Program-made: the position numbers and the translations under genes | Notes under the pieces: generated by a model | The model's input: only the letters and a program-made list of their open reading frames with translations | Databases searched by the model: none | Told to the model about the DNA's origin: nothing | Shown: in pieces, positions 1 to 61,997 of the stretch | Layout of the letters: each line of letters starts with the position of its first letter | Position numbering within the stretch: the first letter of the stretch is position 1 | From: a bacterium | Lineage (GTDB): Bacteria; Patescibacteriota; Patescibacteriia; CAZCGY01 | Assembly (NCBI GenBank): GCA_043807225.1 | Contig: JAZDGG010000067.1 | Location: 1-61,997, forward strand | Length of the DNA: 61,997 nt | Direction: 5' to 3'

Positions 1-417
1 GATCGGTGAAGCGAGCTTGAGACGAGTATCCTCCGTAAAATGAATCTGTCGGGCATTGAGCATGATGACCTTCTGGCCGATATCCGGGAATATATGCGAA
101 ACTTCAAAACCCTTGAAAAAGGTATTTCGTTCAAGAATTTCTTCAAGCAGTTTTCGGAGCGCCGGAATATCCCATTGGCCATTCCCCAATTCATAGATAC
201 TGGCATCCTCCGTCTCTTTTTGGTCAACCTGAAACGTCCGGTAGAACGACTCATTGGCCGCAATAACGCGAAGCTCTTTATCGAGAATGAGCACCGGCTC
301 CCGCAAGACATCAACAACGGTTTTGATATACGCCCAACCCTCTTCCCAGACACGCTCAAAAAAAACTGACCCTGATGGATGAAAGGCCTGCCGTAGGCCA
401 TTTGATGTTTTGTTCAT
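1..417 (-). CDS. PAS domain-containing sensor protein, N-terminal part (gene runs off the left edge of the window)
   Basis: This gene is absent from the ORF track because it has no stop codon inside the window. The reverse-strand ATG at 417 reads without stops to position 1: MNKTSNGLRQAFHPSGSVFFERVWEEGWAYIKTVVDVLREPVLILDKELRVIAANESFYRTFQVDQKETEDASIYELGNGQWDIPALRKLLEEILERNTFF... This is the PAS block typical of CheR/CheB-PAS proteins and histidine kinases. I prefer it over the plus-strand ORF 40..369. Confidence 0.8.
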   Translation of the reverse strand, partial: MNKTSNGLRQAFHPSGSVFFERVWEEGWAYIKTVVDVLREPVLILDKELRVIAANESFYRTFQVDQKETEDASIYELGNGQWDIPALRKLLEEILERNTFFKGFEVSHIFPDIGQKVIMLNARQIHFTEDTRLKLASPI

Positions 418-611
418 ACACTTATTGCCGTACACAATATCGAAGGGTGACACCTTGCTCTCATGAAGTGAACGTGGTATGCCTACGTGTTGGTTCTATG
501 TCCTTGTCTGTCATAGGTGTGTCATGCCGGTATCATGGAATACCGGCTCTTCCGCACGAATAACATTCGCAAAAGAGCCAAAAACCTCAATAATCACTCT
601 ACGAAGGTCAT

Positions 612-1178
612 GTGCGTGTAATAAAAAACGGGTATGACCGGCGTAGCATTCACTATAGTACCAGAGTGACCCCCTCCCAAACACACGACCTATCTGAAGA
701 TCTGACCTCTGCGTATCACGACCACGGGAAAGGGCTTCGTACCCACGCGTTTTTTCGGGTGCCGGATCGTACAATGAGTGAAGATCTCGTCCAGGATACA
801 TTCGCGAAAACGTGGCGATATCTCCTCCGGGGCGGGAAGATCGATGTGATGAGGGCATTTCTCTATCACATTCTGAATCACCTGATCGTGGACGAATATC
901 GTAAACAGAAAACCGTTTCACTCGATGCGCTCCTCGAAAAAGGTTTTGAACCAAGCGTTGACCTCACTGAGCGCCTTGAGAACGTCTTGGATGGGCGGAA
1001 TGCTTTGCAGCTCATTCAACGCCTACCCGAAAAATACCAAAAGGTCATGCGGATGCGATACATCCAGCATCTCTCACTGCATGAAATGTCCCTCTTGGTG
1101 GGGCAATCGAAAAACACCGTCGCCGTCCAAGCATATCGAGGGTTGAAGAAACTCCAAACACTTTATCAACCCATATGA
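612..1178 (+). CDS. RNA polymerase sigma-70 factor, ECF subfamily
   Basis: The ORF shows a region 2 motif (SEDLVQDTFAKTWRYLL) and a region 4 helix-turn-helix (LSLHEMSLLVGQSKNTVAVQAYRGLKKL). The start is uncertain: GTG 612 has GAAGG upstream, and GTG 666 is also possible. Confidence 0.85.
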   Translation: MRVIKNGYDRRSIHYSTRVTPSQTHDLSEDLTSAYHDHGKGLRTHAFFRVPDRTMSEDLVQDTFAKTWRYLLRGGKIDVMRAFLYHILNHLIVDEYRKQKTVSLDALLEKGFEPSVDLTERLENVLDGRNALQLIQRLPEKYQKVMRMRYIQHLSLHEMSLLVGQSKNTVAVQAYRGLKKLQTLYQPI

Positions 1179-1298
1179 CCCCTGAGGGATAGAAAAAGCA
1201 AAGCGCATTTTTGCTTCACAACAGCATAAACACAGCTTCCATTGAGGAAGCGCACCGCTGTCCACGGTGTGCAGAGAGTCGATAAACGAAAGACGTCT

Positions 1299-1850
1299 AT
1301 GGATTCCAATCTCTCCCCCTCGCATAGCGAGGAAGAACTAACAAAAGTCTCGGATGCAAACTCCGAGCAAACGATACGAAAGAGTACGGCGGCCGGCCCA
1401 ACCCAGGTCGCCCAAACAGTCTCGACAACGACGTCGACACCGACAAGCCAGTCAAGAAAGACGCAGCGCACCGTTGGCGCCACGCCGAGCGCAGAGAAAG
1501 AGTACGGCCAGAAGAAAACGCTTTTTCATGCCTACCGAATCATTTGGTACCTTTTCGGCTTTGTGGAAATTGTCCTGGGTTTTCGGTTTGTTCTGAAGGT
1601 GCTTGGCGCAAACCCCGACGCGGGATTCACCAAACTCGTCTATGGCATCAGTTCGCCGTTTGCCGGTCCGTTCTTGAGCATCTTCCACGCTTCAACAAAC
1701 AAAGGGGTTGAAACCACGTCCTTCTTCGAGTGGTCAACGCTCGTGGCAGCTCTCGTGTACGTCATCGTTACCTGGGGTATCATCAAAATCTTCAAACTTG
1801 GTAAGCCAACTGACCCAACGGAAATCGTTGATACGGTTGATCGCCAATAG
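1299..1850 (+). CDS. YggT-like membrane protein with a low-complexity Ser/Thr-rich N-terminus
   Basis: I take the ATG at 1299 inside ORF 1242..1850. The C-terminal half (RFVLKVLGANPDAGFTKLVYGISSPFAGPFLSIF...EWSTLVAALVYVIVTWGI) resembles YggT family proteins. Confidence 0.55.
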   Translation: MDSNLSPSHSEEELTKVSDANSEQTIRKSTAAGPTQVAQTVSTTTSTPTSQSRKTQRTVGATPSAEKEYGQKKTLFHAYRIIWYLFGFVEIVLGFRFVLKVLGANPDAGFTKLVYGISSPFAGPFLSIFHASTNKGVETTSFFEWSTLVAALVYVIVTWGIIKIFKLGKPTDPTEIVDTVDRQ

Positions 1851-1924
1851 CGCACACCGGCATATCCATCAGAGGAATCTCCTCACATTCGCTAAGTATT
1901 TTCTGCTCACGAAAGAAGAATTGT

Positions 1925-2077
1925 ATGAAAGAATCGAAATCCACAACCCGAGAGAAGAACAATCGTCACGCGTTACAGAAGCTTGTTGGTGCCGTCGCGA
2001 TCGCTGGCGTCACCTACGCGGCAGAGAGATTCGTTGAGTCTCGAAAGAGTAAGAAAGAAACGAGAAGAAAGGAATAA
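1925..2077 (+). CDS. Small hypothetical protein (50 aa) with one hydrophobic segment
   Basis: This ORF is below the ORF-track size cutoff. GAAAGAAGAA lies upstream of ATG 1925. It translates to MKESKSTTREKNNRHALQKLVGAVAIAGVTYAAERFVESRKSKKETRRKE. The call is speculative. Confidence 0.3.
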   Translation: MKESKSTTREKNNRHALQKLVGAVAIAGVTYAAERFVESRKSKKETRRKE

Positions 2078-2087
2078 CGAGAATACG

Positions 2088-2237
2088 ATGTTCATGATTA
2101 TTGGGATCATCCTCCTGGTTCTCTGGCTGCTCGGCTTCCTCACGCACACCCTCGGTGGCTTCATTCACATCCTCCTGGTGATTGCCGTCATCTTTTTTCT
2201 CATACGGGTGATTCAGGGACGCAATCCGCTGAAGTAG
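2088..2237 (+). CDS. lmo0937-family small membrane protein (49 aa)
   Basis: I take the internal ATG 2088 of ORF 1983..2237, preceded by AAGAAAGGAA. The product MFMIIGIILLVLWLLGFLTHTLGGFIHILLVIAVIFFLIRVIQGRNPLK matches the characteristic LLVLWLLGF...LGGFIHILLVIA pattern. Confidence 0.75.
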   Translation: MFMIIGIILLVLWLLGFLTHTLGGFIHILLVIAVIFFLIRVIQGRNPLK

Positions 2238-2285
2238 AGCTTCAAAAAGTGAAGAGAGCTGATTGGCCTCCTTCTTGACGTCAAC

Positions 2286-2308
2286 AAACACTGCTCGGTG
2301 TTTTTTTA
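2286..2308 (+). terminator. Putative intrinsic terminator after the lmo0937-family gene
   Basis: The stem AAACAC/GTGTTT (6 bp) with loop TGCTCG runs into a T-tract. Confidence 0.45.
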
Positions 2309-2481
2309 TTGCGTGGGATGACATGGATAGTGAGTTTCCTCAGCATCGTCGACACCCAGACGTCTTTGATATACAATAAGAGACAATCTATTCGGAGAGA
2401 TGGCCTCACGGCCTACTTTCCTCTCTATTAGATCGTTCATTCAAATCCTTATTCCACCACTTTTTTCCAGAGGAGGTTCAG

Positions 2482-3234
2482 GTGAAAAGGTTACTGGTGA
2501 TGATTGGTGTGTTCCTGGCGGCTATCGCAATTGTGCCAGTCGCCCAAGCATATGTTGTCGATCTGACGACACTAGACGCGTCCGGAGTGATCAACGGAGC
2601 CACGTTCATGCAGAACGGACATTTGCCGAACGGCAGCGGCGTTTCGCGAGACTTCCTTCGTTTGGGAACCGGGAATACTGGTATCGAAACCGGCTTCAAC
2701 ACTGACGCACGGCCACTCGGCCCAGACCTGACCGACGTCAATAGCTCTCTCACCTTCACACATTCATTGATGGTAAGTGACCTGGCGACGCTGAACGGTG
2801 GCAACGTTGTTTTTCGTCTGGACATCAACCAGGCAAATGCAAGGCCGCTGTTGTCGATGGACTTTTACCAGATCTGGACGGCAGCAACTGGGGACATTAA
2901 CTCCCTTGCGGATCTAACCAGCCAGAACCTGGTGTACGACATGGGTCCAAACAAAGTCTACTTGAACTACAGTCTCGAATCGGGGAGCGGGGAGTCGGAC
3001 ATGGACGTCTTCATGCCGTCAGCTTGGTTCCAAGGGCACGAGCACGACTACCTGTATCTGAGAGTAACGTTCGGTGCAACGGGAGGAGATTACGCAGCGA
3101 ATGATGGGCCTGAACAGTTTTCGGCGCTCACCGGCACCCCGACAATCCCGGTTCCTGAGGCATCGACGTTCCTGCTCACCAGCTTTGGTCTGGGATTCAT
3201 CGGCATAGGACTGCTCAAAAAGCGGTTGGGATAG
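2482..3234 (+). CDS. Secreted protein with an N-terminal signal peptide and a C-terminal PEP-CTERM-like sorting signal
   Basis: The GTG start has GAGGAGG upstream. The signal peptide is MKRLLVMIGVFLAAIAIVPVAQA. The C-terminus is IPVPEASTFLLTSFGLGFIGIGLLKKRLG, that is a PEP-like motif, a hydrophobic helix and a basic tail. Confidence 0.7.
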   Translation: MKRLLVMIGVFLAAIAIVPVAQAYVVDLTTLDASGVINGATFMQNGHLPNGSGVSRDFLRLGTGNTGIETGFNTDARPLGPDLTDVNSSLTFTHSLMVSDLATLNGGNVVFRLDINQANARPLLSMDFYQIWTAATGDINSLADLTSQNLVYDMGPNKVYLNYSLESGSGESDMDVFMPSAWFQGHEHDYLYLRVTFGATGGDYAANDGPEQFSALTGTPTIPVPEASTFLLTSFGLGFIGIGLLKKRLG

Positions 3235-3265
3235 GTTAATCTGGTATCCTTCGGGATATCCTCCA

Positions 3266-3294
3266 CCCTCGCGAAAACGCGGGGGTCTTTTTCT
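3266..3294 (+). terminator. Intrinsic terminator after the PEP-CTERM-like gene
   Basis: The stem CCCTCGCG/CGCGGGGG (8 bp including one G-U) with loop AAAA is followed by TCTTTTTCT. Confidence 0.7.
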
Positions 3295-3343
3295 ATGAAA
3301 AACCCCTGTCACCCAAAAAGATGAGCAGAGCAAATGGAGACAA

Positions 3344-3916
3344 TCAGAACCAACCCCACTCCGTGATGCGGTCAGACGTCCCCAGTATCGCCGGGATCTC
3401 ACGCTCCCGATATACCCCCGATGCAACATAGGCGGTTGCGCGAACGTGGCCTTCGAGAAGAACGAGTTTTGATTGCTCCACCGTCGAGACGAGAATGATT
3501 TTTGGGATTGTCTCACCAGCTTTCAACTGCTTCGTGATTTCCGCGACACGTTTGGTGATTTTGTGATGGTTTGGTAACCCAAGTTTCTCAATCCCTCGCT
3601 TCACGAGTCGAGTACCGCTCGAGAAATTTCTCCACACCTCTTCGTTGAAATAGAGTATCTTTTCCCAATCTTGTTGTTCTACAAGGACGTCGTGCCACAC
3701 AATATCTTTCGGGAGAGTCTTAAAAAGCCCCGGCCGAACGGTGACAAGAAGCTCTTTGCGAACATCCGGCGGTACGTTCTCGAGATCGACATCCGGAGAA
3801 TATCCGTGCTGTGATAACCAATCCATGTATCGTCCAGAAAACCGTGGCGATTCCATTTCTGCCCGCACAAACTCTAAAACCATTTCTTCTTCAGGGATTG
3901 TCTTGACGATGTTCAT
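3344..3916 (-). CDS. Hypothetical protein (190 aa)
   Basis: This is a full ORF with its own promoter. The C-terminal segment PKIILVSTVEQSKLVLLEGHVRATAYV faintly resembles a ParB/Srx-type DGHHR strand-helix motif. I did not recognise any family. Confidence 0.6.
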   Translation of the reverse strand: MNIVKTIPEEEMVLEFVRAEMESPRFSGRYMDWLSQHGYSPDVDLENVPPDVRKELLVTVRPGLFKTLPKDIVWHDVLVEQQDWEKILYFNEEVWRNFSSGTRLVKRGIEKLGLPNHHKITKRVAEITKQLKAGETIPKIILVSTVEQSKLVLLEGHVRATAYVASGVYREREIPAILGTSDRITEWGWF

Positions 3917-4005
3917 ACAACGTCTTGGTACATACGATGTGTGAGTGAGCGTGGCGGTATACTATCTCACTGCCTACGCATACGAATACAAATCGGATAT
4001 ACAGT

Positions 4006-4034
4006 ATTGTACGATGTTTTCCTCATCCTTTGAA
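4006..4034 (-). promoter_or_regulatory. Sigma70-like promoter for 3344..3916 (TTCAAA-N17-TACAAT on the minus strand)
   Basis: The -35 element is the reverse complement of 4029..4034 and the -10 element is the reverse complement of 4006..4011, with a 17-nt spacer. Confidence 0.5.
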
Positions 4035-4044
4035 CGATCACCGC

Positions 4045-4073
4045 TTGACATTTACAGAGGATCGGAGTACTAT
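4045..4073 (+). promoter_or_regulatory. Sigma70-like promoter for 4137..4502 (TTGACA-N17-TACTAT)
   Basis: TTGACA lies at 4045..4050 and TACTAT at 4068..4073. It sits back to back with the minus-strand promoter. Confidence 0.55.
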
Positions 4074-4136
4074 TTTTCATCCACGGGAAACTGGGATTTC
4101 CGTGGAATATCAGGCCGGAAGCCTGAAGGAGGGTAT

Positions 4137-4502
4137 ATGGTTTCGCTTAGGTCCCATGTACGTAGAGTGCACTTTCGGTTCTTGACCGCGATCATGCTCC
4201 GGCTAGTCAGAGTTCTCTCCATTCGCGAGTTCTACTCGCTAAACGAGGAGGCTGTGGAGGAGAATCTGACTACTTGGAAGCGATCCCTTGGTTTGGCTTA
4301 TGAGATCAAAGACGGAACCCGCAGGGATGCGACCAGAGCATCATCGTGGTTCCCCAACGGAGTAGATCCCACGGGATACTGGGACTGGAAGCTGCGAGAA
4401 GCCGACCGGAGAGTGGCCAATAGGCAAAGAGGTTATGACTTCGCTCGCGGGCTCGCCTACCTGATGGGCCACGGCAAGATCGTCGACAGAATCTCACGCT
4501 GA
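4137..4502 (+). CDS. Hypothetical protein (121 aa)
   Basis: I take the internal ATG 4137 of ORF 3945..4502, preceded by GAAGGAGGG and downstream of a consensus promoter. The upstream part of the long ORF is AT-rich promoter DNA. I did not recognise any family. Confidence 0.55.
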   Translation: MVSLRSHVRRVHFRFLTAIMLRLVRVLSIREFYSLNEEAVEENLTTWKRSLGLAYEIKDGTRRDATRASSWFPNGVDPTGYWDWKLREADRRVANRQRGYDFARGLAYLMGHGKIVDRISR

Positions 4503-4530
4503 GACCGTTCATACACGCAGTGTACGCCTC

Positions 4531-4580
4531 GTGCTGGAAAGTCCAACCGGACATTCTGGCACGGGGTCTTGTTTTATGTT
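4531..4580. terminator. Hairpin terminator between convergent genes
   Basis: The stem GTGCTGGAAAGTC/GACATTCTGGCAC (12 of 13 pairs) with loop CAACC is followed by GGGGTCTTGTTTTATGTT. Confidence 0.55.
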
Positions 4581-4628
4581 CAATAAAGGCTCGATGAAAC
4601 TGTTGAGGAAAATATCGATCAAATCATT

Positions 4629-5429
4629 TTATGCCACATCTCTCTTCGTGAACCTCCATAGCCCCACCCCAAACCCAACCACCGCCAATCCCACAAACAC
4701 GAGGATTGCAGTGAGGTCATACTCCCCTTTCACGAGAAATGTATTTGGGTTGAAGTAGTGGAAGAGCGAGGCGTATTTGAGTTTCTCGATCGACGGTCGA
4801 AGGCCCGAGACGATGTTGAGCACATACATCACGAGTACGACGCCGGCGAGAATCATCTGCGTCTTGCCTTTGTCGGACATGAATGCCGAGACGGCAAAGC
4901 CGAGGCCGAGGAACGCCAAACCAAACAGCTCACACATCACTCCAACGGTCACAAAGTTCATTACTTGGATCGGTATGTGGAACATCGTGGCAAACGGGAA
5001 CACCGAGGCATTGACGAGGATGTTGAACACGGTAAAGATCTTGGCTGCAGCAAGAAACCGAGCGATATAGACCGTTCGGCGTGACACCGGCTGACCGACG
5101 GTTTGGACGATCGTTTCTCGCTCCACTTCCCCGGCGAGCGAGCCGCTGGCAAGCGAGAGCGCGAGGATGATCGTCAGCACCAGCCAGAAGAGTGAGTACA
5201 TCTCGATGTTGAGGAACTTTTCGAGCGTATTGAATGAGAAGTCCTCCATGTTGAACGCTTTCTTAAACGCCTCGGGCAGTTGATCGAACATCTGTGTATT
5301 TTGCTCCATCATGTGCTGATACGTCGGGAACATCGACACATACATCAGCATCGTGCCAACACCAATGATCGTGATGACGAGAAGCATCTTCCATCTGTCG
5401 CGGATTGTTCTGAGGATAATGGGGATCAT
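4629..5429 (-). CDS. ABC-2 type transporter permease
   Basis: This 266-aa polytopic membrane protein overlaps the stop codon of the upstream ATPase gene by 4 nt. Confidence 0.8.
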   Translation of the reverse strand: MIPIILRTIRDRWKMLLVITIIGVGTMLMYVSMFPTYQHMMEQNTQMFDQLPEAFKKAFNMEDFSFNTLEKFLNIEMYSLFWLVLTIILALSLASGSLAGEVERETIVQTVGQPVSRRTVYIARFLAAAKIFTVFNILVNASVFPFATMFHIPIQVMNFVTVGVMCELFGLAFLGLGFAVSAFMSDKGKTQMILAGVVLVMYVLNIVSGLRPSIEKLKYASLFHYFNPNTFLVKGEYDLTAILVFVGLAVVGFGVGLWRFTKRDVA

Positions 5430-6310
5430 GGACTCGAAGGATTATAGAATTCCAAGAACAACTCCTCCAGCGATGCGTGCTGAACTTGGAGGTCGTGGAT
5501 CGGCGTATTCGTCAGCTGCTTGAGCAGTGGCTGGATATCGCCCTGCACTTTCACTATGGCCGTATGGTTCATCGTACTCACGACCGTCACATTCGGAAGA
5601 GCTGGGAGCGTGAAGCTACCCGCGAATTCGATAGTGACGGTATACAGATGTTTATCGTGGAGCTCAGCCATCGTTTCAATCGATACGAGTTTCCCCTCAC
5701 GAAGGACGGCGACGCGCGTGCACATCCGCTCAACTTCAGCGAGATTGTGTGAGGACATGAATATCGTTGCGCCTCGGCCACGCGCTTCACGAATGAGTTC
5801 GTACACCGTTTGCTGGAGCAGCGGATCAAGCCCGTTTGTCGGCTCGTCGAGGATAACAAGGTCAGTATCAAACAAAAATGCTAGCAGAAGGGAGAGCTTC
5901 TGACGGTTGCCCGTGGAGAGTTGCTTCGCTTTCTTTGTCGGATCGAAATCGAGACGTTTGATCAGGTCATCCGCGCGGCCTGGCTGTTTCCGCCGCAGCG
6001 CTTTTGCGTACTCGATATGCTCTTTGCCGGTCCAGCGCTCATTGAGGGAAGTCGTTGGCGGCATGAAACCGATGCGTTTTCGTGCCTCAACGCCCTGCGT
6101 ATTCGCGTTCAGACCAAAGAGTTCAGCCGAACCGGACGTTGGCCGGTAGAAATCCATGAGACAGCGGATGGTCGTGGTCTTCCCTGCCCCGTTCGGACCA
6201 AGAAAACCAAATACTTCTCCCCGCAAAACAGAAAACGAAATACCGTCAACGGCTTTGGTTGCGCCAAAGTGCTTTGTGAGATTGGTGAGTGTGACGATTG
6301 AGTCGGACAT
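5426..6310 (-). CDS. ABC transporter ATP-binding protein
   Basis: The Walker A motif is GPNGAGKTTT, the signature is LSTGNRQKLSL and the Walker B motif is LVILDEPTNGLD. I take ATG 6310 (MSDSIVTL...) rather than the TTG at 6331. Confidence 0.9.
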   Translation of the reverse strand: MSDSIVTLTNLTKHFGATKAVDGISFSVLRGEVFGFLGPNGAGKTTTIRCLMDFYRPTSGSAELFGLNANTQGVEARKRIGFMPPTTSLNERWTGKEHIEYAKALRRKQPGRADDLIKRLDFDPTKKAKQLSTGNRQKLSLLLAFLFDTDLVILDEPTNGLDPLLQQTVYELIREARGRGATIFMSSHNLAEVERMCTRVAVLREGKLVSIETMAELHDKHLYTVTIEFAGSFTLPALPNVTVVSTMNHTAIVKVQGDIQPLLKQLTNTPIHDLQVQHASLEELFLEFYNPSSP

Positions 6311-6469
6311 GGAATAAAAAAGACGGATCAAGTGTACGCCAAATTCTCGCGTTCAGCAAGACCTCGGGGAGAACTCTGAAATCTTTCAGCGTGTGGAACG
6401 TGGACTGTTGTTCTTTCAAAAGAAAAAAGGGAGCTGCTTTCGCAAACTCCCCCATTGAAACGTATGATC

Positions 6470-7231
6470 TCACGCAACAAGGTGAGTACGATACTCCTCG
6501 AGCTGTGCTCGCCATGCCTCAAAGAGCTTCGGCTGCGCAGGTTCCGTGACGAACAGCTCATCACCCGGTTGCCGGTAGTGTGGGAGCGGCACAGGTTCAA
6601 AAATCTCTCCGTTACTGCCAAGCCTGGTAACTTGTTCGTTCCGACCCGCGAACTCTGCGAAAAGATCGGCAAACTGGCGAAGACCGCCAAGACCGAGTTC
6701 TGTCCAGCTGACCACAACGGTACCGTCGCTCATCGCCAGTTCTTTCGCAACTGCTGGTGCGTCGTTGCCGGTCTCGACCAGCGCCTTGAACATTCGGAAG
6801 TTTGGCAGTGGATCCGTTGGGGAAAGAAACGTTCCAAGCGCTCGCGGGATGAGGACGATCCCGCGTCTCTCGAAGTTGATCCCCAAACCGACGCAGAGCG
6901 TAACCCGAAGATCAAACCCGCGTTCGCCATCCTCGAGTAGTTTGAAGTTCCAGTAGTTACTTGGCTTCCACCCAGGAACCATCCTTTGTGGATTCTCATC
7001 CACGAGGGTAAAGATTTCATCACGGCAGTCGGGTCGAGCCTGTTGCTTGATCCCGCGTCGAGCGAGAGCGTCAAGTACCCGTTTACCCAGCGCATACTCC
7101 TTCATCGGCTCGGAATAGGCCTCCGAACCCCCTTCGTGGAGCTTCAAACCCTTGTGAGCGGCGGCCTTTCTCAGAAGGTCAAGATATGTAAAAACATCGA
7201 CGCCCATCGCCAATATTGGCGCTGCTTTCAT
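6470..7231 (-). CDS. Hypothetical protein (253 aa)
   Basis: This is a long ORF with coding-like composition. I did not recognise any family. Confidence 0.55.
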   Translation of the reverse strand: MKAAPILAMGVDVFTYLDLLRKAAAHKGLKLHEGGSEAYSEPMKEYALGKRVLDALARRGIKQQARPDCRDEIFTLVDENPQRMVPGWKPSNYWNFKLLEDGERGFDLRVTLCVGLGINFERRGIVLIPRALGTFLSPTDPLPNFRMFKALVETGNDAPAVAKELAMSDGTVVVSWTELGLGGLRQFADLFAEFAGRNEQVTRLGSNGEIFEPVPLPHYRQPGDELFVTEPAQPKLFEAWRAQLEEYRTHLVA

Positions 7232-7302
7232 GGCAACCTCCTCGTTGGTTGTAAAGGTACGATATCAACTGCGACCTTAGCAAAAAGGATAAGAAAAATC
7301 AA

Positions 7303-7326
7303 CCAAAAACCCCGAGGGGCTCTCGG
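7303..7326 (-). terminator. Intrinsic terminator after 7350..8867
   Basis: On the minus strand, CCGAG-AGCCC-CTCGG is followed by GGTTTTTGG. Confidence 0.5.
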
Positions 7327-7349
7327 AGTTCGTGGTTGTTCTTGTTGTA

Positions 7350-8867
7350 TTAATCGAGCAGAGAAATGGACGATGCCGTGATGCGCACCCTGCGGGTATC
7401 AAACGACAGATCCCGCGTGAAGGTATCATGCTTCGCAGAAAACTTCCACACTTTCAGCGTTTTCATCTGGCCATCAACCACCGTCACCAATCGAAGCGGA
7501 TCGTTGCCAGCAGAGACAAACTTCGTCCGTAAGTTCCCCAAGCGTGTGGTGGCTTGTATCGATCCGACGAAATGGAGCTGGCCGTTCGTGAATTCGTCAA
7601 TCGTCACATTCGAACCGTAGCGTCTCGGAGCGACGGCAAGAAAAATTCTGTTCGTCGGATGATCAATCGACATCGTGAGGTTGTACCCGGGTTTGAACGA
7701 CCCGAACGGGTTGAGTGTTTGGACGAGCTTCCCCGTGGCATTGAAGACCTTCATGCCACCATGCGTGTTGCTCTTGGTCGTGGCAATAACGTAGGAGACG
7801 GTTCCATCGTCGGTTTTTACTCGTCGCACCCAAAGATCTCCGTGATACCCAGAAAAGGGCGTTATCGTCTTTCGATGCAACCCGCTGCCAATCGTGACCC
7901 TTCCGGATGATCCTTTGAGCGTGGTAACCGTGGGCTGCACCGTAGCGACGCCGAGGACGACACCCGGTTGATACGTAATTTCGTAGTAGCGCCAAGTGAT
8001 GTTCTGGCCGTTGTCTGTCGTGCGGAATGGGATGATGTTCTTCCCTGGCGTGAGTATGAGGTTTACGGAGAAATTCCCCTGGCTATCAACGGTGACCGGC
8101 GTCCATGTGCCGTTGTTGCCTGGATCCACCTCGACGCTCTTGAGTCCGGTTTCCGCATCGCTTGCGTTCCCGGTCACCTGGATAGTCGGCGCGGTAACCG
8201 TACTTCCCCACGTTGGGCTTGTTAGATTCAGTGCGGGAGGTATGCGGTCGTATGTTCGCGTGATGATGCTGACGTCATCGACGTAGACTTGGACAGCGTC
8301 ACCCCATGATTTCAGTGATATGGAAGCGACGTAGGAATCTGGATTGATCTCTTCGCCGTTGAACCGTTCAAACATGCAGGTGGCCTGGCGCCAATCCCCC
8401 CGAAGATCCTCATTACCGGGCTTCGTGATATTCGGGAGAATCTTATCGCATCCTGTTTTAAGCGGTGAATACGCTTGCGTCATACTTTTAAGGGAAAAAT
8501 CGATAGCCGGGGCGAGCACCGCTTGCGCATCTTTACCGGACACTTTGTACCAAAAGGAAAAATCGATGCGGTAAGTTTTCTCCTTCACCTCAAGAGATTG
8601 CCAGAGCATTCTGGTTGATGTCCCGAAGGAGGACATTCGCACGCTTCGTGTTCCGCTGTGTGCATTCCCCGCTCCCCACGAACCGATCATATCGAACGAG
8701 GGGATGCCTGATGGAGAAGTCTTCCATCCAAGACCCATTGGGTCCTGCTCGAAGTTCCCATTAAACACACGCTCAATAAATGAATCAGCCCGCACAACGC
8801 TCGGAATCAGCGTAAAAACCGCCGAAATCGCCAGCGCAGCTACAAGAATCAATAAGAGTCTTTTCAT
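7350..8867 (-). CDS. Secreted multidomain protein (505 aa)
   Basis: The signal peptide is MKRLLLILVAALAISAVFTLIPSVVRA. The N-terminal region looks like a jelly-roll/CBM-type domain, the middle looks Ig-like, and the C-terminus is beta-rich. I could not assign a precise family. Confidence 0.7.
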   Translation of the reverse strand: MKRLLLILVAALAISAVFTLIPSVVRADSFIERVFNGNFEQDPMGLGWKTSPSGIPSFDMIGSWGAGNAHSGTRSVRMSSFGTSTRMLWQSLEVKEKTYRIDFSFWYKVSGKDAQAVLAPAIDFSLKSMTQAYSPLKTGCDKILPNITKPGNEDLRGDWRQATCMFERFNGEEINPDSYVASISLKSWGDAVQVYVDDVSIITRTYDRIPPALNLTSPTWGSTVTAPTIQVTGNASDAETGLKSVEVDPGNNGTWTPVTVDSQGNFSVNLILTPGKNIIPFRTTDNGQNITWRYYEITYQPGVVLGVATVQPTVTTLKGSSGRVTIGSGLHRKTITPFSGYHGDLWVRRVKTDDGTVSYVIATTKSNTHGGMKVFNATGKLVQTLNPFGSFKPGYNLTMSIDHPTNRIFLAVAPRRYGSNVTIDEFTNGQLHFVGSIQATTRLGNLRTKFVSAGNDPLRLVTVVDGQMKTLKVWKFSAKHDTFTRDLSFDTRRVRITASSISLLD

Positions 8868-9018
8868 GGAATAAAGTATAAAGAATCGTAGGTTTCTTTC
8901 TTACACCTTTCACCCAAAGCTGTCAAGCGCCTGTATCAGAAGGGGCTATCGGGAACAATCCCGAGTTGGGGCGGAGAGGACCGTCGGGTTCCATGGAACG
9001 ACAGCCGAGAATGTCCCC

Positions 9019-9147
9019 GAAGAAACCGAAGTGAACATACGGAAGTATGCGAAGTGTCTGCTCAAAGAAGGCAGCCTAACCGAGAAACGCGAGTTGCTGG
9101 GGAATCTGCGGAGCCGGTTGATCTACAAAGACAAAATAATCACGCTT
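9019..9147 (+). pseudogene. Possible C-terminal remnant of a site-specific (serine-type) recombinase
   Basis: The frame reads [43 protein letters not shown]. From memory, this resembles the ...EKRxLLxxLGSNLxLKDKKL tails of recombinases that integrate next to tRNA genes. There is no upstream catalytic domain. It ends 48 nt from the tRNA-Trp 3' end. Confidence 0.3.
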
Positions 9148-9194
9148 GTCGCGGGACAGGAAATATCTTCGACGATACGCCCATTCAAAGGTCG

Positions 9195-9268
9195 TGGCAG
9201 GGGCGGAAGGTGTTGCGCCCTCGTTTCTGGTTTTGGAGACCAGTGTTCTACTGTTGAACTACGCCCCC
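9195..9268 (-). tRNA. tRNA-Trp (anticodon CCA) with atypical D- and T-loops, CCA encoded
   Basis: The manual cloverleaf is GGGGGCG-TA-GTTC-AACAGTA-GAAC-A-CTGGT-CTCCAAA-ACCAG-AAAC-GAGGG-CGCAACA-CCTTC-CGCCCCT-G-CCA. It is close to the E. coli tRNA-Trp layout, but the D-loop lacks GG and the T-loop lacks TTC. Confidence 0.8.
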
Positions 9269-9342
9269 ATCACGAACGCTGAATTGCATCGAATTTTCTA
9301 CGTGCGAATATCCTTTCGTACAACATTGTAGGCCCGGGCTTG

Positions 9343-9410
9343 CCCCGCGCTTGATGCGGGGTTCTGCCACTGCCCGCCCGCCATCGTTTCGCCTAGGCGC
9401 GGCGGGCGGG
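9343..9410 (-). repeat. Two GC-rich hairpins (REP-like) between the STAS-like gene and tRNA-Trp
   Basis: The first hairpin pairs CCCCGC (9343-9348) with GCGGGG (9356-9361). The second pairs CCCGCCCGCC (9373-9382) with GGCGGGCGGG (9401-9410). The same CCCGCC/GGCGGG words flank the tRNA-Thr genes. Confidence 0.6.
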
Positions 9411-9440
9411 AACTCCACACCCTTGAGTGAGAGAAATCCA

Positions 9441-9890
9441 CTACCAATTCACGGATGCTGCGTGTGCATGCTCCGAGCGAAGCCAATCTTCTGCGGCGCC
9501 TCGACTGGCAAAATAATGAATCTTATCCATGAAAAAGATTGGCGCGAGGAGGATGGCAACGATGGCCCTCTGAATCGTTGTCGCGTGCACAAGCGCGACC
9601 TTTGTCAACCGTTCGTCGCGAAGAAGATGTGTGTACCATTCGCTCGCTTCATGCGGTGGGCGGTGATCCTCGGGAACATTTTTGAGATCGACAAGCGCCG
9701 TCCAGGTTGCATCCCGAGAATGTTCTTTAAGTACAGAGAGACACTCGGCAAACCACTGCGCCTCATGAACAACAGCAGCATCTGATGAGCGCCTCCCGCC
9801 GAACGTAACGGTGATGATGCCATCCTCCGTTACTTCCCACGTCCCGCCGGTTTCGGCAAAGTTCTTCTGTCCAAGAACCTTCGCGATCAT
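9441..9890 (-). CDS. Hypothetical protein, possibly STAS/SpoIIAA-like
   Basis: A strong RBS (AAGGAGGGG) precedes ATG 9890, which lies directly after the rpmG stop. The layout and the C-terminal ...AAEDWL motif resemble STAS/SEC14-like DUF proteins. The functional call is weak. Confidence 0.5.
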   Translation of the reverse strand: MIAKVLGQKNFAETGGTWEVTEDGIITVTFGGRRSSDAAVVHEAQWFAECLSVLKEHSRDATWTALVDLKNVPEDHRPPHEASEWYTHLLRDERLTKVALVHATTIQRAIVAILLAPIFFMDKIHYFASRGAAEDWLRSEHAHAASVNW

Positions 9891-9908
9891 ATCCCCTCCT
9901 TGAACACG

Positions 9909-10064
9909 TTATTTCGTCTCTTTGTGCATGACGTGCTTGCCGCACCATCGGCAGTGTTTCTTGAGCTCAAGCCGGTTTTTGAGGATCTTCTTATTCTTGT
10001 GCGAGAAGTAATTCACGCGGTGGCAGCTTGTACACTCGAGTTTGATGAGATTATCCTGGGACAT
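9909..10064 (-). CDS. rpmG: 50S ribosomal protein L33
   Basis: This ORF is below the ORF-track cutoff. It translates to MSQDNLIKLECTSCHRVNYFSHKNKKILKNRLELKKHCRWCGKHVMHKETK, with the CxxC...CxxC pattern and the HKETK tail of L33. Confidence 0.9.
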   Translation of the reverse strand: MSQDNLIKLECTSCHRVNYFSHKNKKILKNRLELKKHCRWCGKHVMHKETK

Positions 10065-10065
10065 T

Positions 10066-10091
10066 GGAAGTGAAGAGTTAAAAGTGAAGGG
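10066..10091. repeat. Left arm of the inverted GTGAAGAG repeat flanking the four-helix-bundle ORF
   Basis: GGAAGTGAAGAGTTAAAAGTGAAGGG pairs with the reverse complement of 10491..10518. Confidence 0.6.
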
Positions 10092-10454
10092 TTAAAGTGA
10101 TTGGTTGTGAAGTTTTCCTTTGATGAGAATAGCAGTGAGTATGTTTGAAAGAGATTGATTTTTAGACGCGAGTGCTTGAATCGTGCTCGTCAAGGCAGGG
10201 TCGGCTTCTTGAAGAAGCCTCAACCAATATTCGCTTTCCTTCGAAGAGCGCAGTGCAATCTGCATATACTGAAGAAATTCTCTTTTTGAGGAACTACTTT
10301 GCGCCTCGATGATATTTGCGCCAATTGACGTTGCCGAACGAATAAGTTGTTTTCGTAGCGGGTTTTTCAATTCATGATATCGCAGGCCGCTCAGGAACCT
10401 GATGATATGTACGCTGAACTCGTATGATTTTTCTCGGATACTGACGGTTGGCAT
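10092..10454 (-). CDS. Four-helix-bundle protein (23S rRNA intervening-sequence protein / Avd-like family)
   Basis: I take the internal ATG 10454 of ORF 10092..10550. The product MPTVSIREKSYEFSVHIIRFLSGL...LIRSATSIGANIIEAQSSSSKREFLQYMQIALRSSKESEYWLRLL is typical of this family at 120 aa. Confidence 0.85.
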   Translation of the reverse strand: MPTVSIREKSYEFSVHIIRFLSGLRYHELKNPLRKQLIRSATSIGANIIEAQSSSSKREFLQYMQIALRSSKESEYWLRLLQEADPALTSTIQALASKNQSLSNILTAILIKGKLHNQSL

Positions 10455-10490
10455 AGATTCTTGTGGACCCGTCAGTCCGAAAGAGAGATT

Positions 10491-10518
10491 CTTCACTCTT
10501 AACCTTTCGCTCTTCACC
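10491..10518. repeat. Right arm of the inverted GTGAAGAG repeat
   Basis: The reverse complement is GGTGAAGAGCGAAAGGTTAAGAGTGAAG. A third GTGAAGAG box lies at 11051..11066. Confidence 0.6.
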
Positions 10519-10528
10519 GCATTCCCCC

Positions 10529-10603
10529 TCTGGAGCCGGGAATCCCGCAAAGCGGGACGACCTACTGTTTACCCGCCTGCCGATCGCCTGGAGCCGATGG
10601 TCG
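10529..10603 (-). repeat. Direct repeat copy A (75 nt, identical to 10692..10766)
   Basis: The repeat sequence is TCTGGAGCCGGGAATCCCGCAAAGCGGGACGACCTACTGTTTACCCGCCTGCCGATCGCCTGGAGCCGATGGTCG. I checked the identity base by base. Confidence 0.95.
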
Positions 10604-10690
10604 CCCCGGACTATGATCCGGGGGAACCGACGACTCGCCCGCTTCGCTTATGCGAAGCATTGCGAGCGGGCCGACGGCTTATCCCGCACT
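10589..10690 (-). pseudogene. tRNA-Thr-like element with a hairpin in place of the T-loop and without a recognisable anticodon arm
   Basis: The minus strand reads ...GTCGTCGGTT[CCCCCGGATCATAGTCCGGGG]CGACCATCGGCTCCA, against GTCGTCGGTT[CGAGTC]CGACCATCGGCTCCA in tRNA-Thr(UGU). The 5' part is replaced by a long GC hairpin. Confidence 0.6.
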
Positions 10691-10691
10691 T

Positions 10692-10766
10692 TCTGGAGCC
10701 GGGAATCCCGCAAAGCGGGACGACCTACTGTTTACCCGCCTGCCGATCGCCTGGAGCCGATGGTCG
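10692..10766 (-). repeat. Direct repeat copy B (75 nt), made of the last 15 nt of tRNA-Thr(UGU) plus 60 nt of trailer
   Basis: It is identical to 10529..10603 at an offset of 163 nt. Confidence 0.95.
10694..10727 (-). other. tRNA 3'-half-like segment (variable loop, T-arm-like hairpin, acceptor 3' strand, U, CCA)
   Basis: The minus strand reads TAGGTC-GTCCC-GCTTTGC-GGGAT-TCCCGGC-T-CCA. The acceptor strand is complementary to GCCGGGA at 10909..10915. Confidence 0.5.
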
Positions 10767-10827
10767 GACTCGAACCGACGACCGACGGTTTACAAAACCG
10801 TTGCTCTACCAGCTGAGCTACATCGGC
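10752..10827 (-). tRNA. tRNA-Thr (anticodon UGU), CCA encoded, discriminator U
   Basis: The cloverleaf is GCCGATG-TA-GCTC-AGCTGGTA-GAGC-A-ACGGT-TTTGTAA-ACCGT-CGGTC-GTCGG-TTCGAGT-CCGAC-CATCGGC-T-CCA, 76 nt with all stems Watson-Crick. Confidence 0.95.
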
Positions 10828-10897
10828 GCTCGGCGACTGGCGGGCAGGCAAAACAGCTGCGACATTTACCCGCCATAGCCCGAAGGGCATAGGCGGG

Positions 10898-10915
10898 CCA
10901 CTGAGCTATCCCGGC
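10898..10915 (-). other. tRNA 5'-half-like segment (acceptor 5' strand plus the start of the D-arm)
   Basis: The minus strand reads GCCGGGA-TA-GCTC-AGTGG. A GC-rich hairpin (10869..10897) follows where the rest of a tRNA would be expected. Confidence 0.5.
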
Positions 10916-11194
10916 AAAAGAAAGTGCGGGACTCTGACACTGGGCTACGGTGATACGACCGGATAGCTGCACTCTACCAAAAATTGCTGAAAAATCAACC
11001 CCCGCAGAGAATGGTGAAAGGATTAGGGGCAAAGAGTGGTGGGAGTTTTTCTTTTCACTCTTCACTGAATTTTTCTGGAGCCCACGAGCAGATTTTCCGC
11101 CAAAGGCAGATCCGTCTTCCACTTTTATTGAACGGGTATTCTGGCGGAGTACTGCTGACTCGCCCGAAACGCTCAGCGTTTCCCGCCAGCCGCC

Positions 11195-11270
11195 TGGAGC
11201 CGATGGTCGGATTTGAACCGACGACCTACTCCTTACCATGGAGTTGCTCTACCAGCTGAGCTACATCGGC
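11195..11270 (-). tRNA. tRNA-Thr (anticodon GGU), CCA encoded, discriminator U
   Basis: The cloverleaf is GCCGATG-TA-GCTC-AGCTGGTA-GAGC-A-ACTCC-ATGGTAA-GGAGT-AGGTC-GTCGG-TTCAAAT-CCGAC-CATCGGC-T-CCA, 76 nt. Confidence 0.95.
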
Positions 11271-11395
11271 GCCTGGCGGCGGGCGGGTCTACCAACTGAG
11301 CGGAGTTTATCCCGGTCTGCCCCGGGATGGGCAGAAATGGCGGAGCCAACTGCTTGCCCTCCGAAGGACGAAGGAAGGAGCTACATCGGCAAATA

Positions 11396-12211
11396 TTATG
11401 ACGACGGGACGGAGGGAACGCCCTCGGTGATTGCGGCGATGCGTTCGCGAAACTCCGAGAGTTTTTGATTGTCGGGATTCGCCATTTCAAGTTGCGTGAG
11501 CGTCTCAGTGGCAAGCTGTTTCTTGCCAAGAGCGATGCTCACCTCAAGAAGCGCATCAAGACTTTTTGGGTCGTTCGGCTCAATCTCGACCGCCTTTTGG
11601 CACTGTGCGAGCGCTTTCTGCAGAAAACCGGTTTCTTGGTACATCCTCGCAAGATCAATGTAGATCGCCGTCATCCGCGGAGCAAGACGTGTCGCATGCT
11701 CAAGACTCTCTGCCGCATGCGCATAGTCCTTCTTTTGGAGGTAGATTTCTCCAAGCCCCTGGAACGCTTCAGGGGTGCGCGGCTGCAGACTGACGATTTC
11801 GATGTATGCTTGTTCCGCGCGATCCAGTGTTCCCTCTTTCACGAAATGGTCTGCTTCGTTCAGAAGTGCCTGGACGCGGACTTGGGCTTCTGGTTCGGGG
11901 TGATCCTGTCGGAGCGTTTCGCGAACGCGATATTCCCGCTCGAGCTGCTCGACGCGGTTTCGCAATCGGTGAAACTGCTTTTTGGCTCCAAGTTTCACGG
12001 GCTGTGTGTATGCGCTTACCTGGTGAGAAAACGTCGTCAGCTTTCGGTACAACCGGTTCGCAATCAGGTCACCCTTCATCGCCGCAACGCGATCATGCGG
12101 AGCCGCATCAGGATCAATGGTGCGCAGAAAAATCAGCTTGCGAACAACAATGCTCACGAGAACCGCAAACGAGAGGATGAGCAGACCAAGAACGAGCACG
12201 TCAAGCATCAT
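11396..12211 (-). CDS. Membrane-anchored tetratricopeptide (TPR) repeat protein
   Basis: An N-terminal TM helix (LVLGLLILSFAVLVSIVV) is followed by TPR-like repeats (AEQAYIEIVSLQPRTPEAFQGLGEIYLQKKDYAHAAESLEHATRLAP...). Its start overlaps the tsf stop (ATGA). Confidence 0.8.
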   Translation of the reverse strand: MMLDVLVLGLLILSFAVLVSIVVRKLIFLRTIDPDAAPHDRVAAMKGDLIANRLYRKLTTFSHQVSAYTQPVKLGAKKQFHRLRNRVEQLEREYRVRETLRQDHPEPEAQVRVQALLNEADHFVKEGTLDRAEQAYIEIVSLQPRTPEAFQGLGEIYLQKKDYAHAAESLEHATRLAPRMTAIYIDLARMYQETGFLQKALAQCQKAVEIEPNDPKSLDALLEVSIALGKKQLATETLTQLEMANPDNQKLSEFRERIAAITEGVPSVPSS

Positions 12212-12795
12212 AGCTGCATGCGGACAAACCGCTTCAGTTCAATCTTCTCGCCGATCTTTGCGGTTGCTCGCTCAAGCAGTTCTTGAATCGTCACAGTATC
12301 GTCTTTCACGAACGGTTGCAGGAGCAAACAGTGTTCAGCGAAATATTTTTCCATCTTCCCCGCAACGATTTTCTCAATGATCTTTTCTGGTTTTCCTTCG
12401 TGCTGCGCCTGGTCGTGGGCGATCTCCCGCTCCTTGTTGAGGATCTCGTCGGGAATATCGGCCTGGGAGAGATAGGCGGGGTTTGCCGCCACGACGTGGA
12501 GGGCAAGATCGTGCGCCAGCTCGCGGAATCCGTCGTTTCTGGCGACGAAATCCGTTTCACACGCCAGCGCGACGAATGCCGCCACTTTTCCGTTCGTGTG
12601 GACGTATGCGCCAATCACGCCTTCGCGCGCCGTGCGCTCGGACTTTTTCTCTGCGATTTTCTTCCCCTGCTTGCGCAGCAATTCAACGGCTTTCTTCGGA
12701 TCGTCGCCAACGGCGTCGAGCGCTCGCTGGATATCAACGATTCCCGCCCCCGTTTCCTCACGCAATGTTCGAAGAAGTTCTTTTTCGATGGTCAT
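12208..12795 (-). CDS. tsf: Elongation factor Ts (short form, 195 aa)
   Basis: LRTLREETGAGIVDIQRALDAVGDDPKKAVELLRKQG and ACETDFVARNDGF are EF-Ts hallmarks. Confidence 0.95.
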   Translation of the reverse strand: MTIEKELLRTLREETGAGIVDIQRALDAVGDDPKKAVELLRKQGKKIAEKKSERTAREGVIGAYVHTNGKVAAFVALACETDFVARNDGFRELAHDLALHVVAANPAYLSQADIPDEILNKEREIAHDQAQHEGKPEKIIEKIVAGKMEKYFAEHCLLLQPFVKDDTVTIQELLERATAKIGEKIELKRFVRMQL

Positions 12796-13559
12796 GGCAC
12801 GTTCGGTTTCTCTGTCTCGGTTGGCGGGACGGCGATCGCTGGAGGGTTTGCGCGAAGCGCGGCTTGGGCTTCCGCAAACTGCTCTTTTCCTTCCTTAGCG
12901 GCAAGGCCGATCATCCGCGTGATCAGATCAATGGATTTGGTCGCGTCGTCATTCGCAGGAATGGGGTAGAGAATCCCCTGAGGATCCGTATTCGTATCCA
13001 CCATAGCCACAACCGGAATGTCGACCTTCTTCGCTTCGCGGAGCGCCGTTTTCTCCGTCTTGATGTCAACAAGAAAGACTGCCTGCGGCAACGCAGTCAT
13101 CTCGCGCATGCCGCCGACCAGTTTCTCCAGCTTTTCGATCTCCTCATCGAACTTCACGCGCTCTTTCTTCACGTACTTTTCCAGCTTTCCCGCGTTGCGA
13201 TCTGCCGTCAAGGTACGAAGTCGTTCGAGCACCTTCCCCACCGTTCCAAAATTCGTAAAAAGGCCACCAAGCCACCGCTCGGTGACGAATGGCGCTCCGG
13301 CCAGCTCCGCCTCTCGCCGGACGATCTCCTTCGCCTGACGTTTCGTGCCAACAAAAAGAATCGTTCCGCCGCTTGCGGTAATGCCGCGGACAAACTCCTG
13401 TGCGCGCTCAAGCATCGCAACGGTCTTCTCGAGATCGATGATATGGATCCCGTTGCGCGAAGAAAAAATGAATGGCTTCATCCGCGGATGCCACTTTGCC
13501 GTCTGGTGTCCAAAGTGAACGCCGTTTTTGAGGAGTTCGAGAAGTGTGGTGTCTGACAT
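12792..13559 (-). CDS. rpsB: 30S ribosomal protein S2
   Basis: LLKNGVHFGHQTAKWHPRMKPFIFSSRNGIHIIDLEKT is a classic S2 N-terminus. Confidence 0.95.
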   Translation of the reverse strand: MSDTTLLELLKNGVHFGHQTAKWHPRMKPFIFSSRNGIHIIDLEKTVAMLERAQEFVRGITASGGTILFVGTKRQAKEIVRREAELAGAPFVTERWLGGLFTNFGTVGKVLERLRTLTADRNAGKLEKYVKKERVKFDEEIEKLEKLVGGMREMTALPQAVFLVDIKTEKTALREAKKVDIPVVAMVDTNTDPQGILYPIPANDDATKSIDLITRMIGLAAKEGKEQFAEAQAALRANPPAIAVPPTETEKPNVP

Positions 13560-13713
13560 AGAGAGTACTTATGCCGCTACTTCCGTCTCTCCACCGCCCA
13601 GGTGGATGCTCTCCCGGACCCCCGGTTGCTGCCGGGGAGTATCCGAAAAATCAGGAAGTATGTGAGATGCGCCCAAGAAACAGAAGAATCCTGCTGTTTC
13701 AGGAGCACAAAGG

Positions 13714-13742
13714 AGCATACCAAATCATACAGAACTGTGCAA
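13714..13742 (-). promoter_or_regulatory. Sigma70-like promoter for rpsB-tsf (TTGCAC-N17-TATGCT on the minus strand)
   Basis: The -35 element is the reverse complement of 13737..13742 and the -10 element is the reverse complement of 13714..13719. It leaves a structured leader of about 150 nt. Confidence 0.45.
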
Positions 13743-13797
13743 GGAAGCATGAAAAACATCACCAGAACATCGATACCCTCCCTCGGCATCCCGCGTG

Positions 13798-13826
13798 TTG
13801 ACGACAATGGTGAGTTCTGGTAGCGT
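13798..13826 (+). promoter_or_regulatory. Sigma70-like promoter for rpmE (TTGACG-N17-TAGCGT)
   Basis: The hexamers lie at 13798..13803 and 13821..13826. Confidence 0.45.
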
Positions 13827-13853
13827 ACAAGCGCTGAACACTTATTTTTTTCC

Positions 13854-14102
13854 ATGAAGAAGGAAATCCATCCCACCTATTACACCGACGCAAAGGTCAC
13901 CTGTGCGTGCGGCAATACCTTCACGACCGGTTCGACGGTGAAAGAAATTCACACCGAAATCTGTTCGCAGTGCCATCCGTTCTATACGGGGAAGCAGAAG
14001 CTGGTCGACACCGCACGGCGCGTTGATCGATTTCAGCGTCTTTTGGAGAAGAAGGCGACGACCGCACGAAGTGCCAAAAAACCCCGAACGGTCAAAAAGT
14101 AA
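13854..14102 (+). CDS. rpmE: 50S ribosomal protein L31
   Basis: [10 protein letters not shown]...CACGNTF...[13 protein letters not shown] is the L31 zinc-binding type. Confidence 0.95.
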
Positions 14103-14119
14103 CAACAAAAATCCGTATC

Positions 14120-14145
14120 CCCTTTCCCCTTGCGGAAAGGGTTTT
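14120..14145 (+). terminator. Intrinsic terminator or attenuator between rpmE and prfA
   Basis: The stem CCCTTTCC/GGAAAGGG (8 bp) with loop CCTTGC is followed by TTTT. Confidence 0.6.
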
Positions 14146-14157
14146 CGCTTATCGGCC

Positions 14158-15207
14158 ATGATGACTTTCGCACACAATCTTCTCGCCCGTCATGCAGAGC
14201 TCGAGCAGCTCCTGCAGGATCCGTCGGTTATTGCCGACCGCGAACGTCTCACGCTGCTCACCAAGGAATACACGCGCCTCTCGCCGTCAGTGAACGTCGC
14301 GCGCGAGCTCATCACCGTTGAGACCAAGATCGCCGAGACCGAGCGATTCCTTGGGGAGGGAAGGGATGCCGAACTCCGCGCTATCGCGCAGGAGGAACAA
14401 AACGCGCTTGAGAAACGCCGCAGAACGCTCTGGCAGTTGCTCAAGGACTCCACCGTCAAGCGTGACCCGCTTGACGAGAAGAATATCATCGTAGAAATAC
14501 GCGCGGGAGTCGGCGGGGAAGAAGCCGCGCTGTTCGCCGCAACGCTTTTTCGCATGTATGCACGGTATGCAGAACGACAGGGATGGAAGACCAAACTCAT
14601 CGCTGCGAGCCGGACGGGAATTGGCGGGTTGAAGGAGGCCATTGTTGAAATTGCCGGATCACGGGTCTACCGGTCGTTGCGGTTCGAGAGCGGCGTCCAC
14701 CGCGTCCAGCGCGTGCCGGAAACCGAAAAAAGCGGACGGGTCCATACGTCGACGGCGACCGTTGTCGTTCTACCGGAGCCGGAAGCACTCGACGTTGAAC
14801 TGAAGCCCGAAGACGTCAAGATCGAAGCGACAACGTCATCGGGACACGGCGGACAGAGCGTCAAGACGACCTATTCGGCCGTTCGCCTCACTCACCTGCC
14901 TACCGGCTTGGTGGTGACCTGTCAGGACGAGCGGTCGCAAAAGCAGAACAAGGAACGCGCCCTGCAGGTGCTCCGTGCACGGCTTTTCGCGCTGCAAGAG
15001 GAGAAGCGCCGAAAGGAAACTTCCGATGCGCGGCGGAGCCAGATTGGCACAGGCGACCGCTCCGAAAAAATCCGCACGTACAACATCCCGCAGGACCGGG
15101 TGACCGATCACCGTCTCAAACAGAACTTCTCTGCGGTGACGGACATCCTCGATGGCAACATCGAGCGAATGGTTACTGCGCTTCAGAACGCCGATGACCG
15201 TTCGTGA
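14158..15207 (+). CDS. prfA: Peptide chain release factor 1
   Basis: I take ATG 14158 inside ORF 14023..15207. The product has the GGQ motif (SSGHGGQSV) and an RF1-type PxT tripeptide (here RVPETE). Confidence 0.95.
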   Translation: MMTFAHNLLARHAELEQLLQDPSVIADRERLTLLTKEYTRLSPSVNVARELITVETKIAETERFLGEGRDAELRAIAQEEQNALEKRRRTLWQLLKDSTVKRDPLDEKNIIVEIRAGVGGEEAALFAATLFRMYARYAERQGWKTKLIAASRTGIGGLKEAIVEIAGSRVYRSLRFESGVHRVQRVPETEKSGRVHTSTATVVVLPEPEALDVELKPEDVKIEATTSSGHGGQSVKTTYSAVRLTHLPTGLVVTCQDERSQKQNKERALQVLRARLFALQEEKRRKETSDARRSQIGTGDRSEKIRTYNIPQDRVTDHRLKQNFSAVTDILDGNIERMVTALQNADDRS

Positions 15208-16039
15208 GGCGCTGCGAGAAGGAACGAAGGCGCTGCGGTATTTTTCCATCCCGTCTGCGGAGTTGGATGCCGAGCTACTCCTCATCGATGCGCTTCGGAT
15301 AACGAAGGAAGACCTGCTCCGGCACCCTGACCGTCCGGTACCATCAAAACGACTTGGAGTCTACCAGGAACATATCCTTCGCCGCGGGCGGCACGAACCA
15401 ATCGCCACTATTGTCGGAACAAAGGAGTTTTTCGGTCGTGCGTTCCTCGTCACGCGACACGTGCTTGTTCCGCGCCCCGAATCCGAACTGCTCGTTGAGG
15501 AAATGATGAACCAGCTCCCGGCGGATCGCCCGGTGACCATCGCAGATATCGGCACGGGGAGTGGCTGCCTTGCCGTCTCGCTCGCTGCGGAGCTTCCGCA
15601 CGCGCGAATCGTTGCGACAGACATTTCTCCCGACGCGCTGCGCGTCGCCCGAAAGAATGCGGAGCGGCATCATGTCACCCCCCGAATCCGCTTTCTCCTC
15701 GGGGACCTTCTCCGCCCCGTTGCCCGCTTCCGCTTGGACGGGATCGTTGTAAACCTTCCCTACGTGCCCGAGGAGGAGATACGCGCAAACCCCGACGTGC
15801 AGTTTGAGCCGATTATTGCCCTGCGAGGAAGGTTGGGGCCCGAAAGGACGCTTGCGGCATTTCTCGCCCAGTGGTTTGAGCGAAACCAGCGCCCTATTAC
15901 GCTCATCGAGATTCATCCGAACCAGACGCAGCAAATCCTGCGCGAGAAGGAGAAGATCAGCATCAACGTCCGGATCAAAAAAGATCTCGCCGGCAGAGAC
16001 CGCCTCGCAATTCTCACATCGGATCGGTCAACACACTAG
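15194..16039 (+). CDS. prmC: Release factor glutamine methyltransferase (HemK/PrmC)
   Basis: ATG 15194 overlaps the prfA end by 14 nt. The product has the SAM motif IADIGTGSGCLAV and the catalytic NLPY (NPPY variant). Confidence 0.9.
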   Translation: MTVREALREGTKALRYFSIPSAELDAELLLIDALRITKEDLLRHPDRPVPSKRLGVYQEHILRRGRHEPIATIVGTKEFFGRAFLVTRHVLVPRPESELLVEEMMNQLPADRPVTIADIGTGSGCLAVSLAAELPHARIVATDISPDALRVARKNAERHHVTPRIRFLLGDLLRPVARFRLDGIVVNLPYVPEEEIRANPDVQFEPIIALRGRLGPERTLAAFLAQWFERNQRPITLIEIHPNQTQQILREKEKISINVRIKKDLAGRDRLAILTSDRSTH

Positions 16040-16074
16040 ACTGGCAGGATTTTCATTTGAATTCAGTACTGCCC

Positions 16075-16140
16075 CAAAAAGCATTCTAAGGGTCTGGAGT
16101 CCCACATCAGTCGCAGCATGGGTTGACTGCCAAGAAAAGG
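16075..16140 (-). repeat. Intergenic repeat element, copy B (shares the 15-nt core GTCTGGAGTCCCACA with 19800..19890)
   Basis: The core lies at 16092..16106. The flanks AAAAAGCATT... and ...TGGGTTGACTGCCAAGAAAAGG align with copy A. Confidence 0.6.
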
Positions 16141-16253
16141 GACAAAGACACGACGGTTGCATCGGACTCGTATTCCCGCGTGCGGCTTGGGGCTACGGGA
16201 AAACACCCCACACATTCTCGTGGGTGCGGAACACGCTTCGCGGCACTCTTTTT

Positions 16254-17363
16254 CTACTGCTGGGTTCCGTACGACACCCCCTCGTCCTCCGGTGTCACCT
16301 CGACCCACGTCGACCCGCGAGTGAAGACTGCGGGCTTTCCGTCCTCAAAGAAAAAATCTGTTCTGCTCGTTCGATCCTTCTTCGACCACGTGCCGACATT
16401 GGCGCCACCATCGATGAACAGCAGCGCTTTCCCCGTTCCGGTGACGTCGAGTGTCAGACGGCCTTTCTCGCCAACATCGAGAATTTTTGGGATGATCTGA
16501 AGAATGACATTCTTCACGTGAATCTGCTGGCCCGTGAGTGCATCCGTATGCGGCACGCCGGCATTCAGACGAGCGTAGTCATTTGTCGCTCGCGCATAGC
16601 GGTACTCAACGGCATAGGTGCGGCCGGAGAAGTCCGCTTTGGCGTATGCGCCGTCGGCGGGTCGCGCGGCAATCGGCGGATCGTCTTTGTACTGCCAAGA
16701 GGTAAAGGTTGGCGTCGCGGCGGCGAGCCCTATGTCCGCTAACGCCCGCGTTAGCAGATCACTGGACGTGAAGAGATTGTGTGGCGCTGCAATGGTGTGA
16801 TCGCGAAAGAAATACTTCGCTCCATGAGCGATACCGTTAAGATCTTTGATCGAAAATCCGCTGATCTCCTGGAGCGCCTCGGGGCTTCCGCCGGCGTGCG
16901 CATGAAGCGCATCAACCTCCGAGTTCCATTCCAGGTAGTACGGGCGGGCGGAACGGACGGGGCCGATTTTCTCCAGATGGTCGCCCGGACCCTCAAACAG
17001 CGCGAGAAAGCGCGTTGCACCACCTTCCGCCAGAGTTTCATAGACGATTGACGCGTCGGCAAGACCGGCTTGCGGCCTGACCTGCGCAAGGTTCTCGATC
17101 ATCACACCAACGGGATACGGCTGCGCGCTTCCGGCCGGGAGTGGTTCTCCGTCAAGAAGACGGTAGGAAACCGACGGCGTCGTTTTCGCTTTCAGCCGCA
17201 CTCCCGCTAAGAGCGAATTCTCTCCCCAAGGCAGATAGGTGACCAGAACCGAGCCGATGGTGATCCACGCGAAAACGACGCCAAGGATCAGTACAACGAC
17301 GAGAAGTAGTCGCGGGTCGCGAAAACGAAAATGTCTTTTGCTCTTTTTTTCTTCTTCCTGCAC
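16254..17363 (-). CDS. DUF3048 domain protein (YerB-like), membrane anchored
   Basis: The motifs MIENLAQVRPQAGLADASIVYETLAEGGATRFLALF and VRSARPYY, together with HAGGSPEAL, are typical of DUF3048. Confidence 0.85.
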   Translation of the reverse strand: MQEEEKKSKRHFRFRDPRLLLVVVLILGVVFAWITIGSVLVTYLPWGENSLLAGVRLKAKTTPSVSYRLLDGEPLPAGSAQPYPVGVMIENLAQVRPQAGLADASIVYETLAEGGATRFLALFEGPGDHLEKIGPVRSARPYYLEWNSEVDALHAHAGGSPEALQEISGFSIKDLNGIAHGAKYFFRDHTIAAPHNLFTSSDLLTRALADIGLAAATPTFTSWQYKDDPPIAARPADGAYAKADFSGRTYAVEYRYARATNDYARLNAGVPHTDALTGQQIHVKNVILQIIPKILDVGEKGRLTLDVTGTGKALLFIDGGANVGTWSKKDRTSRTDFFFEDGKPAVFTRGSTWVEVTPEDEGVSYGTQQ

Positions 17364-17369
17364 GATTCG

Positions 17370-18458
17370 TTATAAATAGCTTACGCCCCGGTCATCCGGC
17401 ACCATCTCCACCCACGTCTGGCCGGCAACGAAATGCACTTCTTGTTCTTGCGAATCGTAAAAGCGCGTTCGTTCGGTTGCCGAGGACTTTTTCCAGGTGA
17501 CCGGAATGTTCTGACCGTTCTGAAAAAGGACGCCGAGCCCTTCGCCGATCGTATCGATCTGCAGGCGCCCTGCTGCATCGGCTAGTTTCGTCGGCACATA
17601 CTGAATGACGATGTTCTTCGGAGTAATATTCCTCCCCTCCTCTGTTACTTGCGGTTGCTCGGCAAGAGAGCGAAGGTAGGTATTCTTCTGCGGATCATAG
17701 GTATAGCCGACCTTGTAGTTGAAGGAGGAAAAATCGATGGTGATTGTTTTTCGTGCTGTCGGACGCTCGGCAACCGGCGCGTCATCACGAAAGAGCCATG
17801 GATCGTAGCTGCCGACGAGCGGGGCATCTTTGTCGCGCAGCGCTCGCGCGATCAGTGTCGATGACGTGTAGAGGGTATGTTCAAGCGCTTTCGTTTTCAA
17901 TCGATCGGCATCTCGCCAGAAATACTGGCTGTTGTAGAATTGGTTGAAATCTTCGATTGCGGATCCAGAAATCGCTTGGAGTGCCTCTGGGCTTCCTCCC
18001 GCGTGCGCAAAGAGACAGCCGAGTTCCTGCACAATGCCGAGGTGAACGCCCCGCGCAGAACGAACAGGGCCGATCTTCTCCACATTGACCCCTGAGCCGT
18101 ACACCGCAAGAAAACGGGTAATGCCTCCCTCCGCAAGCGTTTCGTAGACCAGATTTGCCTGCTCAAGACCCGACTGCGGCCTTGCGGCAACCAGATTCTC
18201 AATAACAACGCAGGTAGGAAAGTAATTCGCATCCTTCACCCCAACGACAACCCCGTCAATCGCGCGACGGGCGCGCTGTTGCGTCGCCTGAGTATTGGTG
18301 TTCTTCGAGGTTGCAATTGGAGCCCCACCCCCGCCGAACAGCACATACCCGGCTCCTGCAGCAACAAGGAGGAGGAGAAGCACCAGCACGACGAACTGTG
18401 CTCGGCGGTTCTTTCGAAAGCTCCAGAGGGCATTTTTGATTGATTGGGAAAACGACAT
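17370..18458 (-). CDS. DUF3048 domain protein (tandem paralogue)
   Basis: VIENLVAARPQSGLEQANLVYETLAEGGITRFLAVY, VRSARGVH and HAGGSPEAL show the same architecture as the neighbouring gene. Confidence 0.85.
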   Translation of the reverse strand: MSFSQSIKNALWSFRKNRRAQFVVLVLLLLLVAAGAGYVLFGGGGAPIATSKNTNTQATQQRARRAIDGVVVGVKDANYFPTCVVIENLVAARPQSGLEQANLVYETLAEGGITRFLAVYGSGVNVEKIGPVRSARGVHLGIVQELGCLFAHAGGSPEALQAISGSAIEDFNQFYNSQYFWRDADRLKTKALEHTLYTSSTLIARALRDKDAPLVGSYDPWLFRDDAPVAERPTARKTITIDFSSFNYKVGYTYDPQKNTYLRSLAEQPQVTEEGRNITPKNIVIQYVPTKLADAAGRLQIDTIGEGLGVLFQNGQNIPVTWKKSSATERTRFYDSQEQEVHFVAGQTWVEMVPDDRGVSYL

Positions 18459-18467
18459 AGGGAATGC

Positions 18468-19154
18468 TTATGACTTCGCTTCTTTCGCGGGTTCCTCGGT
18501 CGGCAAATCTACCTCTTCTTCTTTTTCTTCCTTCTCGACTTTTTCAACCTTCGTCACATCTTCTTCGACGGTCTGATCAAGCTCCGCAAGTTCCGCTTCG
18601 GTACGAGGTGCCTCGACGTGGGCGATAATGTTTTCTGGATCCGTGATGAGTTCCAACCCTTTCGGCAAGGCAAGATCGCGGACACGAAGAACATCGTCGA
18701 ATGTTTTTAGCACGCCGATGTGCACGGGGATCTCTTTGACCAAATCTTGCGGGAGACACTGCACATCGATTGCATCATGATCCTTGACGAGCGTTCCGCC
18801 GAGTTCTTTGACTGCAGGTGATTCGCCCTCAAGATGCAACTCAACCGTGACGTCAACCTTCTCCTTCATATTCACCTGGTGAAAATCGACATGGAGAATC
18901 TTTCCGCTCGCCGGTTCAAATTGGATGTCTTGGATGATGGCCTTCACCGGATCCGCCTCCCCGATCTTCAGATCAATCAGGGAACTCTCTCCCGCTTTCT
19001 TCCAGACTTTCCGAAATGGCACTTCATTGACTTCAAGGACGATATTCGAGGTCGTATGGCCATAGACAACCGCAGGAATGCGATTGTGTTTGCGTAGAGC
19101 GTTTGTCCGTTTTCCACGGACTTCTCTCTGTTGTGCGGTCAGAATCAACGTCAT
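18468..19154 (-). CDS. rplY: 50S ribosomal protein L25 / general stress protein Ctc
   Basis: REVRGKRTNALRKHNRIPAVVYGH...ILHVDFHQV is followed by an acidic C-terminal tail. Confidence 0.9.
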   Translation of the reverse strand: MTLILTAQQREVRGKRTNALRKHNRIPAVVYGHTTSNIVLEVNEVPFRKVWKKAGESSLIDLKIGEADPVKAIIQDIQFEPASGKILHVDFHQVNMKEKVDVTVELHLEGESPAVKELGGTLVKDHDAIDVQCLPQDLVKEIPVHIGVLKTFDDVLRVRDLALPKGLELITDPENIIAHVEAPRTEAELAELDQTVEEDVTKVEKVEKEEKEEEVDLPTEEPAKEAKS

Positions 19155-19244
19155 GGTTCCTTTCGTTCGATCATCAGCAACGAAGTCCGGGAATGATTCG
19201 GCACTCCCTTGACTCCTCCTTTTTGTCTGATCCTCCTTTTAGTC

Positions 19245-19604
19245 TTAGGGTGAGCGATCGAGTTCGTCGAGAAAGTTTCGTTCTGGCCCAAAGAGCACCT
19301 GGTGCGCCGCGAGAACGTCATCGCTTTCGATCGCCTCACTTTTGCGAAACCGCAGCACTTCTTCCCCGGTGAGATCCGTCACGAGACTCACGGAGCTGAT
19401 CCCCAGCCCACCGGTGAGTACCAGCCCGACAATCGAGCTGCCACATTTTCTGCATTCGATGTGGATGAGGTGCGCATCCTCCCGCTCCTCAAGAATCTCT
19501 GCCGTCAGCGGGTTGTAGTGCGTGCTGCACATTGGGCAATAGCTAACCAGCCGAAGGCTTTCTGAGGCCGAGGGGAAGAGCGGAAAGGGGTTGCGTTGCT
19601 GCAT
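19245..19604 (-). CDS. Hypothetical zinc-ribbon protein (119 aa)
   Basis: A CPMC...CRKC pair precedes a Gly-rich hydrophobic segment. I did not recognise any family. Confidence 0.55.
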   Translation of the reverse strand: MQQRNPFPLFPSASESLRLVSYCPMCSTHYNPLTAEILEEREDAHLIHIECRKCGSSIVGLVLTGGLGISSVSLVTDLTGEEVLRFRKSEAIESDDVLAAHQVLFGPERNFLDELDRSP

Positions 19605-19799
19605 AGTGGCAAAAGTGATAACTGTACCTCAAAGTATAGCACGCGTCGGCTCCCTTGGTCAACCCCAATATTTGCACGTCGTTGTTCTTGTTAGCAGTTG
19701 CAAATAAATGGGGTCAAATCAAATGGTACAACCTCGACTTTCTTCCTGCTGAGCGAAGTTTCAGTCGGCGAAGGCCAATGTTCATCATTGGATCTGGAG

Positions 19800-19890
19800 A
19801 AAAACATTGCCAAGCGGGGATTGGGAGTCTGGAGTCCCACACCATTCACGGTATCGTGAATGGCGTGGGATTGCTGTCAAGAAAAATGAC
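19800..19890 (-). repeat. Intergenic repeat element, copy A, with a 14-bp hairpin
   Basis: The core GTCTGGAGTCCCACA lies at 19827..19841 and the hairpin at 19836..19869. The single mismatch is A-C in plus sense but G-U in minus sense. Confidence 0.6.
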
Positions 19891-19944
19891 GCGGGCCGTG
19901 GGAAACGTGCATCACATGGATAACGTCCCCGAGGTCGGGAAAAT

Positions 19945-21060
19945 TCAACGTTGTTGAAAAGAAAACTGCCTGCTGCGCAGGGCAACGCTTTGGACAACGC
20001 CCATTGCGAAGAGCATGGCAATCAGCGAGCTTCCGCCGGCACTCACGAACGGGAGCGGGACCCCAGCGACCGGCAGAAGACCGAGGTTCATCCCCACATT
20101 CATCAGCATCTGGATAAAAATGACGAGCCCGATCCCAAAGACCAGGTACGCACCGAAATCGTTCGAACACTGCGAGGCGATTCGATAGATGCGAAAGAGG
20201 AGCCAGGCATAGAGCCCGAGGAGTGCCGATGCGCCCACAAGACCAAGCTCCTCGGCAATCACAGCAAAGATAAAGTCGGTCTTTTGCTCGGGGAGAAAAT
20301 TGAGCTGGCTCTGCGAGCCAAGGCCGAGTCCCCGCCCGAAGAATCTCCCGGAACCGATGGCAACGAGTGCCTGTTTTGCATTGTACCCGCGACCAAGAGG
20401 ATCGCGGCTCGGATCGAGAACAGTGAGAATGCGATCCCGCTGATACCCCTGCAGCAAAAACAACCAACTCACGACCGCAACGATCGCAAGAAGAACAAAG
20501 AGGACGAGCAGGTGAGAACGCCGGATGTTCACGAGAAGCACAAGTGCGAGAAATGTTCCGAGAAGGATGAGCGCCGATCCAAGATCCGGCTGCAGAATGA
20601 TCAAGAGGAGGAAGATCCCTGTCGCGGCGCCGCTCACAAGAAGATGACGAATCCGATAGAGCTCATTCCCGTGGTCGGTAAAATACCGAACAAGAAAAAT
20701 GACGAGAATGATCTTGATGATCTCCACCGGCTGGAACGTCACCCCGCCGAGTACAAACCAGCTACGGATGCCGCGGATTTCCGTTCCGAAGATTCGCAGG
20801 GCGATCAGAAGGAGGATCCCCACACCGAACAGCACCCACGCATAGCTGCGCAGGTAGCGGTAATCAAGAAAGCTCGCAAGAAAAAAGACGACGATCCCAA
20901 TCCCTACATACCACAGTTGATTCCAAAACGCCGCCACATTCTGGGATGAGACGTTGAGCGTGAGACTGTAGAGGATGACCAGGCCGTATGCAAGCAGAAT
21001 CAGGACGATGCCAACAAGCACCCAGTCAAGCGAACGCGCGTATGTGAGAACATTTTTCAT
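19945..21060 (-). CDS. FtsW/RodA/SpoVE family peptidoglycan glycosyltransferase
   Basis: The motif GRGLGLGSQSQLNFLPEQKTDFIFAVIAEELGLVGA and a profile of about 10 TM helices support the call. Confidence 0.9.
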   Translation of the reverse strand: MKNVLTYARSLDWVLVGIVLILLAYGLVILYSLTLNVSSQNVAAFWNQLWYVGIGIVVFFLASFLDYRYLRSYAWVLFGVGILLLIALRIFGTEIRGIRSWFVLGGVTFQPVEIIKIILVIFLVRYFTDHGNELYRIRHLLVSGAATGIFLLLIILQPDLGSALILLGTFLALVLLVNIRRSHLLVLFVLLAIVAVVSWLFLLQGYQRDRILTVLDPSRDPLGRGYNAKQALVAIGSGRFFGRGLGLGSQSQLNFLPEQKTDFIFAVIAEELGLVGASALLGLYAWLLFRIYRIASQCSNDFGAYLVFGIGLVIFIQMLMNVGMNLGLLPVAGVPLPFVSAGGSSLIAMLFAMGVVQSVALRSRQFSFQQR

Positions 21061-21190
21061 ACCCTCCTTCTCTCATGAACGAAGAGCAGCGTCAAGCCAC
21101 TGCAGCTTTGCAATCGATTCCTGGTGGGATGAGATAATGGAGGATGGGGAAAACCATCAATTGTCCGCCAGCGGAAGGGGTGGAACCGCA

Positions 21191-22006
21191 TCAAGTTGCC
21201 GAGGAATAGTCCGAAAGATTCACCGTCGCTTCGAGCAGTACCGCATCAACGTTCAACACCTGGTACAGCCGCAGATCAATCGGACGTTCCTCGGATGGAA
21301 GAACATCCGAAAGCACCAGCTGGCCAACACCAATGATCGTCCCCGCATTCATGAGGAGCGCGGTCACTTCAACCGATGGGAGTGCAAAAACCGCTGAGTT
21401 CGTCACCGTTCCCGTCACTTGGCTCAGCGGACTGCTGGGAACCGAGGAGAGGAGGTGGTAGGCGGGTTGTGCGACGGTCAGTGTGATCGCGGGGAGATCG
21501 GACACAGCACGAATCCGTTTCCAGCGAATGTTTGAAAACGTCACCGAGAGATCCGCTTGTGGACTCACGCTGGCGAGAAGAACTTTGAACTGCGCAAGAT
21601 ACCGTTCTTCGTCCGGGAAAAAACTCGCGCTGCCGTGCGCGAGGACCTTGCGGTCAAGCACGAATGCATAGTCGACCGATTCCACTGCCCATCGCGTCGA
21701 GGGATTGTGCGCGACAGCAACGAGATCGTATGCCTGATTCTGCCCGCCAAGAATCGCAGTCTTCGTGACGACCAATGGCGCGGGCTGAAGCCGTGGATCG
21801 ACGCTTGCATACTGAACACGATTCTCCGCAAGCGAAGTGATAAGGCGCTCTTCTGCCTTTGCCGAGAGCGCATACTGTACGCCGAGGACGATGGCGACGA
21901 GTACGAGCAAAAAATCTGCAAGAAGAAAGGCGACACGCCCGACCGTTCGGAGGGTGGGCCGGGAAGAAACAAGCCAAGAGCTGAGACGGAGTTCCTTGTC
22001 GTCCAT
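21191..22006 (-). CDS. Membrane-anchored hypothetical protein (271 aa)
   Basis: I take ATG 22006, with AAGGA 8 nt upstream. The rest of ORF 21191..22579 overlaps a divergent gene. One N-terminal TM helix (VAFLLADFLLVLVAIVLGV) precedes a beta-rich ectodomain. The gene lies upstream of the RodA-family gene. Confidence 0.6.
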   Translation of the reverse strand: MDDKELRLSSWLVSSRPTLRTVGRVAFLLADFLLVLVAIVLGVQYALSAKAEERLITSLAENRVQYASVDPRLQPAPLVVTKTAILGGQNQAYDLVAVAHNPSTRWAVESVDYAFVLDRKVLAHGSASFFPDEERYLAQFKVLLASVSPQADLSVTFSNIRWKRIRAVSDLPAITLTVAQPAYHLLSSVPSSPLSQVTGTVTNSAVFALPSVEVTALLMNAGTIIGVGQLVLSDVLPSEERPIDLRLYQVLNVDAVLLEATVNLSDYSSAT

Positions 22007-22099
22007 AGAGGTGATCCTTTGAAGATAGTGTAGCATATTTCGCGGTTTTTGCTGCTGACGCCCGAGCGTGGTATACTCAAGCCAGTTTTTCTCACGACC

Positions 22100-22438
22100 A
22101 TGACTGTTGATACAACAAAGGAAATCCTCTTCCTCATTCTCGCGCTCGCGATCGTCGTGCTCACGTTTTTCTGCGCGTGGGTTCTGTACTACATCGTCTC
22201 CATCATCCGGCAGGCGCATGGGGTGATGAAGGAAGTTTCGGATGGCGTTCAGAAACTTCACGAGATTCTCGATTCCATCCGTGAAACGATTCACCAGTCT
22301 TCTTCGCATCTTGGGCTCATCGTAGCTGCCGTCAGAAAGATTGGCGACCTCTACACCCGCCGGCGAGAAAAGCGGGCAGATCGGGAGGACGATAATGAGG
22401 GAAGAGACAGCGAGCCGCGTCGCGGAAGAAAAAAATAA
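22100..22438 (+). CDS. DUF948-like small membrane protein
   Basis: I take ATG 22100 inside ORF 22049..22438. An N-terminal TM helix (ILFLILALAIVVLTFFCAWVLYYIV) is followed by a helical region and a basic/acidic tail. Confidence 0.5.
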   Translation: MTVDTTKEILFLILALAIVVLTFFCAWVLYYIVSIIRQAHGVMKEVSDGVQKLHEILDSIRETIHQSSSHLGLIVAAVRKIGDLYTRRREKRADREDDNEGRDSEPRRGRKK

Positions 22439-22563
22439 TTGCGACTCGCACCTCCACGCGTCCCCACGCCGCTTGTTTCTGGTATTCGGGAACTTTCCAT
22501 CAAGGGAGCTTTTTTCGGCTCCCGTTTTCGCGGAGTGCGGGGGGCGAGCAACTGCACGCCGAT

Positions 22564-22592
22564 TTCTGAAATATGTCAAGTGCTGATATACT
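22564..22592 (+). promoter_or_regulatory. Sigma70-like promoter for dnaE (TTCTGA-N17-TATACT)
   Basis: The hexamers lie at 22564..22569 and 22587..22592. The leader is very short. Confidence 0.4.
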
Positions 22593-22613
22593 CAAGCAGT
22601 ATAGAACCCACTG

Positions 22614-25600
22614 ATGGGTCACCCGATGAGCTTCGTCCACCTCCACACCCACTCACATTTTAGTCTTCTCGACGGGCTCCCGAAGATCGATGAGCTAGTT
22701 CTTCGTACCCGCGAACTCGGCATGCCCGCAGTCGCCCTTACAGACCACGGGGTGCTCTACGGAGTGATTGAGTTCTACCAAAAAGCGCGGGAGGCAGGCG
22801 TGCAACCGATCATTGGCGTCGAGGCGTACTGCGCGCGGAACAAGCTGACCGACCGGGGAACGGGAACCGACGACCGACCGTACCATCTCATCCTTCTCGC
22901 AAAGAACGAACGAGGGTATCAAAATCTGGTTCGTCTCATCACGATCGGCCATCTGCAGGGGTACTACTACAAACCACGGATTGATTTTGATGCGCTTGCG
23001 CGCCACCACGAAGGGCTCATCGTCCTCTCCGGCTGCCTCAATGGTCACGTCCCCAGTCTCCTTCGGGCAGGCAAGACTGACGCAGCGCGTGCCGCCGTTC
23101 GGCAGTACCACGACCTACTCGGGGAGGATTATTTTTTAGAGATACAGAACCGTCCGACCATCCTCGAACAAGCGCAGGTAAATACTACGCTGAAGGAGTT
23201 CTCTCGCGACCTGCACATCCCTCTCGTCGCAACGAATGACTGCCACTACCTGCGAAAAGAAGATGCGGACGCCCAAGATATCCTCATGTGCATCCAAATG
23301 AAACGGCGAGTGGATGAAGCGAACCGCATGTCGTATATTGGGGAAAATTTTTCTCTCATTCCGCCGCAGGAGATGCGGGACGCCTTCGCGGACACTCCCG
23401 AGGCAATTGAGAATACGCTCAAGATCGCCGAACGGTGCAAACTCACCCTCGAACTCGGCCACGTCCAGCTACCTCACTTCCCCACCCCGCACGGTCTGAC
23501 GGCCGACCAATACCTGCGAAAACTCTGTGAGAGAGGCCTCGAACGCCGGTATGGCGCCGACGCCCGCAAGCGCACAGATGTTCTGGAACGCTTGAACTAT
23601 GAGTTGCGTGTGATTGAAAAAACGGGTTTCGGCTCCTACTTTCTCATCGTGCAGGATTTCACCAACTGGGCAAAAGACCAGGGGATCGTTGTCGGTCCAG
23701 GACGCGGTTCGGCAGCAGGATCAATCGTCGCATTCCTGACGAACATCACAAACGTCGACCCGCTTCGCTACGAGTTGCTCTTCGAACGGTTTTTGAACCC
23801 TGATCGCATTTCGATGCCGGACATTGACATCGATTTTGCCGACATTCGTCGCGACGAAGTCATCCGATACGCAGAACAGAAATACGGACGCGATCCTGTT
23901 GCGCAAATCATCACGTTCGGGACAATGGCCGCGCGCGCGGCGGTGCGGGATGTCGGCCGGGTCCTCGGCCTCCCGTATTCCTACTGCGATCGCGTCGCCA
24001 AACTCATTCCGATGTTCACGGATCTCTCAAAAGCGCTCGCGATGGTTCCGGAGTTGCGGGAGATCTTTGAGAACGACCCGGACGGTCGGCGACTTCTTGA
24101 GAGCGCAAAGAAGCTCGAAGGCGTCGCACGCCATGCTTCGCGCCACGCGTGCGGTGTTGTCATCACCAAGGATCCCCTGCAGGAGCTCATCCCGCTGCAG
24201 CGCGCGGGACAGGATGATTCCAGCATCATCACCCAGTACTCCCTTCACCCCATCGAAGATCTCGGCCTGCTGAAAATCGACTTCCTCGGCCTCTCGAATC
24301 TGACCATCCTCCAAAAGGCAATTGACATCGTTGAAAAAACGCGAGGGATGATCGTCAATCTCGACGCGATCCCGCTCGATGATGCAGAGACGTTCACGCT
24401 GCTTCAGCGCGGACAGACGATCGGCGTCTTTCAGCTTGAATCCAGCGGGATGCGGCGCTACCTGAAAGAGCTTCGCCCGAACGCCCTTGAGGATATCATT
24501 GCGATGGTCGCGCTCTACCGGCCGGGGCCTATGGAGCTCATCCCGCAGTTCATCGATGGAAAGCACGGCAGGAGAAAAGCTCGGTACCTCCATCCAAAAC
24601 TCCAACCCATCCTCGACAAAACGTATGGCGTCGCGGTGTACCAAGAACAGGTGCTGCAGATGGCGCGCGATCTTGCGGGTTTTACCATGTCCGAAGCAGA
24701 CGTGCTCCGAAAGGCCGTCGGGAAGAAAATTGCCTCTCTTCTGCAAGAGCAGCGGCAGAAATTCATCGAGGGATGCGTGAAGAACGACATCGAGCGAAAA
24801 ACCGCAGAACAGATCTTTGCGTTCATTGAGCCCTTTGCCCGCTATGGTTTCAATCGCGCGCACGCCGCCTGTTATGGCCTGATCGCCTATCAAACGGCGT
24901 ATTTCAAAGCAAATTACCCCGCGGAGTTCATGGCATCGCTACTGACGTCTGACCAGCACAATACCGACCGTATCGCCATTGAGGTTGACGAGTGTCGGCA
25001 GATGGGCATCGAAGTGCTTCCGCCTGACGTCAACGAGAGTTTTGACTCCTTCACGGTCGTGGTCGACGAAGAGGGGCATCCGTCAAGCCGAATACGTTTT
25101 GGGCTTTCAGCGATTAAAAACGTCGGCGACCATGTTGCCGAAGCGATTCTTCGCGAACGGAAGGCGAACGGACCGTACCAGGGAATTGAGGATTTTCTTG
25201 GTCGCATCGGAACGAAAGACCTTAATCGAAAGAGTCTGGAGTGCCTGGTGAAAGCAGGGGCATTGGACGGATTCGCCGAACGAAATCAAATGCTGTCGAA
25301 TATCGAAACGCTTCTGCAATTCGCGCGACAAACCGAGAAGGCAGCAGCAAACGGCCAGACCAACCTCTTTGGCATGCTTCCTGCGGACCACGCGCCAACG
25401 TTAAAACTCCGTCCGTCCGATCCGGTCACGGATGAACAGAAACTCTCCTGGGAACGGGAACTTCTCGGATTGTATCTCTCGTCACACCCGCTCGCCCCGC
25501 ATCGCGACATCCTCTCGACCATCACCCACTCGATCATCGAGAGCCGAAAGATGGCGAATGGCGCCATGGTGAAGCTCGGCGGTCTGGTAACGGATATGAA

Positions 25601-26090
25601 AAAAATTCTCACCCGCGGCGGCGAGCCGATGATCTTTGTCAAGATCGAGGACTTCACCGGATCCCTCGAGGCAGTGGTTTTTCCGAGCGTCCTCAAACAA
25701 AAACCGGCCGTATGGCAAATTGACCAGATTCTCCTTCTTGAAGGGCGACTGTCTGATAAAGATGGAACGATCAAGGTTCTGGTCAACGAGGCGTGGGCAT
25801 TTGATCCAGAAGCGCTCCCGCCGCAGTTTGTTCCTCGGCAACCAGCTGCAGCCCCGCAGGTGCACATCACGATCACCGTTCCTGCGCAGACCGACACGCA
25901 GCTCTTCGGCGAGCTGAAGGAAGTGCTCGCCCGCTTCCCGGGGGAAACGCGCGTTCACCTCACCGTCCAAGGGAATCGCCCGCGGACTATTGCAACGCAC
26001 TTTCGCGTCGCGCACTCCCCCGATCTCGTTCGGGCCGTTGAGCTGGTTCTTGGGACACAGGCAATTTCTGTGACACGGGCTACAACATGA
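22614..26090 (+). CDS. dnaE: DNA polymerase III alpha subunit
   Basis: The product has a PHP domain (FVHLHTHSHFSLLDG), palm/fingers motifs (GPGRGSAAGS, PDIDIDF) and an OB fold at the C-terminus. At 1158 aa there is no sign of an intein. Confidence 0.95.
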   Translation: MGHPMSFVHLHTHSHFSLLDGLPKIDELVLRTRELGMPAVALTDHGVLYGVIEFYQKAREAGVQPIIGVEAYCARNKLTDRGTGTDDRPYHLILLAKNERGYQNLVRLITIGHLQGYYYKPRIDFDALARHHEGLIVLSGCLNGHVPSLLRAGKTDAARAAVRQYHDLLGEDYFLEIQNRPTILEQAQVNTTLKEFSRDLHIPLVATNDCHYLRKEDADAQDILMCIQMKRRVDEANRMSYIGENFSLIPPQEMRDAFADTPEAIENTLKIAERCKLTLELGHVQLPHFPTPHGLTADQYLRKLCERGLERRYGADARKRTDVLERLNYELRVIEKTGFGSYFLIVQDFTNWAKDQGIVVGPGRGSAAGSIVAFLTNITNVDPLRYELLFERFLNPDRISMPDIDIDFADIRRDEVIRYAEQKYGRDPVAQIITFGTMAARAAVRDVGRVLGLPYSYCDRVAKLIPMFTDLSKALAMVPELREIFENDPDGRRLLESAKKLEGVARHASRHACGVVITKDPLQELIPLQRAGQDDSSIITQYSLHPIEDLGLLKIDFLGLSNLTILQKAIDIVEKTRGMIVNLDAIPLDDAETFTLLQRGQTIGVFQLESSGMRRYLKELRPNALEDIIAMVALYRPGPMELIPQFIDGKHGRRKARYLHPKLQPILDKTYGVAVYQEQVLQMARDLAGFTMSEADVLRKAVGKKIASLLQEQRQKFIEGCVKNDIERKTAEQIFAFIEPFARYGFNRAHAACYGLIAYQTAYFKANYPAEFMASLLTSDQHNTDRIAIEVDECRQMGIEVLPPDVNESFDSFTVVVDEEGHPSSRIRFGLSAIKNVGDHVAEAILRERKANGPYQGIEDFLGRIGTKDLNRKSLECLVKAGALDGFAERNQMLSNIETLLQFARQTEKAAANGQTNLFGMLPADHAPTLKLRPSDPVTDEQKLSWERELLGLYLSSHPLAPHRDILSTITHSIIESRKMANGAMVKLGGLVTDMKKILTRGGEPMIFVKIEDFTGSLEAVVFPSVLKQKPAVWQIDQILLLEGRLSDKDGTIKVLVNEAWAFDPEALPPQFVPRQPAAAPQVHITITVPAQTDTQLFGELKEVLARFPGETRVHLTVQGNRPRTIATHFRVAHSPDLVRAVELVLGTQAISVTRATT

Positions 26091-27256
26091 CGAAACGGCG
26101 AAAAAAAGTGTCCGCAAGGGCTTTCCAGCGACAGGTACTGGCGTTTGTCGGTGCGACGCTGCTCGTGCTCATCGTTGTCCTCTACTTCTCGTTCTCCCGA
26201 ACCGTGATCACCGTCACCCCAAAGATTGAGAAGCAAACGATCACTATCGAGCTTACTGTCGGCCCCGCATCGTCCGCTGTGACCAATGCAACCACCGTGG
26301 ATCTCGCAGGGACGGTTATCACAATGGACCTTGAACGGACGAAGACGGTCTCGGATCTTTCACAGAAAGAGGATGTCCCCGCGCGCGCCGGCGGCCGGGT
26401 GACCTTTATCAATCAATGGACAAAAACGCAGCCCCTCCAAGCAGGCACACGATTGCTCTCTCAGAACGGCGTGCTCTTTCGGACAACGGAACGCGTCGAC
26501 ATCCCCGCGGGGGGGAGCGTTGAAACGACCATCCTCGCGGACGAGCCGGGCACAAGCGGCGAGGTTCCTCCAGGCACATTCATCATCGTCGCTCTCTGGG
26601 AGGGACTCAAGTCACAAATCTACGCCGAGAGTACGGAAGCGTTCACCGGCGGCACGGTGCAACAAGCCAGCGTCTCGCAACAGGACCTCACGGCAGCCCG
26701 AACGGCGGCACTTGAAGATTTTCGGCAAGCGGCACAAACGATGCTTGATGCCAAACTTGCGATGGATGCTTCATCAGCACGCTTACACGTCGCCGCCATT
26801 CTGCCCAACATCACCCAAGAACGCTCCTCGGCAAAACTGGGTGATACGGTCAGCACCTTCGACTATGTGCTGAAGGGCTCCGCTGTCGGCGTCGCAGTCG
26901 ACGAGACGGCATTGGCCACTTTGGTTACGACTGACGCGGCAAAGCGCGTTGCGGAGCATCATCGCCTACTGCGCGTTCAAACTGCCCAGCCGGCTTTCTC
27001 CGTTGTTCGCGCCGACCCAGAACAAAAAACCGCGACGATCAAAACGCAGGTCGTCGCGGAGACCATACTGCGATCGACAAGCCCGATCTTCTCGCCACAG
27101 GCGCTCACCGGCATGGATCGACAGGAAATCGACGATCATTTCAATCAGTTTGACGAAGTTCAGGAAGTTTCGGTGCGCTTCTCTCCATTCTGGGTCTTGC
27201 GCGCACCACGTTTGCCCGACCACATCAAGATCCTGCTCAAAGAGCCGGTGAACTAG
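26087..27256 (+). CDS. Membrane-anchored hypothetical protein, possibly baseplate J/gp47-like
   Basis: Its start overlaps the dnaE stop (ATGA). An N-terminal TM helix is present. From memory, the pattern ...AGGRVTFINQ...AGTRLLSQNGVLFRTTERVDIPAGGSVETTILADEPGTSG... resembles proteins annotated baseplate J-like in small genomes. Confidence 0.55.
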   Translation: MTKRRKKVSARAFQRQVLAFVGATLLVLIVVLYFSFSRTVITVTPKIEKQTITIELTVGPASSAVTNATTVDLAGTVITMDLERTKTVSDLSQKEDVPARAGGRVTFINQWTKTQPLQAGTRLLSQNGVLFRTTERVDIPAGGSVETTILADEPGTSGEVPPGTFIIVALWEGLKSQIYAESTEAFTGGTVQQASVSQQDLTAARTAALEDFRQAAQTMLDAKLAMDASSARLHVAAILPNITQERSSAKLGDTVSTFDYVLKGSAVGVAVDETALATLVTTDAAKRVAEHHRLLRVQTAQPAFSVVRADPEQKTATIKTQVVAETILRSTSPIFSPQALTGMDRQEIDDHFNQFDEVQEVSVRFSPFWVLRAPRLPDHIKILLKEPVN

Positions 27257-27426
27257 TAGCGCTTGACCCATGCGGAACGGAATGACTGGATATTCCGCGG
27301 ATCGCTCATTCGGCGAAGGAGGCTTGGTGTGGAACAGAGAGAGATCCTCATCACCACGCTCCTGTTCTGGGACGTGATTCTCCTGACGATCGCTGCCCGG
27401 CTCGTGCCTTCCCCGGTGGTTTTTTC

Positions 27427-27455
27427 TTGACCTTTTTCTTCTTTTTCCTTACTCT
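27427..27455 (+). promoter_or_regulatory. Sigma70-like promoter for the thrS leader (TTGACC-N17-TACTCT)
   Basis: The hexamers lie at 27427..27432 and 27450..27455. Confidence 0.4.
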
Positions 27456-27461
27456 GATAAC

Positions 27462-27632
27462 TAGAAACGGTGATCGACCGGTCGACCACGCCGGTATCCG
27501 CGAGGATTCCGAAAGGACCAAGCCGACGAAACGAGCGTCCTCCACGCCCTCATGCGGAGGAGGAAAATTGGGTGGAACCGCCCTGAGCGCAGTCGAAGGG
27601 TCCCAATCATCTCTTATGATTGAGGTTTTTCT
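27462..27632 (+). promoter_or_regulatory. T-box leader (tRNA-Thr responsive) upstream of thrS
   Basis: The T-box sequence AAATTGGGTGGAACCGCC lies at 27565..27582, against the consensus AAnnnGGGUGGUACCGCG. A Stem-III-like helix TCCTCC/GGAGGA sits just upstream. The candidate specifier is GAA-ACG-A (27528..27534), with ACC at 27517..27519 as an alternative. A competing hairpin CAATCAT/ATGATTG (27604..27622) followed by a T-run overlaps the GAGG ribosome-binding site. Confidence 0.65.
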
Positions 27633-29390
27633 ATGAAGACCGACGAACAACTTCAGCATCTTCGCCATTCGCTTGCGCACCTGCTTGCTGCAGCGGTCAT
27701 GGAGCTCTGGCCCGATGCGCAACCGACGATCGGCCCGGTCATCGAGGATGGGTTTTATTACGACTTCGCCTTCCGCCAGCCGATCACCGAGGCCGATCTG
27801 CCGAAGATCGAGAAAAAGATGCGTGAGATCCTCCCGACCTGGTCGACGTTTGAACGGTCGGAATCGACGCCAGAAGAAGCTCGCCGCGAGGTTGCTGGAA
27901 ATCCGTTCAAGCGCGAACTCATCGACGATTGCGCAAAGAGCGGAGAGAAGATCACGTTCTATCGCTCCGGCGGATTTGTCGATCTCTGCCGCGGCGGCCA
28001 CGTGGACGACATGCGGAACGTCAAACCAGACGCGTTTCAGCTGACAAAAATCGCCGGTGCCTACTGGCGCGGGGACGAGAAGAACGCCATGCTCACCCGC
28101 ATCTACGGCATGGCGTTCCCCACGAAAAAGGAGCTGGAGGACCGGCTCGCCGTCATCGCAGAAGCGGCCAAGCGCGACCACCGCAAGCTCGGCCAGGAGC
28201 TCGACCTCTTCTTCTTCTCGCAGAACGTTGGCAGCGGACTGCCGATCTTCACTCCGCGGGGCACGATCGTTCGAAACGCCATCCGTCAGTTCTCGCTGGA
28301 ACTCCAGCTTGCCGCCGGCTATGAAGAAGTCTACACGCCGAACATGAACAAGGCGGAGTTGTTTAAGATTTCTGGACATTACGAAAAGTTCCGCAGCTCG
28401 ATGTTCAAGGTGCTCTCGAACTACGGCGAGGAGGAATTCTATCTCAAGCCCATGAACTGCCCACAGCATACGCAGATCTACGCGGCAAAATTGCGCAGCT
28501 ACCGCGACCTCCCGCTCCGTTATGCCGACTTTGCGAATCTGTATCGGGATGAAAAGCCCGGCGAGATCGGCGGCTTAACGCGCGTACGATACTTCAGCCA
28601 GGACGACAGCCATTGTTTCTGTAGAGAAGACCAGATAGAGAAGGAAATGGCCAACATCTTCGGCATGATCAAAAAGCTCATGCGGGCGTACCAACTGGAG
28701 TACTGGATCCGCCTCTCCTTGCGAGACCCGAAGTCAAAAAAGGACTATCTCGGGGCTGATGAGGTGTGGGAGAAAGCCGAGACGACGATGGGGTCGTTCC
28801 TCAAACGGCATGCGATCCCCCATACGCGCGCAGAAGGCGAAGCAGCGTTTTACGGCCCGAAGATGGACCTCATGTGCACAACCGCCATCGGGAATGAGTG
28901 GCAACTTGCGACGATCCAACTGGACTACATTATGCCCGAGCGGTTTCATCTCACCTATATTGACAAGGGCGGAAAGGAGGCACGCCCGGTGATGATCCAC
29001 AAGGCCATGGCCGGCTCGCTCGAGCGTTTCATCGCCATCCTCCTTGAGCACACCGGAGGGAACCTTCCGCTGTGGCTTTCGCCGGTCCATGTACAGATCC
29101 TCCCCGTTGCAACTCGCCATCGCATCGGGGCAATCAAGCTCGCCAAGGAATTCCACCTCGCGGGTATTCGTGCGTACGTTGATGAGGCGAACGAAACCGT
29201 CGGGTACAAAATCCGCACCGCGTCACGTCTGCGCGTGCCGTACGTGGTCGTTTTCGGCGACAAGGAAGCAGTATCAGCAAAGCTGGCCGTGCGAGTGCGA
29301 GGCACAACATCGGTACGTCTGGTCACAAAGAAACGGTTTTTCGAACGGGTGGGAGTCGACATCGTCAAACGCGCATTCCGTGTCACGTAG
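27633..29390 (+). CDS. thrS: Threonine--tRNA ligase (lacks the N-terminal TGS domain)
   Basis: The protein starts in the editing/SAD domain (HLRHSLAHLL...GPVIEDGFYYDF). It has the class II motifs (FYLKPMNCPQHTQIY, YRDEKPGEIGGLTRVRYFSQDDSHCF) and an anticodon-binding C-terminus. Confidence 0.95.
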   Translation: MKTDEQLQHLRHSLAHLLAAAVMELWPDAQPTIGPVIEDGFYYDFAFRQPITEADLPKIEKKMREILPTWSTFERSESTPEEARREVAGNPFKRELIDDCAKSGEKITFYRSGGFVDLCRGGHVDDMRNVKPDAFQLTKIAGAYWRGDEKNAMLTRIYGMAFPTKKELEDRLAVIAEAAKRDHRKLGQELDLFFFSQNVGSGLPIFTPRGTIVRNAIRQFSLELQLAAGYEEVYTPNMNKAELFKISGHYEKFRSSMFKVLSNYGEEEFYLKPMNCPQHTQIYAAKLRSYRDLPLRYADFANLYRDEKPGEIGGLTRVRYFSQDDSHCFCREDQIEKEMANIFGMIKKLMRAYQLEYWIRLSLRDPKSKKDYLGADEVWEKAETTMGSFLKRHAIPHTRAEGEAAFYGPKMDLMCTTAIGNEWQLATIQLDYIMPERFHLTYIDKGGKEARPVMIHKAMAGSLERFIAILLEHTGGNLPLWLSPVHVQILPVATRHRIGAIKLAKEFHLAGIRAYVDEANETVGYKIRTASRLRVPYVVVFGDKEAVSAKLAVRVRGTTSVRLVTKKRFFERVGVDIVKRAFRVT

Positions 29391-30120
29391 ACTTCGCAGC
29401 GCAGAGTGGTTTCTCATCATCGGTCTTGGCGCCGTGATCGTGTATGGCGCCGTGATCCTTTCGTCACCATCGTTCGCTGCAACGGTCAACCAAGGATGGA
29501 CGTGGGTACGGGATATGAGTCTCCGCCATGGCTACCTTGGTGCCATTCTTGCCTCCATGCTCGCGAATGCGAGCGTCATCATCCCCATTCCCTACACGGC
29601 GATTATCCTCATCGTCGCTGCTGCCGGGCTCAATCCGTGGATTCTCGGCATTACCTCCGGAATCGGCGCAGCACTGGGAGAGGTGACGTCGTACACCGTT
29701 GGGTATATTGGCTATCGGCTCGGCAAGGAAGCTGTTGAGAAGAAAACGGCGGCAATCCGACAGCTTGCGGACGAGCGGCCGGGAATGATGTTCCTCATCC
29801 TGTTTATTGTTGCAGCAACACCGATCCCCGACGGACCATTCATGATCCCGCTCGGCATGATCCGCTACAATCCGCTGCGTGCCATGCCACCATTCATCCT
29901 CGGAAAGATCGTGATTACCACCTCCATCGCACTTTTCGGTACCTATACGCACATCAGCCCATCGCTTGGCACGGCAAACACGAAGGATTTTCTCCTGAAC
30001 ATCCTTTCACTGATGATTACGGTTCTTGTCGTGTACATCATTCTCAAAATCCCTTGGGAACGCTATGGGCACCACCTGCTTTCGTTTGCGCAACTCCGGA
30101 ACAAGCTTCATCTGAGGTAA
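29380..30120 (+). CDS. DedA/VTT (SNARE-associated) family membrane protein
   Basis: The in-frame GTG 29380 overlaps the thrS end. YLGAILASMLANASVIIPIPYTAIILIVAA and multiple TM helices support the call. The start is uncertain. Confidence 0.65.
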   Translation: MSRRLRSAEWFLIIGLGAVIVYGAVILSSPSFAATVNQGWTWVRDMSLRHGYLGAILASMLANASVIIPIPYTAIILIVAAAGLNPWILGITSGIGAALGEVTSYTVGYIGYRLGKEAVEKKTAAIRQLADERPGMMFLILFIVAATPIPDGPFMIPLGMIRYNPLRAMPPFILGKIVITTSIALFGTYTHISPSLGTANTKDFLLNILSLMITVLVVYIILKIPWERYGHHLLSFAQLRNKLHLR

Positions 30121-30259
30121 TCCCTGACACAAAGATGTTTGCATCGCGGCACGCATGATGCTGCTTTCCTGAACACCAAGGTGATGCTGGAAATAATTGC
30201 CCGGCCTGGCTCCACTCCATGCAAGTCATTTTTCTTCGTACTCATCGCAAGGAACGGGG

Positions 30260-30288
30260 TTGACAGCAACAAAAAATGGGCTTACGTT
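30260..30288 (+). promoter_or_regulatory. Sigma70-like promoter (TTGACA-N17-TACGTT) for 30342..30704
   Basis: The hexamers lie at 30260..30265 and 30283..30288. Confidence 0.5.
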
Positions 30289-30341
30289 GCTTGGTAAGTG
30301 TTCCTTGGTCTTCCGAGAATCTGTCCACAAGGAGGTGTCCG

Positions 30342-30704
30342 ATGCGAGCACCACCGGCAGCAGAGTTTCGCAGGCGCTTGCGAGACAGGCTCGCTGCGAA
30401 CGGGATTGTGGTGAGCGAACTTTGGCAGCAACTGAATGGCGACCTGACCGCAATGAGCGCGCTCTCCCGCGACCTGAATCCACCGTGCTTTGATGCGCCA
30501 GAGGCATCCGAACGCCGCGGATACCCTTGGGCCTCGACGGAGGCCGCAATCGCAACGGCAGAGATGACGCTTGAACGTTCTTTTCTCGCAATCCAGCAAC
30601 GTGCACAACAGATGACCCGCATGCAAAAGGAGGGATCGATCGATGCAGGGGTTGACACGACAGGAAGTGACGAGGGTCAAAAGGACATCGAGAGCGAGGG
30701 CTAA
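30342..30704 (+). CDS. Hypothetical protein (120 aa)
   Basis: ATG 30342 is preceded by AAGGAGG, has its own promoter and is followed by a strong terminator. The N-terminus (EFRRRLRDRLAANGIVVSELWQQL) faintly resembles an HTH. Confidence 0.55.
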   Translation: MRAPPAAEFRRRLRDRLAANGIVVSELWQQLNGDLTAMSALSRDLNPPCFDAPEASERRGYPWASTEAAIATAEMTLERSFLAIQQRAQQMTRMQKEGSIDAGVDTTGSDEGQKDIESEG

Positions 30705-30713
30705 ACCACCCTA

Positions 30714-30751
30714 CCCTCCTCAGAGCAAGCGCTTGAGGAGGGTTTCTTCTT
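30714..30751 (+). terminator. Intrinsic terminator
   Basis: The stem CCCTCCTCA/TGAGGAGGG (9 bp) is followed by TTTCTTCTT. Confidence 0.7.
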
Positions 30752-30803
30752 GCGAAAGAACGTCAAGATCACTACACTGTACCCACGATCGATCGGCCGA
30801 GCC

Positions 30804-32192
30804 ATGCACACAAAGAAACGAAAAACCTATTTCCTCCACGTCTATGGCTGCCAGATGAACGTTTCGGATGCCGAGCGGATGGCATCGCTTTTGGAGCGGC
30901 TCGGTTTTGAAAAAACGGATCGGGAGCAGGAAGCCGATCTTCTTGGCGTCGTGGCGTGTTCCGTTCGCCAGGCGCCGATTGACCGGATCTACGGCCAGGC
31001 GAACAAATGGAAACGGATGAAACAAGAAAGGGGCACCGTCACGATGCTTTCCGGTTGTGTGCTGGATCACGACAAACCAACGATGGCAAAAATCTTTGAT
31101 ATCATGTTCCCAATCAACAACCTCGGGAGAATGCCTTCGCTGCTTTCGGAGCATTTCGGTTCAGGAGTCATGGACGCCAACCCTGCGACCAATGAGTATT
31201 GTGACATTCCCCCGTCATACAATTCTTCTTTTCGCGCCTTTGTCCCAATCTCGTCGGGGTGCAACAAGTTCTGCACGTATTGCGCGGTACCCTACACGCG
31301 TGGCGGGGAAATTTCGCGGTCGCCAGAGAGCATTCTCGATGAAATCCGCCATCTTGTCGATCATGGATACAAGGAAGTAACCCTGCTCGGCCAAAACGTG
31401 AACTCGTATGGACTTGATTTCGAGGGCGTCTCGCTGAATTTGCCGAATCGGCAAGTCCTCAAGTACCGAAAAAACGCTCTCGGAGAACTGGAAGTCCACA
31501 AACGACCGGTGCACTCGGCAATGGGTTTTCCCGCACTCCTTCGTGCGATCAACGACATCTCGGGCGACTTTTGGGTACGGTTCATGACCAGCCATCCGTA
31601 CGATATGAGCGATGAGCTGGTCGAAACCGTTGCGGCATACAACAAACTGACGCATGCCATCCACCTCCCGGCGCAAGCGGGCAGCAATGAAACGCTGCGG
31701 CGCATGAATCGTCTGTATACCATCGAGCACTATCGTGAGCGTCTTGCCGCTGTTCGCCGCGCAATGCCCGACGCCTACGTCACGACGGATATCATCGTCG
31801 GCTTCTGTGGGGAGATGCTGGAGGATTTTGCGGCAACCACGGAGCTTATGGAAGAGGCAGAATACGACATGGCCTTCATCTCGCCCTATTCGACACGGCA
31901 GGGAACGGCAGCGTCACGAATGCGGGATGATGTGCCCAAGGAGGAAAAGGAGCGACGCTTCAACGTCCTCAACGATGTGCTTGCCCGGACTGCCTTACGA
32001 CACAACACCGCACGCATCGGCACGACGGACCGGATGCTCGTCGAGGAATACCGCAAGGGCATCAATATCGGTCGGCTGAAGAACGGACGCAAGGCAAACT
32101 TCCGCGGCAGTGACCGGATGGGGAATTTTGTCGACGTCCGCATCACCGATGCCACTCCGTGGCACGTGGTGGTGGAACTGGTGAACACATAA
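30804..32192 (+). CDS. miaB: tRNA-2-methylthio-N6-dimethylallyladenosine synthase (radical SAM methylthiotransferase)
   Basis: I take ATG 30804. The product has the N-terminal UPF0004 cysteines (YGCQMN), the radical SAM motif CNKFCTYC and a TRAM C-terminus. Confidence 0.9.
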   Translation: MHTKKRKTYFLHVYGCQMNVSDAERMASLLERLGFEKTDREQEADLLGVVACSVRQAPIDRIYGQANKWKRMKQERGTVTMLSGCVLDHDKPTMAKIFDIMFPINNLGRMPSLLSEHFGSGVMDANPATNEYCDIPPSYNSSFRAFVPISSGCNKFCTYCAVPYTRGGEISRSPESILDEIRHLVDHGYKEVTLLGQNVNSYGLDFEGVSLNLPNRQVLKYRKNALGELEVHKRPVHSAMGFPALLRAINDISGDFWVRFMTSHPYDMSDELVETVAAYNKLTHAIHLPAQAGSNETLRRMNRLYTIEHYRERLAAVRRAMPDAYVTTDIIVGFCGEMLEDFAATTELMEEAEYDMAFISPYSTRQGTAASRMRDDVPKEEKERRFNVLNDVLARTALRHNTARIGTTDRMLVEEYRKGINIGRLKNGRKANFRGSDRMGNFVDVRITDATPWHVVVELVNT

Positions 32193-32254
32193 TATCGTTC
32201 GAGCGTAGCGGAATGGCTCTTTCAAGAAATACTTTGCTCTGCTAAGATGGATCG

Positions 32255-32277
32255 GACGGGATGCTACCCGTCTTTTT
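32255..32277 (+). terminator. Intrinsic terminator after miaB
   Basis: The stem GACGGG/CCCGTC with loop ATGCTA is followed by TTTTT. Confidence 0.6.
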
Positions 32278-32283
32278 CTATAG

Positions 32284-32688
32284 ATGGTCCGTACGAATAG
32301 CCCTCCTCTCCCCCACCCCCTCTCCTCCTCGAGGAGGAGAGGGCGGGGTGAGGCGGTGAAAAAAGCTCGTGCACTTCGAAAAAATCAAACCCCGTGGGAA
32401 TACAAACTGTGGCAGCGACTCCGCGCACGACGATTCTTTAGGTTTCGAATGAAGCGCCAAGTGCGCGTCACCCCATACATCGTTGACTTTTGTTGCTATG
32501 AAAAGCGACTGGTAATCGAACTTGACGGCAGTTACCATACCCATCCTCGAAAAAAAGATATGGACGAAAAACGAGAAAAATATCTCCTTCAGAAGGGTTT
32601 CCGCGTTCTTCGATTCTGGAATAGTGAGATTGACGATAATCTAGAAGGCGTTTTGGAAAGAATCTTTATATTTCTGACGTCAGAATAA
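32284..32688 (+). CDS. DUF559 endonuclease-domain protein (Vsr-like fold)
   Basis: ARALRKNQTPWEYKLWQRLRARRF...YIVDFCCYEKRLVIELDGSYH...LQKGFRVLRFWNSEI supports the call. The real start may be GTG 32356, downstream of a palindrome. Confidence 0.85.
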   Translation: MVRTNSPPLPHPLSSSRRRGRGEAVKKARALRKNQTPWEYKLWQRLRARRFFRFRMKRQVRVTPYIVDFCCYEKRLVIELDGSYHTHPRKKDMDEKREKYLLQKGFRVLRFWNSEIDDNLEGVLERIFIFLTSE

Positions 32689-32727
32689 AGAGACCCATTC
32701 AGTAACGGCCCGTGATACAATGGACAG

Positions 32728-33633
32728 ATGGCAACAACACGCCACCCCCCTCTCATCGTCATCTGCGGCCCAACGGCTTCTGGGAAATCATCGCTGGCAT
32801 TGACCCTTGCCGAGCAGTATTCGGGATTCATCATTTCCGCTGATTCTCGGCAGGTATACCGTGGGATGGATATCGGGACTGCGAAGCCGTCGGTGACCGA
32901 GCGCAGGCGCATTCCGCACTTTCTCATTGACGTGGTAAGTCCGGACGAACCATTCACCGTCGCAGACTACCAGCGACTGGTCGTGGACGTACTCTCGCGC
33001 GAAGCTGGACTCCCCTTTCTCGTCGGCGGGACGGGACTTTACATCGACGCCGTTGTGGAGAATTGGGAGATTCCGCACGGGTGTTCGGACGCGACCCACC
33101 GCAAGAAACTGGAACATACATCGATGAATCTTTTCGTTAAAAGATTAGAAGAAATTGACCCCGAATCCGCCGCCGTCATCGACCTCAAGAATAAACGCCG
33201 CGTCATCCGTGCGCTGGAAGTTGCAGAACAAACCGGTAAGAGTTTTATCGCGCAAAAAAAGAAGTGGCCGTTCCCCTATCGCGTACTCAGGATCGGCATG
33301 GACGTTCCGCGCGAGGAACTCATTGGCCGGATCAACACCCGCGTCGACGCGATGATGACACACGGATTACTCGACGAAGTTCGCGCGCTTGGACGGAGAT
33401 ACGGCTGGGACGCACCAGCGCTCTCTGGCCTCGGGTACCGACAGCTCGGCGCCCATCTTCGTGGAGAAATGCGTTTGGGCGCCGCGGTGGAGCACATCAA
33501 GATCGCAACGCGGCAATACGCAAAACGCCAGATGACCTGGTTCAAGCGGGACCAATCAATCCAGTGGATTTCGGATGCATCGGCGGCGGTGAAACTTCTC
33601 CAGACGTTTTTGGCCAACGTCGCGCAGGGCTAG
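32728..33633 (+). CDS. miaA: tRNA dimethylallyltransferase
   Basis: The P-loop ICGPTASGKSSLAL and the motif SADSRQVYRGMDIGTAKPS support the call. Confidence 0.95.
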   Translation: MATTRHPPLIVICGPTASGKSSLALTLAEQYSGFIISADSRQVYRGMDIGTAKPSVTERRRIPHFLIDVVSPDEPFTVADYQRLVVDVLSREAGLPFLVGGTGLYIDAVVENWEIPHGCSDATHRKKLEHTSMNLFVKRLEEIDPESAAVIDLKNKRRVIRALEVAEQTGKSFIAQKKKWPFPYRVLRIGMDVPREELIGRINTRVDAMMTHGLLDEVRALGRRYGWDAPALSGLGYRQLGAHLRGEMRLGAAVEHIKIATRQYAKRQMTWFKRDQSIQWISDASAAVKLLQTFLANVAQG

Positions 33634-34928
33634 AGATCAACCACGAGCGTCGACCAGCCAAATTCTTTTGCGGCAATCCCCGCGCCCGTGATGGGATTGT
33701 AATATTCGCGGAATCCGCTCAATGCCACAAGCTCTCTGCTCCTCTTCGCGATATGGTCGGCTTCTTCGTGGTACCCGTGCTGTCGAAGCGCGTGAACGAG
33801 AAACCAATTCGTATTCATCCATGTGGACCCCCGCCAGTGCGACGGCCGCGGCGCGTTCGGCAGTCGGCTCTCAGGCGAGAAGGTCGGTTCGGTTGCGGCA
33901 ACAGACGGGACGGGATACGTCAGCCAGAATTCTTTCGGATTCTTCAGGTGCTCCACAAGCGCGCAAACGTACGTTTTTGGCAGCCACGGGCAGAGCAACG
34001 GAAACAGCGATGCAATGGTCAGAATGGTTGACCGGCGCTCGCCACGTCCGTTGAGATTGAAAAAGGCGCGTCGCTGTGGATCCCACATTTTTTTGATGAT
34101 GGCCGCAAAAACCTCTTTTGACGCCGTTCGCCACCCCGTCCCTGCCTGCGTTTCTCCAAGGACGTCATGAAGTAATGCGAGAACGTGAAGATTCAATCCG
34201 AGGATGGAGTTGACGAGCACGTCTTCGACATGAAAGCGGCCAAAGCGAACGGTAAGCGCGTTGTGGTTGCCATACAGCAATTTATTCAAAAAAGGCACTG
34301 CACGGGAACGCACGAGGTACTCCGGCAGGCTAAAATGGAGACGAGGTGCGATCAGCTCGTCGTAGGCCGGGCTCGCATCAAGGCCGGATTCATACTGCGA
34401 CACAATGCTGATGAGGTGATCGCGGTCCGGGTCACGCTTGGCCAGAAGCCACGCATAATACCGATCGAGATGCGGCAGCATCTCGCGCAGAAACGCTTTT
34501 TCCCGTTGTGCCATAAAAACTCGCTCGACCGCTTGCGCAAGAACCGGTGGTTGGATGAGTGCGGATGTTTTTGGTTTCGCCACGCCCGGGAGAAATGTGA
34601 ACCATCCCCGTGATTCCTGCCAATGAGCCAGCAACGGACTCCGGTGGATGCTCTTTTGATCCCAGTAAATCATGTGCGGGAGAAAGCCGCTTTGCTCCTG
34701 TCCCGCACACAGCGCGCGCAGCTCGTCCTGGGCTCGGGCGGGATCTGTATGGCTCCACGCGATTGCATGAAAACAGGAATCCCAAAACCACTGGAATGGA
34801 TACGTTCCAATCGATGGGATGCTAAAACGATACTCCCTCCCCGACCTTCGAATGGTTTGCGTGTTTCGCTGAAGCAGCGCAAACGCTTGCGCCTCAAATG
34901 CTGCTTGTGGCTTTGTTTTTCTTTTCAT
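33630..34928 (-). CDS. GH63-like (MGH1/trehalase-type alpha/alpha-6 barrel) glycoside hydrolase
   Basis: TYPFQWFWDSCFHAIAW, IQPPVLA and ...WRGSTWMNTNWF are typical of this fold. I take ATG 34928 (MKRKTK...); the start is uncertain. Confidence 0.65.
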   Translation of the reverse strand: MKRKTKPQAAFEAQAFALLQRNTQTIRRSGREYRFSIPSIGTYPFQWFWDSCFHAIAWSHTDPARAQDELRALCAGQEQSGFLPHMIYWDQKSIHRSPLLAHWQESRGWFTFLPGVAKPKTSALIQPPVLAQAVERVFMAQREKAFLREMLPHLDRYYAWLLAKRDPDRDHLISIVSQYESGLDASPAYDELIAPRLHFSLPEYLVRSRAVPFLNKLLYGNHNALTVRFGRFHVEDVLVNSILGLNLHVLALLHDVLGETQAGTGWRTASKEVFAAIIKKMWDPQRRAFFNLNGRGERRSTILTIASLFPLLCPWLPKTYVCALVEHLKNPKEFWLTYPVPSVAATEPTFSPESRLPNAPRPSHWRGSTWMNTNWFLVHALRQHGYHEEADHIAKRSRELVALSGFREYYNPITGAGIAAKEFGWSTLVVDL

Positions 34929-35026
34929 CTTTTTGCAGTGTATCACGGCCAGCGTCTGAGACAAAAGCATACGAAGAACGCTCCCGAGCAATCGAGAGCG
35001 TTTCAGAAAGGACGAGAGGGGCAATT

Positions 35027-35413
35027 TCAGACCGCGCGGGCAGCCTTGCGGCTCGCTTCAATGAGCGCGTCATTCGCCAGATCGGCCTTGTGGTACAGCC
35101 ACATCCAGGTGCCGAGGGAGAGAAAAAAGGTTACGCTGCAGACGATACCCGTCGCGTTCGGGGACGGCTTCACGACCATCAACCTGCCGGCACCCCAGAT
35201 ACTCACGGCCAGCGGGATATAGCAAACCGCGCAGAGCATACCGTGCCCGATCCCCCAATGAAAGTAGGCCTCGGGTTCACCCGAGACCACGCAGTTCAGA
35301 AGGCACCAGCGCATTCCCCAGGTGAGCAACCCGAAGGTCGCGATCGGGATAAGCACCGGCCATTGAGCAGTCCATCCCCACATGATTCCTCCGAATGTGT
35401 AAAGGACACTCAT
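35027..35413 (-). CDS. Hypothetical polytopic membrane protein
   Basis: The product is Trp/Gly-rich with about 4 TM helices. The start could be 35413 or 35461. Confidence 0.5.
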   Translation of the reverse strand: MSVLYTFGGIMWGWTAQWPVLIPIATFGLLTWGMRWCLLNCVVSGEPEAYFHWGIGHGMLCAVCYIPLAVSIWGAGRLMVVKPSPNATGIVCSVTFFLSLGTWMWLYHKADLANDALIEASRKAARAV

Positions 35414-35459
35414 CTCTTCGCAGTGAAGATACTCGCTTTTGCGACGCGAAGAAGGTATC

Positions 35460-36833
35460 ATGAAGACACGAACGTGTCAAGCACAGACAATTGAGAAGAA
35501 TGACATGACCAATCCAGAAAACCTGCACGAACAAGAACGACCGCTTTTCCCCATTCCGACTCAAGAGAATGGACAAACTTCCAAAGATGAGGAGACGCCG
35601 GAAACATCGGTGACGGAAACAGAGACGCGGCCATCCCCTGCTTCACTTCGTGACGGGGAGTTGGACATCCTCCTTCACGCGTACGAAGGGCGAATGACTG
35701 ATGCGGAGACGCTTCATGCGGATGAGCAGATGTATCTTGAACAGCTCCGACAAGAACGCCAAGTTCGCATGGGGCTTGCGGAAACGCTGGAAGGACGTGA
35801 AACCGTCGAACAGATTCGTGAGGGCATGTGGCTGCTCCGCAAAGAAAAATCCGTCAATCCAGTGACCGTAGTTTTTCGTCGCGGGGACCAGCTGTTGGTG
35901 ACTGACCCGGGTGTGTCATGGCACTCGAAAGAGAAAAATCGTGATCTGCGTGTGCTCGAACAGACGCTCGGAGCAAAGGTCAACGGCATCCTCCTTACCC
36001 ACTCGCACCCGGATCACATCGGGAACCTTCCTGAAATCGTGGATGAAGAGGTGCCTGTCTACGTCCACCCGAAAGGTTTTTGGAGCATCCGGTCACCGCA
36101 AAAGCTTCTTGAGGCAGAAAACGTGCTTGCGGAACGCGGAGATGCGCCAAAACTTTTTCCAAACATCCTCGCAGAGCGCCTGTACCCTTTGGTGATGAAG
36201 GCGGCGTATGGCCCTCGCCTTCGTGGTATGAAAAAAGAGGGCGAGCGTACCCACCGCGTCACCGACACAAAGGGAGAGACGGACGATCTCCCAATCAAGG
36301 AGGGCGGGAGGCGATACCAGCGCTTTCCTGAAGATCCCATGCACTGTGATGGATATACGGTCGAGGTTGTTGAAACGCCGGGGCACACTCCAGGTGAAGT
36401 CTCGTTTTGGATACCTGAAGACAGGATTCTCGTCGGCGGTGACCTCATCCCGAATACCCATTTTGGGCGCGACGACATTGCCTCCCTCTATATGCCCGAA
36501 GCGAATATCTACGACGCCATCACAAGTCTCGAGCGCATCAAAGATCTCAAACCCGTGCTGTTCATCCCCACGCACGGCGAACCCATCCGCACGGAGGAGG
36601 CGCTGCAGGAACGCGTTGATACCATGCTGAAAATTCTTCATGACATTATTCAGCGAGTGCATTCGATACGAGCGGAGCGGCCGGGCGCAACGATTCAGCA
36701 GCTTGCCGACGAGGTGTTCGCGGATGATCCGCGTTTCCCCAAGACCTCCAAGTTCGGCCCAATCGAGAAACGGACGATCGTCATGAGTGTCCTGCGGGAT
36801 GCACACCCGCCCAGAGAGAAGAGCACGCTCTAG
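35460..36833 (+). CDS. MBL-fold metallo-hydrolase with an acidic N-terminal extension
   Basis: ATG 35460 follows GAAGG. The HxHxDH motif is LLTHSHPDHIGN, with later HTPGE and PTHGEP motifs. Confidence 0.8.
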   Translation: MKTRTCQAQTIEKNDMTNPENLHEQERPLFPIPTQENGQTSKDEETPETSVTETETRPSPASLRDGELDILLHAYEGRMTDAETLHADEQMYLEQLRQERQVRMGLAETLEGRETVEQIREGMWLLRKEKSVNPVTVVFRRGDQLLVTDPGVSWHSKEKNRDLRVLEQTLGAKVNGILLTHSHPDHIGNLPEIVDEEVPVYVHPKGFWSIRSPQKLLEAENVLAERGDAPKLFPNILAERLYPLVMKAAYGPRLRGMKKEGERTHRVTDTKGETDDLPIKEGGRRYQRFPEDPMHCDGYTVEVVETPGHTPGEVSFWIPEDRILVGGDLIPNTHFGRDDIASLYMPEANIYDAITSLERIKDLKPVLFIPTHGEPIRTEEALQERVDTMLKILHDIIQRVHSIRAERPGATIQQLADEVFADDPRFPKTSKFGPIEKRTIVMSVLRDAHPPREKSTL

Positions 36834-36839
36834 CCGGAG

Positions 36840-36868
36840 TTGACAAAGCGCTCGTCGTGCGCTAGAGT
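36840..36868 (+). promoter_or_regulatory. Sigma70-like promoter (TTGACA-N17-TAGAGT) for 36919..37860
   Basis: The hexamers lie at 36840..36845 and 36863..36868. Confidence 0.5.
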
Positions 36869-36918
36869 CCTTCGTGGTTTTGTGTTCCTTTGAAAATGCT
36901 TGAACAAGGAGGCACTAC

Positions 36919-37860
36919 GTGCGCCAGATCGCCGCCTGCGCAGATTCGCACCTCATGAACAACCCTGAGGAGCTTTCAGCCATTGAAGCGCGTTTGCAGC
37001 ACACTCCATATCTTGCACAGCGGTCATGGGTACCGCTTTCGCTCATCCAGTGGGCAATTCGGAAGATGCGGAGAACGTCGCTTGCGTGTCTTGATCGGTT
37101 TCGCAGCGACCCGCGAGTGCAGCAAGCAGACCAACTCTTTACGCTCGGTGACCAGTGCCATGGGATTCGTGAACGCGGCATTTTTGGAGAGCCGGGAAGA
37201 TTGGTTGCGCAGGATTTTCTGTGCCGCCTGGAAGGGGTCGCACGCCGCTTTCCTGCAATTCACGTCCCATCCGAGCATATGCTGGGATATTGGGAGGGAG
37301 AGGACTATCTTCCGCGCATCGCATTGCGTCGGCCACACCTGAGATTCCGCGTCATCCATCGCGACATCGGCGGGGGTATGGACATGGGAGCCATCGCCAA
37401 CTGGCAGCAGCTCTTCGGTCCGCTCTGGGGGGTGCGGGATATCGAAGGATTCAGGATCATTTGGATTGATTGCGACCTCATCCGGTGGCGAAGGCGCATC
37501 AACGAATCGATCGACCTTCAGGGCCTCGCCAGTCTCCTTGACCAGCAAACCCAATTTCTCGATGCGACACTGTCAGAAAGTCGTCCGGACAGTGTTATCC
37601 TTCTTTCCCACCGATTGTCATCGATCTTCGCCGACCTAACGATTCTGCACTTTCAGGATCGCTTGCGCGCCGTGATGTTCGCAGACTTCCACGTCCAGAA
37701 AGAGGCGGATCGGGGAATCGCAACACTCCCCTCGCACTCGTTCGCAACGTGGTTTGTCCCTTCCGTTTGGGGTGTACAGTTCGGCAAGGGCGATCCTGGC
37801 TTTGCGACGCTGACCATCGACGGTCGGGACACAATGTTCCGTCAGCACTTGCTCTCTTGA
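36919..37860 (+). CDS. Hypothetical protein, possibly a degenerate metallophosphoesterase
   Basis: GTG 36919 has AAGGAGG upstream. Weak motifs (LGDQCHG, LLSHRL, ADFHVQ) are in the order expected for calcineurin-like phosphoesterases, but the first DxH motif is missing. Confidence 0.5.
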   Translation: MRQIAACADSHLMNNPEELSAIEARLQHTPYLAQRSWVPLSLIQWAIRKMRRTSLACLDRFRSDPRVQQADQLFTLGDQCHGIRERGIFGEPGRLVAQDFLCRLEGVARRFPAIHVPSEHMLGYWEGEDYLPRIALRRPHLRFRVIHRDIGGGMDMGAIANWQQLFGPLWGVRDIEGFRIIWIDCDLIRWRRRINESIDLQGLASLLDQQTQFLDATLSESRPDSVILLSHRLSSIFADLTILHFQDRLRAVMFADFHVQKEADRGIATLPSHSFATWFVPSVWGVQFGKGDPGFATLTIDGRDTMFRQHLLS

Positions 37861-37928
37861 ACCCTTCGGGGTTCTTTTTTCTTGTGGGAATCGATGGGCA
37901 GTACGAGGGCGGACGAAAAAGCTCCTTC

Positions 37929-38321
37929 TCAAGAGAAGGAGCCCGCTGCGACCGCGGCCGGTCCGCGCACAACCGTTCTGGGCGTCGGCGCATCCAGATA
38001 GTACACCCAGTGCTGGACGAACTGGCAGAGGTGCTCATGAACTCCGTGACGGTGCTCAGGAGTCACGAGGATGAAATTGACGTCGTAAAAGTCGCAGATG
38101 TCCACAAGCCACGCCTCGACACGCGGAAGGGCGTGATCAACGTACACCGTCGGAATGCCTTCGTCTGCCGCGCGAAGAAACGACTCCGCAATGGGGGTGT
38201 CGCTGATGACCACGGCGATCTCCCACCCCTGCGCGAAGCAATGGAACAGCGAAAAATGCCGATCCAGGTCGCGTGTTTTTTCAGAGACAAACAGGGCCAC
38301 GCGACGACCAGAGTGCCGCAT
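37929..38321 (-). CDS. Formyltransferase N-terminal-domain-like protein (short, catalytic motifs not seen)
   Basis: RVALFVSEK...WEIAVVISDTPIAESFLRAADEGIPTV resembles the PurN/Fmt N-terminus. The ORF stops at 130 aa without the NxH...D catalytic signature. Confidence 0.45.
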   Translation of the reverse strand: MRHSGRRVALFVSEKTRDLDRHFSLFHCFAQGWEIAVVISDTPIAESFLRAADEGIPTVYVDHALPRVEAWLVDICDFYDVNFILVTPEHRHGVHEHLCQFVQHWVYYLDAPTPRTVVRGPAAVAAGSFS

Positions 38322-38339
38322 TGTTGCCTCCTTGCGTCC

Positions 38340-39836
38340 TTACCTCCCTGCTGTGAGCTGCTCAACGAGCAGCGTGTGAATGAGCTGCGGGTTTCCTTTC
38401 CCTCGTGTTTCTGCCATGACACGGCCGACGAGGAACTTGAGGGCAATCTCCTTGCCGTTGCGGTAATCCTGAACCACCTTGGGATTCTCGTCAATGACCT
38501 TGAGAACGATCCTCCGCAGTGCGTCGGCATCGTCAATCTGCTGGAGACCAAGCTGCTCGATGAGATCGGAAGGATCGCCACCCGTCCGTTGCATCTCTTC
38601 GAGAAGTTTCTGTGCGGCCTGATTCGTCACGTTCCCTCCGTCGATAATCGTGATGAATTCCGCAAAGTTTTCTGGAGTAATCCTTGATTCCGCGATCGTC
38701 AACTTTTCCGCAACCAGAATTGTCTGAAACCGATTGATGAGCCAATTCACTGCCTGTTGGGTAAGACTCTTCCCGTCGGAATCCCACGGTACTCCCTTTG
38801 CAAGTGCCCACGCTTTCAATTCGGAGAAAACCTCTTCACTATAGTCTCCGAGCGCCCGGTCATGGACAAAGACCTCACCGTCGGCCGAGCGGCATCCGTA
38901 CTGTTCGGCAAAGCGGCGACGTCGCTCAAACGGCAGTTCAGGGATCCGCGCGCGGATATCGCGGAGGTATTCATTGGTAAAATTGAGTGGCGGAAGATCT
39001 GGTTCTGGAAAGTATCGATAGTCGGAAGATTCTTCCTTCGTTCGCTGCAGAACCGTCTCACCACCCCGTTCATCCCACCCGCGGGTCGACTGCGCAGACT
39101 CGGGTGTTCCTGCATCCCAGAGTTCTTTTTGGCGCTTTTCTTCGTACGCCAGCGCGTGCTCGACCGAGCGGAAGGAGTTGAGATTCTTGATTTCGGTTTT
39201 CGGGGAAAGCGTCACCTCCCCGGCTGGACGAAGGGAGATGTTGGCATCGCAGCGCAAATGGCCTTTCTCCATGTCTGCGTCGGAAATACCGAGGTGGCGC
39301 GTGAGCAAACGCAGTTCCTGAAGAAAGACCCGCGCCTCCTCCGGCGAGCGGATATCCGGTTCGGTGACGATTTCGGCAAGCGGCGTTCCTGCGCGATTGA
39401 AATCAACGATGCTGTAGTCTTTCCCTTCGGGATGCAGGAGCTTTGCCGCATCCTCTTCGAGGTGGAGCCGGGTAATCCCGACGCGGTGCGTGTGCTCGCC
39501 AAGCTGAATCGTCAGGCGGCCGTCGACGCCGATTGGCTCGTCGAATTGGGAGATTTGGTATCCCTTCGGCAAGTCGGGGTAGAAATAACTCTTGCGATCA
39601 AACTTTGAGAACTCCGGAATGCGGCAGTCGAGTGCCATGGCCGCCATCACCGCCCAGTCAATCGCCTGTTGATTTGGGACTGGCAAGACGCCTGGCTGAC
39701 CTGTGCAGACGGGACAAATGGTCGTGTTGATCGGCTGCTCCTCGCCCGTATTGTCACAGCCGCAAAACAGCTTGCTTTTCGTTTTGAGCTGCACGTGGAT
39801 TTCAAGCCCGATGATGGTTTCGTATGTCTGCGACAT
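38340..39836 (-). CDS. gatB: Asp-tRNA(Asn)/Glu-tRNA(Gln) amidotransferase subunit B
   Basis: I take ATG 39836. YETIIGLEIHVQLKTKSKLFCGC...RCDANISLRP and a YqeY-like tail support the call. Confidence 0.95.
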   Translation of the reverse strand: MSQTYETIIGLEIHVQLKTKSKLFCGCDNTGEEQPINTTICPVCTGQPGVLPVPNQQAIDWAVMAAMALDCRIPEFSKFDRKSYFYPDLPKGYQISQFDEPIGVDGRLTIQLGEHTHRVGITRLHLEEDAAKLLHPEGKDYSIVDFNRAGTPLAEIVTEPDIRSPEEARVFLQELRLLTRHLGISDADMEKGHLRCDANISLRPAGEVTLSPKTEIKNLNSFRSVEHALAYEEKRQKELWDAGTPESAQSTRGWDERGGETVLQRTKEESSDYRYFPEPDLPPLNFTNEYLRDIRARIPELPFERRRRFAEQYGCRSADGEVFVHDRALGDYSEEVFSELKAWALAKGVPWDSDGKSLTQQAVNWLINRFQTILVAEKLTIAESRITPENFAEFITIIDGGNVTNQAAQKLLEEMQRTGGDPSDLIEQLGLQQIDDADALRRIVLKVIDENPKVVQDYRNGKEIALKFLVGRVMAETRGKGNPQLIHTLLVEQLTAGR

Positions 39837-40034
39837 GAATGCTTCTAGAGTACCAGCGTTCGGGCAAAAGAAAAAGGGGGACGAGGACGGCATGGGACTC
39901 AGGAACGGGTTAGTACATCGTACTCGTTAACCCTTTGTTAAAAGGTGTCGAGTAAGACGGGCTTTGCTTGATACTCTTTTCGTTCAAAGATGTGTGGTTG
40001 TCGAAACCAGCGTTGCCGGATACACTACCACTGT

Positions 40035-42527
40035 ATGGTCCACGCGGAGGAAAAACAGAAAAACGAAGAGGATGGACTCTCTTCTGCCGAAGCACGGCGG
40101 CGGCTGTTGAAATACGGAAAGAACATACTCGCGAAGAGAAAAAAACACCAGCCGATTCTCGTCTTCGTCAAGAAGTTCAAGAGTCCTCTGCTACTCATTC
40201 TCATGAGTGTTTCCATCCTTTCTTTCTTTCTCGGCCAGCGGACGAACGCGACCATCATCTTTGCGATGGTGACACTTTCGGCAATCATGGACTTTCTCAA
40301 TACCTACCGATCGGAACGAACGATAGAAAAATTGCTGAACAGTGTGCAGACGATCGTCACCGTCAAACGAGACAGGAAGGAACAGGAAGTACCAATGGAA
40401 GTGGTCGTGCCGGGCGACCTGCTTCTGCTCTCCGCGGGGTGCATTATCCCCGCCGACGGCCGTGTGCTGCAGGCGAACGATTTCTATGCGAACGAATCCG
40501 CCTTAACCGGAGAGTCATTCCCAGTCGAAAAGCACGGCGGGGATCAGGTCTTTCTTGGCTCGGGTGTTGTGACTGGTGATGCAACGGTCGTGGCGGAAAA
40601 AACCGGCAGTGCGACCTCGTACGGGAACATCGCCGCCTCACTTTCGGAGCTTGCACCCGAAACGGAATTCGAGCGTGGGATCAAGCAGTTCAGTTATTTC
40701 ACGGCGCGCGTCACTTCCGTCCTGGTCGTCATTGTTTTTCTCGTCAACACCCTCCTCGGGAAAGGTCTGATGAACTCCTTCCTTTTTGCGATCGCTATTG
40801 CGGTCGGGCTCACCCCAGAGCTCCTCCCCGTGATCATGTCGATTTCTTTGAGCCGCGGGTCGCAGCGAATGGCAAAAAAATCCGTGATCGTGAAAAATCT
40901 TTCCTCGATCGAAAGCATCGGAGGAATGGAGATCTTCTGCACGGACAAGACGGGTACGCTCACGCGTGATCACATTACCCTGCTCCGCTGCATTGACGCG
41001 GAGGGAAACGATTCCGAAACGGTCGCGCGCGCTGCGTTTCTCAATACCACCTTCCACACGGCGCTCAAGAGTCCTCTGGATCTCGCCATCAACGAGGCGC
41101 GTGCGTTCGATGTTTCCCACTTCACCAAAATTGCAGAGTTTCCATTTGATTATACGCGCCGACGAGATTCGATTGCGCTCGAGCAAGAGGGTCGTATTCA
41201 GTTGCTTACCAAGGGGGCACCGGAAAACATTCTTGCGATCTCGGCAACGTATAACCACGACGACACCTCGGCGGCGCTGACGCCCGAAAAGTCTCGCATG
41301 CTTCAGCAGCGGTTCGAGCAACTGAGCGCAGAAGGTTTTCGCGTACTCGCCATCGCCGTCAAACAGTTCTCCGGCTCCGCGCCAGTAACCATTGAAGGGG
41401 AATCGAACATGCACTTCCTTGGCTTTCTGGCATTTCTTGATCCGCCGAAAGAAGGGGTTCGAGTCGCCATCGATAATCTGGAAACGCTTGGCGTGGAAAT
41501 GAAAATTTTGACCGGCGATAGCGACCTCCTGACACAGAAGATCTGTCGGGACATCGACATTCCGGTTCGCGGCATGCTGATCGGCACGGAGATTGCCAAG
41601 ATGAACAATGACGATCTGCAACGAAGAGCGCGGACAACCACCATTTTCGCCCGACTGACCCCCGATCAAAAGGAACGGATTATCCTGCTTTTGAAAAAAG
41701 ATGGTCGCACGGTCGGCTACTTGGGCGACGGCGTGAACGATACCCCAGCGTTGCGATCGGCAGACGTGGGAATCTCGGTCAACAATGCGGTCGATGTTGC
41801 AAAAGAGACTGCAGATATTATTTTGATGGAAAAAAGTCTCGACGTGCTCCGTGAGGGTGTCGTCGAGGGACGGAAAACTTTCCACAATACCATGAAGTAC
41901 ATTCTCATGGGTTTGAGCTCGAATTTTGGGAATATGGTCTCAATGACCGCGGCATCGGCGTTCCTCCCCTTCCTCCCGATGCTCCCTGCGCAAATTCTGC
42001 TCAACAACTTTCTCTACGATGCTTCCCAGTTGTCGCTGACGACTGATGCGGTCGATGACGATGAGATTCGCCGGCCACCCCGGTGGAATATGGGGTTCGT
42101 CAAACGATACATGCTGCTCTTCGGCCCGTTGAGCTCGGTGTTCGATTTTCTCACCTTCGCATTCCTCTTTGCCATCCTCCACCTCGCGGATGCGCACTTT
42201 CAAAGCGGCTGGTTTATCGAATCGCTCGCCACCCAGGTATTCGTCATCTACATTATCCGAACGAAAAAAGTGCCGTTCAGACAAAGCTGGCCGAGCCGGT
42301 TACTCCTTGCGAATACGCTCCTCGTCGTGATTGCGGCGTGGATGCTGCCTCAGACCCCGCTCGGAAAGATCTTCTCGTTCGGAGCCCTTTCTGGCACTGC
42401 GCTCCTGGGCATCGGGATGATTGTTCTCGTGTATCTTGTCGCAGCAGAGGCACTCAAACGCTTCTTCTACCGCCACCAAGAACGGACTCCGGTGGCTACA
42501 TCTTCACCCGAATCCCCGGCCCCATAG
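40035..42527 (+). CDS. mgtA: Magnesium-translocating P-type ATPase
   Basis: I take ATG 40035. The product has DKTGTLT, TGDSDLL, GDGVNDTPALRSADVGISV and the MgtA-type C-terminal region NNFLYDASQLSLTTDAVD. Confidence 0.9.
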   Translation: MVHAEEKQKNEEDGLSSAEARRRLLKYGKNILAKRKKHQPILVFVKKFKSPLLLILMSVSILSFFLGQRTNATIIFAMVTLSAIMDFLNTYRSERTIEKLLNSVQTIVTVKRDRKEQEVPMEVVVPGDLLLLSAGCIIPADGRVLQANDFYANESALTGESFPVEKHGGDQVFLGSGVVTGDATVVAEKTGSATSYGNIAASLSELAPETEFERGIKQFSYFTARVTSVLVVIVFLVNTLLGKGLMNSFLFAIAIAVGLTPELLPVIMSISLSRGSQRMAKKSVIVKNLSSIESIGGMEIFCTDKTGTLTRDHITLLRCIDAEGNDSETVARAAFLNTTFHTALKSPLDLAINEARAFDVSHFTKIAEFPFDYTRRRDSIALEQEGRIQLLTKGAPENILAISATYNHDDTSAALTPEKSRMLQQRFEQLSAEGFRVLAIAVKQFSGSAPVTIEGESNMHFLGFLAFLDPPKEGVRVAIDNLETLGVEMKILTGDSDLLTQKICRDIDIPVRGMLIGTEIAKMNNDDLQRRARTTTIFARLTPDQKERIILLLKKDGRTVGYLGDGVNDTPALRSADVGISVNNAVDVAKETADIILMEKSLDVLREGVVEGRKTFHNTMKYILMGLSSNFGNMVSMTAASAFLPFLPMLPAQILLNNFLYDASQLSLTTDAVDDDEIRRPPRWNMGFVKRYMLLFGPLSSVFDFLTFAFLFAILHLADAHFQSGWFIESLATQVFVIYIIRTKKVPFRQSWPSRLLLANTLLVVIAAWMLPQTPLGKIFSFGALSGTALLGIGMIVLVYLVAAEALKRFFYRHQERTPVATSSPESPAP

Positions 42528-43176
42528 ACGACGTCAGCGTCAGTGAACGAAGGTAGGTTCCTTTGAGATCCTGCGGGCGAGCTTTTTTCACGGCATCAAG
42601 AAACGCTTCGCAGTTTGCCTGAAGTTCGTTCTCCGGTAACGAGACCTTCCCGACGGCGCTGTGCACGTTCCCTTGGACGTCAGAACGGAACGTCATCTTT
42701 CCCTTGTGGAGCTCGGCAAGCGTCGCGCGAAGGTTCGTCGTGATCGTTTCACTCTTTGGGTTCGGCATCAGCCCCTTCGGGCCGAGAATGCGGGCAATCG
42801 AGGCGAGGTTCTTCATAAAGTCCGGCGTCGTGACCGCAAGATCAAAATCCACCTTTCCGGTTTGCTGGATTTTCTTCACCGAATCGATCCCCCCGACAAC
42901 ATCCGCTCCTGCTTCGCGCGCTTCACGTTCCTTCTCCGGTCCGACAAAGACGGCGATTCGACGCTTCTTGCCGGAGCGGTACGGGAGAACCACCGATGAG
43001 CGAACGATCTGCTCCGCTTTCTTTGTATCGATTCCCAGGCGGATGTGCATTTCGACGGTTGCGTCAAACTTGACGGTCGAGCTTTCTTTGACGATCTTGA
43101 TCGCTTCATCGATGGAGTATTCGCGCGCCAGGTCAATGAGCGCTCGTGCTTTTTCGTACCGTTTTCCTTTTGTCAT
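42496..43176 (-). CDS. rplA: 50S ribosomal protein L1
   Basis: The L1 pattern includes KFDATVEMHIRLGID and GKMTFRSD. Its 3' end overlaps the mgtA 3' end by 32 nt. Confidence 0.95.
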   Translation of the reverse strand: MTKGKRYEKARALIDLAREYSIDEAIKIVKESSTVKFDATVEMHIRLGIDTKKAEQIVRSSVVLPYRSGKKRRIAVFVGPEKEREAREAGADVVGGIDSVKKIQQTGKVDFDLAVTTPDFMKNLASIARILGPKGLMPNPKSETITTNLRATLAELHKGKMTFRSDVQGNVHSAVGKVSLPENELQANCEAFLDAVKKARPQDLKGTYLRSLTLTSSMGPGIRVKM

Positions 43177-43199
43177 ATGGGGAGGGATTCGGGGAGGGG

Positions 43200-44159
43200 T
43201 TATCCGTTATGTTGTTTCTTTTCTCGCCACGCCGTGCGCATGTGGTACCAGAAGAGCGGCATCGCGATAATAAGAAAGGAGAGTTCAAAAGAAAGCGCGT
43301 TCTGACGCGTCCGCGACGACGAGGAGGCGGAATTTCTCGTTTGCCAAAGATCGTAGTCGCCTTTCCATGACGCTGCGAGCGAGATGGTCTCGCTACTCAG
43401 GCCACACGCAGATCCACAGGTCACAATACTTTCAACGCCCTTGCGCTCTTGACTCGATACTTCGATCGGCACAGTTGCGGATTTTCCCATTCCGGTTTCC
43501 GCGCCGGGGATGGCCATGCGCAGCAGTGTATTGACGAGGAATCCCGCTGCAATCACGCTCGTCAAAAGCCAGACAAATCCCATCGCGGTAAAGTGCGTTG
43601 AGCGCGTGAGGTTGTTCCCCTCTTCGAGCGTCTTTCGATCGCGTACCACCAGACGCCAATGGAACAAAAAGACTACCAGTGCGACGATGAGGAAGGAGAG
43701 CGGCGTAATAATCGCTTGTGCGCGCTTCACCGTGGTGCCGCTGGTCTCCTGCCACTGCTGGTAGTTCTGCCGCCAGCTGCCAATATTCGACTTCTGCTGA
43801 TCCGTCAGTGTACACCCATTCGCGCACGACAGCGTCTCTGGACCGACGGGCGCCTCTGTCGTCTTCATGGGCTCCAGATACAGCGACGGGGGTGGCGAGG
43901 CAAAGTAGCCCATAAACGGGTCCGCGGAACGGAACACCCAGGCACGCATCCCGAGATCAAGCAGAGAAACGAGCGCCGCACCGATGAACAGCAGGGTGAC
44001 AAACGAGACGAGGTAGATATACCCCCGGCGGACAATGGTTGTCCGCCCGACGCTCGTCTGACGCGCATCATGCATCGCCGCAACACCAAGCGCGACCAAC
44101 GCCACGAAGGAGATGGCAAGAATGATAAAGAGTGCAGGAAAGAAAAATTCAGGTCCCAT
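43200..44159 (-). CDS. Polytopic membrane protein with an internal duplication (319 aa)
   Basis: It has two similar modules: LSCANGCTLTDQQKSNIGSWRQNYQQWQ...FLFHWRLVVRDRK and VTCGSACGLSSETISLAASWKGDYDLWQ...LFWYHMRTAWREKK. The gene sits between rplK and rplA. Confidence 0.7.
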   Translation of the reverse strand: MGPEFFFPALFIILAISFVALVALGVAAMHDARQTSVGRTTIVRRGYIYLVSFVTLLFIGAALVSLLDLGMRAWVFRSADPFMGYFASPPPSLYLEPMKTTEAPVGPETLSCANGCTLTDQQKSNIGSWRQNYQQWQETSGTTVKRAQAIITPLSFLIVALVVFLFHWRLVVRDRKTLEEGNNLTRSTHFTAMGFVWLLTSVIAAGFLVNTLLRMAIPGAETGMGKSATVPIEVSSQERKGVESIVTCGSACGLSSETISLAASWKGDYDLWQTRNSASSSSRTRQNALSFELSFLIIAMPLFWYHMRTAWREKKQHNG

Positions 44160-44164
44160 GATGT

Positions 44165-44590
44165 TTATTCTTGAATGGTAATACCCATATTCCGCGCTGT
44201 TCCTTCGATAATGCGCATTGCGGCGTCGATATCGTTGGCATTCAGATCCGGCAGCTTCTTTTCCGCGATCTCACGGATCTGCGCTTTCGTGACCTTCCCA
44301 ACCTTGTCCGTCAGGGGCTTTCCGGATCCTTTCTCAATGCCCGCGGCTTTCTTGAGCAGCTCCGCCGCCGGCGGGGTCTTGAGGACGAACGAAAATGAAC
44401 GATCTTCAAAAAGGGTGATCTCCGCCGGGATGACGTTCCCGCGCATTTCTTGGGTTCGCGCGTTGAACTGCTGACAGAACTCCTGGATATTGACCCCATG
44501 CGGCCCAAGCGCGGTTCCGACGGGCGGCGCAGGCGTCGCTGCGCCGGCAGGGAGCTGAATCTTGACGATCGTTTTAACCTTTTTTGCCAT
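44165..44590 (-). CDS. rplK: 50S ribosomal protein L11
   Basis: [30 protein letters not shown] supports the call. Confidence 0.95.
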
Positions 44591-44592
44591 CG

Positions 44593-45138
44593 TTAGATCT
44601 TTTTAATCTGAAGAAAGTCGAGTTCCACCGGCGTTTCGCGACCGAACATCGAGACGAGGACTTTGCACTTCCCGCGCGCTTCATCAATCTCTGCGACCTT
44701 CCCTTCGAACTCCTTGAACGGGCCATCGACGATGCGCACCGGCGACCCAACTTGGACGTCGATCTTATACTTCGGCTCTTCGACCCCCATGCGCTTCTGG
44801 AGTTCCTTGACCTCTGTTTCAGAAATCGGCGTCGGGGTGGTTCCTGAGCCGACAAAGCCGGTGACATTTGGGGTGTTGCGGACGACGTACCAGGAGTCGT
44901 CCGTCACGATCATTTCGACAAGGACGTACCCCGGGAAGATCTTTTCGGTCACCACTTTGCGCTTGCCGTCTTTAATCCGGATCTTCTTTTCGGTTGGAAT
45001 AAGGACGTTGAAGATTTTCTCCTCCATATCCATGGATTCGATACGCTGCCGCAAGTTGCGAGCAACGTTTTCTTCATACCCGGAATACGTGTGGAGGACA
45101 TACCAGCGACGGCCACGTTGAGCGGTTTGTTTTGGCAT
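44593..45138 (-). CDS. nusG: Transcription termination/antitermination factor NusG
   Basis: [14 protein letters not shown] marks the NGN domain and the C-terminal KOW motif is [18 protein letters not shown]. Confidence 0.95.
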
Positions 45139-45144
45139 GGGAAT

Positions 45145-45330
45145 TTAGGAGATGACTCGTTGAAGAATAGCGTTGAGGAGAAAATCAATCAATCCGAGAA
45201 AGAGCGCGACACCGAGCGAAACGCCGATGACCAGCAGGGTGTTGCGGATGGTCTCTTGGCGGGTTGGCCAAACCACGCGTCGGAGTTCGTCGCGGGATTC
45301 CTTGAGATACGTGACCAGTTTATTCGCCAT
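45145..45330 (-). CDS. secE: Preprotein translocase subunit SecE
   Basis: I take ATG 45330. The product MANKLVTYLKESRDELRRVVWPTRQETIRNTLLVIGVSLGVALFLGLIDFLL supports the call. Confidence 0.85.
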   Translation of the reverse strand: MANKLVTYLKESRDELRRVVWPTRQETIRNTLLVIGVSLGVALFLGLIDFLLNAILQRVIS

Positions 45331-45417
45331 GATCGATTCTGAAAACTCCCCGGATCGGGGAGAAATGCTCCGCTTTTGAGAATACACCACCCGAAAAAAA
45401 CACGCAAGCCGCCCTGA

Positions 45418-45963
45418 TTACAGCTGATCCCGCTTCATGCCGAGGGCATACCCGATTGCGCTGACGGTGACATGAAGGCAAAAGCCAACTCCAAGAGTCC
45501 CAAGGATGATCGACCATGTCGGCTGGAACAGCGGGAGGGTGAACAGGATTCCGCCGACGACGTAGTCCAGCTGGTCAAATGGGACAAAACGCCCACCGGG
45601 ACGAATCCCGACGCGCCGTTTGACCGCGCTTCGAAAGAGATCCCCGATGATCGCGCCGAAACCCGCAAGAACCCCAAACCAGACCGCCATATCCGGATAG
45701 TGGAAGAAGCCGAGTGGTGCCGCCCATGGAGTCGCCGATACCAGCTGCTGCCACCAAAAACCGATGATCCCGAAGACAACGGCTGCGAGAATCCCCCGGA
45801 CGGTTTTATGTGTGCCAAAAATCCCCCGATTCCCAAGAAGGCGATCAACCGGAATAGCGAGCGCGGAAAAGTGGTGGCGGACCAGCACCGGCGCGATATT
45901 CGCAAACCCCATCGGGAGAAGGTACCACGCGCATCGGAGCACAAAGGTCCACAGTGCTTCCAT
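45418..45963 (-). CDS. CDP-archaeol synthase-like (CarS / DUF46 family) cytidylyltransferase
   Basis: By eye the product aligns with archaeal CarS: LLPMGFANIAPVLV, GTHKTVRG, FGAIIGDLFRSAVKRRVGIRPGGRFVPFDQLDYV and HVTVSAIGYALGMK. ATG 45963 overlaps the upstream stop (TGATG); GTG 45966 is also possible. Confidence 0.8.
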   Translation of the reverse strand: MEALWTFVLRCAWYLLPMGFANIAPVLVRHHFSALAIPVDRLLGNRGIFGTHKTVRGILAAVVFGIIGFWWQQLVSATPWAAPLGFFHYPDMAVWFGVLAGFGAIIGDLFRSAVKRRVGIRPGGRFVPFDQLDYVVGGILFTLPLFQPTWSIILGTLGVGFCLHVTVSAIGYALGMKRDQL

Positions 45964-46451
45964 CACAAGAGCAGCTGAATCGTAAAGACAATGAAGAAGA
46001 GCAACCGAAGCGGTACGATCAGCATCCGCTGCTGGCGGACGGCCACGATCGCAAGAACAGTGTTAAGGAGAAAGAGCGGAAACCATGGGAGGAAGAAGGG
46101 CGGGATGACAAAGAGGACCCCCTCAGATGCTCGGTCAGCGATGATATCGACAAGTTGCCCGTGCTGCTGCTGAATCCGCGTTTTTCGATAGAGATACTTC
46201 CGTGCAATCGCACCGTCGAGTCCGTCAAGAAAAAGATGGATCACGAGAAAGATCCATGCGACGAACAGCAGCTGGATACTGACCGCAACGACAAAGAGAA
46301 AGGCGACGAAAATGGCGACAAGGGAAACGAGATCGGGATTGATGCGGGGAAGCGGAAATGAAGCGTACCATCTGTCAACTCTGGCGCGCAGCCGATTCCA
46401 ATACGCTGGACGTGTGTCCTCGATCCGCCTCACACTCTTCAATGGACGCAT
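45963..46451 (-). CDS. CDP-alcohol phosphatidyltransferase family protein
   Basis: I take ATG 46451, because the rest of ORF 45963..46640 overlaps gyrB. The motif DGLDGAIAR...GQLVDIIAD corresponds to Dx2DGx2AR...Gx3Dx3D. Confidence 0.8.
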   Translation of the reverse strand: MRPLKSVRRIEDTRPAYWNRLRARVDRWYASFPLPRINPDLVSLVAIFVAFLFVVAVSIQLLFVAWIFLVIHLFLDGLDGAIARKYLYRKTRIQQQHGQLVDIIADRASEGVLFVIPPFFLPWFPLFLLNTVLAIVAVRQQRMLIVPLRLLFFIVFTIQLLL

Positions 46452-46524
46452 GATCGCCTTCTGTCGCTGGGGACGAGGACGCTTCTGCGTGGCCTTCACG
46501 ACCGATGTGCGGGAGATCGTGCGG

Positions 46525-48965
<2,441 letters not shown>

Positions 48966-48973
<8 letters not shown>

Positions 48974-51308
48974 GGTGTGTGGTGCGAATGTCCGCGTGAA
49001 GGTGCGTGGTGAGCGCGGAGGTAAGCTTGATCAGAATCCGATCGACGTCCGCAGAGGTCAGCGTTCTTTCTGGTGATTGAAACGTCAGGTGGAGCGCGAT
49101 ACTGCGCCGATGCTCTTTCTTATAGACATCAAAGAGTTCTGTGGCAACCAATAGCCGATCGATCCGCGCGCAGATTTCTTCAACCTTGTCGTAGGTGACT
49201 GACTGGGGAATCCAGAAAGCAATGTCCCGCCGCACCGCAGGAAAAGGAGAGGTGCGCGTATACAGAACGGGAGAACGCACCGACAGAAGCGGAACAAGGT
49301 CGAGTTCTGCGACGGCGACATCCGTGCGAAACTTAAAGGCGGAACGCAGGGCTGGGGAGAGTTGCGCACAGCGTCCGACTTTCTGACCACTCGCGGCAAA
49401 CGTTTCTCCCTGGCCATAGAGCAAATCGGCTTTTTCCCACTGCGTGCCCCCTCGCGCCATCCCGAGCATCTCAAGCACGGCGAGAAGGTACCCCTTCAAC
49501 GCCCGGTACGGCTCCGGTTGGACGACAACGAGCGCACAGCGTTCCCGTTCGTCTGGGAGCGGCTTGCCGTCCTCAAAAAACGTCCGACCGGCCTCGAACA
49601 AGAATACCACATCCTCATCTCGCGCGGCCACCGAGGCCTTCTTGAGCAGCATGGGGAGGAGGGAGAGCCGAAGCAGTTCTTGGTCGCAGCTCAGCGGATT
49701 TTTTACCCGGACGTGCTGCGCGAGCGGCAAGCCGATCTGCTCCGCAAGTTTGCGGTCGTAGAACGGATAGGAGAGAAGCTCAAAGCCGCCAAGCGAAGCA
49801 AGCGCGTCAACAAGGTCGTCCCGGAGCTGCCAGATTGGAGGAACATCGACCGGCCGAAGCGCTCCCGAGAGCGCCGAAAGAGGCAGTTTTGGATAGCCGA
49901 CCAGCCGGCCAAGTTCCTCAATCAGATCCTCCTCAATCACAAGATCCTGCCGGTAGTCTGGTGAGTGAACGGAAAAACGTTTTGCGGTTCCACGAACGGT
50001 TGCGCCCTCCCGCGCGAGCAGACGCTTGACCTCTTGTGCGGTCAGGGAAAGATTCAGCACTGCGTTTGCCCGAGCGAGGGAGAGTGCAATGGGTTTGCGC
50101 ACGCGCGGGAGGGCGCCACGCACGCTCCTCCCTTTCCGCACCATCCCGCCTGCGATCTTTGCCATCAACGTTGCTGCACGGTCAAGGGCAAGCAGGGTGG
50201 AGTGCGGATTGACCGAACGCTCAAAACGGTAGGAGCTTTCTGATGCGAGACCGAGGGTCTTTCGTGCGGAGCGGATGCGGCCGGGATGAAAGACGGCGGA
50301 TTCGAGAATGACGGTTTTCGTGTTCTCATGGATGCCGCTCGCTTCACCACCCATGAGTCCGGCAATGGCAATCGGACGTTCCGTCGACGCGATGACGATC
50401 TGCTGGTCATTAAGCGCATAGGTTTTTCCGTCAAGCGCAAGGATCTGCTCCCCGTTCTTCGCGCGTCGGACGATGATTTTCCCTTTCGGCACCGCCGCTG
50501 CGTCGAATGCGTGGAGGGGTTGGCCAAGCTCCAGCATGACGTAGTTCGTCACGTCGATGATTGCGCTCACCGGCCGGATGCCGCAAGCGAAAAGCCGATC
50601 CTGCATCCAGCGAGGAGATGGTTGGTCTGCGGCAACACCCTCGATGATCCGCGCCGAATAAAGCGGGCAGTCGCTGCGGTCGGCAATGCGAATGGAGAGC
50701 GTTCGCGGCGGAAGCGTGGAATGATCGCGCCGTTCAGCGCCCGGTTCGCGGACGACACGGCCGGTGAGCGCGGCGACTTCGCGTGCGCAACCGAGGACAG
50801 AAAGACAGTCGGAACGATTCGGCGTGATTTCAATATCAAAAACGGTTTCATCGGCGCCGAGCGCGGATGCCGCTGGAGTACCAACCACGGCGCGCTGGTC
50901 GAGGACGAGAATACCCGTATGGTCGTCTCCGAGACCAAGCTCATCCGCCGCGCAGATCATCCCCGCCGAGGGAACGCCGCGGATTGATGCCGCGCGGATC
51001 GTCACACCGTTCGGGAGCGTTGTCCCCGGGAGCGCAACCGCGACGCGCTGGCCCATGCTGAGATTCGGCGCGCCACAGACGATACGCTCCTGTCTCCCCT
51101 TCCCGAGGTCAACGAGCGCACAGCGGAGACGATCAGCGTTCGGGTGCGGAGTGACTTCAAGCACTCTGCCGACAACGACATGAGGCGGAACGGAACGCCG
51201 AAGCACGCGTTCAACATTGATCCCAGCAACCGTCATCCTCTCGGCGAGCTGCTCAGGAGTGAGTGACACGGAAACAAATTCTTTGAGCCAAGAAAGGGGC
51301 AGTTTCAT
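48966..51308 (-). CDS. pheT: Phenylalanine--tRNA ligase beta subunit
   Basis: MKLPLSWLKEFV..., a tRNA-binding OB domain, and B3/4 and B5 regions support the call. Confidence 0.95.
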
Positions 51309-52333
51309 GAAAATTGTCTCAGAAAACGCAGGTCGCCGGTGTACGACATACGAATATCGCCGATCCGATACTTCAGCATCATGAGCCGGTCAACACCCAT
51401 GCCGAAAGCGAATCCGGAGTATTTTTTTGGGTCCACCCGCATATTCTTCAGCACGGTTGGATGCACCATGCCGCATCCCATGAGCTCCAACCACCCGGAC
51501 TGCTTGCACACGGAACATCCTTTGCCGCCGCACAGGTGGCAGCGCATGGTAATTTCCGCTCCGGGCTCAACAAAGGGGAAATAACTTGCCTGAGCGCGCG
51601 TGACGACGTCGGCGCTGAAAAAGTGTTTCAGAAAAGCGTCAATCGTCCCGAAGAGGTCCGTGAGTCGCACTCCCTGATCGATCACCAATCCTTCGCACTG
51701 GAACAATGCAGATTCGTGCGACGCATCCGTTGCTTCGTTGCGATAGACCCTTCCTGGCACAATCAGGCGGACGGGTGGGCGTCGCGTCTCCATCGCGCGA
51801 AGCTGGACCGGGGACGTGTGGGTGCGCAAAACGCGCTGCGTTCCGCCAGCGACATAAAAGGTGTCCTGCAGATCGCGGGCGGGATGGTGCGGCGGAATAT
51901 TGAGCAGATCGAAGTTATACCGCTCGGATTCAACCTCGGGCCCTTCGATGACCTCAAAGCCCATCGTGCGAAAGATCTCGACGATCCTTCGGATGGTCAT
52001 GGTCAGTGGGTGTCGATGCCCATGACGAACTGGCAAACCAGGAAGTGTCGGATCAAAAGCGGTCTCTGTTGGTGAGGACGTGAGTGCCTCCCGGCGTTCG
52101 CGAAGGAGTGTCATCAGTTTTTGCTTGCTAGTATTCACCATGTGGCCAAGCCGCGGACGATCGGCTTCGGGTGACTGCGCGAGCTGTTGGAGGAGAAGCG
52201 TGATGCTCCCCTTTCTCCCGAGAAAGCGCTTTTCTTCGCGCTCCAACGCCGCAGGGTCATGGGACGAGGAGAGCGCCTGTTCGGCGTCGTGCAAAAGTTG
52301 TGTCAGTTGTTGCTCAAACGTCATAAACGTCAT
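51305..52333 (-). CDS. pheS: Phenylalanine--tRNA ligase alpha subunit
   Basis: HPLTMTIRRIVEIF, HPARDLQDTFY and FPFVEPGAE support the call. ATG 52333 forms an ATGA overlap with the upstream stop. Confidence 0.95.
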   Translation of the reverse strand: MTFMTFEQQLTQLLHDAEQALSSSHDPAALEREEKRFLGRKGSITLLLQQLAQSPEADRPRLGHMVNTSKQKLMTLLRERREALTSSPTETAFDPTLPGLPVRHGHRHPLTMTIRRIVEIFRTMGFEVIEGPEVESERYNFDLLNIPPHHPARDLQDTFYVAGGTQRVLRTHTSPVQLRAMETRRPPVRLIVPGRVYRNEATDASHESALFQCEGLVIDQGVRLTDLFGTIDAFLKHFFSADVVTRAQASYFPFVEPGAEITMRCHLCGGKGCSVCKQSGWLELMGCGMVHPTVLKNMRVDPKKYSGFAFGMGVDRLMMLKYRIGDIRMSYTGDLRFLRQFS

Positions 52334-52701
52334 GTTGATTCGCGCGTGAGAAAAAACCATTCAAGAATCGTGAATCCCGCAAGCAGGAACGCCACATTCC
52401 ACCAGGTGTAGAGCTTCGTTCCGCGCAGGAGGAGCGTTCCAACAAGGACGAGGGAGAGAAAGAGCGCCTGGCGAATGGATACGCCGATGTGGTGATACGC
52501 AATTGTATCGCGAGAAAAGGTTCTTCGAAAGAGAAAACCGAGCAAGGAAAATGATCCAAGGAGCGCGAGAAAGAGCGAGAAGTAAAAACTTGCTAGCCCG
52601 ATGAAACCGGAAAGGAACGGGTCGATGTTGAAAAGGACGAGCACCCATGCCGTCCAGCAGACGAGCGTGCCGAATGCTGCGAGAAGAAGGTAGCGTTTCA
52701 T
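52330..52701 (-). CDS. Small polytopic membrane protein (123 aa)
   Basis: It has four predicted TM helices and is translationally coupled to pheS. Confidence 0.6.
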   Translation of the reverse strand: MKRYLLLAAFGTLVCWTAWVLVLFNIDPFLSGFIGLASFYFSLFLALLGSFSLLGFLFRRTFSRDTIAYHHIGVSIRQALFLSLVLVGTLLLRGTKLYTWWNVAFLLAGFTILEWFFLTREST

Positions 52702-52831
52702 GATGAATATCTGGCGGCAACGAAAATGCGGGTCGATTTCCGTGCATATTGTACCATTTTCTCAGGGTCTGAACAACCGAAAAATTGGAGGAAAAGTGAT
52801 GGATTCGACGCGCTGAAAAGCGTGTTTTTCC

Positions 52832-54115
52832 TCAGGAATTGAGAAAAAATGGGTACGTGACGAGAGGAATCGACGTTGCCAGCACGAGTGCCCAAACTCG
52901 CTGGCGTTCCGGGAGAAGCGGAATAAGGAGAAGAAGCCAGAGAAAATACCACGGCTGGATGTAGACGATGCCGAAAAAGAGAAAGAGTGTGAGGAGGATG
53001 AATGCCGCCGTGGAGAGTATGAGCGTGCCTTTCTGCAAACGAACGAAGAGGACAATCGCGCCGAGAACAACGAGCGCGATTCCGACCACGTGTGCATTCC
53101 CGTGTGCAAGGGATGTTGTCGCGCCAAACGCGTGGAAGAGCATGCTCAGCCATTGAATCGGATGGTAGGGTGGAAGTGCAAAGAACTTTCCGAGAAGAAA
53201 GAGCTCGCGGAATGTGTGCCAACCACTCCAGTACGGGAGAAACGCGGCGGCGAGAAGCGCAACGCTTATGGCTGACGAGAGAAGGAGTGTTTTGGCTCTT
53301 TGCACAACTGCAGTAGGACGTCTCCAGATTGCGACGCAGGCGAGCGGCAGAAGGATCCACGGAACGAATTTGATGAGGCCACCAAGGAGGAGCAGTGGGA
53401 GAACATATGCGGCGCGGCGTTTTTCGTAGGCAACCAGCGCTGCGACGACACAGAGCAGCATCATGACGTCGTTGTGGCCGTTCTGGATCGCCTCGAACAG
53501 CACAAGCGGATTCCACGCGACACAGAGGACTGCCCAACGAAAGAGGTTATTCCGCGCGGGGAGCGACCAGAGCAAAGCGGTGATCGCGAGAAGCGCCGCG
53601 AGATTGAGCAGACGGAACACTGTGAGCGTCAATGCGATGTGCTCACCAGTTACCGACGTGACGAGCGCCGTGAAAGTCAGCCACGCAGGACCATACGTGG
53701 ATTGAAACGGCGCTGTCGCGAGTGTGTGGGTGAAATAGACATCGTGGATTGTCGTGGCAGAGGAGATGGTGTACGGATTGAAATGGTGAACGGTGATGAG
53801 CCGTCCGTAGTACGCGTTCGCATACAGATCCGTCGATCCGAGCGGCGAAAAGAGCACCAGAGGGATCGAGAGAAGGACCGTTCCGAGGAGCACCGTAGTC
53901 AGCGGAGGAATAGTCGTCGTTGACCGACGACGGACGATGAAGAAGAGATAGGCAGCGAGAAGCGCGACAAGGGTCAGTGCCGTGACTCCGTGGCTTTGGG
54001 ACGCGGGAAGACCTGGATTCCGCAACAGCATCCACGCGAATCCAAAACCCGCGAAGGAGAGGAGCAGTGCAAGGGCGAGATACGCTTTCTGATGATGCTC
54101 GAAAAGGCGGATCAT
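52832..54115 (-). CDS. GT-C type integral membrane glycosyltransferase (DUF2029 / GT87-like)
   Basis: ATG 54115 forms an ATGA overlap with the helicase stop. GSTDLYANAYYGRL...NPY...YGPAW...WNPLVLFEAIQNGHNDV and about 10 TM helices support the call. Confidence 0.65.
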   Translation of the reverse strand: MIRLFEHHQKAYLALALLLSFAGFGFAWMLLRNPGLPASQSHGVTALTLVALLAAYLFFIVRRRSTTTIPPLTTVLLGTVLLSIPLVLFSPLGSTDLYANAYYGRLITVHHFNPYTISSATTIHDVYFTHTLATAPFQSTYGPAWLTFTALVTSVTGEHIALTLTVFRLLNLAALLAITALLWSLPARNNLFRWAVLCVAWNPLVLFEAIQNGHNDVMMLLCVVAALVAYEKRRAAYVLPLLLLGGLIKFVPWILLPLACVAIWRRPTAVVQRAKTLLLSSAISVALLAAAFLPYWSGWHTFRELFLLGKFFALPPYHPIQWLSMLFHAFGATTSLAHGNAHVVGIALVVLGAIVLFVRLQKGTLILSTAAFILLTLFLFFGIVYIQPWYFLWLLLLIPLLPERQRVWALVLATSIPLVTYPFFLNS

Positions 54116-57081
54116 ACTTCGCGATCTTCGCATATCTCCCGAAAATCGCAGTACCGGCACTGCCATCCTGGCGTTGCGCGAAATGTGCTCGTTTTGATTG
54201 CGGCAATCCTTTCAAGAATACGCTTTTTTGTTGCTGCCATCGTTTGCTCGCTCACCGTAAAGGATATTTCTGTGTCGTGTTCGATGTAGAGGTAGACGAG
54301 TTTCTGCGGGCGTAATCCGAGAACGTCCTTGGCAGCCATCGCATAGAGCATAAGCTGATCAAGATCCTCCTCCGCTTTCTTTTTGGGCACGGAGCCGGTT
54401 TTGTAGTCGATGATGATCACATCCTTCCCCGATCCCGGAACTGCATCAATGCGATCAATAAAGCCGCGGAGGGTGCATGAGCCGAGTTTGAGATTGAATT
54501 CCTTTTCAATCGCGAGAGGCGAAGCAATCTTGCGCGAGCTGATCTTCCGATAGTGCGTTGTGAGTGCGACGCGTCCCGCTTCCTTTCGTTTCTGCTCATC
54601 GGCATCCGATGCATACCAATCCCCTATCCAGTTCTTCTCATAGAGTTGGAGCAGCTCCTTCTCGCTTGGCATGACGGACTCCTGGAGGCGACGGAAAAAG
54701 TCTCGGAGCGTGGCATGGATGGATTTGCCAAAGGAGAAATTCGGATTGCCGGTGACCGGAATCTTGAGGATGTGCGCATACCAGTACTGCTTCGGGCACG
54801 CGCGAAAGGCAGCAAGTTGCGTGTAGCTAAACCGTGAAGGAAGCTCATAGGTCGCCGCAGAAAGACGCCGTTGTGCATGTGGAGCATGGGAAAGGTCAAG
54901 CCCAAGCTGTTTCGGTTTTGCTGAAGGGGAGATCGCTGCGTCAACGAATCCAAGTTCAGAGAGAAATCGTGATGGTTTTTTCTTTCGCGCTCCGCCGTAA
55001 TCTTCTGCCGACGATAGAAAAACTCCCTTCTTCGCGCGCGTGATGCCGACATAGAGCAGCCGCCGTTCCTCCTCAAGATGCGCGTCACCCGCAAAGACGA
55101 TTTCGCGGATGAGCGCATCGGGGAGTGCGATGGCCTCCCGCCGTTCGACCGAGGGAAACCGCTGGTCAACGAGTTGCGGAAGAAAGACGTACGAAAACTC
55201 CAGCCCCTTTGCGCCGTGGACGGTCATCAGCCTGACCGCCTCAGGCCCTTCATCCGTGACGGCGGGTGATGGATCTTCGCCGATTTCGACAACCAGATTC
55301 GTCTCTTCAATGAATGCGCGGACGCTTGTATCGTCGTTCGTTTCTTCAAACTCGCGGATGCGCCGGTAGAACTTGGCAATGTTCAGGATGCGCGCGCTAT
55401 CGCGGTCGCGATCAAAGCGGTCAAGATACTTCGTCGCCCGAAGGAATCCATAGAGCACTTCGCCGGCGGTCTTCGTGTGCGCAAACTCGGCATGCTCGTG
55501 GACGAGTGTCAGGAGGGCAAGAAGATGTCTTCGTCCCTCTGCAGTGATTCCCGCAATGGCGTCTGCCTGCTCGGCGGCAAGGTAGAGCGAGAGGTGCTTT
55601 TGCTGCGCGAAGCGGAGGAGGAGGGTGATGTCTCGGTGCGAGATGTGAAAGACCTCCATGGAGAGTACGCGAAAGAACGCCGGGCTTTCATGGTAGTTAT
55701 CCAGCATTTTGAGGAAGGCGATGAGATCAAGCACTTCCGGCCGCTGGTAGAGCCCACGTGCCGCGAGAAAGTGGAACGGAATGCCCGCACGTTCGCAGCG
55801 CCGAAGAAACAAATCCGCTTGACTGTTCGCGCGAAGGAGGATTGCAAAATCGTTCCACGTACTTTCGGGATCAGCGTTTTTCAATTCGAGGATGCGTTCC
55901 ACGACCCAGGTTGCCTCTGCATCATCCGTTGAGAACCGGTCGTAGAGGATGATCCCCTTCCCCCGGACGCCGGCGTGGAGTTTTTTGCTCAAGGGATGCG
56001 TCAGTGGTTTGCCTTTTGGGCCAACATCCGTTGCGCCGAGGCGTGCTTCGAGCCGGTGGGGATTGTTCTGCTGGATGAACCGATACGCGAGATCAAGGAT
56101 GTTCTGCCGTGAACGGTAGTTTTCGGTGAGGACAACTTCGTCACTCTTTGGAAAATCCTTTTTGAATTCGAGAATGTTCGAGACCGCTGCACCGCGGAAT
56201 TTATAGATCGACTGGTCGTCGTCACCAACGGTTGTCACATTCTGTGCTGCACCTGCGAGAAGTTTGACAAGCTCATACTGGGCATAGTTCGTATCTTGAA
56301 ACTCATCGACGAGCAAGTACCGATACCGCTTTTGGAGATCCGCGAGGATCTTCGGCCGCTCGCGAAACAGCCGGAGTGTTTGCACGATACAGTCGCCAAA
56401 GTCGATGTGGCCAGATTCCCGAAGGAGCGCTTCATAGGTCGCATAGGCACCAGCAACCTCCGTGAGCCGCGCGGCCTCGCTTCGTTCGTCGTCCCCTCCC
56501 TTCTTCGCATGGATGAGCGCTTTCTTCGCCAACGTGCGATAGTCGTCTGGTATGATGTTTTCGTCTTTTGCGCGAGAGAAATGCTCAAGCAGCGCATGGA
56601 GAAAGCGCGTCGGGTTCCCCAGCGGTTTGTAGTAAGAAAGTGAGAAACGGTCGAGGTTCCTTCTCAGAAGGAGCCACTGGTCTGCCGCAGAAAGAAGCTT
56701 GAAATCCGTTGAGAGTCCGATCTCCAGGCCAAAGTCGCGGAGGATACGTTCGCCAAACGCGTGGAAGGTGGAAACGGCGATATCGACGTAGCCATATGGA
56801 AGCAGTCGGTCGACGCGCTCTTCCATCTCTCCCGCTGCCTTGTCGGTGAACGTGAGTGCAAGGATTTCTTCCGGCTTTGCCTTCCCTTCGCGGATGAGCC
56901 ACGCGATGCGTTCCGCGATCACGGTCGTCTTCCCCGTCCCTGCGCCAGCGACAATCAAGAGCGGACCCTCGCCATGTGTCACCGCCTTTCGTTGTGCAGG
57001 ATTCAGCGGGTACCCAAACGCCAACCATTTTTTCGGCGACGCTTTCTTTCTCGCGGGAGTTCGTGGTTTTCGGCAAGCCAT
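54112..57081 (-). CDS. UvrD/PcrA-type ATP-dependent DNA helicase fused to a C-terminal PD-(D/E)XK (Cas4/AddB-like) nuclease with a Cys cluster
   Basis: I take ATG 57081. The product has Walker A AGAGTGKTT, LLVDEFQDTN, VGDDDQSIYKFRGA and TVHGAKGLEF. The C-terminus has IDRIDA...IIIDYKTG and ...QCRYCDFREIC. Confidence 0.9.
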   Translation of the reverse strand: MACRKPRTPARKKASPKKWLAFGYPLNPAQRKAVTHGEGPLLIVAGAGTGKTTVIAERIAWLIREGKAKPEEILALTFTDKAAGEMEERVDRLLPYGYVDIAVSTFHAFGERILRDFGLEIGLSTDFKLLSAADQWLLLRRNLDRFSLSYYKPLGNPTRFLHALLEHFSRAKDENIIPDDYRTLAKKALIHAKKGGDDERSEAARLTEVAGAYATYEALLRESGHIDFGDCIVQTLRLFRERPKILADLQKRYRYLLVDEFQDTNYAQYELVKLLAGAAQNVTTVGDDDQSIYKFRGAAVSNILEFKKDFPKSDEVVLTENYRSRQNILDLAYRFIQQNNPHRLEARLGATDVGPKGKPLTHPLSKKLHAGVRGKGIILYDRFSTDDAEATWVVERILELKNADPESTWNDFAILLRANSQADLFLRRCERAGIPFHFLAARGLYQRPEVLDLIAFLKMLDNYHESPAFFRVLSMEVFHISHRDITLLLRFAQQKHLSLYLAAEQADAIAGITAEGRRHLLALLTLVHEHAEFAHTKTAGEVLYGFLRATKYLDRFDRDRDSARILNIAKFYRRIREFEETNDDTSVRAFIEETNLVVEIGEDPSPAVTDEGPEAVRLMTVHGAKGLEFSYVFLPQLVDQRFPSVERREAIALPDALIREIVFAGDAHLEEERRLLYVGITRAKKGVFLSSAEDYGGARKKKPSRFLSELGFVDAAISPSAKPKQLGLDLSHAPHAQRRLSAATYELPSRFSYTQLAAFRACPKQYWYAHILKIPVTGNPNFSFGKSIHATLRDFFRRLQESVMPSEKELLQLYEKNWIGDWYASDADEQKRKEAGRVALTTHYRKISSRKIASPLAIEKEFNLKLGSCTLRGFIDRIDAVPGSGKDVIIIDYKTGSVPKKKAEEDLDQLMLYAMAAKDVLGLRPQKLVYLYIEHDTEISFTVSEQTMAATKKRILERIAAIKTSTFRATPGWQCRYCDFREICEDREV

Positions 57082-57142
57082 GTTGAGACAAGTATACCAT
57101 GATGAGACTGAGAAGAAATTTTTCACCGTATGCACAATTCTA

Positions 57143-57171
57143 TTGACAAAATATGTTTCTTGGCCTAGGTT
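57143..57171 (+). promoter_or_regulatory. Sigma70-like promoter (TTGACA-N17-TAGGTT) for the FabH-like gene
   Basis: The hexamers lie at 57143..57148 and 57166..57171. Confidence 0.5.
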
Positions 57172-57241
57172 TTCGTCAGGAGTTCTTTCGACAAACGGAT
57201 GCAGAACATTCACCGGAATGGTTGCGAAGGAGGGAGAAGCC

Positions 57242-58459
57242 GTGTTCGGAGCGCGTATTGTCGGCATTGGCGTTGCGATCCCGGGGACGAATATCCCTGG
57301 GAGAATCGTCACGAATGACATGATTGCCGAGGAACTTCTTACTCGGCGAGAACGGCTGGTCAATGAGGGAAAGATTCTCACACCGGCGAAGTGGGAAGTG
57401 CTGCCGCTGGACATCCAGAAGCTTCATCGATCGCGATGGGGACAGTTCGAGTCAGACAGCGCGTGGATCGTCAGCCACACCGGTATCCACACGCGACGGT
57501 TCCTCGATCCTGAATTTGCCACAAGCGATCTGGCTGCGACAGCGGGTCAGATGGCGCTGCGCATGGCGGGCTGGGAGCCGAAGGACGTCCAGTTCGTCAT
57601 CGTCGCAACGGTCACGCCAGACTTCCCTACGACCCCGCCAACGGCCGCCATTGTACAAGAGAAGCTCGGTATTCCGGCGAATGATGATGAGGGAGCTCTC
57701 GAGATCGACGGCTTTGACCTCACGTGTGCGTGCTCAAGCTGGGGAAAAGCGCTGATGATGGGGTACGCACTTATTCGATCGGGCATGGCGGAACGCATTC
57801 TCGTCATCGGGGCGGACGTCATGTCGCGAACGAGCACGAAGACACACTCGCTCTACCCGATTCTCGCGGATGGCGGCGGTGCGGTCGCACTTGCTCGGCT
57901 GGATTCCGGAGACGACTTTTTCGGCCGTCGGGGTTTTCGTGGCGGTCTCGATGGATCGCTCGCCGACCTCATCGTCACCGAATACGGCGGGTCACGTCAT
58001 CCGATCGAGGATGCGCGCATCTTTGACGATCCGGTCGCTTTCCTCCACCTCATGCGGATGGCCGGCCCGTACGTGAAAAAGAATGCTGTGCGCCTGTTGA
58101 CTGGTTTTGGATCGCGCATTGGCATTATCGAGCAAGCCGTGCGCAAGGCGGGTCTTGACTTCTCCGACCTCGATGCACTCTTTGTTCATCAGGCAAACTC
58201 CGAGATCACCGGGCCGGTGGTCGAAAAGGTTGCCGACAAAGGATTCCTCGGTATTGCGCCGAAGAACATCGAACGAGTCGGCAACACCACTTCCGCCTCC
58301 GTCCCGACCCTGCTCTTTGAAGCGTGGCGTGACGGGAAGCTCAAGGATCATCCGCTCGTCATGACCGTCGTGTTCGGTGGGGGGTTCTCGTGGGCAACCG
58401 CGCTGTTCTGGTGGACTCTGCCTGCTCCCACCAACCCATCTGACGTCGTTCAGTTCTAA
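57242..58459 (+). CDS. 3-oxoacyl-ACP synthase III (FabH)-like condensing enzyme with an N-terminal insertion
   Basis: GTG 57242 follows GAAGGAGGGAG; ATG 57218 is also possible. The catalytic triad context is DLTCACSS (Cys), FVHQAN (His) and VGNTTSASVP (Asn). Confidence 0.85.
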   Translation: MFGARIVGIGVAIPGTNIPGRIVTNDMIAEELLTRRERLVNEGKILTPAKWEVLPLDIQKLHRSRWGQFESDSAWIVSHTGIHTRRFLDPEFATSDLAATAGQMALRMAGWEPKDVQFVIVATVTPDFPTTPPTAAIVQEKLGIPANDDEGALEIDGFDLTCACSSWGKALMMGYALIRSGMAERILVIGADVMSRTSTKTHSLYPILADGGGAVALARLDSGDDFFGRRGFRGGLDGSLADLIVTEYGGSRHPIEDARIFDDPVAFLHLMRMAGPYVKKNAVRLLTGFGSRIGIIEQAVRKAGLDFSDLDALFVHQANSEITGPVVEKVADKGFLGIAPKNIERVGNTTSASVPTLLFEAWRDGKLKDHPLVMTVVFGGGFSWATALFWWTLPAPTNPSDVVQF

Positions 58460-58465
58460 CCCTTC

Positions 58466-58496
58466 CTCCTCCACGCCCGAGTGGAGGAGTTTTCTT
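58466..58496 (+). terminator. Intrinsic terminator after the FabH-like gene
   Basis: The stem CTCCTCCAC/GTGGAGGAG (9 bp) with loop GCCCGA is followed by TTTTCTT. Confidence 0.7.
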
Positions 58497-58523
58497 GCCG
58501 CGATCAACGATGGAGAGCGAGAC

Positions 58524-58552
58524 TTGACAGGATGTTGTGGTTTTGTTAGGTT
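58524..58552 (+). promoter_or_regulatory. Sigma70-like promoter (TTGACA-N17-TAGGTT) for 58619..58783
   Basis: The hexamers lie at 58524..58529 and 58547..58552. Confidence 0.5.
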
Positions 58553-58618
58553 TGCAGCCGTCATCGGTTGTCATCAATGATCCTTTCTCACCGCCACCTT
58601 CGCAAAGGAGAAGACACC

Positions 58619-58783
58619 ATGAAGCGAAGCACCAGCGGGCGGCGGAAGAAGCGTGTGCGCAAGCGTGCGCAGCCGCCCACCCGGACGTATCTGGTGACCA
58701 CGCCAAAAGGCCGCACCGTTCGATTCATCGACGGCGTACCAGAGAGCATCAAGCGAACGCCAGTTCGCCAGAAGAAGTCGTAG
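58619..58783 (+). CDS. Small highly basic protein (54 aa)
   Basis: ATG 58619 follows AAAGGAG and has its own consensus promoter. The product is MKRSTSGRRKKRVRKRAQPPTRTYLVTTPKGRTVRFIDGVPESIKRTPVRQKKS. Confidence 0.45.
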   Translation: MKRSTSGRRKKRVRKRAQPPTRTYLVTTPKGRTVRFIDGVPESIKRTPVRQKKS

Positions 58784-58785
58784 GT

Positions 58786-59829
58786 TTACGCCGCAAGCAG
58801 CAACTCCTTTGTTCCGTTTTCCAAGAGATCCTCTGTCCCCTCCCGCGCCCCCAGCGCTTTGACGTTTTGGGGGTGTTTTTCTTTTTCAATTCTTTGCAAC
58901 TCCTGGATCGCGTCAATATGCTGAAACACCGTTTTCCCAAGATCATCTCCTCCTTCAGTCATCACTGGCCGAAGATCATCTAATGTCTCAACGAGCTTTG
59001 CCCATTCGGTTGAAAGAAGTTCCTGAGAAAGCGGGATGGCATTGAGAGAGTGCAGCAAAGGTTCAATACCCCGTAGCTCTGGATGTTGGGTTATGGTTCG
59101 CGTCCGGAAGTGAAGATATGCGCGAAGCGCCCGTTCTGTATACACCGCAAGTTGCTTTTCAATTTGATGCATCATGCCAAACTGCAGCGGGTGTGCGTCA
59201 ATTGCCTCTCCGCCTGCGCGAGATCCGAGCGCGGCAACAAAATCCTGAAAGAGCCGTTCAATATTTTCGCTGTCAGTTCCAATCACCACTCGGGGCATGA
59301 CGATTTTTCCACGTGGCTCTTCACTATCACCAGCGTAATACTTCACGCCGGTTTTCCAACCCTTCTCAAGTCCATCGGCGATCCGTCCCACCTTTCTTTG
59401 GATGCGTTCCCGCGTCTCTTTTTCATCAAATTGTTCTCCGGTCGTTACATCAATGCCAAGAAACAGCGGTTCACCGTCTGGTTGGTTGAACCGGACGATA
59501 ATATCAACACCATTGAACAGATCGTCATACTCACTCACCGGAGTTACTTCGGTATCTGGGCCAAACCAATTGCGAGAATAGATGCCGTCAAGCATCATAT
59601 ACTCCAGTCGCATTGCATCTCGGCCACGAGCGTGAAATTCTCTCTTTCGTTCTCGGAGAGTACGCTCATCGGCTTCACGCGTTTGTTCATCATATAGATC
59701 GGAAAAATCATCAATTGAGGGTCGAACGGATTCCCATTGATTAATAATCTTCTGATCAAACAGCTCATTGCCTGATGACTGTTCCCGGTCAATTTTCTCC
59801 AGAATTGCATCTGGTCGTTCGAATCCCAT
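58786..59829 (-). CDS. Hypothetical protein (347 aa), downstream partner of rmuC
   Basis: This full ORF starts 6 nt after the rmuC stop. I did not recognise any family. Confidence 0.6.
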   Translation of the reverse strand: MGFERPDAILEKIDREQSSGNELFDQKIINQWESVRPSIDDFSDLYDEQTREADERTLRERKREFHARGRDAMRLEYMMLDGIYSRNWFGPDTEVTPVSEYDDLFNGVDIIVRFNQPDGEPLFLGIDVTTGEQFDEKETRERIQRKVGRIADGLEKGWKTGVKYYAGDSEEPRGKIVMPRVVIGTDSENIERLFQDFVAALGSRAGGEAIDAHPLQFGMMHQIEKQLAVYTERALRAYLHFRTRTITQHPELRGIEPLLHSLNAIPLSQELLSTEWAKLVETLDDLRPVMTEGGDDLGKTVFQHIDAIQELQRIEKEKHPQNVKALGAREGTEDLLENGTKELLLAA

Positions 59830-59835
59830 GGTTGA

Positions 59836-60933
59836 TTATTCGTTGATATCCGGCTTCTCGAGCACCAGCGGCTCGACCTCGCCTGACACCCCAGAAATCT
59901 TCATCACATCCTTGTCGATCTTCCCAAACTCCTTGTAGGCGGCGTTGTAGGTATTGACGGTCGTTCCGAGCTGGTTGCCGAGTTTTTGGAGATAGGTTTC
60001 GTAGCTTTGGAAGTGTTTTGCGAGCTGTTCGACGTTCTTGCGGATCTCTTTTGCGGACTCCTCAATCTGGAGCGCGCGCAGCCCCTGGAGCACGGTCTGG
60101 AGATACGCTAGGAATGAGGTGGGAGAAACAATGATGACGTGGTACTTGCTTGCCGCGCGCTGGATGAGGTTCTCGGTATCGCCGTGGAGCGCGCCGATTT
60201 TGTTGACGATGAGGTCATAGTAAATCGCCTCATGCGGGATGAACATGAACGCAAAGTCGACCGTCTTTTCTTCCGGCCGAATGTACTTTGCCGTTTCTTG
60301 AATGCGCATCTTGAGGTCGTTCAAAAACGTTTTTTCAAGACGTCCGCGTTCAGTTTCGTCGCGCTCCTCCGCAATGCGGTTGTAGTTCTCGAGAGAAAAC
60401 TTGGAATCAATCGGGATGATTTTTTCTTTGACGCGAACGATGGCATCGACAATCTCGCCATCGGAAAATTTATACTGCATCTGGAACGCGTCGGGCGGAA
60501 GGACGTTTTTGAGCACCGTTTCGAGATAATACTCGCCAAGCACCCCCCGTTGCTTTGGATTCTTGAGAATGTCTTGGAGACTTTGGAGCTGGTCGGCAAA
60601 GTTGACGACCTGTCGGTTCGTCTCGTCGAGTTTCGTCAGCCGCTCCGTCACATCCTGGATGATCTTGGTGCTCTGGCCGAACTGCGTCTGCAGCGTCTGC
60701 TGCATGGTCTTGGTCGTCGCATCGATGCGGGTCTGGATACCCTGGAGGTTTTGGTTGAGCATCACCATGCTCTGATCGCCTTTTTGCGTCTCTTGGAGCT
60801 GCTGAAGCTGATCTGCCACATTCCGGAACCTGCCGACAAAGACCACCAGCAACACTATGCCAACGATGGCAGCGATCCCTCCGAGAATGATGGCGAGAAT
60901 TTCCATGTCGCAAGCATTGTAGCGCGGTTTCAT
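59836..60933 (-). CDS. rmuC: DNA recombination protein RmuC
   Basis: An N-terminal TM helix and coiled coil are followed by a C-terminal RmuC nuclease-like domain (VDFAFMFIPHEAIYYDL...VIIVSPTSFLAYLQTV). The start is 60933 or 60906. Confidence 0.85.
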   Translation of the reverse strand: MKPRYNACDMEILAIILGGIAAIVGIVLLVVFVGRFRNVADQLQQLQETQKGDQSMVMLNQNLQGIQTRIDATTKTMQQTLQTQFGQSTKIIQDVTERLTKLDETNRQVVNFADQLQSLQDILKNPKQRGVLGEYYLETVLKNVLPPDAFQMQYKFSDGEIVDAIVRVKEKIIPIDSKFSLENYNRIAEERDETERGRLEKTFLNDLKMRIQETAKYIRPEEKTVDFAFMFIPHEAIYYDLIVNKIGALHGDTENLIQRAASKYHVIIVSPTSFLAYLQTVLQGLRALQIEESAKEIRKNVEQLAKHFQSYETYLQKLGNQLGTTVNTYNAAYKEFGKIDKDVMKISGVSGEVEPLVLEKPDINE

Positions 60934-60962
60934 GGGTCACGTAAACTCCCCAAAACCGTGAC

Positions 60963-60990
60963 TTGACAGTAGAAGAAAAAGTTGTAGGAT
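60963..60990 (+). promoter_or_regulatory. Sigma70-like promoter (TTGACA-N16-TAGGAT) for 61046..61381
   Basis: The hexamers lie at 60963..60968 and 60985..60990. Confidence 0.45.
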
Positions 60991-61045
60991 GCAGATGATT
61001 TCTATCGGTTCAGCGGCTCTTTCGCATGGACAAAAGGGAGGAACG

Positions 61046-61381
61046 ATGCTGCACTTGGGTGAAGCCGAGTTGATGGCCACGCGGGTCGCACTGACTGTCC
61101 TCGAAAGCCAATTCGGCGGTGCCATTGCGCTGGAGCTGCAAGAGCCCAGCGGCGACGTGTTCACTCGAACGTTTCCGTTCCTCGCGAGCGTCGCGGATGG
61201 TCGGACGATCCCCGGCGACATCACCGTCGCCCGTCCTCGGAGACGCAATCGTTGGTACCCGACGAGCTGCAGCGCGGGCGGGGTTTTCTCCGCCGAGTTC
61301 GTTGGCCCAACGCCGAAGACGAAAAAGGAGCGAAACGGTTATGTTCGCTTCTCGATGATGGTATACGAGGGAGCGGCCTGA
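61046..61381 (+). CDS. Hypothetical protein (111 aa)
   Basis: ATG 61046 follows AAGGGAGG. I did not recognise any family. Confidence 0.45.
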   Translation: MLHLGEAELMATRVALTVLESQFGGAIALELQEPSGDVFTRTFPFLASVADGRTIPGDITVARPRRRNRWYPTSCSAGGVFSAEFVGPTPKTKKERNGYVRFSMMVYEGAA

Positions 61382-61465
61382 CCGCCAGATCCCCAGAGTT
61401 GTTCTGCCGCTTGATGTTCCGAGAGCACCGGGCGGTTTTTTCTTATAGCTCGTGCTGGTAAATCT

Positions 61466-61997
61466 TTATGAAAGACGAACGACGACCTCATTCAGCAGCG
61501 CGAGGAGAAATTGTTGATGGTGCTCGCGTCGCGCATTTTGTTCCGCGAGGCCGGATGACGCGAGATGCTTGGTCTGATTGACTACGTCAAAAAGCGCGCC
61601 GATGCAACGCTCAAAGACAGTGAGCCAAAACGCCTCCTCCAACGAGTCGCGCAGAGAAAGCGTCGATGGCTGTGCTGCCTGGAGTTGGGTACACACTGAA
61701 ACGAGATAGTCGATGTGAGAGCCAACTGGCTGGAGAAACGCCGCGTCACTCATGTGAAGCCACATCGGCCAAATGATCCAGCCAAGATCATAACAGAGGA
61801 ACCGCGACCCAATGTTCACGTTATCAATAAACGCCGCCTTTCTATCCTTCGTGAGAAGAAGGTTATCGAGTGCAAACTTCCACTTTGACGGGTAGTGCCC
61901 TGACCAAAAATCCGCATGTCGATCAATCAACTTCCTGACGGTCAGTGCATCCGAGAGAAGCGTTTCCGCTTGTGCAAAGTGCTTGTTGATTTTTTCA
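61466..61997 (-). CDS. Phosphotransferase (APH/choline-kinase-like) family protein, C-terminal part (5' end beyond the window)
   Basis: The reading frame stays open up to the right edge of the window. HADFWSGHY...AAFIDNVNIGSRFLCYDLGWIIW resembles the HGDxxxxN...IDW...DLA catalytic core. Confidence 0.55.
   Translation of the reverse strand, partial: EKINKHFAQAETLLSDALTVRKLIDRHADFWSGHYPSKWKFALDNLLLTKDRKAAFIDNVNIGSRFLCYDLGWIIWPMWLHMSDAAFLQPVGSHIDYLVSVCTQLQAAQPSTLSLRDSLEEAFWLTVFERCIGALFDVVNQTKHLASSGLAEQNARREHHQQFLLALLNEVVVRLS

Follow-up and report, generated by a model that had tools for sequence, protein, structure and literature searches.

A complete tRNA-Thr(UGU) gene lies within the anticodon loop of a second, degenerate tRNA-Thr(UGU) gene in a member of the Patescibacteria

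The DNA analysed here, hereafter the window, is a stretch of 61,997 nucleotides from a bacterium of the Patescibacteriota (contig JAZDGG010000067.1). Its minus strand carries a canonical tRNA-Thr(UGU) gene with a full cloverleaf, a Thr anticodon and an encoded CCA. This gene is flanked on either side by a piece of another tRNA gene (Table 1). A sequence-only reading of the same DNA had noticed complementary acceptor halves bracketing the intact tRNA, and all of its coordinates hold (10915..10898 for the 5' piece, 10897..10869 for the hairpin that follows, 10827..10752 for the intact gene and 10727..10694 for the 3' piece). Both pieces were, however, read too short. The 5' half does run into a GC hairpin, at D-loop site 19|20, but continues past it to 10849; the 3' piece has the contents described (TAGGTC...TCCCGGC-T-CCA), but starts at 10734, with TAA-ACAG. 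The two pieces, 10915-10849 and 10734-10694 on the minus strand, correspond to positions 1-35 and 36-76 of tRNA-Thr(UGU). Spliced in silico, this outer gene can be aligned from end to end with tRNA-Thr(UGU) genes, with its anticodon loop exactly restored (TTTG|TAA). The anticodon stem is kept, the insert lying exactly between G35 and U36. The earlier proposal that a Thr-Tyr-Gly-Thr cluster had decayed here is not supported, in view of this end-to-end alignment with tRNA-Thr(UGU), and not with Tyr or Gly, and of the finding that the pieces sit at the resident Thr(UGU) position of the related locus L234 (contigs and loci compared with the window carry L numbers).

The outer gene is no longer a tRNA. 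A tRNA cut in the anticodon cannot decode and, besides this split, the D loop of the outer gene contains a hairpin, its D stem has lost the 3' strand, and in place of the T loop there is a GC hairpin with, in the predicted fold, a 7-bp stem and a 3-nt loop (TCCCGC-TTT-GCGGGA). The latter hairpin is the one that had been called T-arm-like. Neither ARAGORN, with or without its intron mode, nor the Rfam tRNA model called the outer gene, the inner gene alone being called, and removal of all inserts in silico still left it unrecognised as a tRNA. ARAGORN in intron mode (0-400 nt) called no outer gene in the window or in L002, L005 and L007, and Rfam at E <= 10 on positions 9000-11700 returned three tRNAs plus noise and nothing else.

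Table 1. Features at the tRNA-Thr loci of the window, in minus-strand order within each locus
Feature	Positions	Strand	Sequence and remarks
Promoter-like element	10971..10998	-	TTGATT 10998-10993, 16 nt, TAGAGT 10976-10971
Leader arm X1	10919..10931	-	TCCCGCACTTTCT; pairs with Y1, 13-nt exact complement
Outer gene, 5' part	10898..10915	-	GCCGGGATAGCTCAGTGG; tRNA positions 1-19, aligns with tRNA-Thr(UGU) genes; acceptor 5' strand GCCGGGA, U8 A9, D-stem 5' strand GCTC, D-loop AGTGG
GC hairpin in D loop of outer gene, at 19|20	10869..10897	-	CCCGCC...GGCGGG; from sequence and fold
Outer gene, remainder of 5' half	10849..10868	-	Degenerate D-stem 3' region TAAATGTCGCAG, anticodon stem 5' strand CTGT, loop 32-35 TTTG
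Arm X0	10828..10848	-	CCTGCCCGCCAGTCGCC-GAGC
Complete tRNA-Thr(UGU), encoded CCA	10752..10827	-	ARAGORN tRNA-Thr(tgt); Rfam tRNA 74.2 bits
Arm Y0	10735..10751	-	GGCGATCGGCAGGCGGG, ends ..GGCAGGCGGG; pairs with X0
Outer gene, 3' half	10694..10734	-	Loop 36-38 TAA, anticodon stem 3' strand ACAG, variable loop TAGGTC, GC hairpin GTCCCGCTTTGCGGGAT in place of T arm, acceptor 3' strand TCCCGGC, U-CCA
Trailer arm Y1	10682..10694	-	AGAAAGTGCGGGA; pairs with X1; ends in recurrent junction CGGGAT|AA
Orphan tRNA-Thr(UGU) 3' half, from U36	10589..10681	-	GC hairpins inserted in variable loop and T loop
Second copy of tRNA 3' end, Y0 and outer 3' half	10529..10603	-	75 nt, 100% identical to 10692-10766 (direct repeat D2)
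Outermost 5' shell of Thr(GGU) nest	11340..11390	-	GCCGATGTAGCTC, D-loop hairpin, CAGTTGG
Second nest, tRNA-Thr(GGU)	11182..11316	-	Older Thr 5' fragment, X, complete tRNA, Y
Older Thr 5' fragment of second nest	11316-11288	-	ACCGGGATA..GCTCAGTTGGTAGA; cut in D stem
Arm X of second nest	11287-11271	-	
tRNA-Thr(GGU) of second nest	11270-11195	-	
Arm Y of second nest	11194-11182	-	
Decayed tRNA-Thr 3' end	11075..11095	-	..CGTGGGCTCCA; matches GCCCACG acceptor allele

The inserted unit measures 114 bp and is made up of the 21-nt arm X0, the complete tRNA-Thr(UGU) and the 17-nt complementary arm Y0; apart from its tRNA, it amounts to 38 nt only. It interrupts the outer gene without target duplication and without base loss. 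X0 and Y0 are imperfect inverted repeats, with a leader/trailer duplex of -39.5 kcal/mol. The 10-mer motif of the arms (CCYGCCYGCC / GGCRGGCRGG) occurs six times in the window, always at tRNA loci (9371-11287).

The acceptor strands GCCGGGA and TCCCGGC of the outer gene are exact complements, and their pairing continues into the leader and the trailer; an inverted-repeat finder reported the flanks as 23-nt arms at 87% (repeat I2). The flank duplex reaches -50.1 kcal/mol, as compared to -24.9 ± 4.0 kcal/mol after shuffling. None of 2000 dinucleotide shuffles attained this value, and the longest exact complement in any of them was 10. This substantiates the earlier suggestion that the outer pieces can form an acceptor stem around a whole tRNA gene placed at the anticodon site. 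The whole unit of 266 nt folds into a nested structure (z = -10.4), in which a 4x3 internal loop at the foot of the X0:Y0 helix holds the junctions TTTG|CC.. and ..GGG|TAA directly opposite one another. We discarded the idea that leader/trailer pairing is a general trait of CPR tRNAs: it was strong in about 30% of the sampled tRNAs, essentially the nested ones.

Several parts of the outer gene, or shell, have homologues elsewhere. The D-loop hairpin, which looks like an 'empty' version of the arms that enclose the inner tRNA, is matched by a hairpin at this position in both L081 and L150, and L232, L237 and L239 have a tRNA-loaded unit there. The linker TAAATGCCGCA is also found in L081 and the linker TACATGTCGCA in L232, the combination of D-loop hairpin and TAAATGYCGCA linker being common to the window and L081. 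Homologues of the 3' shell are present in L007 and L150, which share with the window the hairpin GTC-CCGC(C)..(G)GCGG-GA(C/T) that replaces the T loop. The junction type CGGGAT|AA of Y1 recurs in L002, L007 and L081.

The promoter-like element upstream of the locus is conserved in an alignment of the window, L232 and L234. TTGATT-N16-TAGAGT presumably acts as a promoter; it matches the consensus at 8 of 12 positions and was not flagged by a simple promoter scan because this score falls below the threshold. Both halves of the outer gene lie in one predicted transcription unit behind this single element; if joined, they would still be without a D stem and a T loop. The X1 leader is homologous to the leader that directly precedes the un-nested tRNA-Thr(UGU) of L234, and the outer gene occupies the place of that plain tRNA, behind a homologous promoter-like element and leader. 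Among the close relatives, L234 has no shell at its Thr(UGU) locus and L232 has the 5' shell alone; the shells are dispensable.

The only recurrent neighbours of the nests are the syntenic housekeeping genes TPR, tsf and rpsB (an exact-protein look-up with the TPR gene gave no match; a homologue search did). We looked for an enzyme recurring beside the nests and rejected each candidate, since integrase (L236, L161), Y1, or IS200-type, transposase (L161), GIY-YIG (L150) and PF05635 genes are merely sporadic. A PF05635 gene with flanking inverted repeats lies 70 nt downstream of the nest.

Further fragments surround the Thr(UGU) nest. The T-loop hairpin CCCCGGA...TCCGGGG of the orphan 3' half recurs in a Trp fragment of L005. 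The neighbouring tRNA-Thr(GGU) is nested as well, in a gene cut through the D arm. Its junction GGTAGA|CCCGCCCGCC is also present in L234, and GGTAGA|CCTGCCCGCC in L084, L111, L133 and L150. The outermost 5' shell of this second nest has homologues in L232 and L237, and the GCCCACG acceptor allele matched by the decayed 3' end is live in L005 and L239.

A tRNA inside a tRNA was found in at least 15 independent CPR/Patescibacteria contigs, involving all three Thr isoacceptors, Tyr and Trp; the outer gene is always of the same isoacceptor as the inner one. L005 holds a Tyr nest whose inner gene and outer halves show 100% identity, and further nests are those of L002 (Thr(GGU) and Thr(UGU)), L007 (Thr and Trp), L232, L234, L237 and L239. 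The X0 17-mer is identical in L002 and is followed directly, in 10 metagenome loci, by a complete Thr(UGU), Thr(GGU) or Thr(CGU) gene. In all 10 it is immediately preceded by a 5' fragment of another Thr gene, cut in the D arm or at TTTG|. The apparent invariance of the 17-mer is in part due to ascertainment, because these loci were retrieved by searching with it. There are up to three layers, in L150, L081 and L239, and one allele, GCCGATG with the CCCGCCCGCCGCCAGGC arm, is a dead shell in L239 but a live gene in both the window and L234. The outer genes span a range of decay. With their inserts removed, those of L133, L099 and L005 are callable tRNAs, those of L169, L111 and L002 have abnormal loops, and those of the window, L150 and L007 are unrecognisable. 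Inner and outer alleles differ at many paired positions, and the inner gene is therefore not a simple copy of the outer one. The X0 arm type is present in distant genomes (TPR protein about 30% identical) and absent at the Thr(UGU) locus of closer relatives (TPR 45-52% identical); it does not track relatedness.

The outer gene is likely to be an old resident tRNA-Thr(UGU) that was split by a tRNA cassette flanked by inverted repeats and is now a decaying relic. The 114-bp cassette would have entered the anticodon loop of this resident, bringing in a complete tRNA-Thr(UGU). The inner tRNA, the cargo, is a live gene, and would now be the working Thr(UGU), the outer gene having been disabled. The latter would still be transcribed from the upstream promoter-like element, as leader and trailer of a precursor in which the leader/trailer pairing, the acceptor halves and X0:Y0 are predicted to stack in one long, interrupted helix that is capped by the live tRNA. 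This tRNA would be freed by RNase P and 3' processing, perhaps with RNase III cutting in the helix, and the halves would be discarded. We infer that the unit arrived as a discrete cassette, through structure- or site-specific insertion; alternatively, DNA uptake might have been followed by the homology-driven copying of an allele that was nested already. In the resulting 'onion' the outer gene would form one layer, and tRNA-Thr(GGU) next to it may have been struck by the same process through its D arm. Recurrence across CPR supports the conclusion that live alleles are serially replaced and that the older ones remain as decaying shells. Tandem duplication followed by two deletions, or homologous recombination, was rejected, since neither yields nesting, nor flanks that are complementary rather than identical.

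We considered the possibility that the outer halves are instead a functional RNA module, either a processing scaffold or a two-piece or spliced tRNA-like RNA having the nested tRNA as its intron. Acceptor stem and GC hairpin, together with U-CCA, would then make up a minihelix serving RNase P or 3' processing, and the long helix would be available to RNase III. The very stable fold and the flank duplex never matched by shuffling speak for such a module, as do the outer genes of L133, L099 and L005, which are valid tRNAs without their insert. The inserts and hairpins are almost confined to loops, as a functional RNA would also predict, which counts against the relic view. Specific shell features recur in distant genomes; their retention at about 30% protein identity, like that of the exact 17-mer arm, is unexpected for purely neutral relics and points to either constraint, on RNA or DNA, or horizontal spread. 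The sole Thr(GGU) copy seen in L236 has an interruption of about 230 nt at 36|37 (no Rfam match), indicating that some intervening sequences of this clade must be removed at the RNA level. Conservation and covariation of the outer halves in relatives, named beforehand as a check, were both observed: 9 of 11 nests have paired acceptor halves, and the covariation is strong. Yet this is equally expected if the outer genes are formerly functional alleles, and the halves are unpaired in L150 and L007. Moreover, the outer gene of the window fails as a tRNA even without any insert, its shell is absent in L234 and reduced to the 5' half in L232, and an outer gene of the same isoacceptor as the inner one is redundant. 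The junctions lie directly opposite each other, likewise those in the D arm, there is no ribozyme match, and an archaeal-type intron bulge-helix-bulge (two 3-nt bulges, 4-bp helix) is absent at the nest junctions. These observations argue against the nested or split functional RNA suggested earlier, at least for this copy, and make a functional module unlikely.

Another possibility is that the pieces are att-site scars of deleted integrase islands at tRNA-Thr, no tRNA-carrying cassette being involved. Anticodon and T loops are reportedly the classical sublocations of integrase crossover. Direct repeats of tRNA 3' parts are common here, including the exact repeat of 75 nt, 3' fragments lie downstream of tRNAs in L016, L019, L064, L071, L073 and L141, an integrase adjoins tRNA-Thr in L236 and another is near the nest of L161, and there is an archaeal precedent at tRNA-Thr(GGU) (PMC3293823). 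Integration at a tRNA leaves, however, a reconstituted gene and a displaced direct-repeat fragment, not orphan halves around a complete gene. The two halves, 1-35 and 36-76, neither overlap nor constitute direct repeats, no overlap or core is common to the two junctions (TTTG|CCTGCC, GGCGGG|TAA), the insert is merely 114 bp long, and no integrase homologue was found in the window. Among the three explanations proposed in the sequence-only reading, scars of repeated site-specific recombination come closest, in that recombination or insertion scars fit the locus, but in the form of integrase att scars they appear quite improbable. Such a model may account for the extra 3' copies at 10529-10681. 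An assembly artefact, in which strain variants were chimerically joined at a repeated tRNA sequence, might be suspected from that repeat and from the short-read contigs of relatives, whose breaks inside tRNA-Thr(GGU) mark the region as hard to assemble, but is highly improbable, because the architecture recurs with different sequences in the at least 15 contigs, produced by independent projects and assemblers and including some of 0.8 Mb, because the Thr(UGU) nest itself contains no long repeat, and because an R-u-R path around the repeat requires reads joining its first copy back to the second.

Serial replacement by tRNA cassettes being the explanation that we favour, we tentatively propose, as a possibility on which we would not yet rely, that CPR carry an undescribed class of mobile elements, minimal cassettes that lack an enzyme and consist of a complete tRNA gene between inverted-repeat arms, a 'tRNA-bearing intervening sequence'. 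Such cassettes would enter the D or anticodon loop of a gene of the same isoacceptor with precision and spread between lineages, and the insertion would be tolerated because the replacement tRNA comes with it. Serial replacement of alleles would lead to the onion-like nests, and the GC hairpins of the shells would be empty forms. No free or circular cassette was seen, nor any outside a tRNA shell, and the window contains no homologue of integrase, IS200-type transposase or GIY-YIG. In viral collections, neither the X0 17-mer nor a hypothetical circular junction, GGCAGGCGGGCCTGCC, gave more than chance matches, none of which adjoined a tRNA and most of which, for the 17-mer, fell in high-GC phage DNA; they therefore do not point to a phage origin or to a circular form.

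The literature on nested tRNA genes and on CPR tRNA introns yielded no description of a tRNA inside a tRNA. Bacterial tRNA genes are not known to be interrupted by anything but group I introns. The present insert resembles these in its precise location in the anticodon loop but, unlike them, comprises 114 nt of which 76 are a tRNA, has no ribozyme core (no Intron_gpI match with Rfam even at E <= 10) and does not allow the host tRNA to be restored. L236, with its Thr(GGU) insert at 36|37, is a probable example of a group I-type interruption in the same clade.

The disrupted tRNA genes of Archaea and algae (intron-containing, split or permuted) are also interrupted in the anticodon loop or D arm and have complementary flanks. 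There too, tRNA fragments adjoin a complete gene and mobile DNA has been proposed as the cause. The disrupted tRNA-Thr(GGU) gene of the archaeon Caldiarchaeum, with its D-arm site at 24/25 (PMC3293823), is similar in species (Thr) and site (19-24 here). In contrast, the present nests are bacterial and show no bulge-helix-bulge and no sign of splicing or ligation. Their insert contains a complete tRNA, for the same isoacceptor as the outer gene; the latter decays, and the layers are serial.

Insertions are also known in CPR rRNA genes (PMC11270868), and the intervening sequences of 23S rRNA, some of which encode a PF05635 protein, are cut by RNase III without religation. Like these, the nests contain helical insertions that replace or extend hairpin loops of a structural RNA gene: X0:Y0 forms a helix within the anticodon loop, and GC hairpins occupy the D, variable and T loops. 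Their distribution, too, is sporadic and non-tree-like. An rRNA keeps its function in fragments; a tRNA cannot once it is split in the anticodon, and here the replacement gene comes with the insert. Integrative elements targeting tRNA genes similarly have partial tRNA copies flanking a gene, sites in the anticodon or T loop and an element that provides the tRNA sequence on which viability depends; they differ from the orphan, non-overlapping halves, the minute element without integrase and the junctions without core found here. REP/BIME sequences, Rickettsia palindromic elements and mitochondrial GC clusters are likewise families of related GC-rich imperfect palindromes inserted in genes, including RNA genes. 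Unlike such dispersed REP- or MITE-like palindromes, the arm motif has no copy in the 62-kb window away from tRNA loci, and one of its forms has a tRNA as cargo. The arrangement is best regarded as an addition to the known disrupted tRNA genes, and it is possibly a mobile cassette of a new kind.

These findings change the annotation of tRNAs in CPR, a large uncultivated radiation, where shells, pseudo-halves and falsely 'missing tRNAs' have to be reckoned with, and the nests account for the breaks of short-read assemblies at these tRNA loci. They provide a bacterial counterpart to the debate on whether split and intron-bearing archaeal tRNA genes stem from mobile DNA or from ancient halves. 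Should the cassette prove mobile, it would amount to a minimal selfish element, its survival resting on the replacement of an essential gene. It would then also open a route by which tRNA alleles turn over horizontally, and conflict with integrases or with toxins aimed at tRNAs might drive this turnover.

The pieces singled out by the sequence-only reading are relics: a replacement tRNA, nested within the resident tRNA-Thr(UGU) gene, has split that gene in two. We call a complete tRNA inside such fragments a nest, the fragments 5' and 3' shells, each layer a level, and the split outer gene B; the complementary arms X0 and Y0 form a 114-bp cassette with the inner tRNA. L-numbers denote other contigs or metagenome loci. 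The pieces and the complete tRNA-Thr(UGU) were all found where that reading had placed them on the minus strand. Its segment TAGGTC...CCA at 10727-10694 stood, but the outer 3' piece truly starts at 10734, with TAA-ACAG, and not at 10727. Flank complementarity exceeds the 7-nt acceptor strands, as leader and trailer also pair (an inverted-repeat pair). The flank duplex reached -50.1 kcal/mol vs -24.9 ± 4.0, with none of 2000 dinucleotide shuffles as low, and the 266-nt unit adopted a single nested fold (z = -10.4). The Thr(UGU) nest is real, non-random and recurrent.

Coordinates of the Thr(UGU) nest and related features in the window
Feature	Position	Strand	Remark
Promoter-like element TTGATT-N16-TAGAGT	10998-10971	-	same as in L234
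Leader TCCCGCACTTTCT	10931-10919	-	exact complement of trailer AGAAAGTGCGGGA, 10694-10682
Acceptor 5' strand to D loop, GCCGGGA-TA-GCTC-AGTGG	10915-10898	-	outer 5' piece
GC hairpin	10897-10869	-	inside outer 5' piece
Rest of outer 5' piece, TAAATGTCGCAG-CTGT-TTTG	down to 10849	-	past hairpin
Arm X0, CCTGCCCGCCAGTCGCCGAGC	10848-10828	-	pairs with Y0
Complete tRNA-Thr(UGU)	10827-10752	-	between X0 and Y0
Arm Y0, GGCGATCGGCAGGCGGG	10751-10735	-	pairs with X0
Outer 3' piece, first bases TAA-ACAG	from 10734	-	anticodon-loop 3' part and stem strand
TAGGTC-GTCCCGCTTTGCGGGAT-TCCCGGC-T-CCA	10727-10694	-	remainder of outer 3' piece
GCCCACG-type 3' remnant	11095-11075		
Additional 5' shell, Thr(GGU) nest	11390		

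In B, CTGT and ACAG represent the anticodon stem, and TTTG plus TAA the Thr(UGU) loop UUUGUAA, split between G35 and U36. With the hairpin and X0-tRNA-Y0 removed in silico, B aligned end to end with the tRNA-Thr(UGU) genes of relatives, from which it differs by a small insertion abolishing the D-stem 3' strand and by a GC hairpin (TCCCGC-TTT-GCGGGA) in place of the T loop; ARAGORN made no tRNA call on this spliced form. The elongation factor Ts of the window, whose gene tsf adjoins the tRNA locus, shares 58-54% identity with proteins from Patescibacteria/Kerfeldbacteria MAGs, which keep the gene order rpsB-tsf-TPR gene-tRNA-Thr(GGU)-[Tyr]-Thr(UGU)-rpmG-Trp. Closer relatives were retrieved through the fast-evolving TPR protein (45-56% identity). 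In one of them, L234, a plain tRNA-Thr(UGU) follows a short leader and the promoter-like element. The leader in the window is homologous to that of L234 and abuts the first base of B. Since the same element and a homologous leader directly precede B, it is B that takes the resident gene's position, and the complete tRNA came in later. The close relative L232 has at this locus a 5' shell (..ACTGTTTTG/, the slash marking the cut) followed by other arms and another live allele, and lacks the 3' shell.

The same architecture, with differing sequences, was found in at least 15 independent contigs. In L005, a complete tRNA-Tyr splits another tRNA-Tyr at 38/39 (outer halves 100% identical to the inner gene; arms of ~40 nt with ends CCCGCCTGCC and GGCGGGCAGG). 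L002 has a tRNA-Thr(GGU) bordered by the 18-nt X sequence of the window Thr(UGU); it is nested in the anticodon loop of a Thr(GGU) that is almost intact, and the acceptor stems of the outer and inner genes differ by a compensatory pair (GCCCATG/CATGGGC vs GCCGATG/CATCGGC). L007 contains two nested genes, Thr and Trp, and Arg, Ser and Trp genes of other CPR contigs are likewise accompanied by partial tRNA copies and T-loop GC hairpins. A metagenome scan with the X0 17-mer as query returned at least 120 loci; among the matches listed, 10 had the 17-mer abutting the 5' end of a complete tRNA-Thr (UGU, GGU or CGU). In all ten, the 17-mer is itself directly preceded by the 5' portion of another Thr gene, cut within the D arm (GGTAGA/CCTGCCCGCC, or GGTA/ for L099) or within the anticodon loop (TTTG/CCTGCCCGCC ... 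GGCAGGCGGG/TAA). The tRNA-Thr(GGU) of the window shows the same nesting (..GCTCAGTTGGTAGA/CCCGCCCGCCGCCAGGC-tRNA-GGCGGCTGGCGGG).

Three levels were present in L150, L081 and L239. In L239, the GCCGATG allele (live as Thr(GGU) in both the window and L234) bears arm CCCGCCCGCCGCCAGGC and is cut in the D loop by a cassette carrying a GCCCACG allele. With the insert removed in silico, the outer genes of L133, L099 and L005 were still valid tRNAs of unchanged identity, those of L169, L111 and L002 gave a cloverleaf with a damaged loop, and window B, L150 level 2 and L007 were unrecognisable. This full range of outer-gene decay is what repeated replacement with subsequent decay looks like. In L002 (7631-7760) and L133, the outer Thr(GGU) ends in ..GGCTCA, with an incomplete CCA, and the inner cassette genes in ..GGCTCCA; CCA-encoding cassettes may be displacing resident alleles without CCA.

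We considered the possibility that the outer halves act as a functional scaffold or split tRNA. The sequence-only reading had proposed that they could form an acceptor stem, an idea that would have failed had related genomes shown no conservation or covariation of the two halves. This was not the case: over 11 nests, the outer acceptor halves were paired in 92% of cells, and the covariation score was 0.745 vs 0.17 in shuffles. Pairing and covariation are equally expected if each outer gene is a formerly working allele, and the alleles of the clade differ chiefly at acceptor pairs 3-7. A T-loop-replacing hairpin is common to the window, L007 and L150 (including a GGU shell there), and a D-loop hairpin with a TAAATGYCGCA linker to the window and L081; these features and the 17-mer arm recur between genomes whose TPR proteins are only ~30% identical. 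Such recurrence of shell details in distant genomes points to some constraint or to horizontal spread. Against a scaffold or split tRNA, the shell is missing or one-sided in close relatives, the homologous halves of L150 (GCCGATG / CTCCGGC) and those of L007 are unpaired, and the outer gene is redundant with the inner one in every nest. This explanation is thus possible, but disfavoured for the window copy.

Replacement by nested tRNAs is serial, with identical inner and outer isoacceptors; insertion is precise and without duplication, the arms are complementary, and the targets are the D loop/arm and the anticodon loop. Arm types do not track relatedness, the X0 type occurring in distant genomes but being absent from the Thr(UGU) loci of L232 and L234, and the arm 10-mer was confined to tRNA loci within the 62 kb. 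We infer that the X-tRNA-Y unit behaves as a cassette, which would enter a resident gene through a structure- or site-specific step or through homology-driven copying, in the latter case following DNA uptake, with a previously nested allele as the template. The L099 shell has a chimeric T stem resembling a recombination junction. Insertion would be tolerated by the cell because the cassette brings a replacement tRNA. The precursor RNA would include the shell, and its leader/trailer, acceptor and X0:Y0 helices would stack into a long stem capped by the live tRNA, which RNase P and 3' processing, possibly with RNase III, would release. In the search for an insertion enzyme, homologues of integrase, Y1 transposase and GIY-YIG proteins were not found in the window, and such genes were only sporadic near nests elsewhere. 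A tyrosine recombinase and an IS200-type Y1 transposase (PF01797) lie 1.5-3.5 kb from the L161 nest (740-1687, 2526-2861), and a small GIY-YIG protein (PF01541) is encoded immediately upstream of the L150 nest (2011-2268).

Ordinary integrase scars would account for the extra downstream 3' copies at 10529-10681, including a 75-nt exact repeat, but not for non-overlapping orphan halves around a complete gene. This direct repeat (10529-10603 and 10692-10766, 163 nt apart) comprises the tRNA 3' end, Y0 and the B 3' half; the two copies enclose an orphan Thr(UGU) 3' half whose variable and T loops carry hairpins. Duplication, gene conversion and an att-type event are candidate origins.

Several other features were observed. 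Just downstream of the nest, 10092-10460 (-) encodes a 122-aa 23S-rRNA-intervening-sequence protein (PF05635, E = 7e-20), bracketed by inverted repeats GTGAAGAG.. (10070-10095 and 10492-10517), of which a solo copy follows the Thr(GGU) nest (11051-11071). This gene holds the position of the relatives' rpmG (L33), which the window lacks there; PF05635 genes also occur near the L133 and L150 nests. The window tRNA-Trp(CCA), 9198-9268 (-), has a non-canonical T loop, CGCAACA (Rfam 56.4 bits, missed by ARAGORN); L007 has the same odd Trp T loop (TGCGACA), its Trp gene being nested between halves of a canonical-T-loop Trp gene. Between a 149-aa ORF and tRNA-Trp, a stand-alone GC hairpin, CCCGCCCGCC-N18-GGCGGGCGGG (9371-9412, -), displays cassette-arm termini without a tRNA. 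In L236 (5190-5450), tRNA-Thr(GGU) is broken between 36 and 37, after U, by ~230 nt ending in G; the insert includes a group-I-like AAGATACAGTCTAGCC segment, and had no Rfam match. An integrase gene comes directly after the interrupted tRNA gene, and downstream of it lies a LOOT RNA motif (RF03000, 92.8 bits, 6495-6615). The L236 stretch examined showed no intact Thr(GGU). In L064 (Kaiserbacteria, 7166-7520), tRNA-Thr(UGU) precedes three tandem 93-nt units, each a partial tRNA copy that runs from the D-stem 3' strand to the 3' end and in which another sequence takes the place of the anticodon-stem 3' strand.

Mis-assembly, to which short-read contigs that are prone to break inside tRNA-Thr(GGU) might point, is unlikely given one architecture in so many independent contigs of differing sequence. 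Five short-read contigs of relatives (L235, L237, L238, L239, L240) all end inside tRNA-Thr(GGU), just past the TPR gene. A group I intron and an archaeal BHB intron were excluded for the window insert.

The nearest described systems are the disrupted tRNA genes of Archaea, with a mobile-element model for one tRNA-Thr(GGU) locus (PMC3293823), group I introns in bacterial tRNAs (bioRxiv 10.1101/2020.01.27.920355), rRNA intervening sequences and CPR rRNA insertions (PMC11270868), and tRNA-targeted integrative elements. None of them has a complete tRNA inside a disabled copy of itself, serial nests, or such interruptions of bacterial tRNAs, and our literature search found no account of nested tRNAs of this kind. 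We regard the Thr(UGU) nest as a previously undescribed form of disrupted tRNA gene; the chance that nests reflect a new kind of minimal mobile cassette is substantial, if slightly less than even. Because nests appear to break assemblies, the numbers of tRNAs counted in CPR MAGs may be skewed.

Follow-up and report, generated by a model that had tools for sequence, protein, structure and literature searches.

A CPR bacterium carries, between gyrB and secE, a gene of the CarS family whose start overlaps the stop of a gene for a shortened CDP-alcohol phosphatidyltransferase. We propose, with a probability of about 0.6, that the two encode a coupled two-step head-group module with a CdsA-like role, acting on salvaged, probably acyl, phosphatidate. 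The proteins have the family membership, fold, and intact motifs of these enzyme types; their genes are coupled, under purifying selection, and held in conserved synteny; and the pairing recurs in other lineages, in places as natural fusions. Because gene order is conserved in distant CPR loci and dN/dS is low, we further propose that the module has a housekeeping role.

A CarS-type protein in a bacterial genome

The CarS-like gene, for a predicted CTP:lipid-phosphate cytidylyltransferase, occupies positions 45418 to 45963 on the minus strand of the window, by which we mean the whole 62-kb stretch of DNA analyzed. It runs from an ATG at 45963 to a stop at 45418 to 45420 and encodes 181 aa with five predicted transmembrane helices. 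An in-frame GTG one codon 5' of the ATG would give 182 aa; close homologues are all 181 aa long.

The initial annotation had assigned this protein to CarS/DUF46 and not to the bacterial CdsA family, and had proposed a comparison of the two profiles. Profile, sequence match to the Aeropyrum pernix CarS (ApCarS), and predicted fold together confirm the assignment. In a Pfam profile search, PF01864 (CarS-like) scores 69.7 bits (E 4e-19; cut-off, 22) and is matched over its full length, residues 7 to 178 covering profile positions 3 to 171 of 175, whereas PF01148, the CdsA family, gives a partial match of 32.5 bits over residues 54 to 129 only (profile positions 170 to 238 of 264). By sequence, the A. 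pernix structure 5GUF is found with an E value of 3.4e-8, and TmCdsA only over residues 102 to 155 (E 0.008). An AF2 model (pLDDT 93, pTM 0.86) has 5GUF as its first-ranked Foldseek match (probability 1.00, TMt 0.76, rmsd 3.4 Å over 159 columns), and because this confident model superposes on 5GUF, we ascribe the five-helix ApCarS fold to the protein. Structural overlap with TmCdsA is partial (TMq 0.45). A mistaken CdsA call was rejected, as no full-length CdsA match exists and similarity is limited to the C-terminal core.

Within the family, the protein is divergent. It scores 98 bits with the NCBIfam model NF003114, below the equivalog cut-off of 148, and this is the lowest score and the greatest divergence from the canonical CarS model among the proteins scored (methanogen CarS, 209; DPANN proteins, 144 to 150; Kerfeldbacteria, 152.6; other CPR, 120 to 147). 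Across 14 CarS-like homologues, the invariant columns are N22, K53, G107-D108, K115-R116, D130-Q131-x-D133, and H164. All of these except H164, together with the near-invariant T54 that follows K53, align with identical ApCarS residues and are putative positions of the cytoplasmic CTP/metal cavity. Databases automatically annotate some CPR and DPANN members as "CDP-archaeol synthase," a label that may mislead with regard to function.

A shortened CDP-alcohol phosphatidyltransferase as partner

The partner gene (45963 to 46451, minus strand) starts with an ATG at 46451 and ends with a TGA at 45963 to 45965. Its 162-aa product has an N-terminal amphipathic helix followed by five predicted transmembrane helices. 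An AGAAGG Shine-Dalgarno-like hexamer at 46457 to 46462 on the minus strand, 5 nt 5' of the ATG, favors this start over the public gene call for the same open reading frame (P0125), which has 190 aa and begins further upstream, with the start not fully certain. The description of this protein as a minimal CDP-alcohol phosphatidyltransferase was well founded: PF01066 matches at 38 bits (cut-off, 22; profile positions 3 to 97 of 152), and the catalytic motif is complete, D76-x2-D79-G80-x2-A83-R84-x13-G98-x3-D102-x3-D106. The spacer is 13 residues long, and the motif loop contains an insertion of 5 residues. In one relative, the motif of the partner (P0131) is degenerate. The family matches of the two proteins lie far outside what chance would produce.

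The interfacial helix is followed by five predicted membrane helices, one short of the canonical six-helix core, and the partner is ~50 residues shorter near the C terminus than the Peribacteria partners. Its AF2 model has a pLDDT of 79, falling to 63 to 71 in the final third, and the best PDB folds are those of Mycobacterium tuberculosis PIP synthase (6H5A/6H53), AF2299, and PIPS (5D92), with ~118 residues aligned. The partner has no counterpart of the last helix or helices of canonical enzymes, which contribute to the acceptor pocket in solved PIP synthases. Among subfamily models, the best NCBIfam match is archaetidylinositol-phosphate synthase (AIPS, NF040950), at a score of 41 far under its cut-off of 180; the others are PssA (TIGR00473; 25.4, cut-off 107), PIPS (NF045883; 21.8, cut-off 170), and PgsA (TIGR00560; 14.2, cut-off 109). 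All CPR partners examined rank the archaetidylinositol-phosphate and PIP synthase models first, and a partner profile compared with structures finds DIPPS and PIPS best and does not reach PgsA. This ranking of sequence scores favors an inositol-phosphate type for the partner without assigning it to a subfamily.

The junction and its genomic setting

The partner's TGA shares one nucleotide with the CarS ATG, as the initial annotation had it, in a stop/start overlap at 45961 to 45968 of the minus strand (TTGTGATG) that forms a translational coupling junction. The sequence reads 5'-TTG TGA TGG-3', and the overlap amounts to one base with the ATG and would grow to four with the GTG start. Direct reading of the junction reveals no Shine-Dalgarno sequence 5' of the CarS-like start. 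The overlapping arrangement is repeated in four other loci (L009, L014, L016, and L017).

The pair also lies, as first described, inside the gyrB-secE-nusG string of a bacterium. Upstream, gyrB (open reading frame bounds, 46525 to 48690, minus strand) is 73 nt from the partner start. Downstream, across an 87-nt gap, is secE (45145 to 45330, minus strand), with a start at MANKLV and a length of 61 aa set by homologues of 55 to 67 aa, followed by nusG (44593 to 45138), L11 (44165 to 44590), a gene for a DUF5671 membrane protein (43200 to 44159), and L1 (42496 to 43176). The gap contains a weak terminator-like hairpin that lies over the CarS stop, with seven consecutive T after it (45397 to 45425, minus strand). 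Termination there is only a possibility; terminator-like sites in the region number 7, against a shuffled expectation of 5.2 ± 2.7, and are not above expectation. A promoter scan of the region found nothing.

Recurrent pairing, fusion, and selection

A scan of the genome collection with the 181-aa protein as single query returned 8 loci. The gyrB-secE slot also holds a CarS-like gene in further lineages of the CPR, for example Kerfeldbacteria, and the order pheS-pheT-gyrB-CarS-secE-nusG-L11-L1 is kept in the Kerfeldbacteria locus L013 and in L015. GyrB identity to the window is 63 to 66% across these two loci (66% for L013) and 80% for L010. The same gene order is present on independent contigs from NCBI, JGI, and Logan assemblies.

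CDP-alcohol phosphatidyltransferase and CarS genes lie side by side or overlap in Peribacteria (L005 and L007), in Gribaldobacteria-like loci (L014 and L017), and in the clade of the window (L009 to L011 and L016), and a Woesearchaeota locus (L018) has the order Psd-PssA-DUF212-CarS. Three proteins (P0181, P0192, and P0297) are single polypeptides in which a transferase domain of ~150 aa is fused to CarS; in P0181 and P0192 this domain is 37 to 40% identical to the window's partner. The pair had been read as a module of two steps, CDP activation and then head-group transfer, and that reading is stronger because adjacency recurs in other lineages and natural fusion proteins exist. Fusions of PAP2 and of DUF212 to CarS also exist; by their domain content, they would agree with a phosphatase acting as a third step, which a phospho-alcohol head group would call for.

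Outside the CPR, the nearest relatives of the 181-aa protein are DPANN archaeal proteins. The phylogeny with archaeal CarS that the initial annotation had suggested was run on a reduced taxon set, where a CPR and DPANN subfamily without canonical methanogen CarS is recovered in 100/100 bootstrap trees. These trees separate CPR and DPANN CarS, as a subfamily, from the canonical archaeal enzymes. A separate CPR clade is weakly supported (59/100), and Peribacteria group with other CPR in 0/100; therefore, we make no claim regarding the direction or number of CPR-DPANN transfers. The initial annotation had also said that an ordinary, widespread bacterial DUF46 clade of known function would count against its reading. 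Judged from the loci compared, the clade is indeed widespread, common to CPR bacteria and DPANN archaea and partly in conserved synteny; the part concerning a known function did not hold. With the family widespread in CPR and the pairing recurrent, the pair is not a rare intrusion or oddity.

Estimates of dN/dS are about 0.14 to 0.15 for CarS and 0.17 to 0.40 for the partner, and in both genes nonsynonymous divergence is far under synonymous divergence, which is saturated. These values indicate that both genes are under purifying selection, and both evolve much faster than NusG.

Lipid genes and the likely substrate

No gene for GGGPS/PcrB, UbiA-type DGGGPS, G1P dehydrogenase, CdsA, or PlsX/Y/C was found in the window, in line with the earlier remark that backbone and prenyl-transfer genes are not visible there, and Pfam lists of nine CPR loci (L009 to L017, with flanks of roughly 10 kb) contain no GGGPS/UbiA, G1P dehydrogenase, CdsA, or PlsX/Y/C. 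The only lipid genes seen beside a CPR CarS are in L012, where CarS adjoins a PlsC-like acyltransferase and an acyl-activating AMP-ligase. We favor a salvage role because ether-lipid, CdsA, and Pls genes are missing from the window and acyl genes lie beside CarS in L012, and CdsA is probably absent from the whole genome. Phosphatidylglycerol is consumed by Lgt. The complete genome of Peribacter, which represents a different CPR lineage, is listed in a 2016 KEGG table with dgkA and two lgt genes and with no cdsA, pgsA, pssA, or plsC orthologues; the CarS/transferase pair is unlabelled there, and the missing cdsA is only suggestive of replacement.

CPR cells are described as having membranes of ordinary fatty-acid lipids and as lacking a complete pathway for lipids, and community lipidomics has ascribed to them fatty-acid lipids and lysolipids, not archaeols (PMC7242380). 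CarS activity in Methanothermobacter thermautotrophicus membranes reportedly makes no strong distinction between ether and ester bonds or between G1P and G3P backbones, and purified Archaeoglobus fulgidus CarS prefers DGGGP to phosphatidate and does not complement an Escherichia coli cdsA mutant (reviewed in PMC9385802); given the preference of the A. fulgidus enzyme, acyl phosphatidate activity cannot be assumed. On balance, the evidence leans from archaeol-type ether lipids toward salvaged acyl phospholipids, and the substrate of the CarS-like enzyme is probably acyl rather than isoprenoid-ether.

Proposed mechanism and alternatives

In the module that we propose, the CarS-family enzyme would move CMP from CTP to a membrane glycerolipid phosphate, yielding CDP-lipid and pyrophosphate, and the partner would pass the phosphatidyl group from the CDP-lipid to an alcohol acceptor. 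The acceptor would most likely be a polyol that is phosphorylated, of the type of inositol-1-phosphate or glycerol-3-phosphate. Both proteins would be made from one message, coupled by ribosome reinitiation. The phosphatidate would be salvaged, with host diacyl lipids or lyso-lipids being reacylated or diacylglycerol being rephosphorylated. The CarS-type enzyme would take over in this lineage the job that CdsA has in ordinary bacteria, and a cell without de novo lipid synthesis could thereby rebuild the anionic phospholipids that it needs.

The family and fold are those of CarS, and the protein might instead be a genuine CDP-archaeol synthase that activates DGGGP or archaetidic acid, to which the partner adds a head group. 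The bacterium would in that case produce archaeal-type lipids, through GGGPS and DGGGPS encoded elsewhere in the genome, or re-use those of an archaeal host. We consider this quite unlikely. Its appeal lies in the nearest non-CPR relatives, DPANN archaeal CarS proteins presumably active on archaeal lipids, and in archaetidylinositol-phosphate synthase as the partner's best subfamily match; it also gains from a mevalonate pathway of unexplained purpose in Peribacteria (PMC4736985), from one Parcubacteria genome reported to have GGGP and DGGGP synthases (PMC7852524), and from the parasitism of methanogenic archaea by some CPR bacteria (PMC12281837). However, GGGPS/PcrB, DGGGPS, and G1P dehydrogenase are encoded neither in the window nor in the CPR loci with gene tables, the lipid genes seen beside CPR CarS are of acyl type only, the lipids ascribed to CPR are not archaeols (PMC7242380), and the window protein is the one most divergent from the canonical CarS model, at 98 bits against 209 for a methanogen.

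Still less do we expect the CarS-like protein to act on polyprenyl phosphate or polyprenol, or to make CDP-polyprenyl, with the partner building an envelope polymer linkage; this would be very unlikely. The CTP-transferase superfamily includes CTP-dependent polyprenol kinases (dolichol and phytol kinases), PF01148 is a weak comatch on the 181-aa protein, and the PAP2 and DUF212 fusions could equally mean polyprenyl-pyrophosphate recycling. These genomes also invest heavily in envelope glycopolymers and isoprenoids (PMC4736985). Yet a CDP-alcohol phosphatidyltransferase needs a CDP-linked donor, and its fusion to and overlap with CarS speak for a CDP-lipid as the intermediate rather than the product of a kinase; the Woesearchaeota CarS shares an operon with a PS decarboxylase and a PssA scoring above its cut-off, which is unambiguously a phospholipid pathway; and over its full length the protein matches CarS and not the family that contains the kinases. 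Finally, a typically archaeal family, a partner shorter than canonical enzymes with a degenerate motif in one relative, and evolution much faster than that of NusG could raise the suspicion that the pair was recently acquired by horizontal transfer, arose from chimeric assembly with archaeal DNA, or is a functionless remnant in decay. This we hold to be highly improbable, and the synteny and selection data already contradict it: the gene order recurs on contigs assembled independently, which led us to reject contamination or a chimera; the gyrB-CarS-secE slot is common to Kerfeldbacteria despite GyrB identities of 63 to 66%; nonsynonymous divergence is far below saturated synonymous divergence; the catalytic motifs are intact; and the shortened transferase is found as a fusion domain as well.

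A broader form of the salvage proposal, unlikely in our estimation, is that CPR and DPANN share a CarS-type salvage activator that replaces CdsA, takes host lipid of either acyl-ester or isoprenoid-ether type, and works in complex with its partner. The partner is predicted to be N-in/C-out, so direct fusion to an N-out CarS would be possible. If this broader form is true, one enzyme family spans the lipid divide in both episymbiont radiations, and archaeal lipids with exchanged head groups could be present in CPR cells that live on archaea.

In the literature library searched, we found nothing linking CarS or CDP-archaeol to CPR/Patescibacteria beyond incidental comentions, and according to a 2024 perspective the mechanisms by which CPR take up and process lipids are still unidentified (PMC11665869). 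As a conserved, selectable pair of genes for CDP activation and the transfer of a head group, located in a housekeeping operon and using an archaeal-type rather than a bacterial-type CTP transferase, the module provides a testable entry point to CPR membrane maintenance. With regard to the lipid divide, the step carried out by the CTP transferase would, in these lineages, disregard the boundary between the domains.

Comparison with known systems

The closest characterized relatives are the archaeal CarS enzymes, of which that of A. fulgidus was reportedly characterized by Jain et al. in 2014. The window protein resembles them in its length of ~180 aa, its five transmembrane helices, its full-length profile and fold match, and its retention of ApCarS polar residues (the first-helix N, the G-x-x-K-T loop, G-D, K-R-R, and D-Q-L-D), and it presumably shares their chemistry, in which CTP donates CMP to a lipid phosphate. 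It differs in that its host is a bacterium without a visible ether-lipid pathway, in its 26% identity to ApCarS and its score under the NCBIfam equivalog cut-off, and in its substrate, which is probably acyl phosphatidate. CdsA (PF01148; Thermotoga maritima 4Q2E) belongs to the same superfamily, has the same proposed reaction, and aligns with the window protein through its C-terminal catalytic core (G-D...K-R...D), but CdsA has nine helices and N-terminal and dimerization domains that the window protein lacks.

For the partner, the best sequence-profile and fold matches are AIPS (NF040950), PIPS (6H53/6H5A/5D92), AF2299, and DIPP synthase (4MND). The partner shares with these inositol-phosphate-type CDP-alcohol phosphotransferases the signature motif on helices 2 and 3 and the N-terminal interfacial helix, whereas they have six helices and the partner has five. 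At the level of the whole module, the nearest parallel is the Woesearchaeota locus with PS decarboxylase, PssA, a DUF212/PAP2-like protein, and CarS. There, a member of the same CarS subfamily accompanies a CDP-alcohol phosphatidyltransferase, and the organism has a reduced genome and is believed to rely on others for lipids. That locus has a clear PssA (130 bits; cut-off, 107) and a decarboxylase and therefore a serine/ethanolamine head group, whereas the partner in the window belongs to another, AIPS-like and truncated, clade.

Results

The CarS-like gene (ATG at 45963, stop at 45418-45420, minus strand; 181 aa) and its partner, a CDP-alcohol phosphatidyltransferase (CDP-OH) gene (ATG at 46451, TGA at 45963-45965, minus strand; 162 aa), do lie within the gyrB-secE-nusG string to which the initial annotation assigned them. 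The end of gyrB is 73 nt upstream of the pair, with pheS and pheT past it, and secE starts 87 nt downstream, followed by nusG, L11, a DUF5671 membrane protein, L1, and gatB. The overlap claimed for the two genes amounts to one shared base, as the junction reads TTG-TGA-TGG and the last base of the partner TGA is the first base of the CarS ATG; no Shine-Dalgarno sequence precedes the CarS start in the junction sequence. A stop/start overlap without a Shine-Dalgarno at the second start typically marks translational coupling, and the two genes are probably coupled in this way. All close homologs of the CarS-like protein are 180-182 aa and can be aligned from the ATG at 45963. For the partner, AGAAGG is located 5 nt before the ATG at 46451, and its start is somewhat uncertain because a public call for the same ORF (P0125, 190 aa) begins farther upstream. 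The DUF5671 protein (319 aa, 43200-44159, minus strand) sits between the L11 and L1 genes, an insertion kept in three related loci (L009, L010, and L016) and absent at the Kerfeldbacteria locus L013 and at L015.

PF01864 (CarS-like) matches the 181-aa protein over its entire length (69.7 bits, E = 4e-19; Pfam cutoff 22) and outscores PF01148 (CTP_transf_1, the CdsA family), which covers residues 54-129 only (32.5 bits). In a sequence search of solved structures, the one full-length match is Aeropyrum pernix CarS (ApCarS, 5GUF; E = 3.4e-8), with T. maritima CdsA aligned to the C-terminal core only (residues 102-155). The AlphaFold2 model, from an input alignment of 14 homologs, has five membrane helices (pLDDT 93, pTM 0.86); its first-ranked Foldseek match is again 5GUF (probability 1.0, TMt 0.76), and its overlap with CdsA is partial (TMq 0.45). 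Residues N22, K53-T54, G107-D108, K115-R116, D130-Q131-x-D133, and H164 are common to ApCarS and invariant or nearly so among aligned homologs. Together, profile and fold place the protein in the CarS family, as first proposed, and a CdsA identity is rejected on the partial extent of the CdsA matches. Against the NCBIfam CarS equivalog, the protein reaches 98 bits, below the cutoff of 148, and so does not count as an equivalog of the characterized CarS enzymes.

A profile search returned at least 2,753 CarS relatives at E ≤ 1e-5; when 1.84 billion cluster representatives were searched exhaustively, 3,060 reached E ≤ 1e-3 and 482 reached E ≤ 1e-30. Among the best 120 of the former, nearly all are 166-189 aa, and those with organism names come from "Patescibacteria group," Kerfeldbacteria, and Gribaldobacteria on the CPR side and from Woesearchaeota and Nanoarchaeota on the DPANN side; several of these are already called CDP-archaeol synthase by NCBI and JGI. 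The order pheS-pheT-gyrB-CarS-secE-nusG-L11-L1 recurs without the transferase in Kerfeldbacteria (L013) and at L015, and the transferase is inserted between gyrB and CarS in the window clade (L009, L010, L011, and L016). The common gyrB-CarS-secE order shows that the CarS slot is old within this part of CPR, an age that excludes a recent transfer or chimera. One assembly, GCA_040960375.1, contains two distinct loci related to that of the window (L009 and L016) and so behaves as a metagenome or mixed bin.

In neighbor-joining trees, CPR and DPANN sequences exclude canonical methanogen CarS in 100/100 bootstraps; labeled CPR sequences exclude labeled DPANN sequences in only 59/100, and Peribacteria group with other CPR sequences in none. 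Scores on the canonical CarS model descend from 209 (methanogen) through 144-153 (DPANN and Kerfeldbacteria) and 120-147 (other CPR) to that of the window protein. The CarS of two MAGs labeled Methanosarcinales (L001 and L002; 33-36% G+C) clusters with DPANN and not with canonical methanogen CarS, so these labels may be wrong.

The partner matches PF01066 (38 bits) and carries a complete signature (D76-x2-D79-G80-x2-A83-R84-x13-G98-x3-D102-x3-D106), which agrees with its description as a minimal CDP-alcohol phosphatidyltransferase. Its top subfamily model is archaetidylinositol-phosphate synthase (41 bits, cutoff 180), which ranks first in all CPR partners tested, with PIP synthase usually second. 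Searched against solved structures, the partner-family profile finds DIPP synthase, mycobacterial PIP synthase, and AF2299, with PssA next and PgsA not among the matches; a fold search of the partner model (pLDDT 79 overall, 63-71 over the final third) agrees with this ranking. These comparisons point tentatively towards an acceptor of the phospho-polyol type. In P0131, a close relative of the partner with 56% identity on a 1.5-kb contig, the catalytic motif is degraded to D-G-L-S-S-A-I-E-R, and some clade members may therefore have an inactive transferase or be able to do without it.

Genes for CDP-OH and CarS are adjacent or overlapping in Peribacteria (L005 and L007), in Gribaldobacteria-like loci (L014 and L017), and in the window clade, and on one Woesearchaeota contig PS decarboxylase, PssA (above its cutoff), DUF212 (PAP2-like), and CarS follow one another in that order. 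The exhaustive search also recovered fusions of 310-353 aa from public metagenomes, in which CarS is joined to an N-terminal CDP-OH domain of ~150 aa (P0181, P0192, and P0297) or to PAP2 or DUF212, a divergent PAP2 (P0200, P0226, P0252, and P0314). The CDP-OH domains of P0181 and P0192 share 37-40% identity with the window partner over 126-144 residues and have its short form. Compared with three relatives, synonymous sites are saturated and nonsynonymous divergence remains low for CarS and partner, with dN/dS of about 0.14-0.15 for CarS, 0.17-0.40 for the partner, and 0.03 for NusG; the pair is fast-evolving yet under purifying selection.

The G+C content of the window is 55%, and all three stop codons are in use. 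Its nearest marker matches are metagenome contigs (NusG 91-98%, GyrB 69-80% identity), and the nearest labeled genome is a Candidatus Kerfeldbacteria MAG (GyrB 66%, NusG 78%, L11 64% identity). Taken with the DUF5671 gene between L11 and L1, these matches assign the organism to the Candidate Phyla Radiation (CPR, Patescibacteria). Directly 3' of thrS, a neighborhood also present in L010, ORF 29044-30120 encodes a DedA/VTT membrane protein (PF09335, 29.8 bits, slightly under cutoff; ~29400-30120, plus strand). DedA proteins are implicated in flipping lipids and polyprenyl-phosphate, so this one might bear on lipid handling. A divergent CRAL/TRIO lipid-binding domain is matched below threshold, perhaps by chance, by a 149-aa ORF (9441-9890, minus strand; E = 7.8e-4, 20.2 bits, cutoff 23). 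A DUF559 gene (Vsr-like endonuclease fold; 32284-32688, plus strand) separates miaB from miaA and may be a small mobile insertion, as the two are adjacent in L010 and L011. Other features are two tandem paralogs (16254-17363 and 17370-18458, minus strand), each combining N- and C-terminal DUF3048 domains with a membrane anchor at the N terminus; a third tRNA (9198-9268, minus strand; Rfam 56 bits) missed by ARAGORN; and a 389-aa ORF (26087-27256, plus strand) that shares 4 nt with the end of dnaE and has a weak, unexpected Baseplate_J-like match (26.9 bits).

Discussion

A Pfam scan of ~40 ORFs of the window upheld the earlier view that backbone and prenyl-transfer genes are missing there: it found no CdsA, PlsX/Y/C, GGGPS, UbiA-type prenyltransferase, or G1P dehydrogenase. 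They are likewise missing from the flanks of the CPR CarS loci, and the only such locus seen with lipid genes alongside is L012, from a Patescibacteria MAG, where positions 1212-6540 hold an H+-pyrophosphatase, a PlsC-like acyltransferase, an acyl-activating AMP-ligase, an uncharacterized 165-aa gene, and CarS, in what looks like a lipid-salvage neighborhood. Two inositol-monophosphatase-family genes follow 5 kb downstream. CPR genomes have no complete lipid pathway, and the cells are still bounded by ordinary membranes of fatty-acid lipids with an enrichment of lysolipids (PMC7242380); Peribacteria do not synthesize fatty acids, and it is not clear where their membrane lipids come from (PMC4736985). 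In KEGG, a complete Peribacter genome, which may or may not carry the pair, has entries for dgkA and two lgt genes and none for cdsA, pgsA, pssA, or plsC.

On balance, we favor salvaged acyl phosphatidate as the substrate. Action of the CarS-like enzyme on ether lipids is the main competing possibility, and the purified CarS of A. fulgidus prefers DGGGP and fails to complement an E. coli cdsA mutant (PMC9385802), which counts against an acyl substrate. In older membrane assays, bond type (ester or ether) and backbone stereochemistry made little difference to CarS activity (PMC9385802). We regard ether lipids as an improbable substrate here. The whole model, in which the CarS-like enzyme would activate salvaged acyl phosphatidate with CTP and the partner would add the head group, has in our estimate a probability of about 0.6.

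The chemistry is known, as are the two protein families, and CPR homologs have already been machine annotated. In the literature searched, there appears to be no discussion of CPR broadly carrying an archaeal-type rather than bacterial-type CTP transferase, of the position of CarS in a conserved CPR housekeeping locus, of CPR CarS forming a subfamily with DPANN proteins, or of a five-helix transferase being paired with CarS or fused to it. The CarS/CDP-OH pair offers a direct experimental handle on CPR membrane maintenance.

Canonical CDP-alcohol phosphatidyltransferases have six membrane helices, whereas the window partner is modeled with an interfacial helix and five. The models suggest an N-in/C-out partner and an N-out/C-in CarS, which would be the sole arrangement allowing fusion with both active sites cytoplasmic, and the lack of a sixth helix would be explained by a topology that permits fusion to CarS. 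Unlike the CarS partners of Peribacteria and Gribaldobacteria, the window partner lacks ~50 residues near the C-terminus and has a 5-residue insertion in its motif loop.
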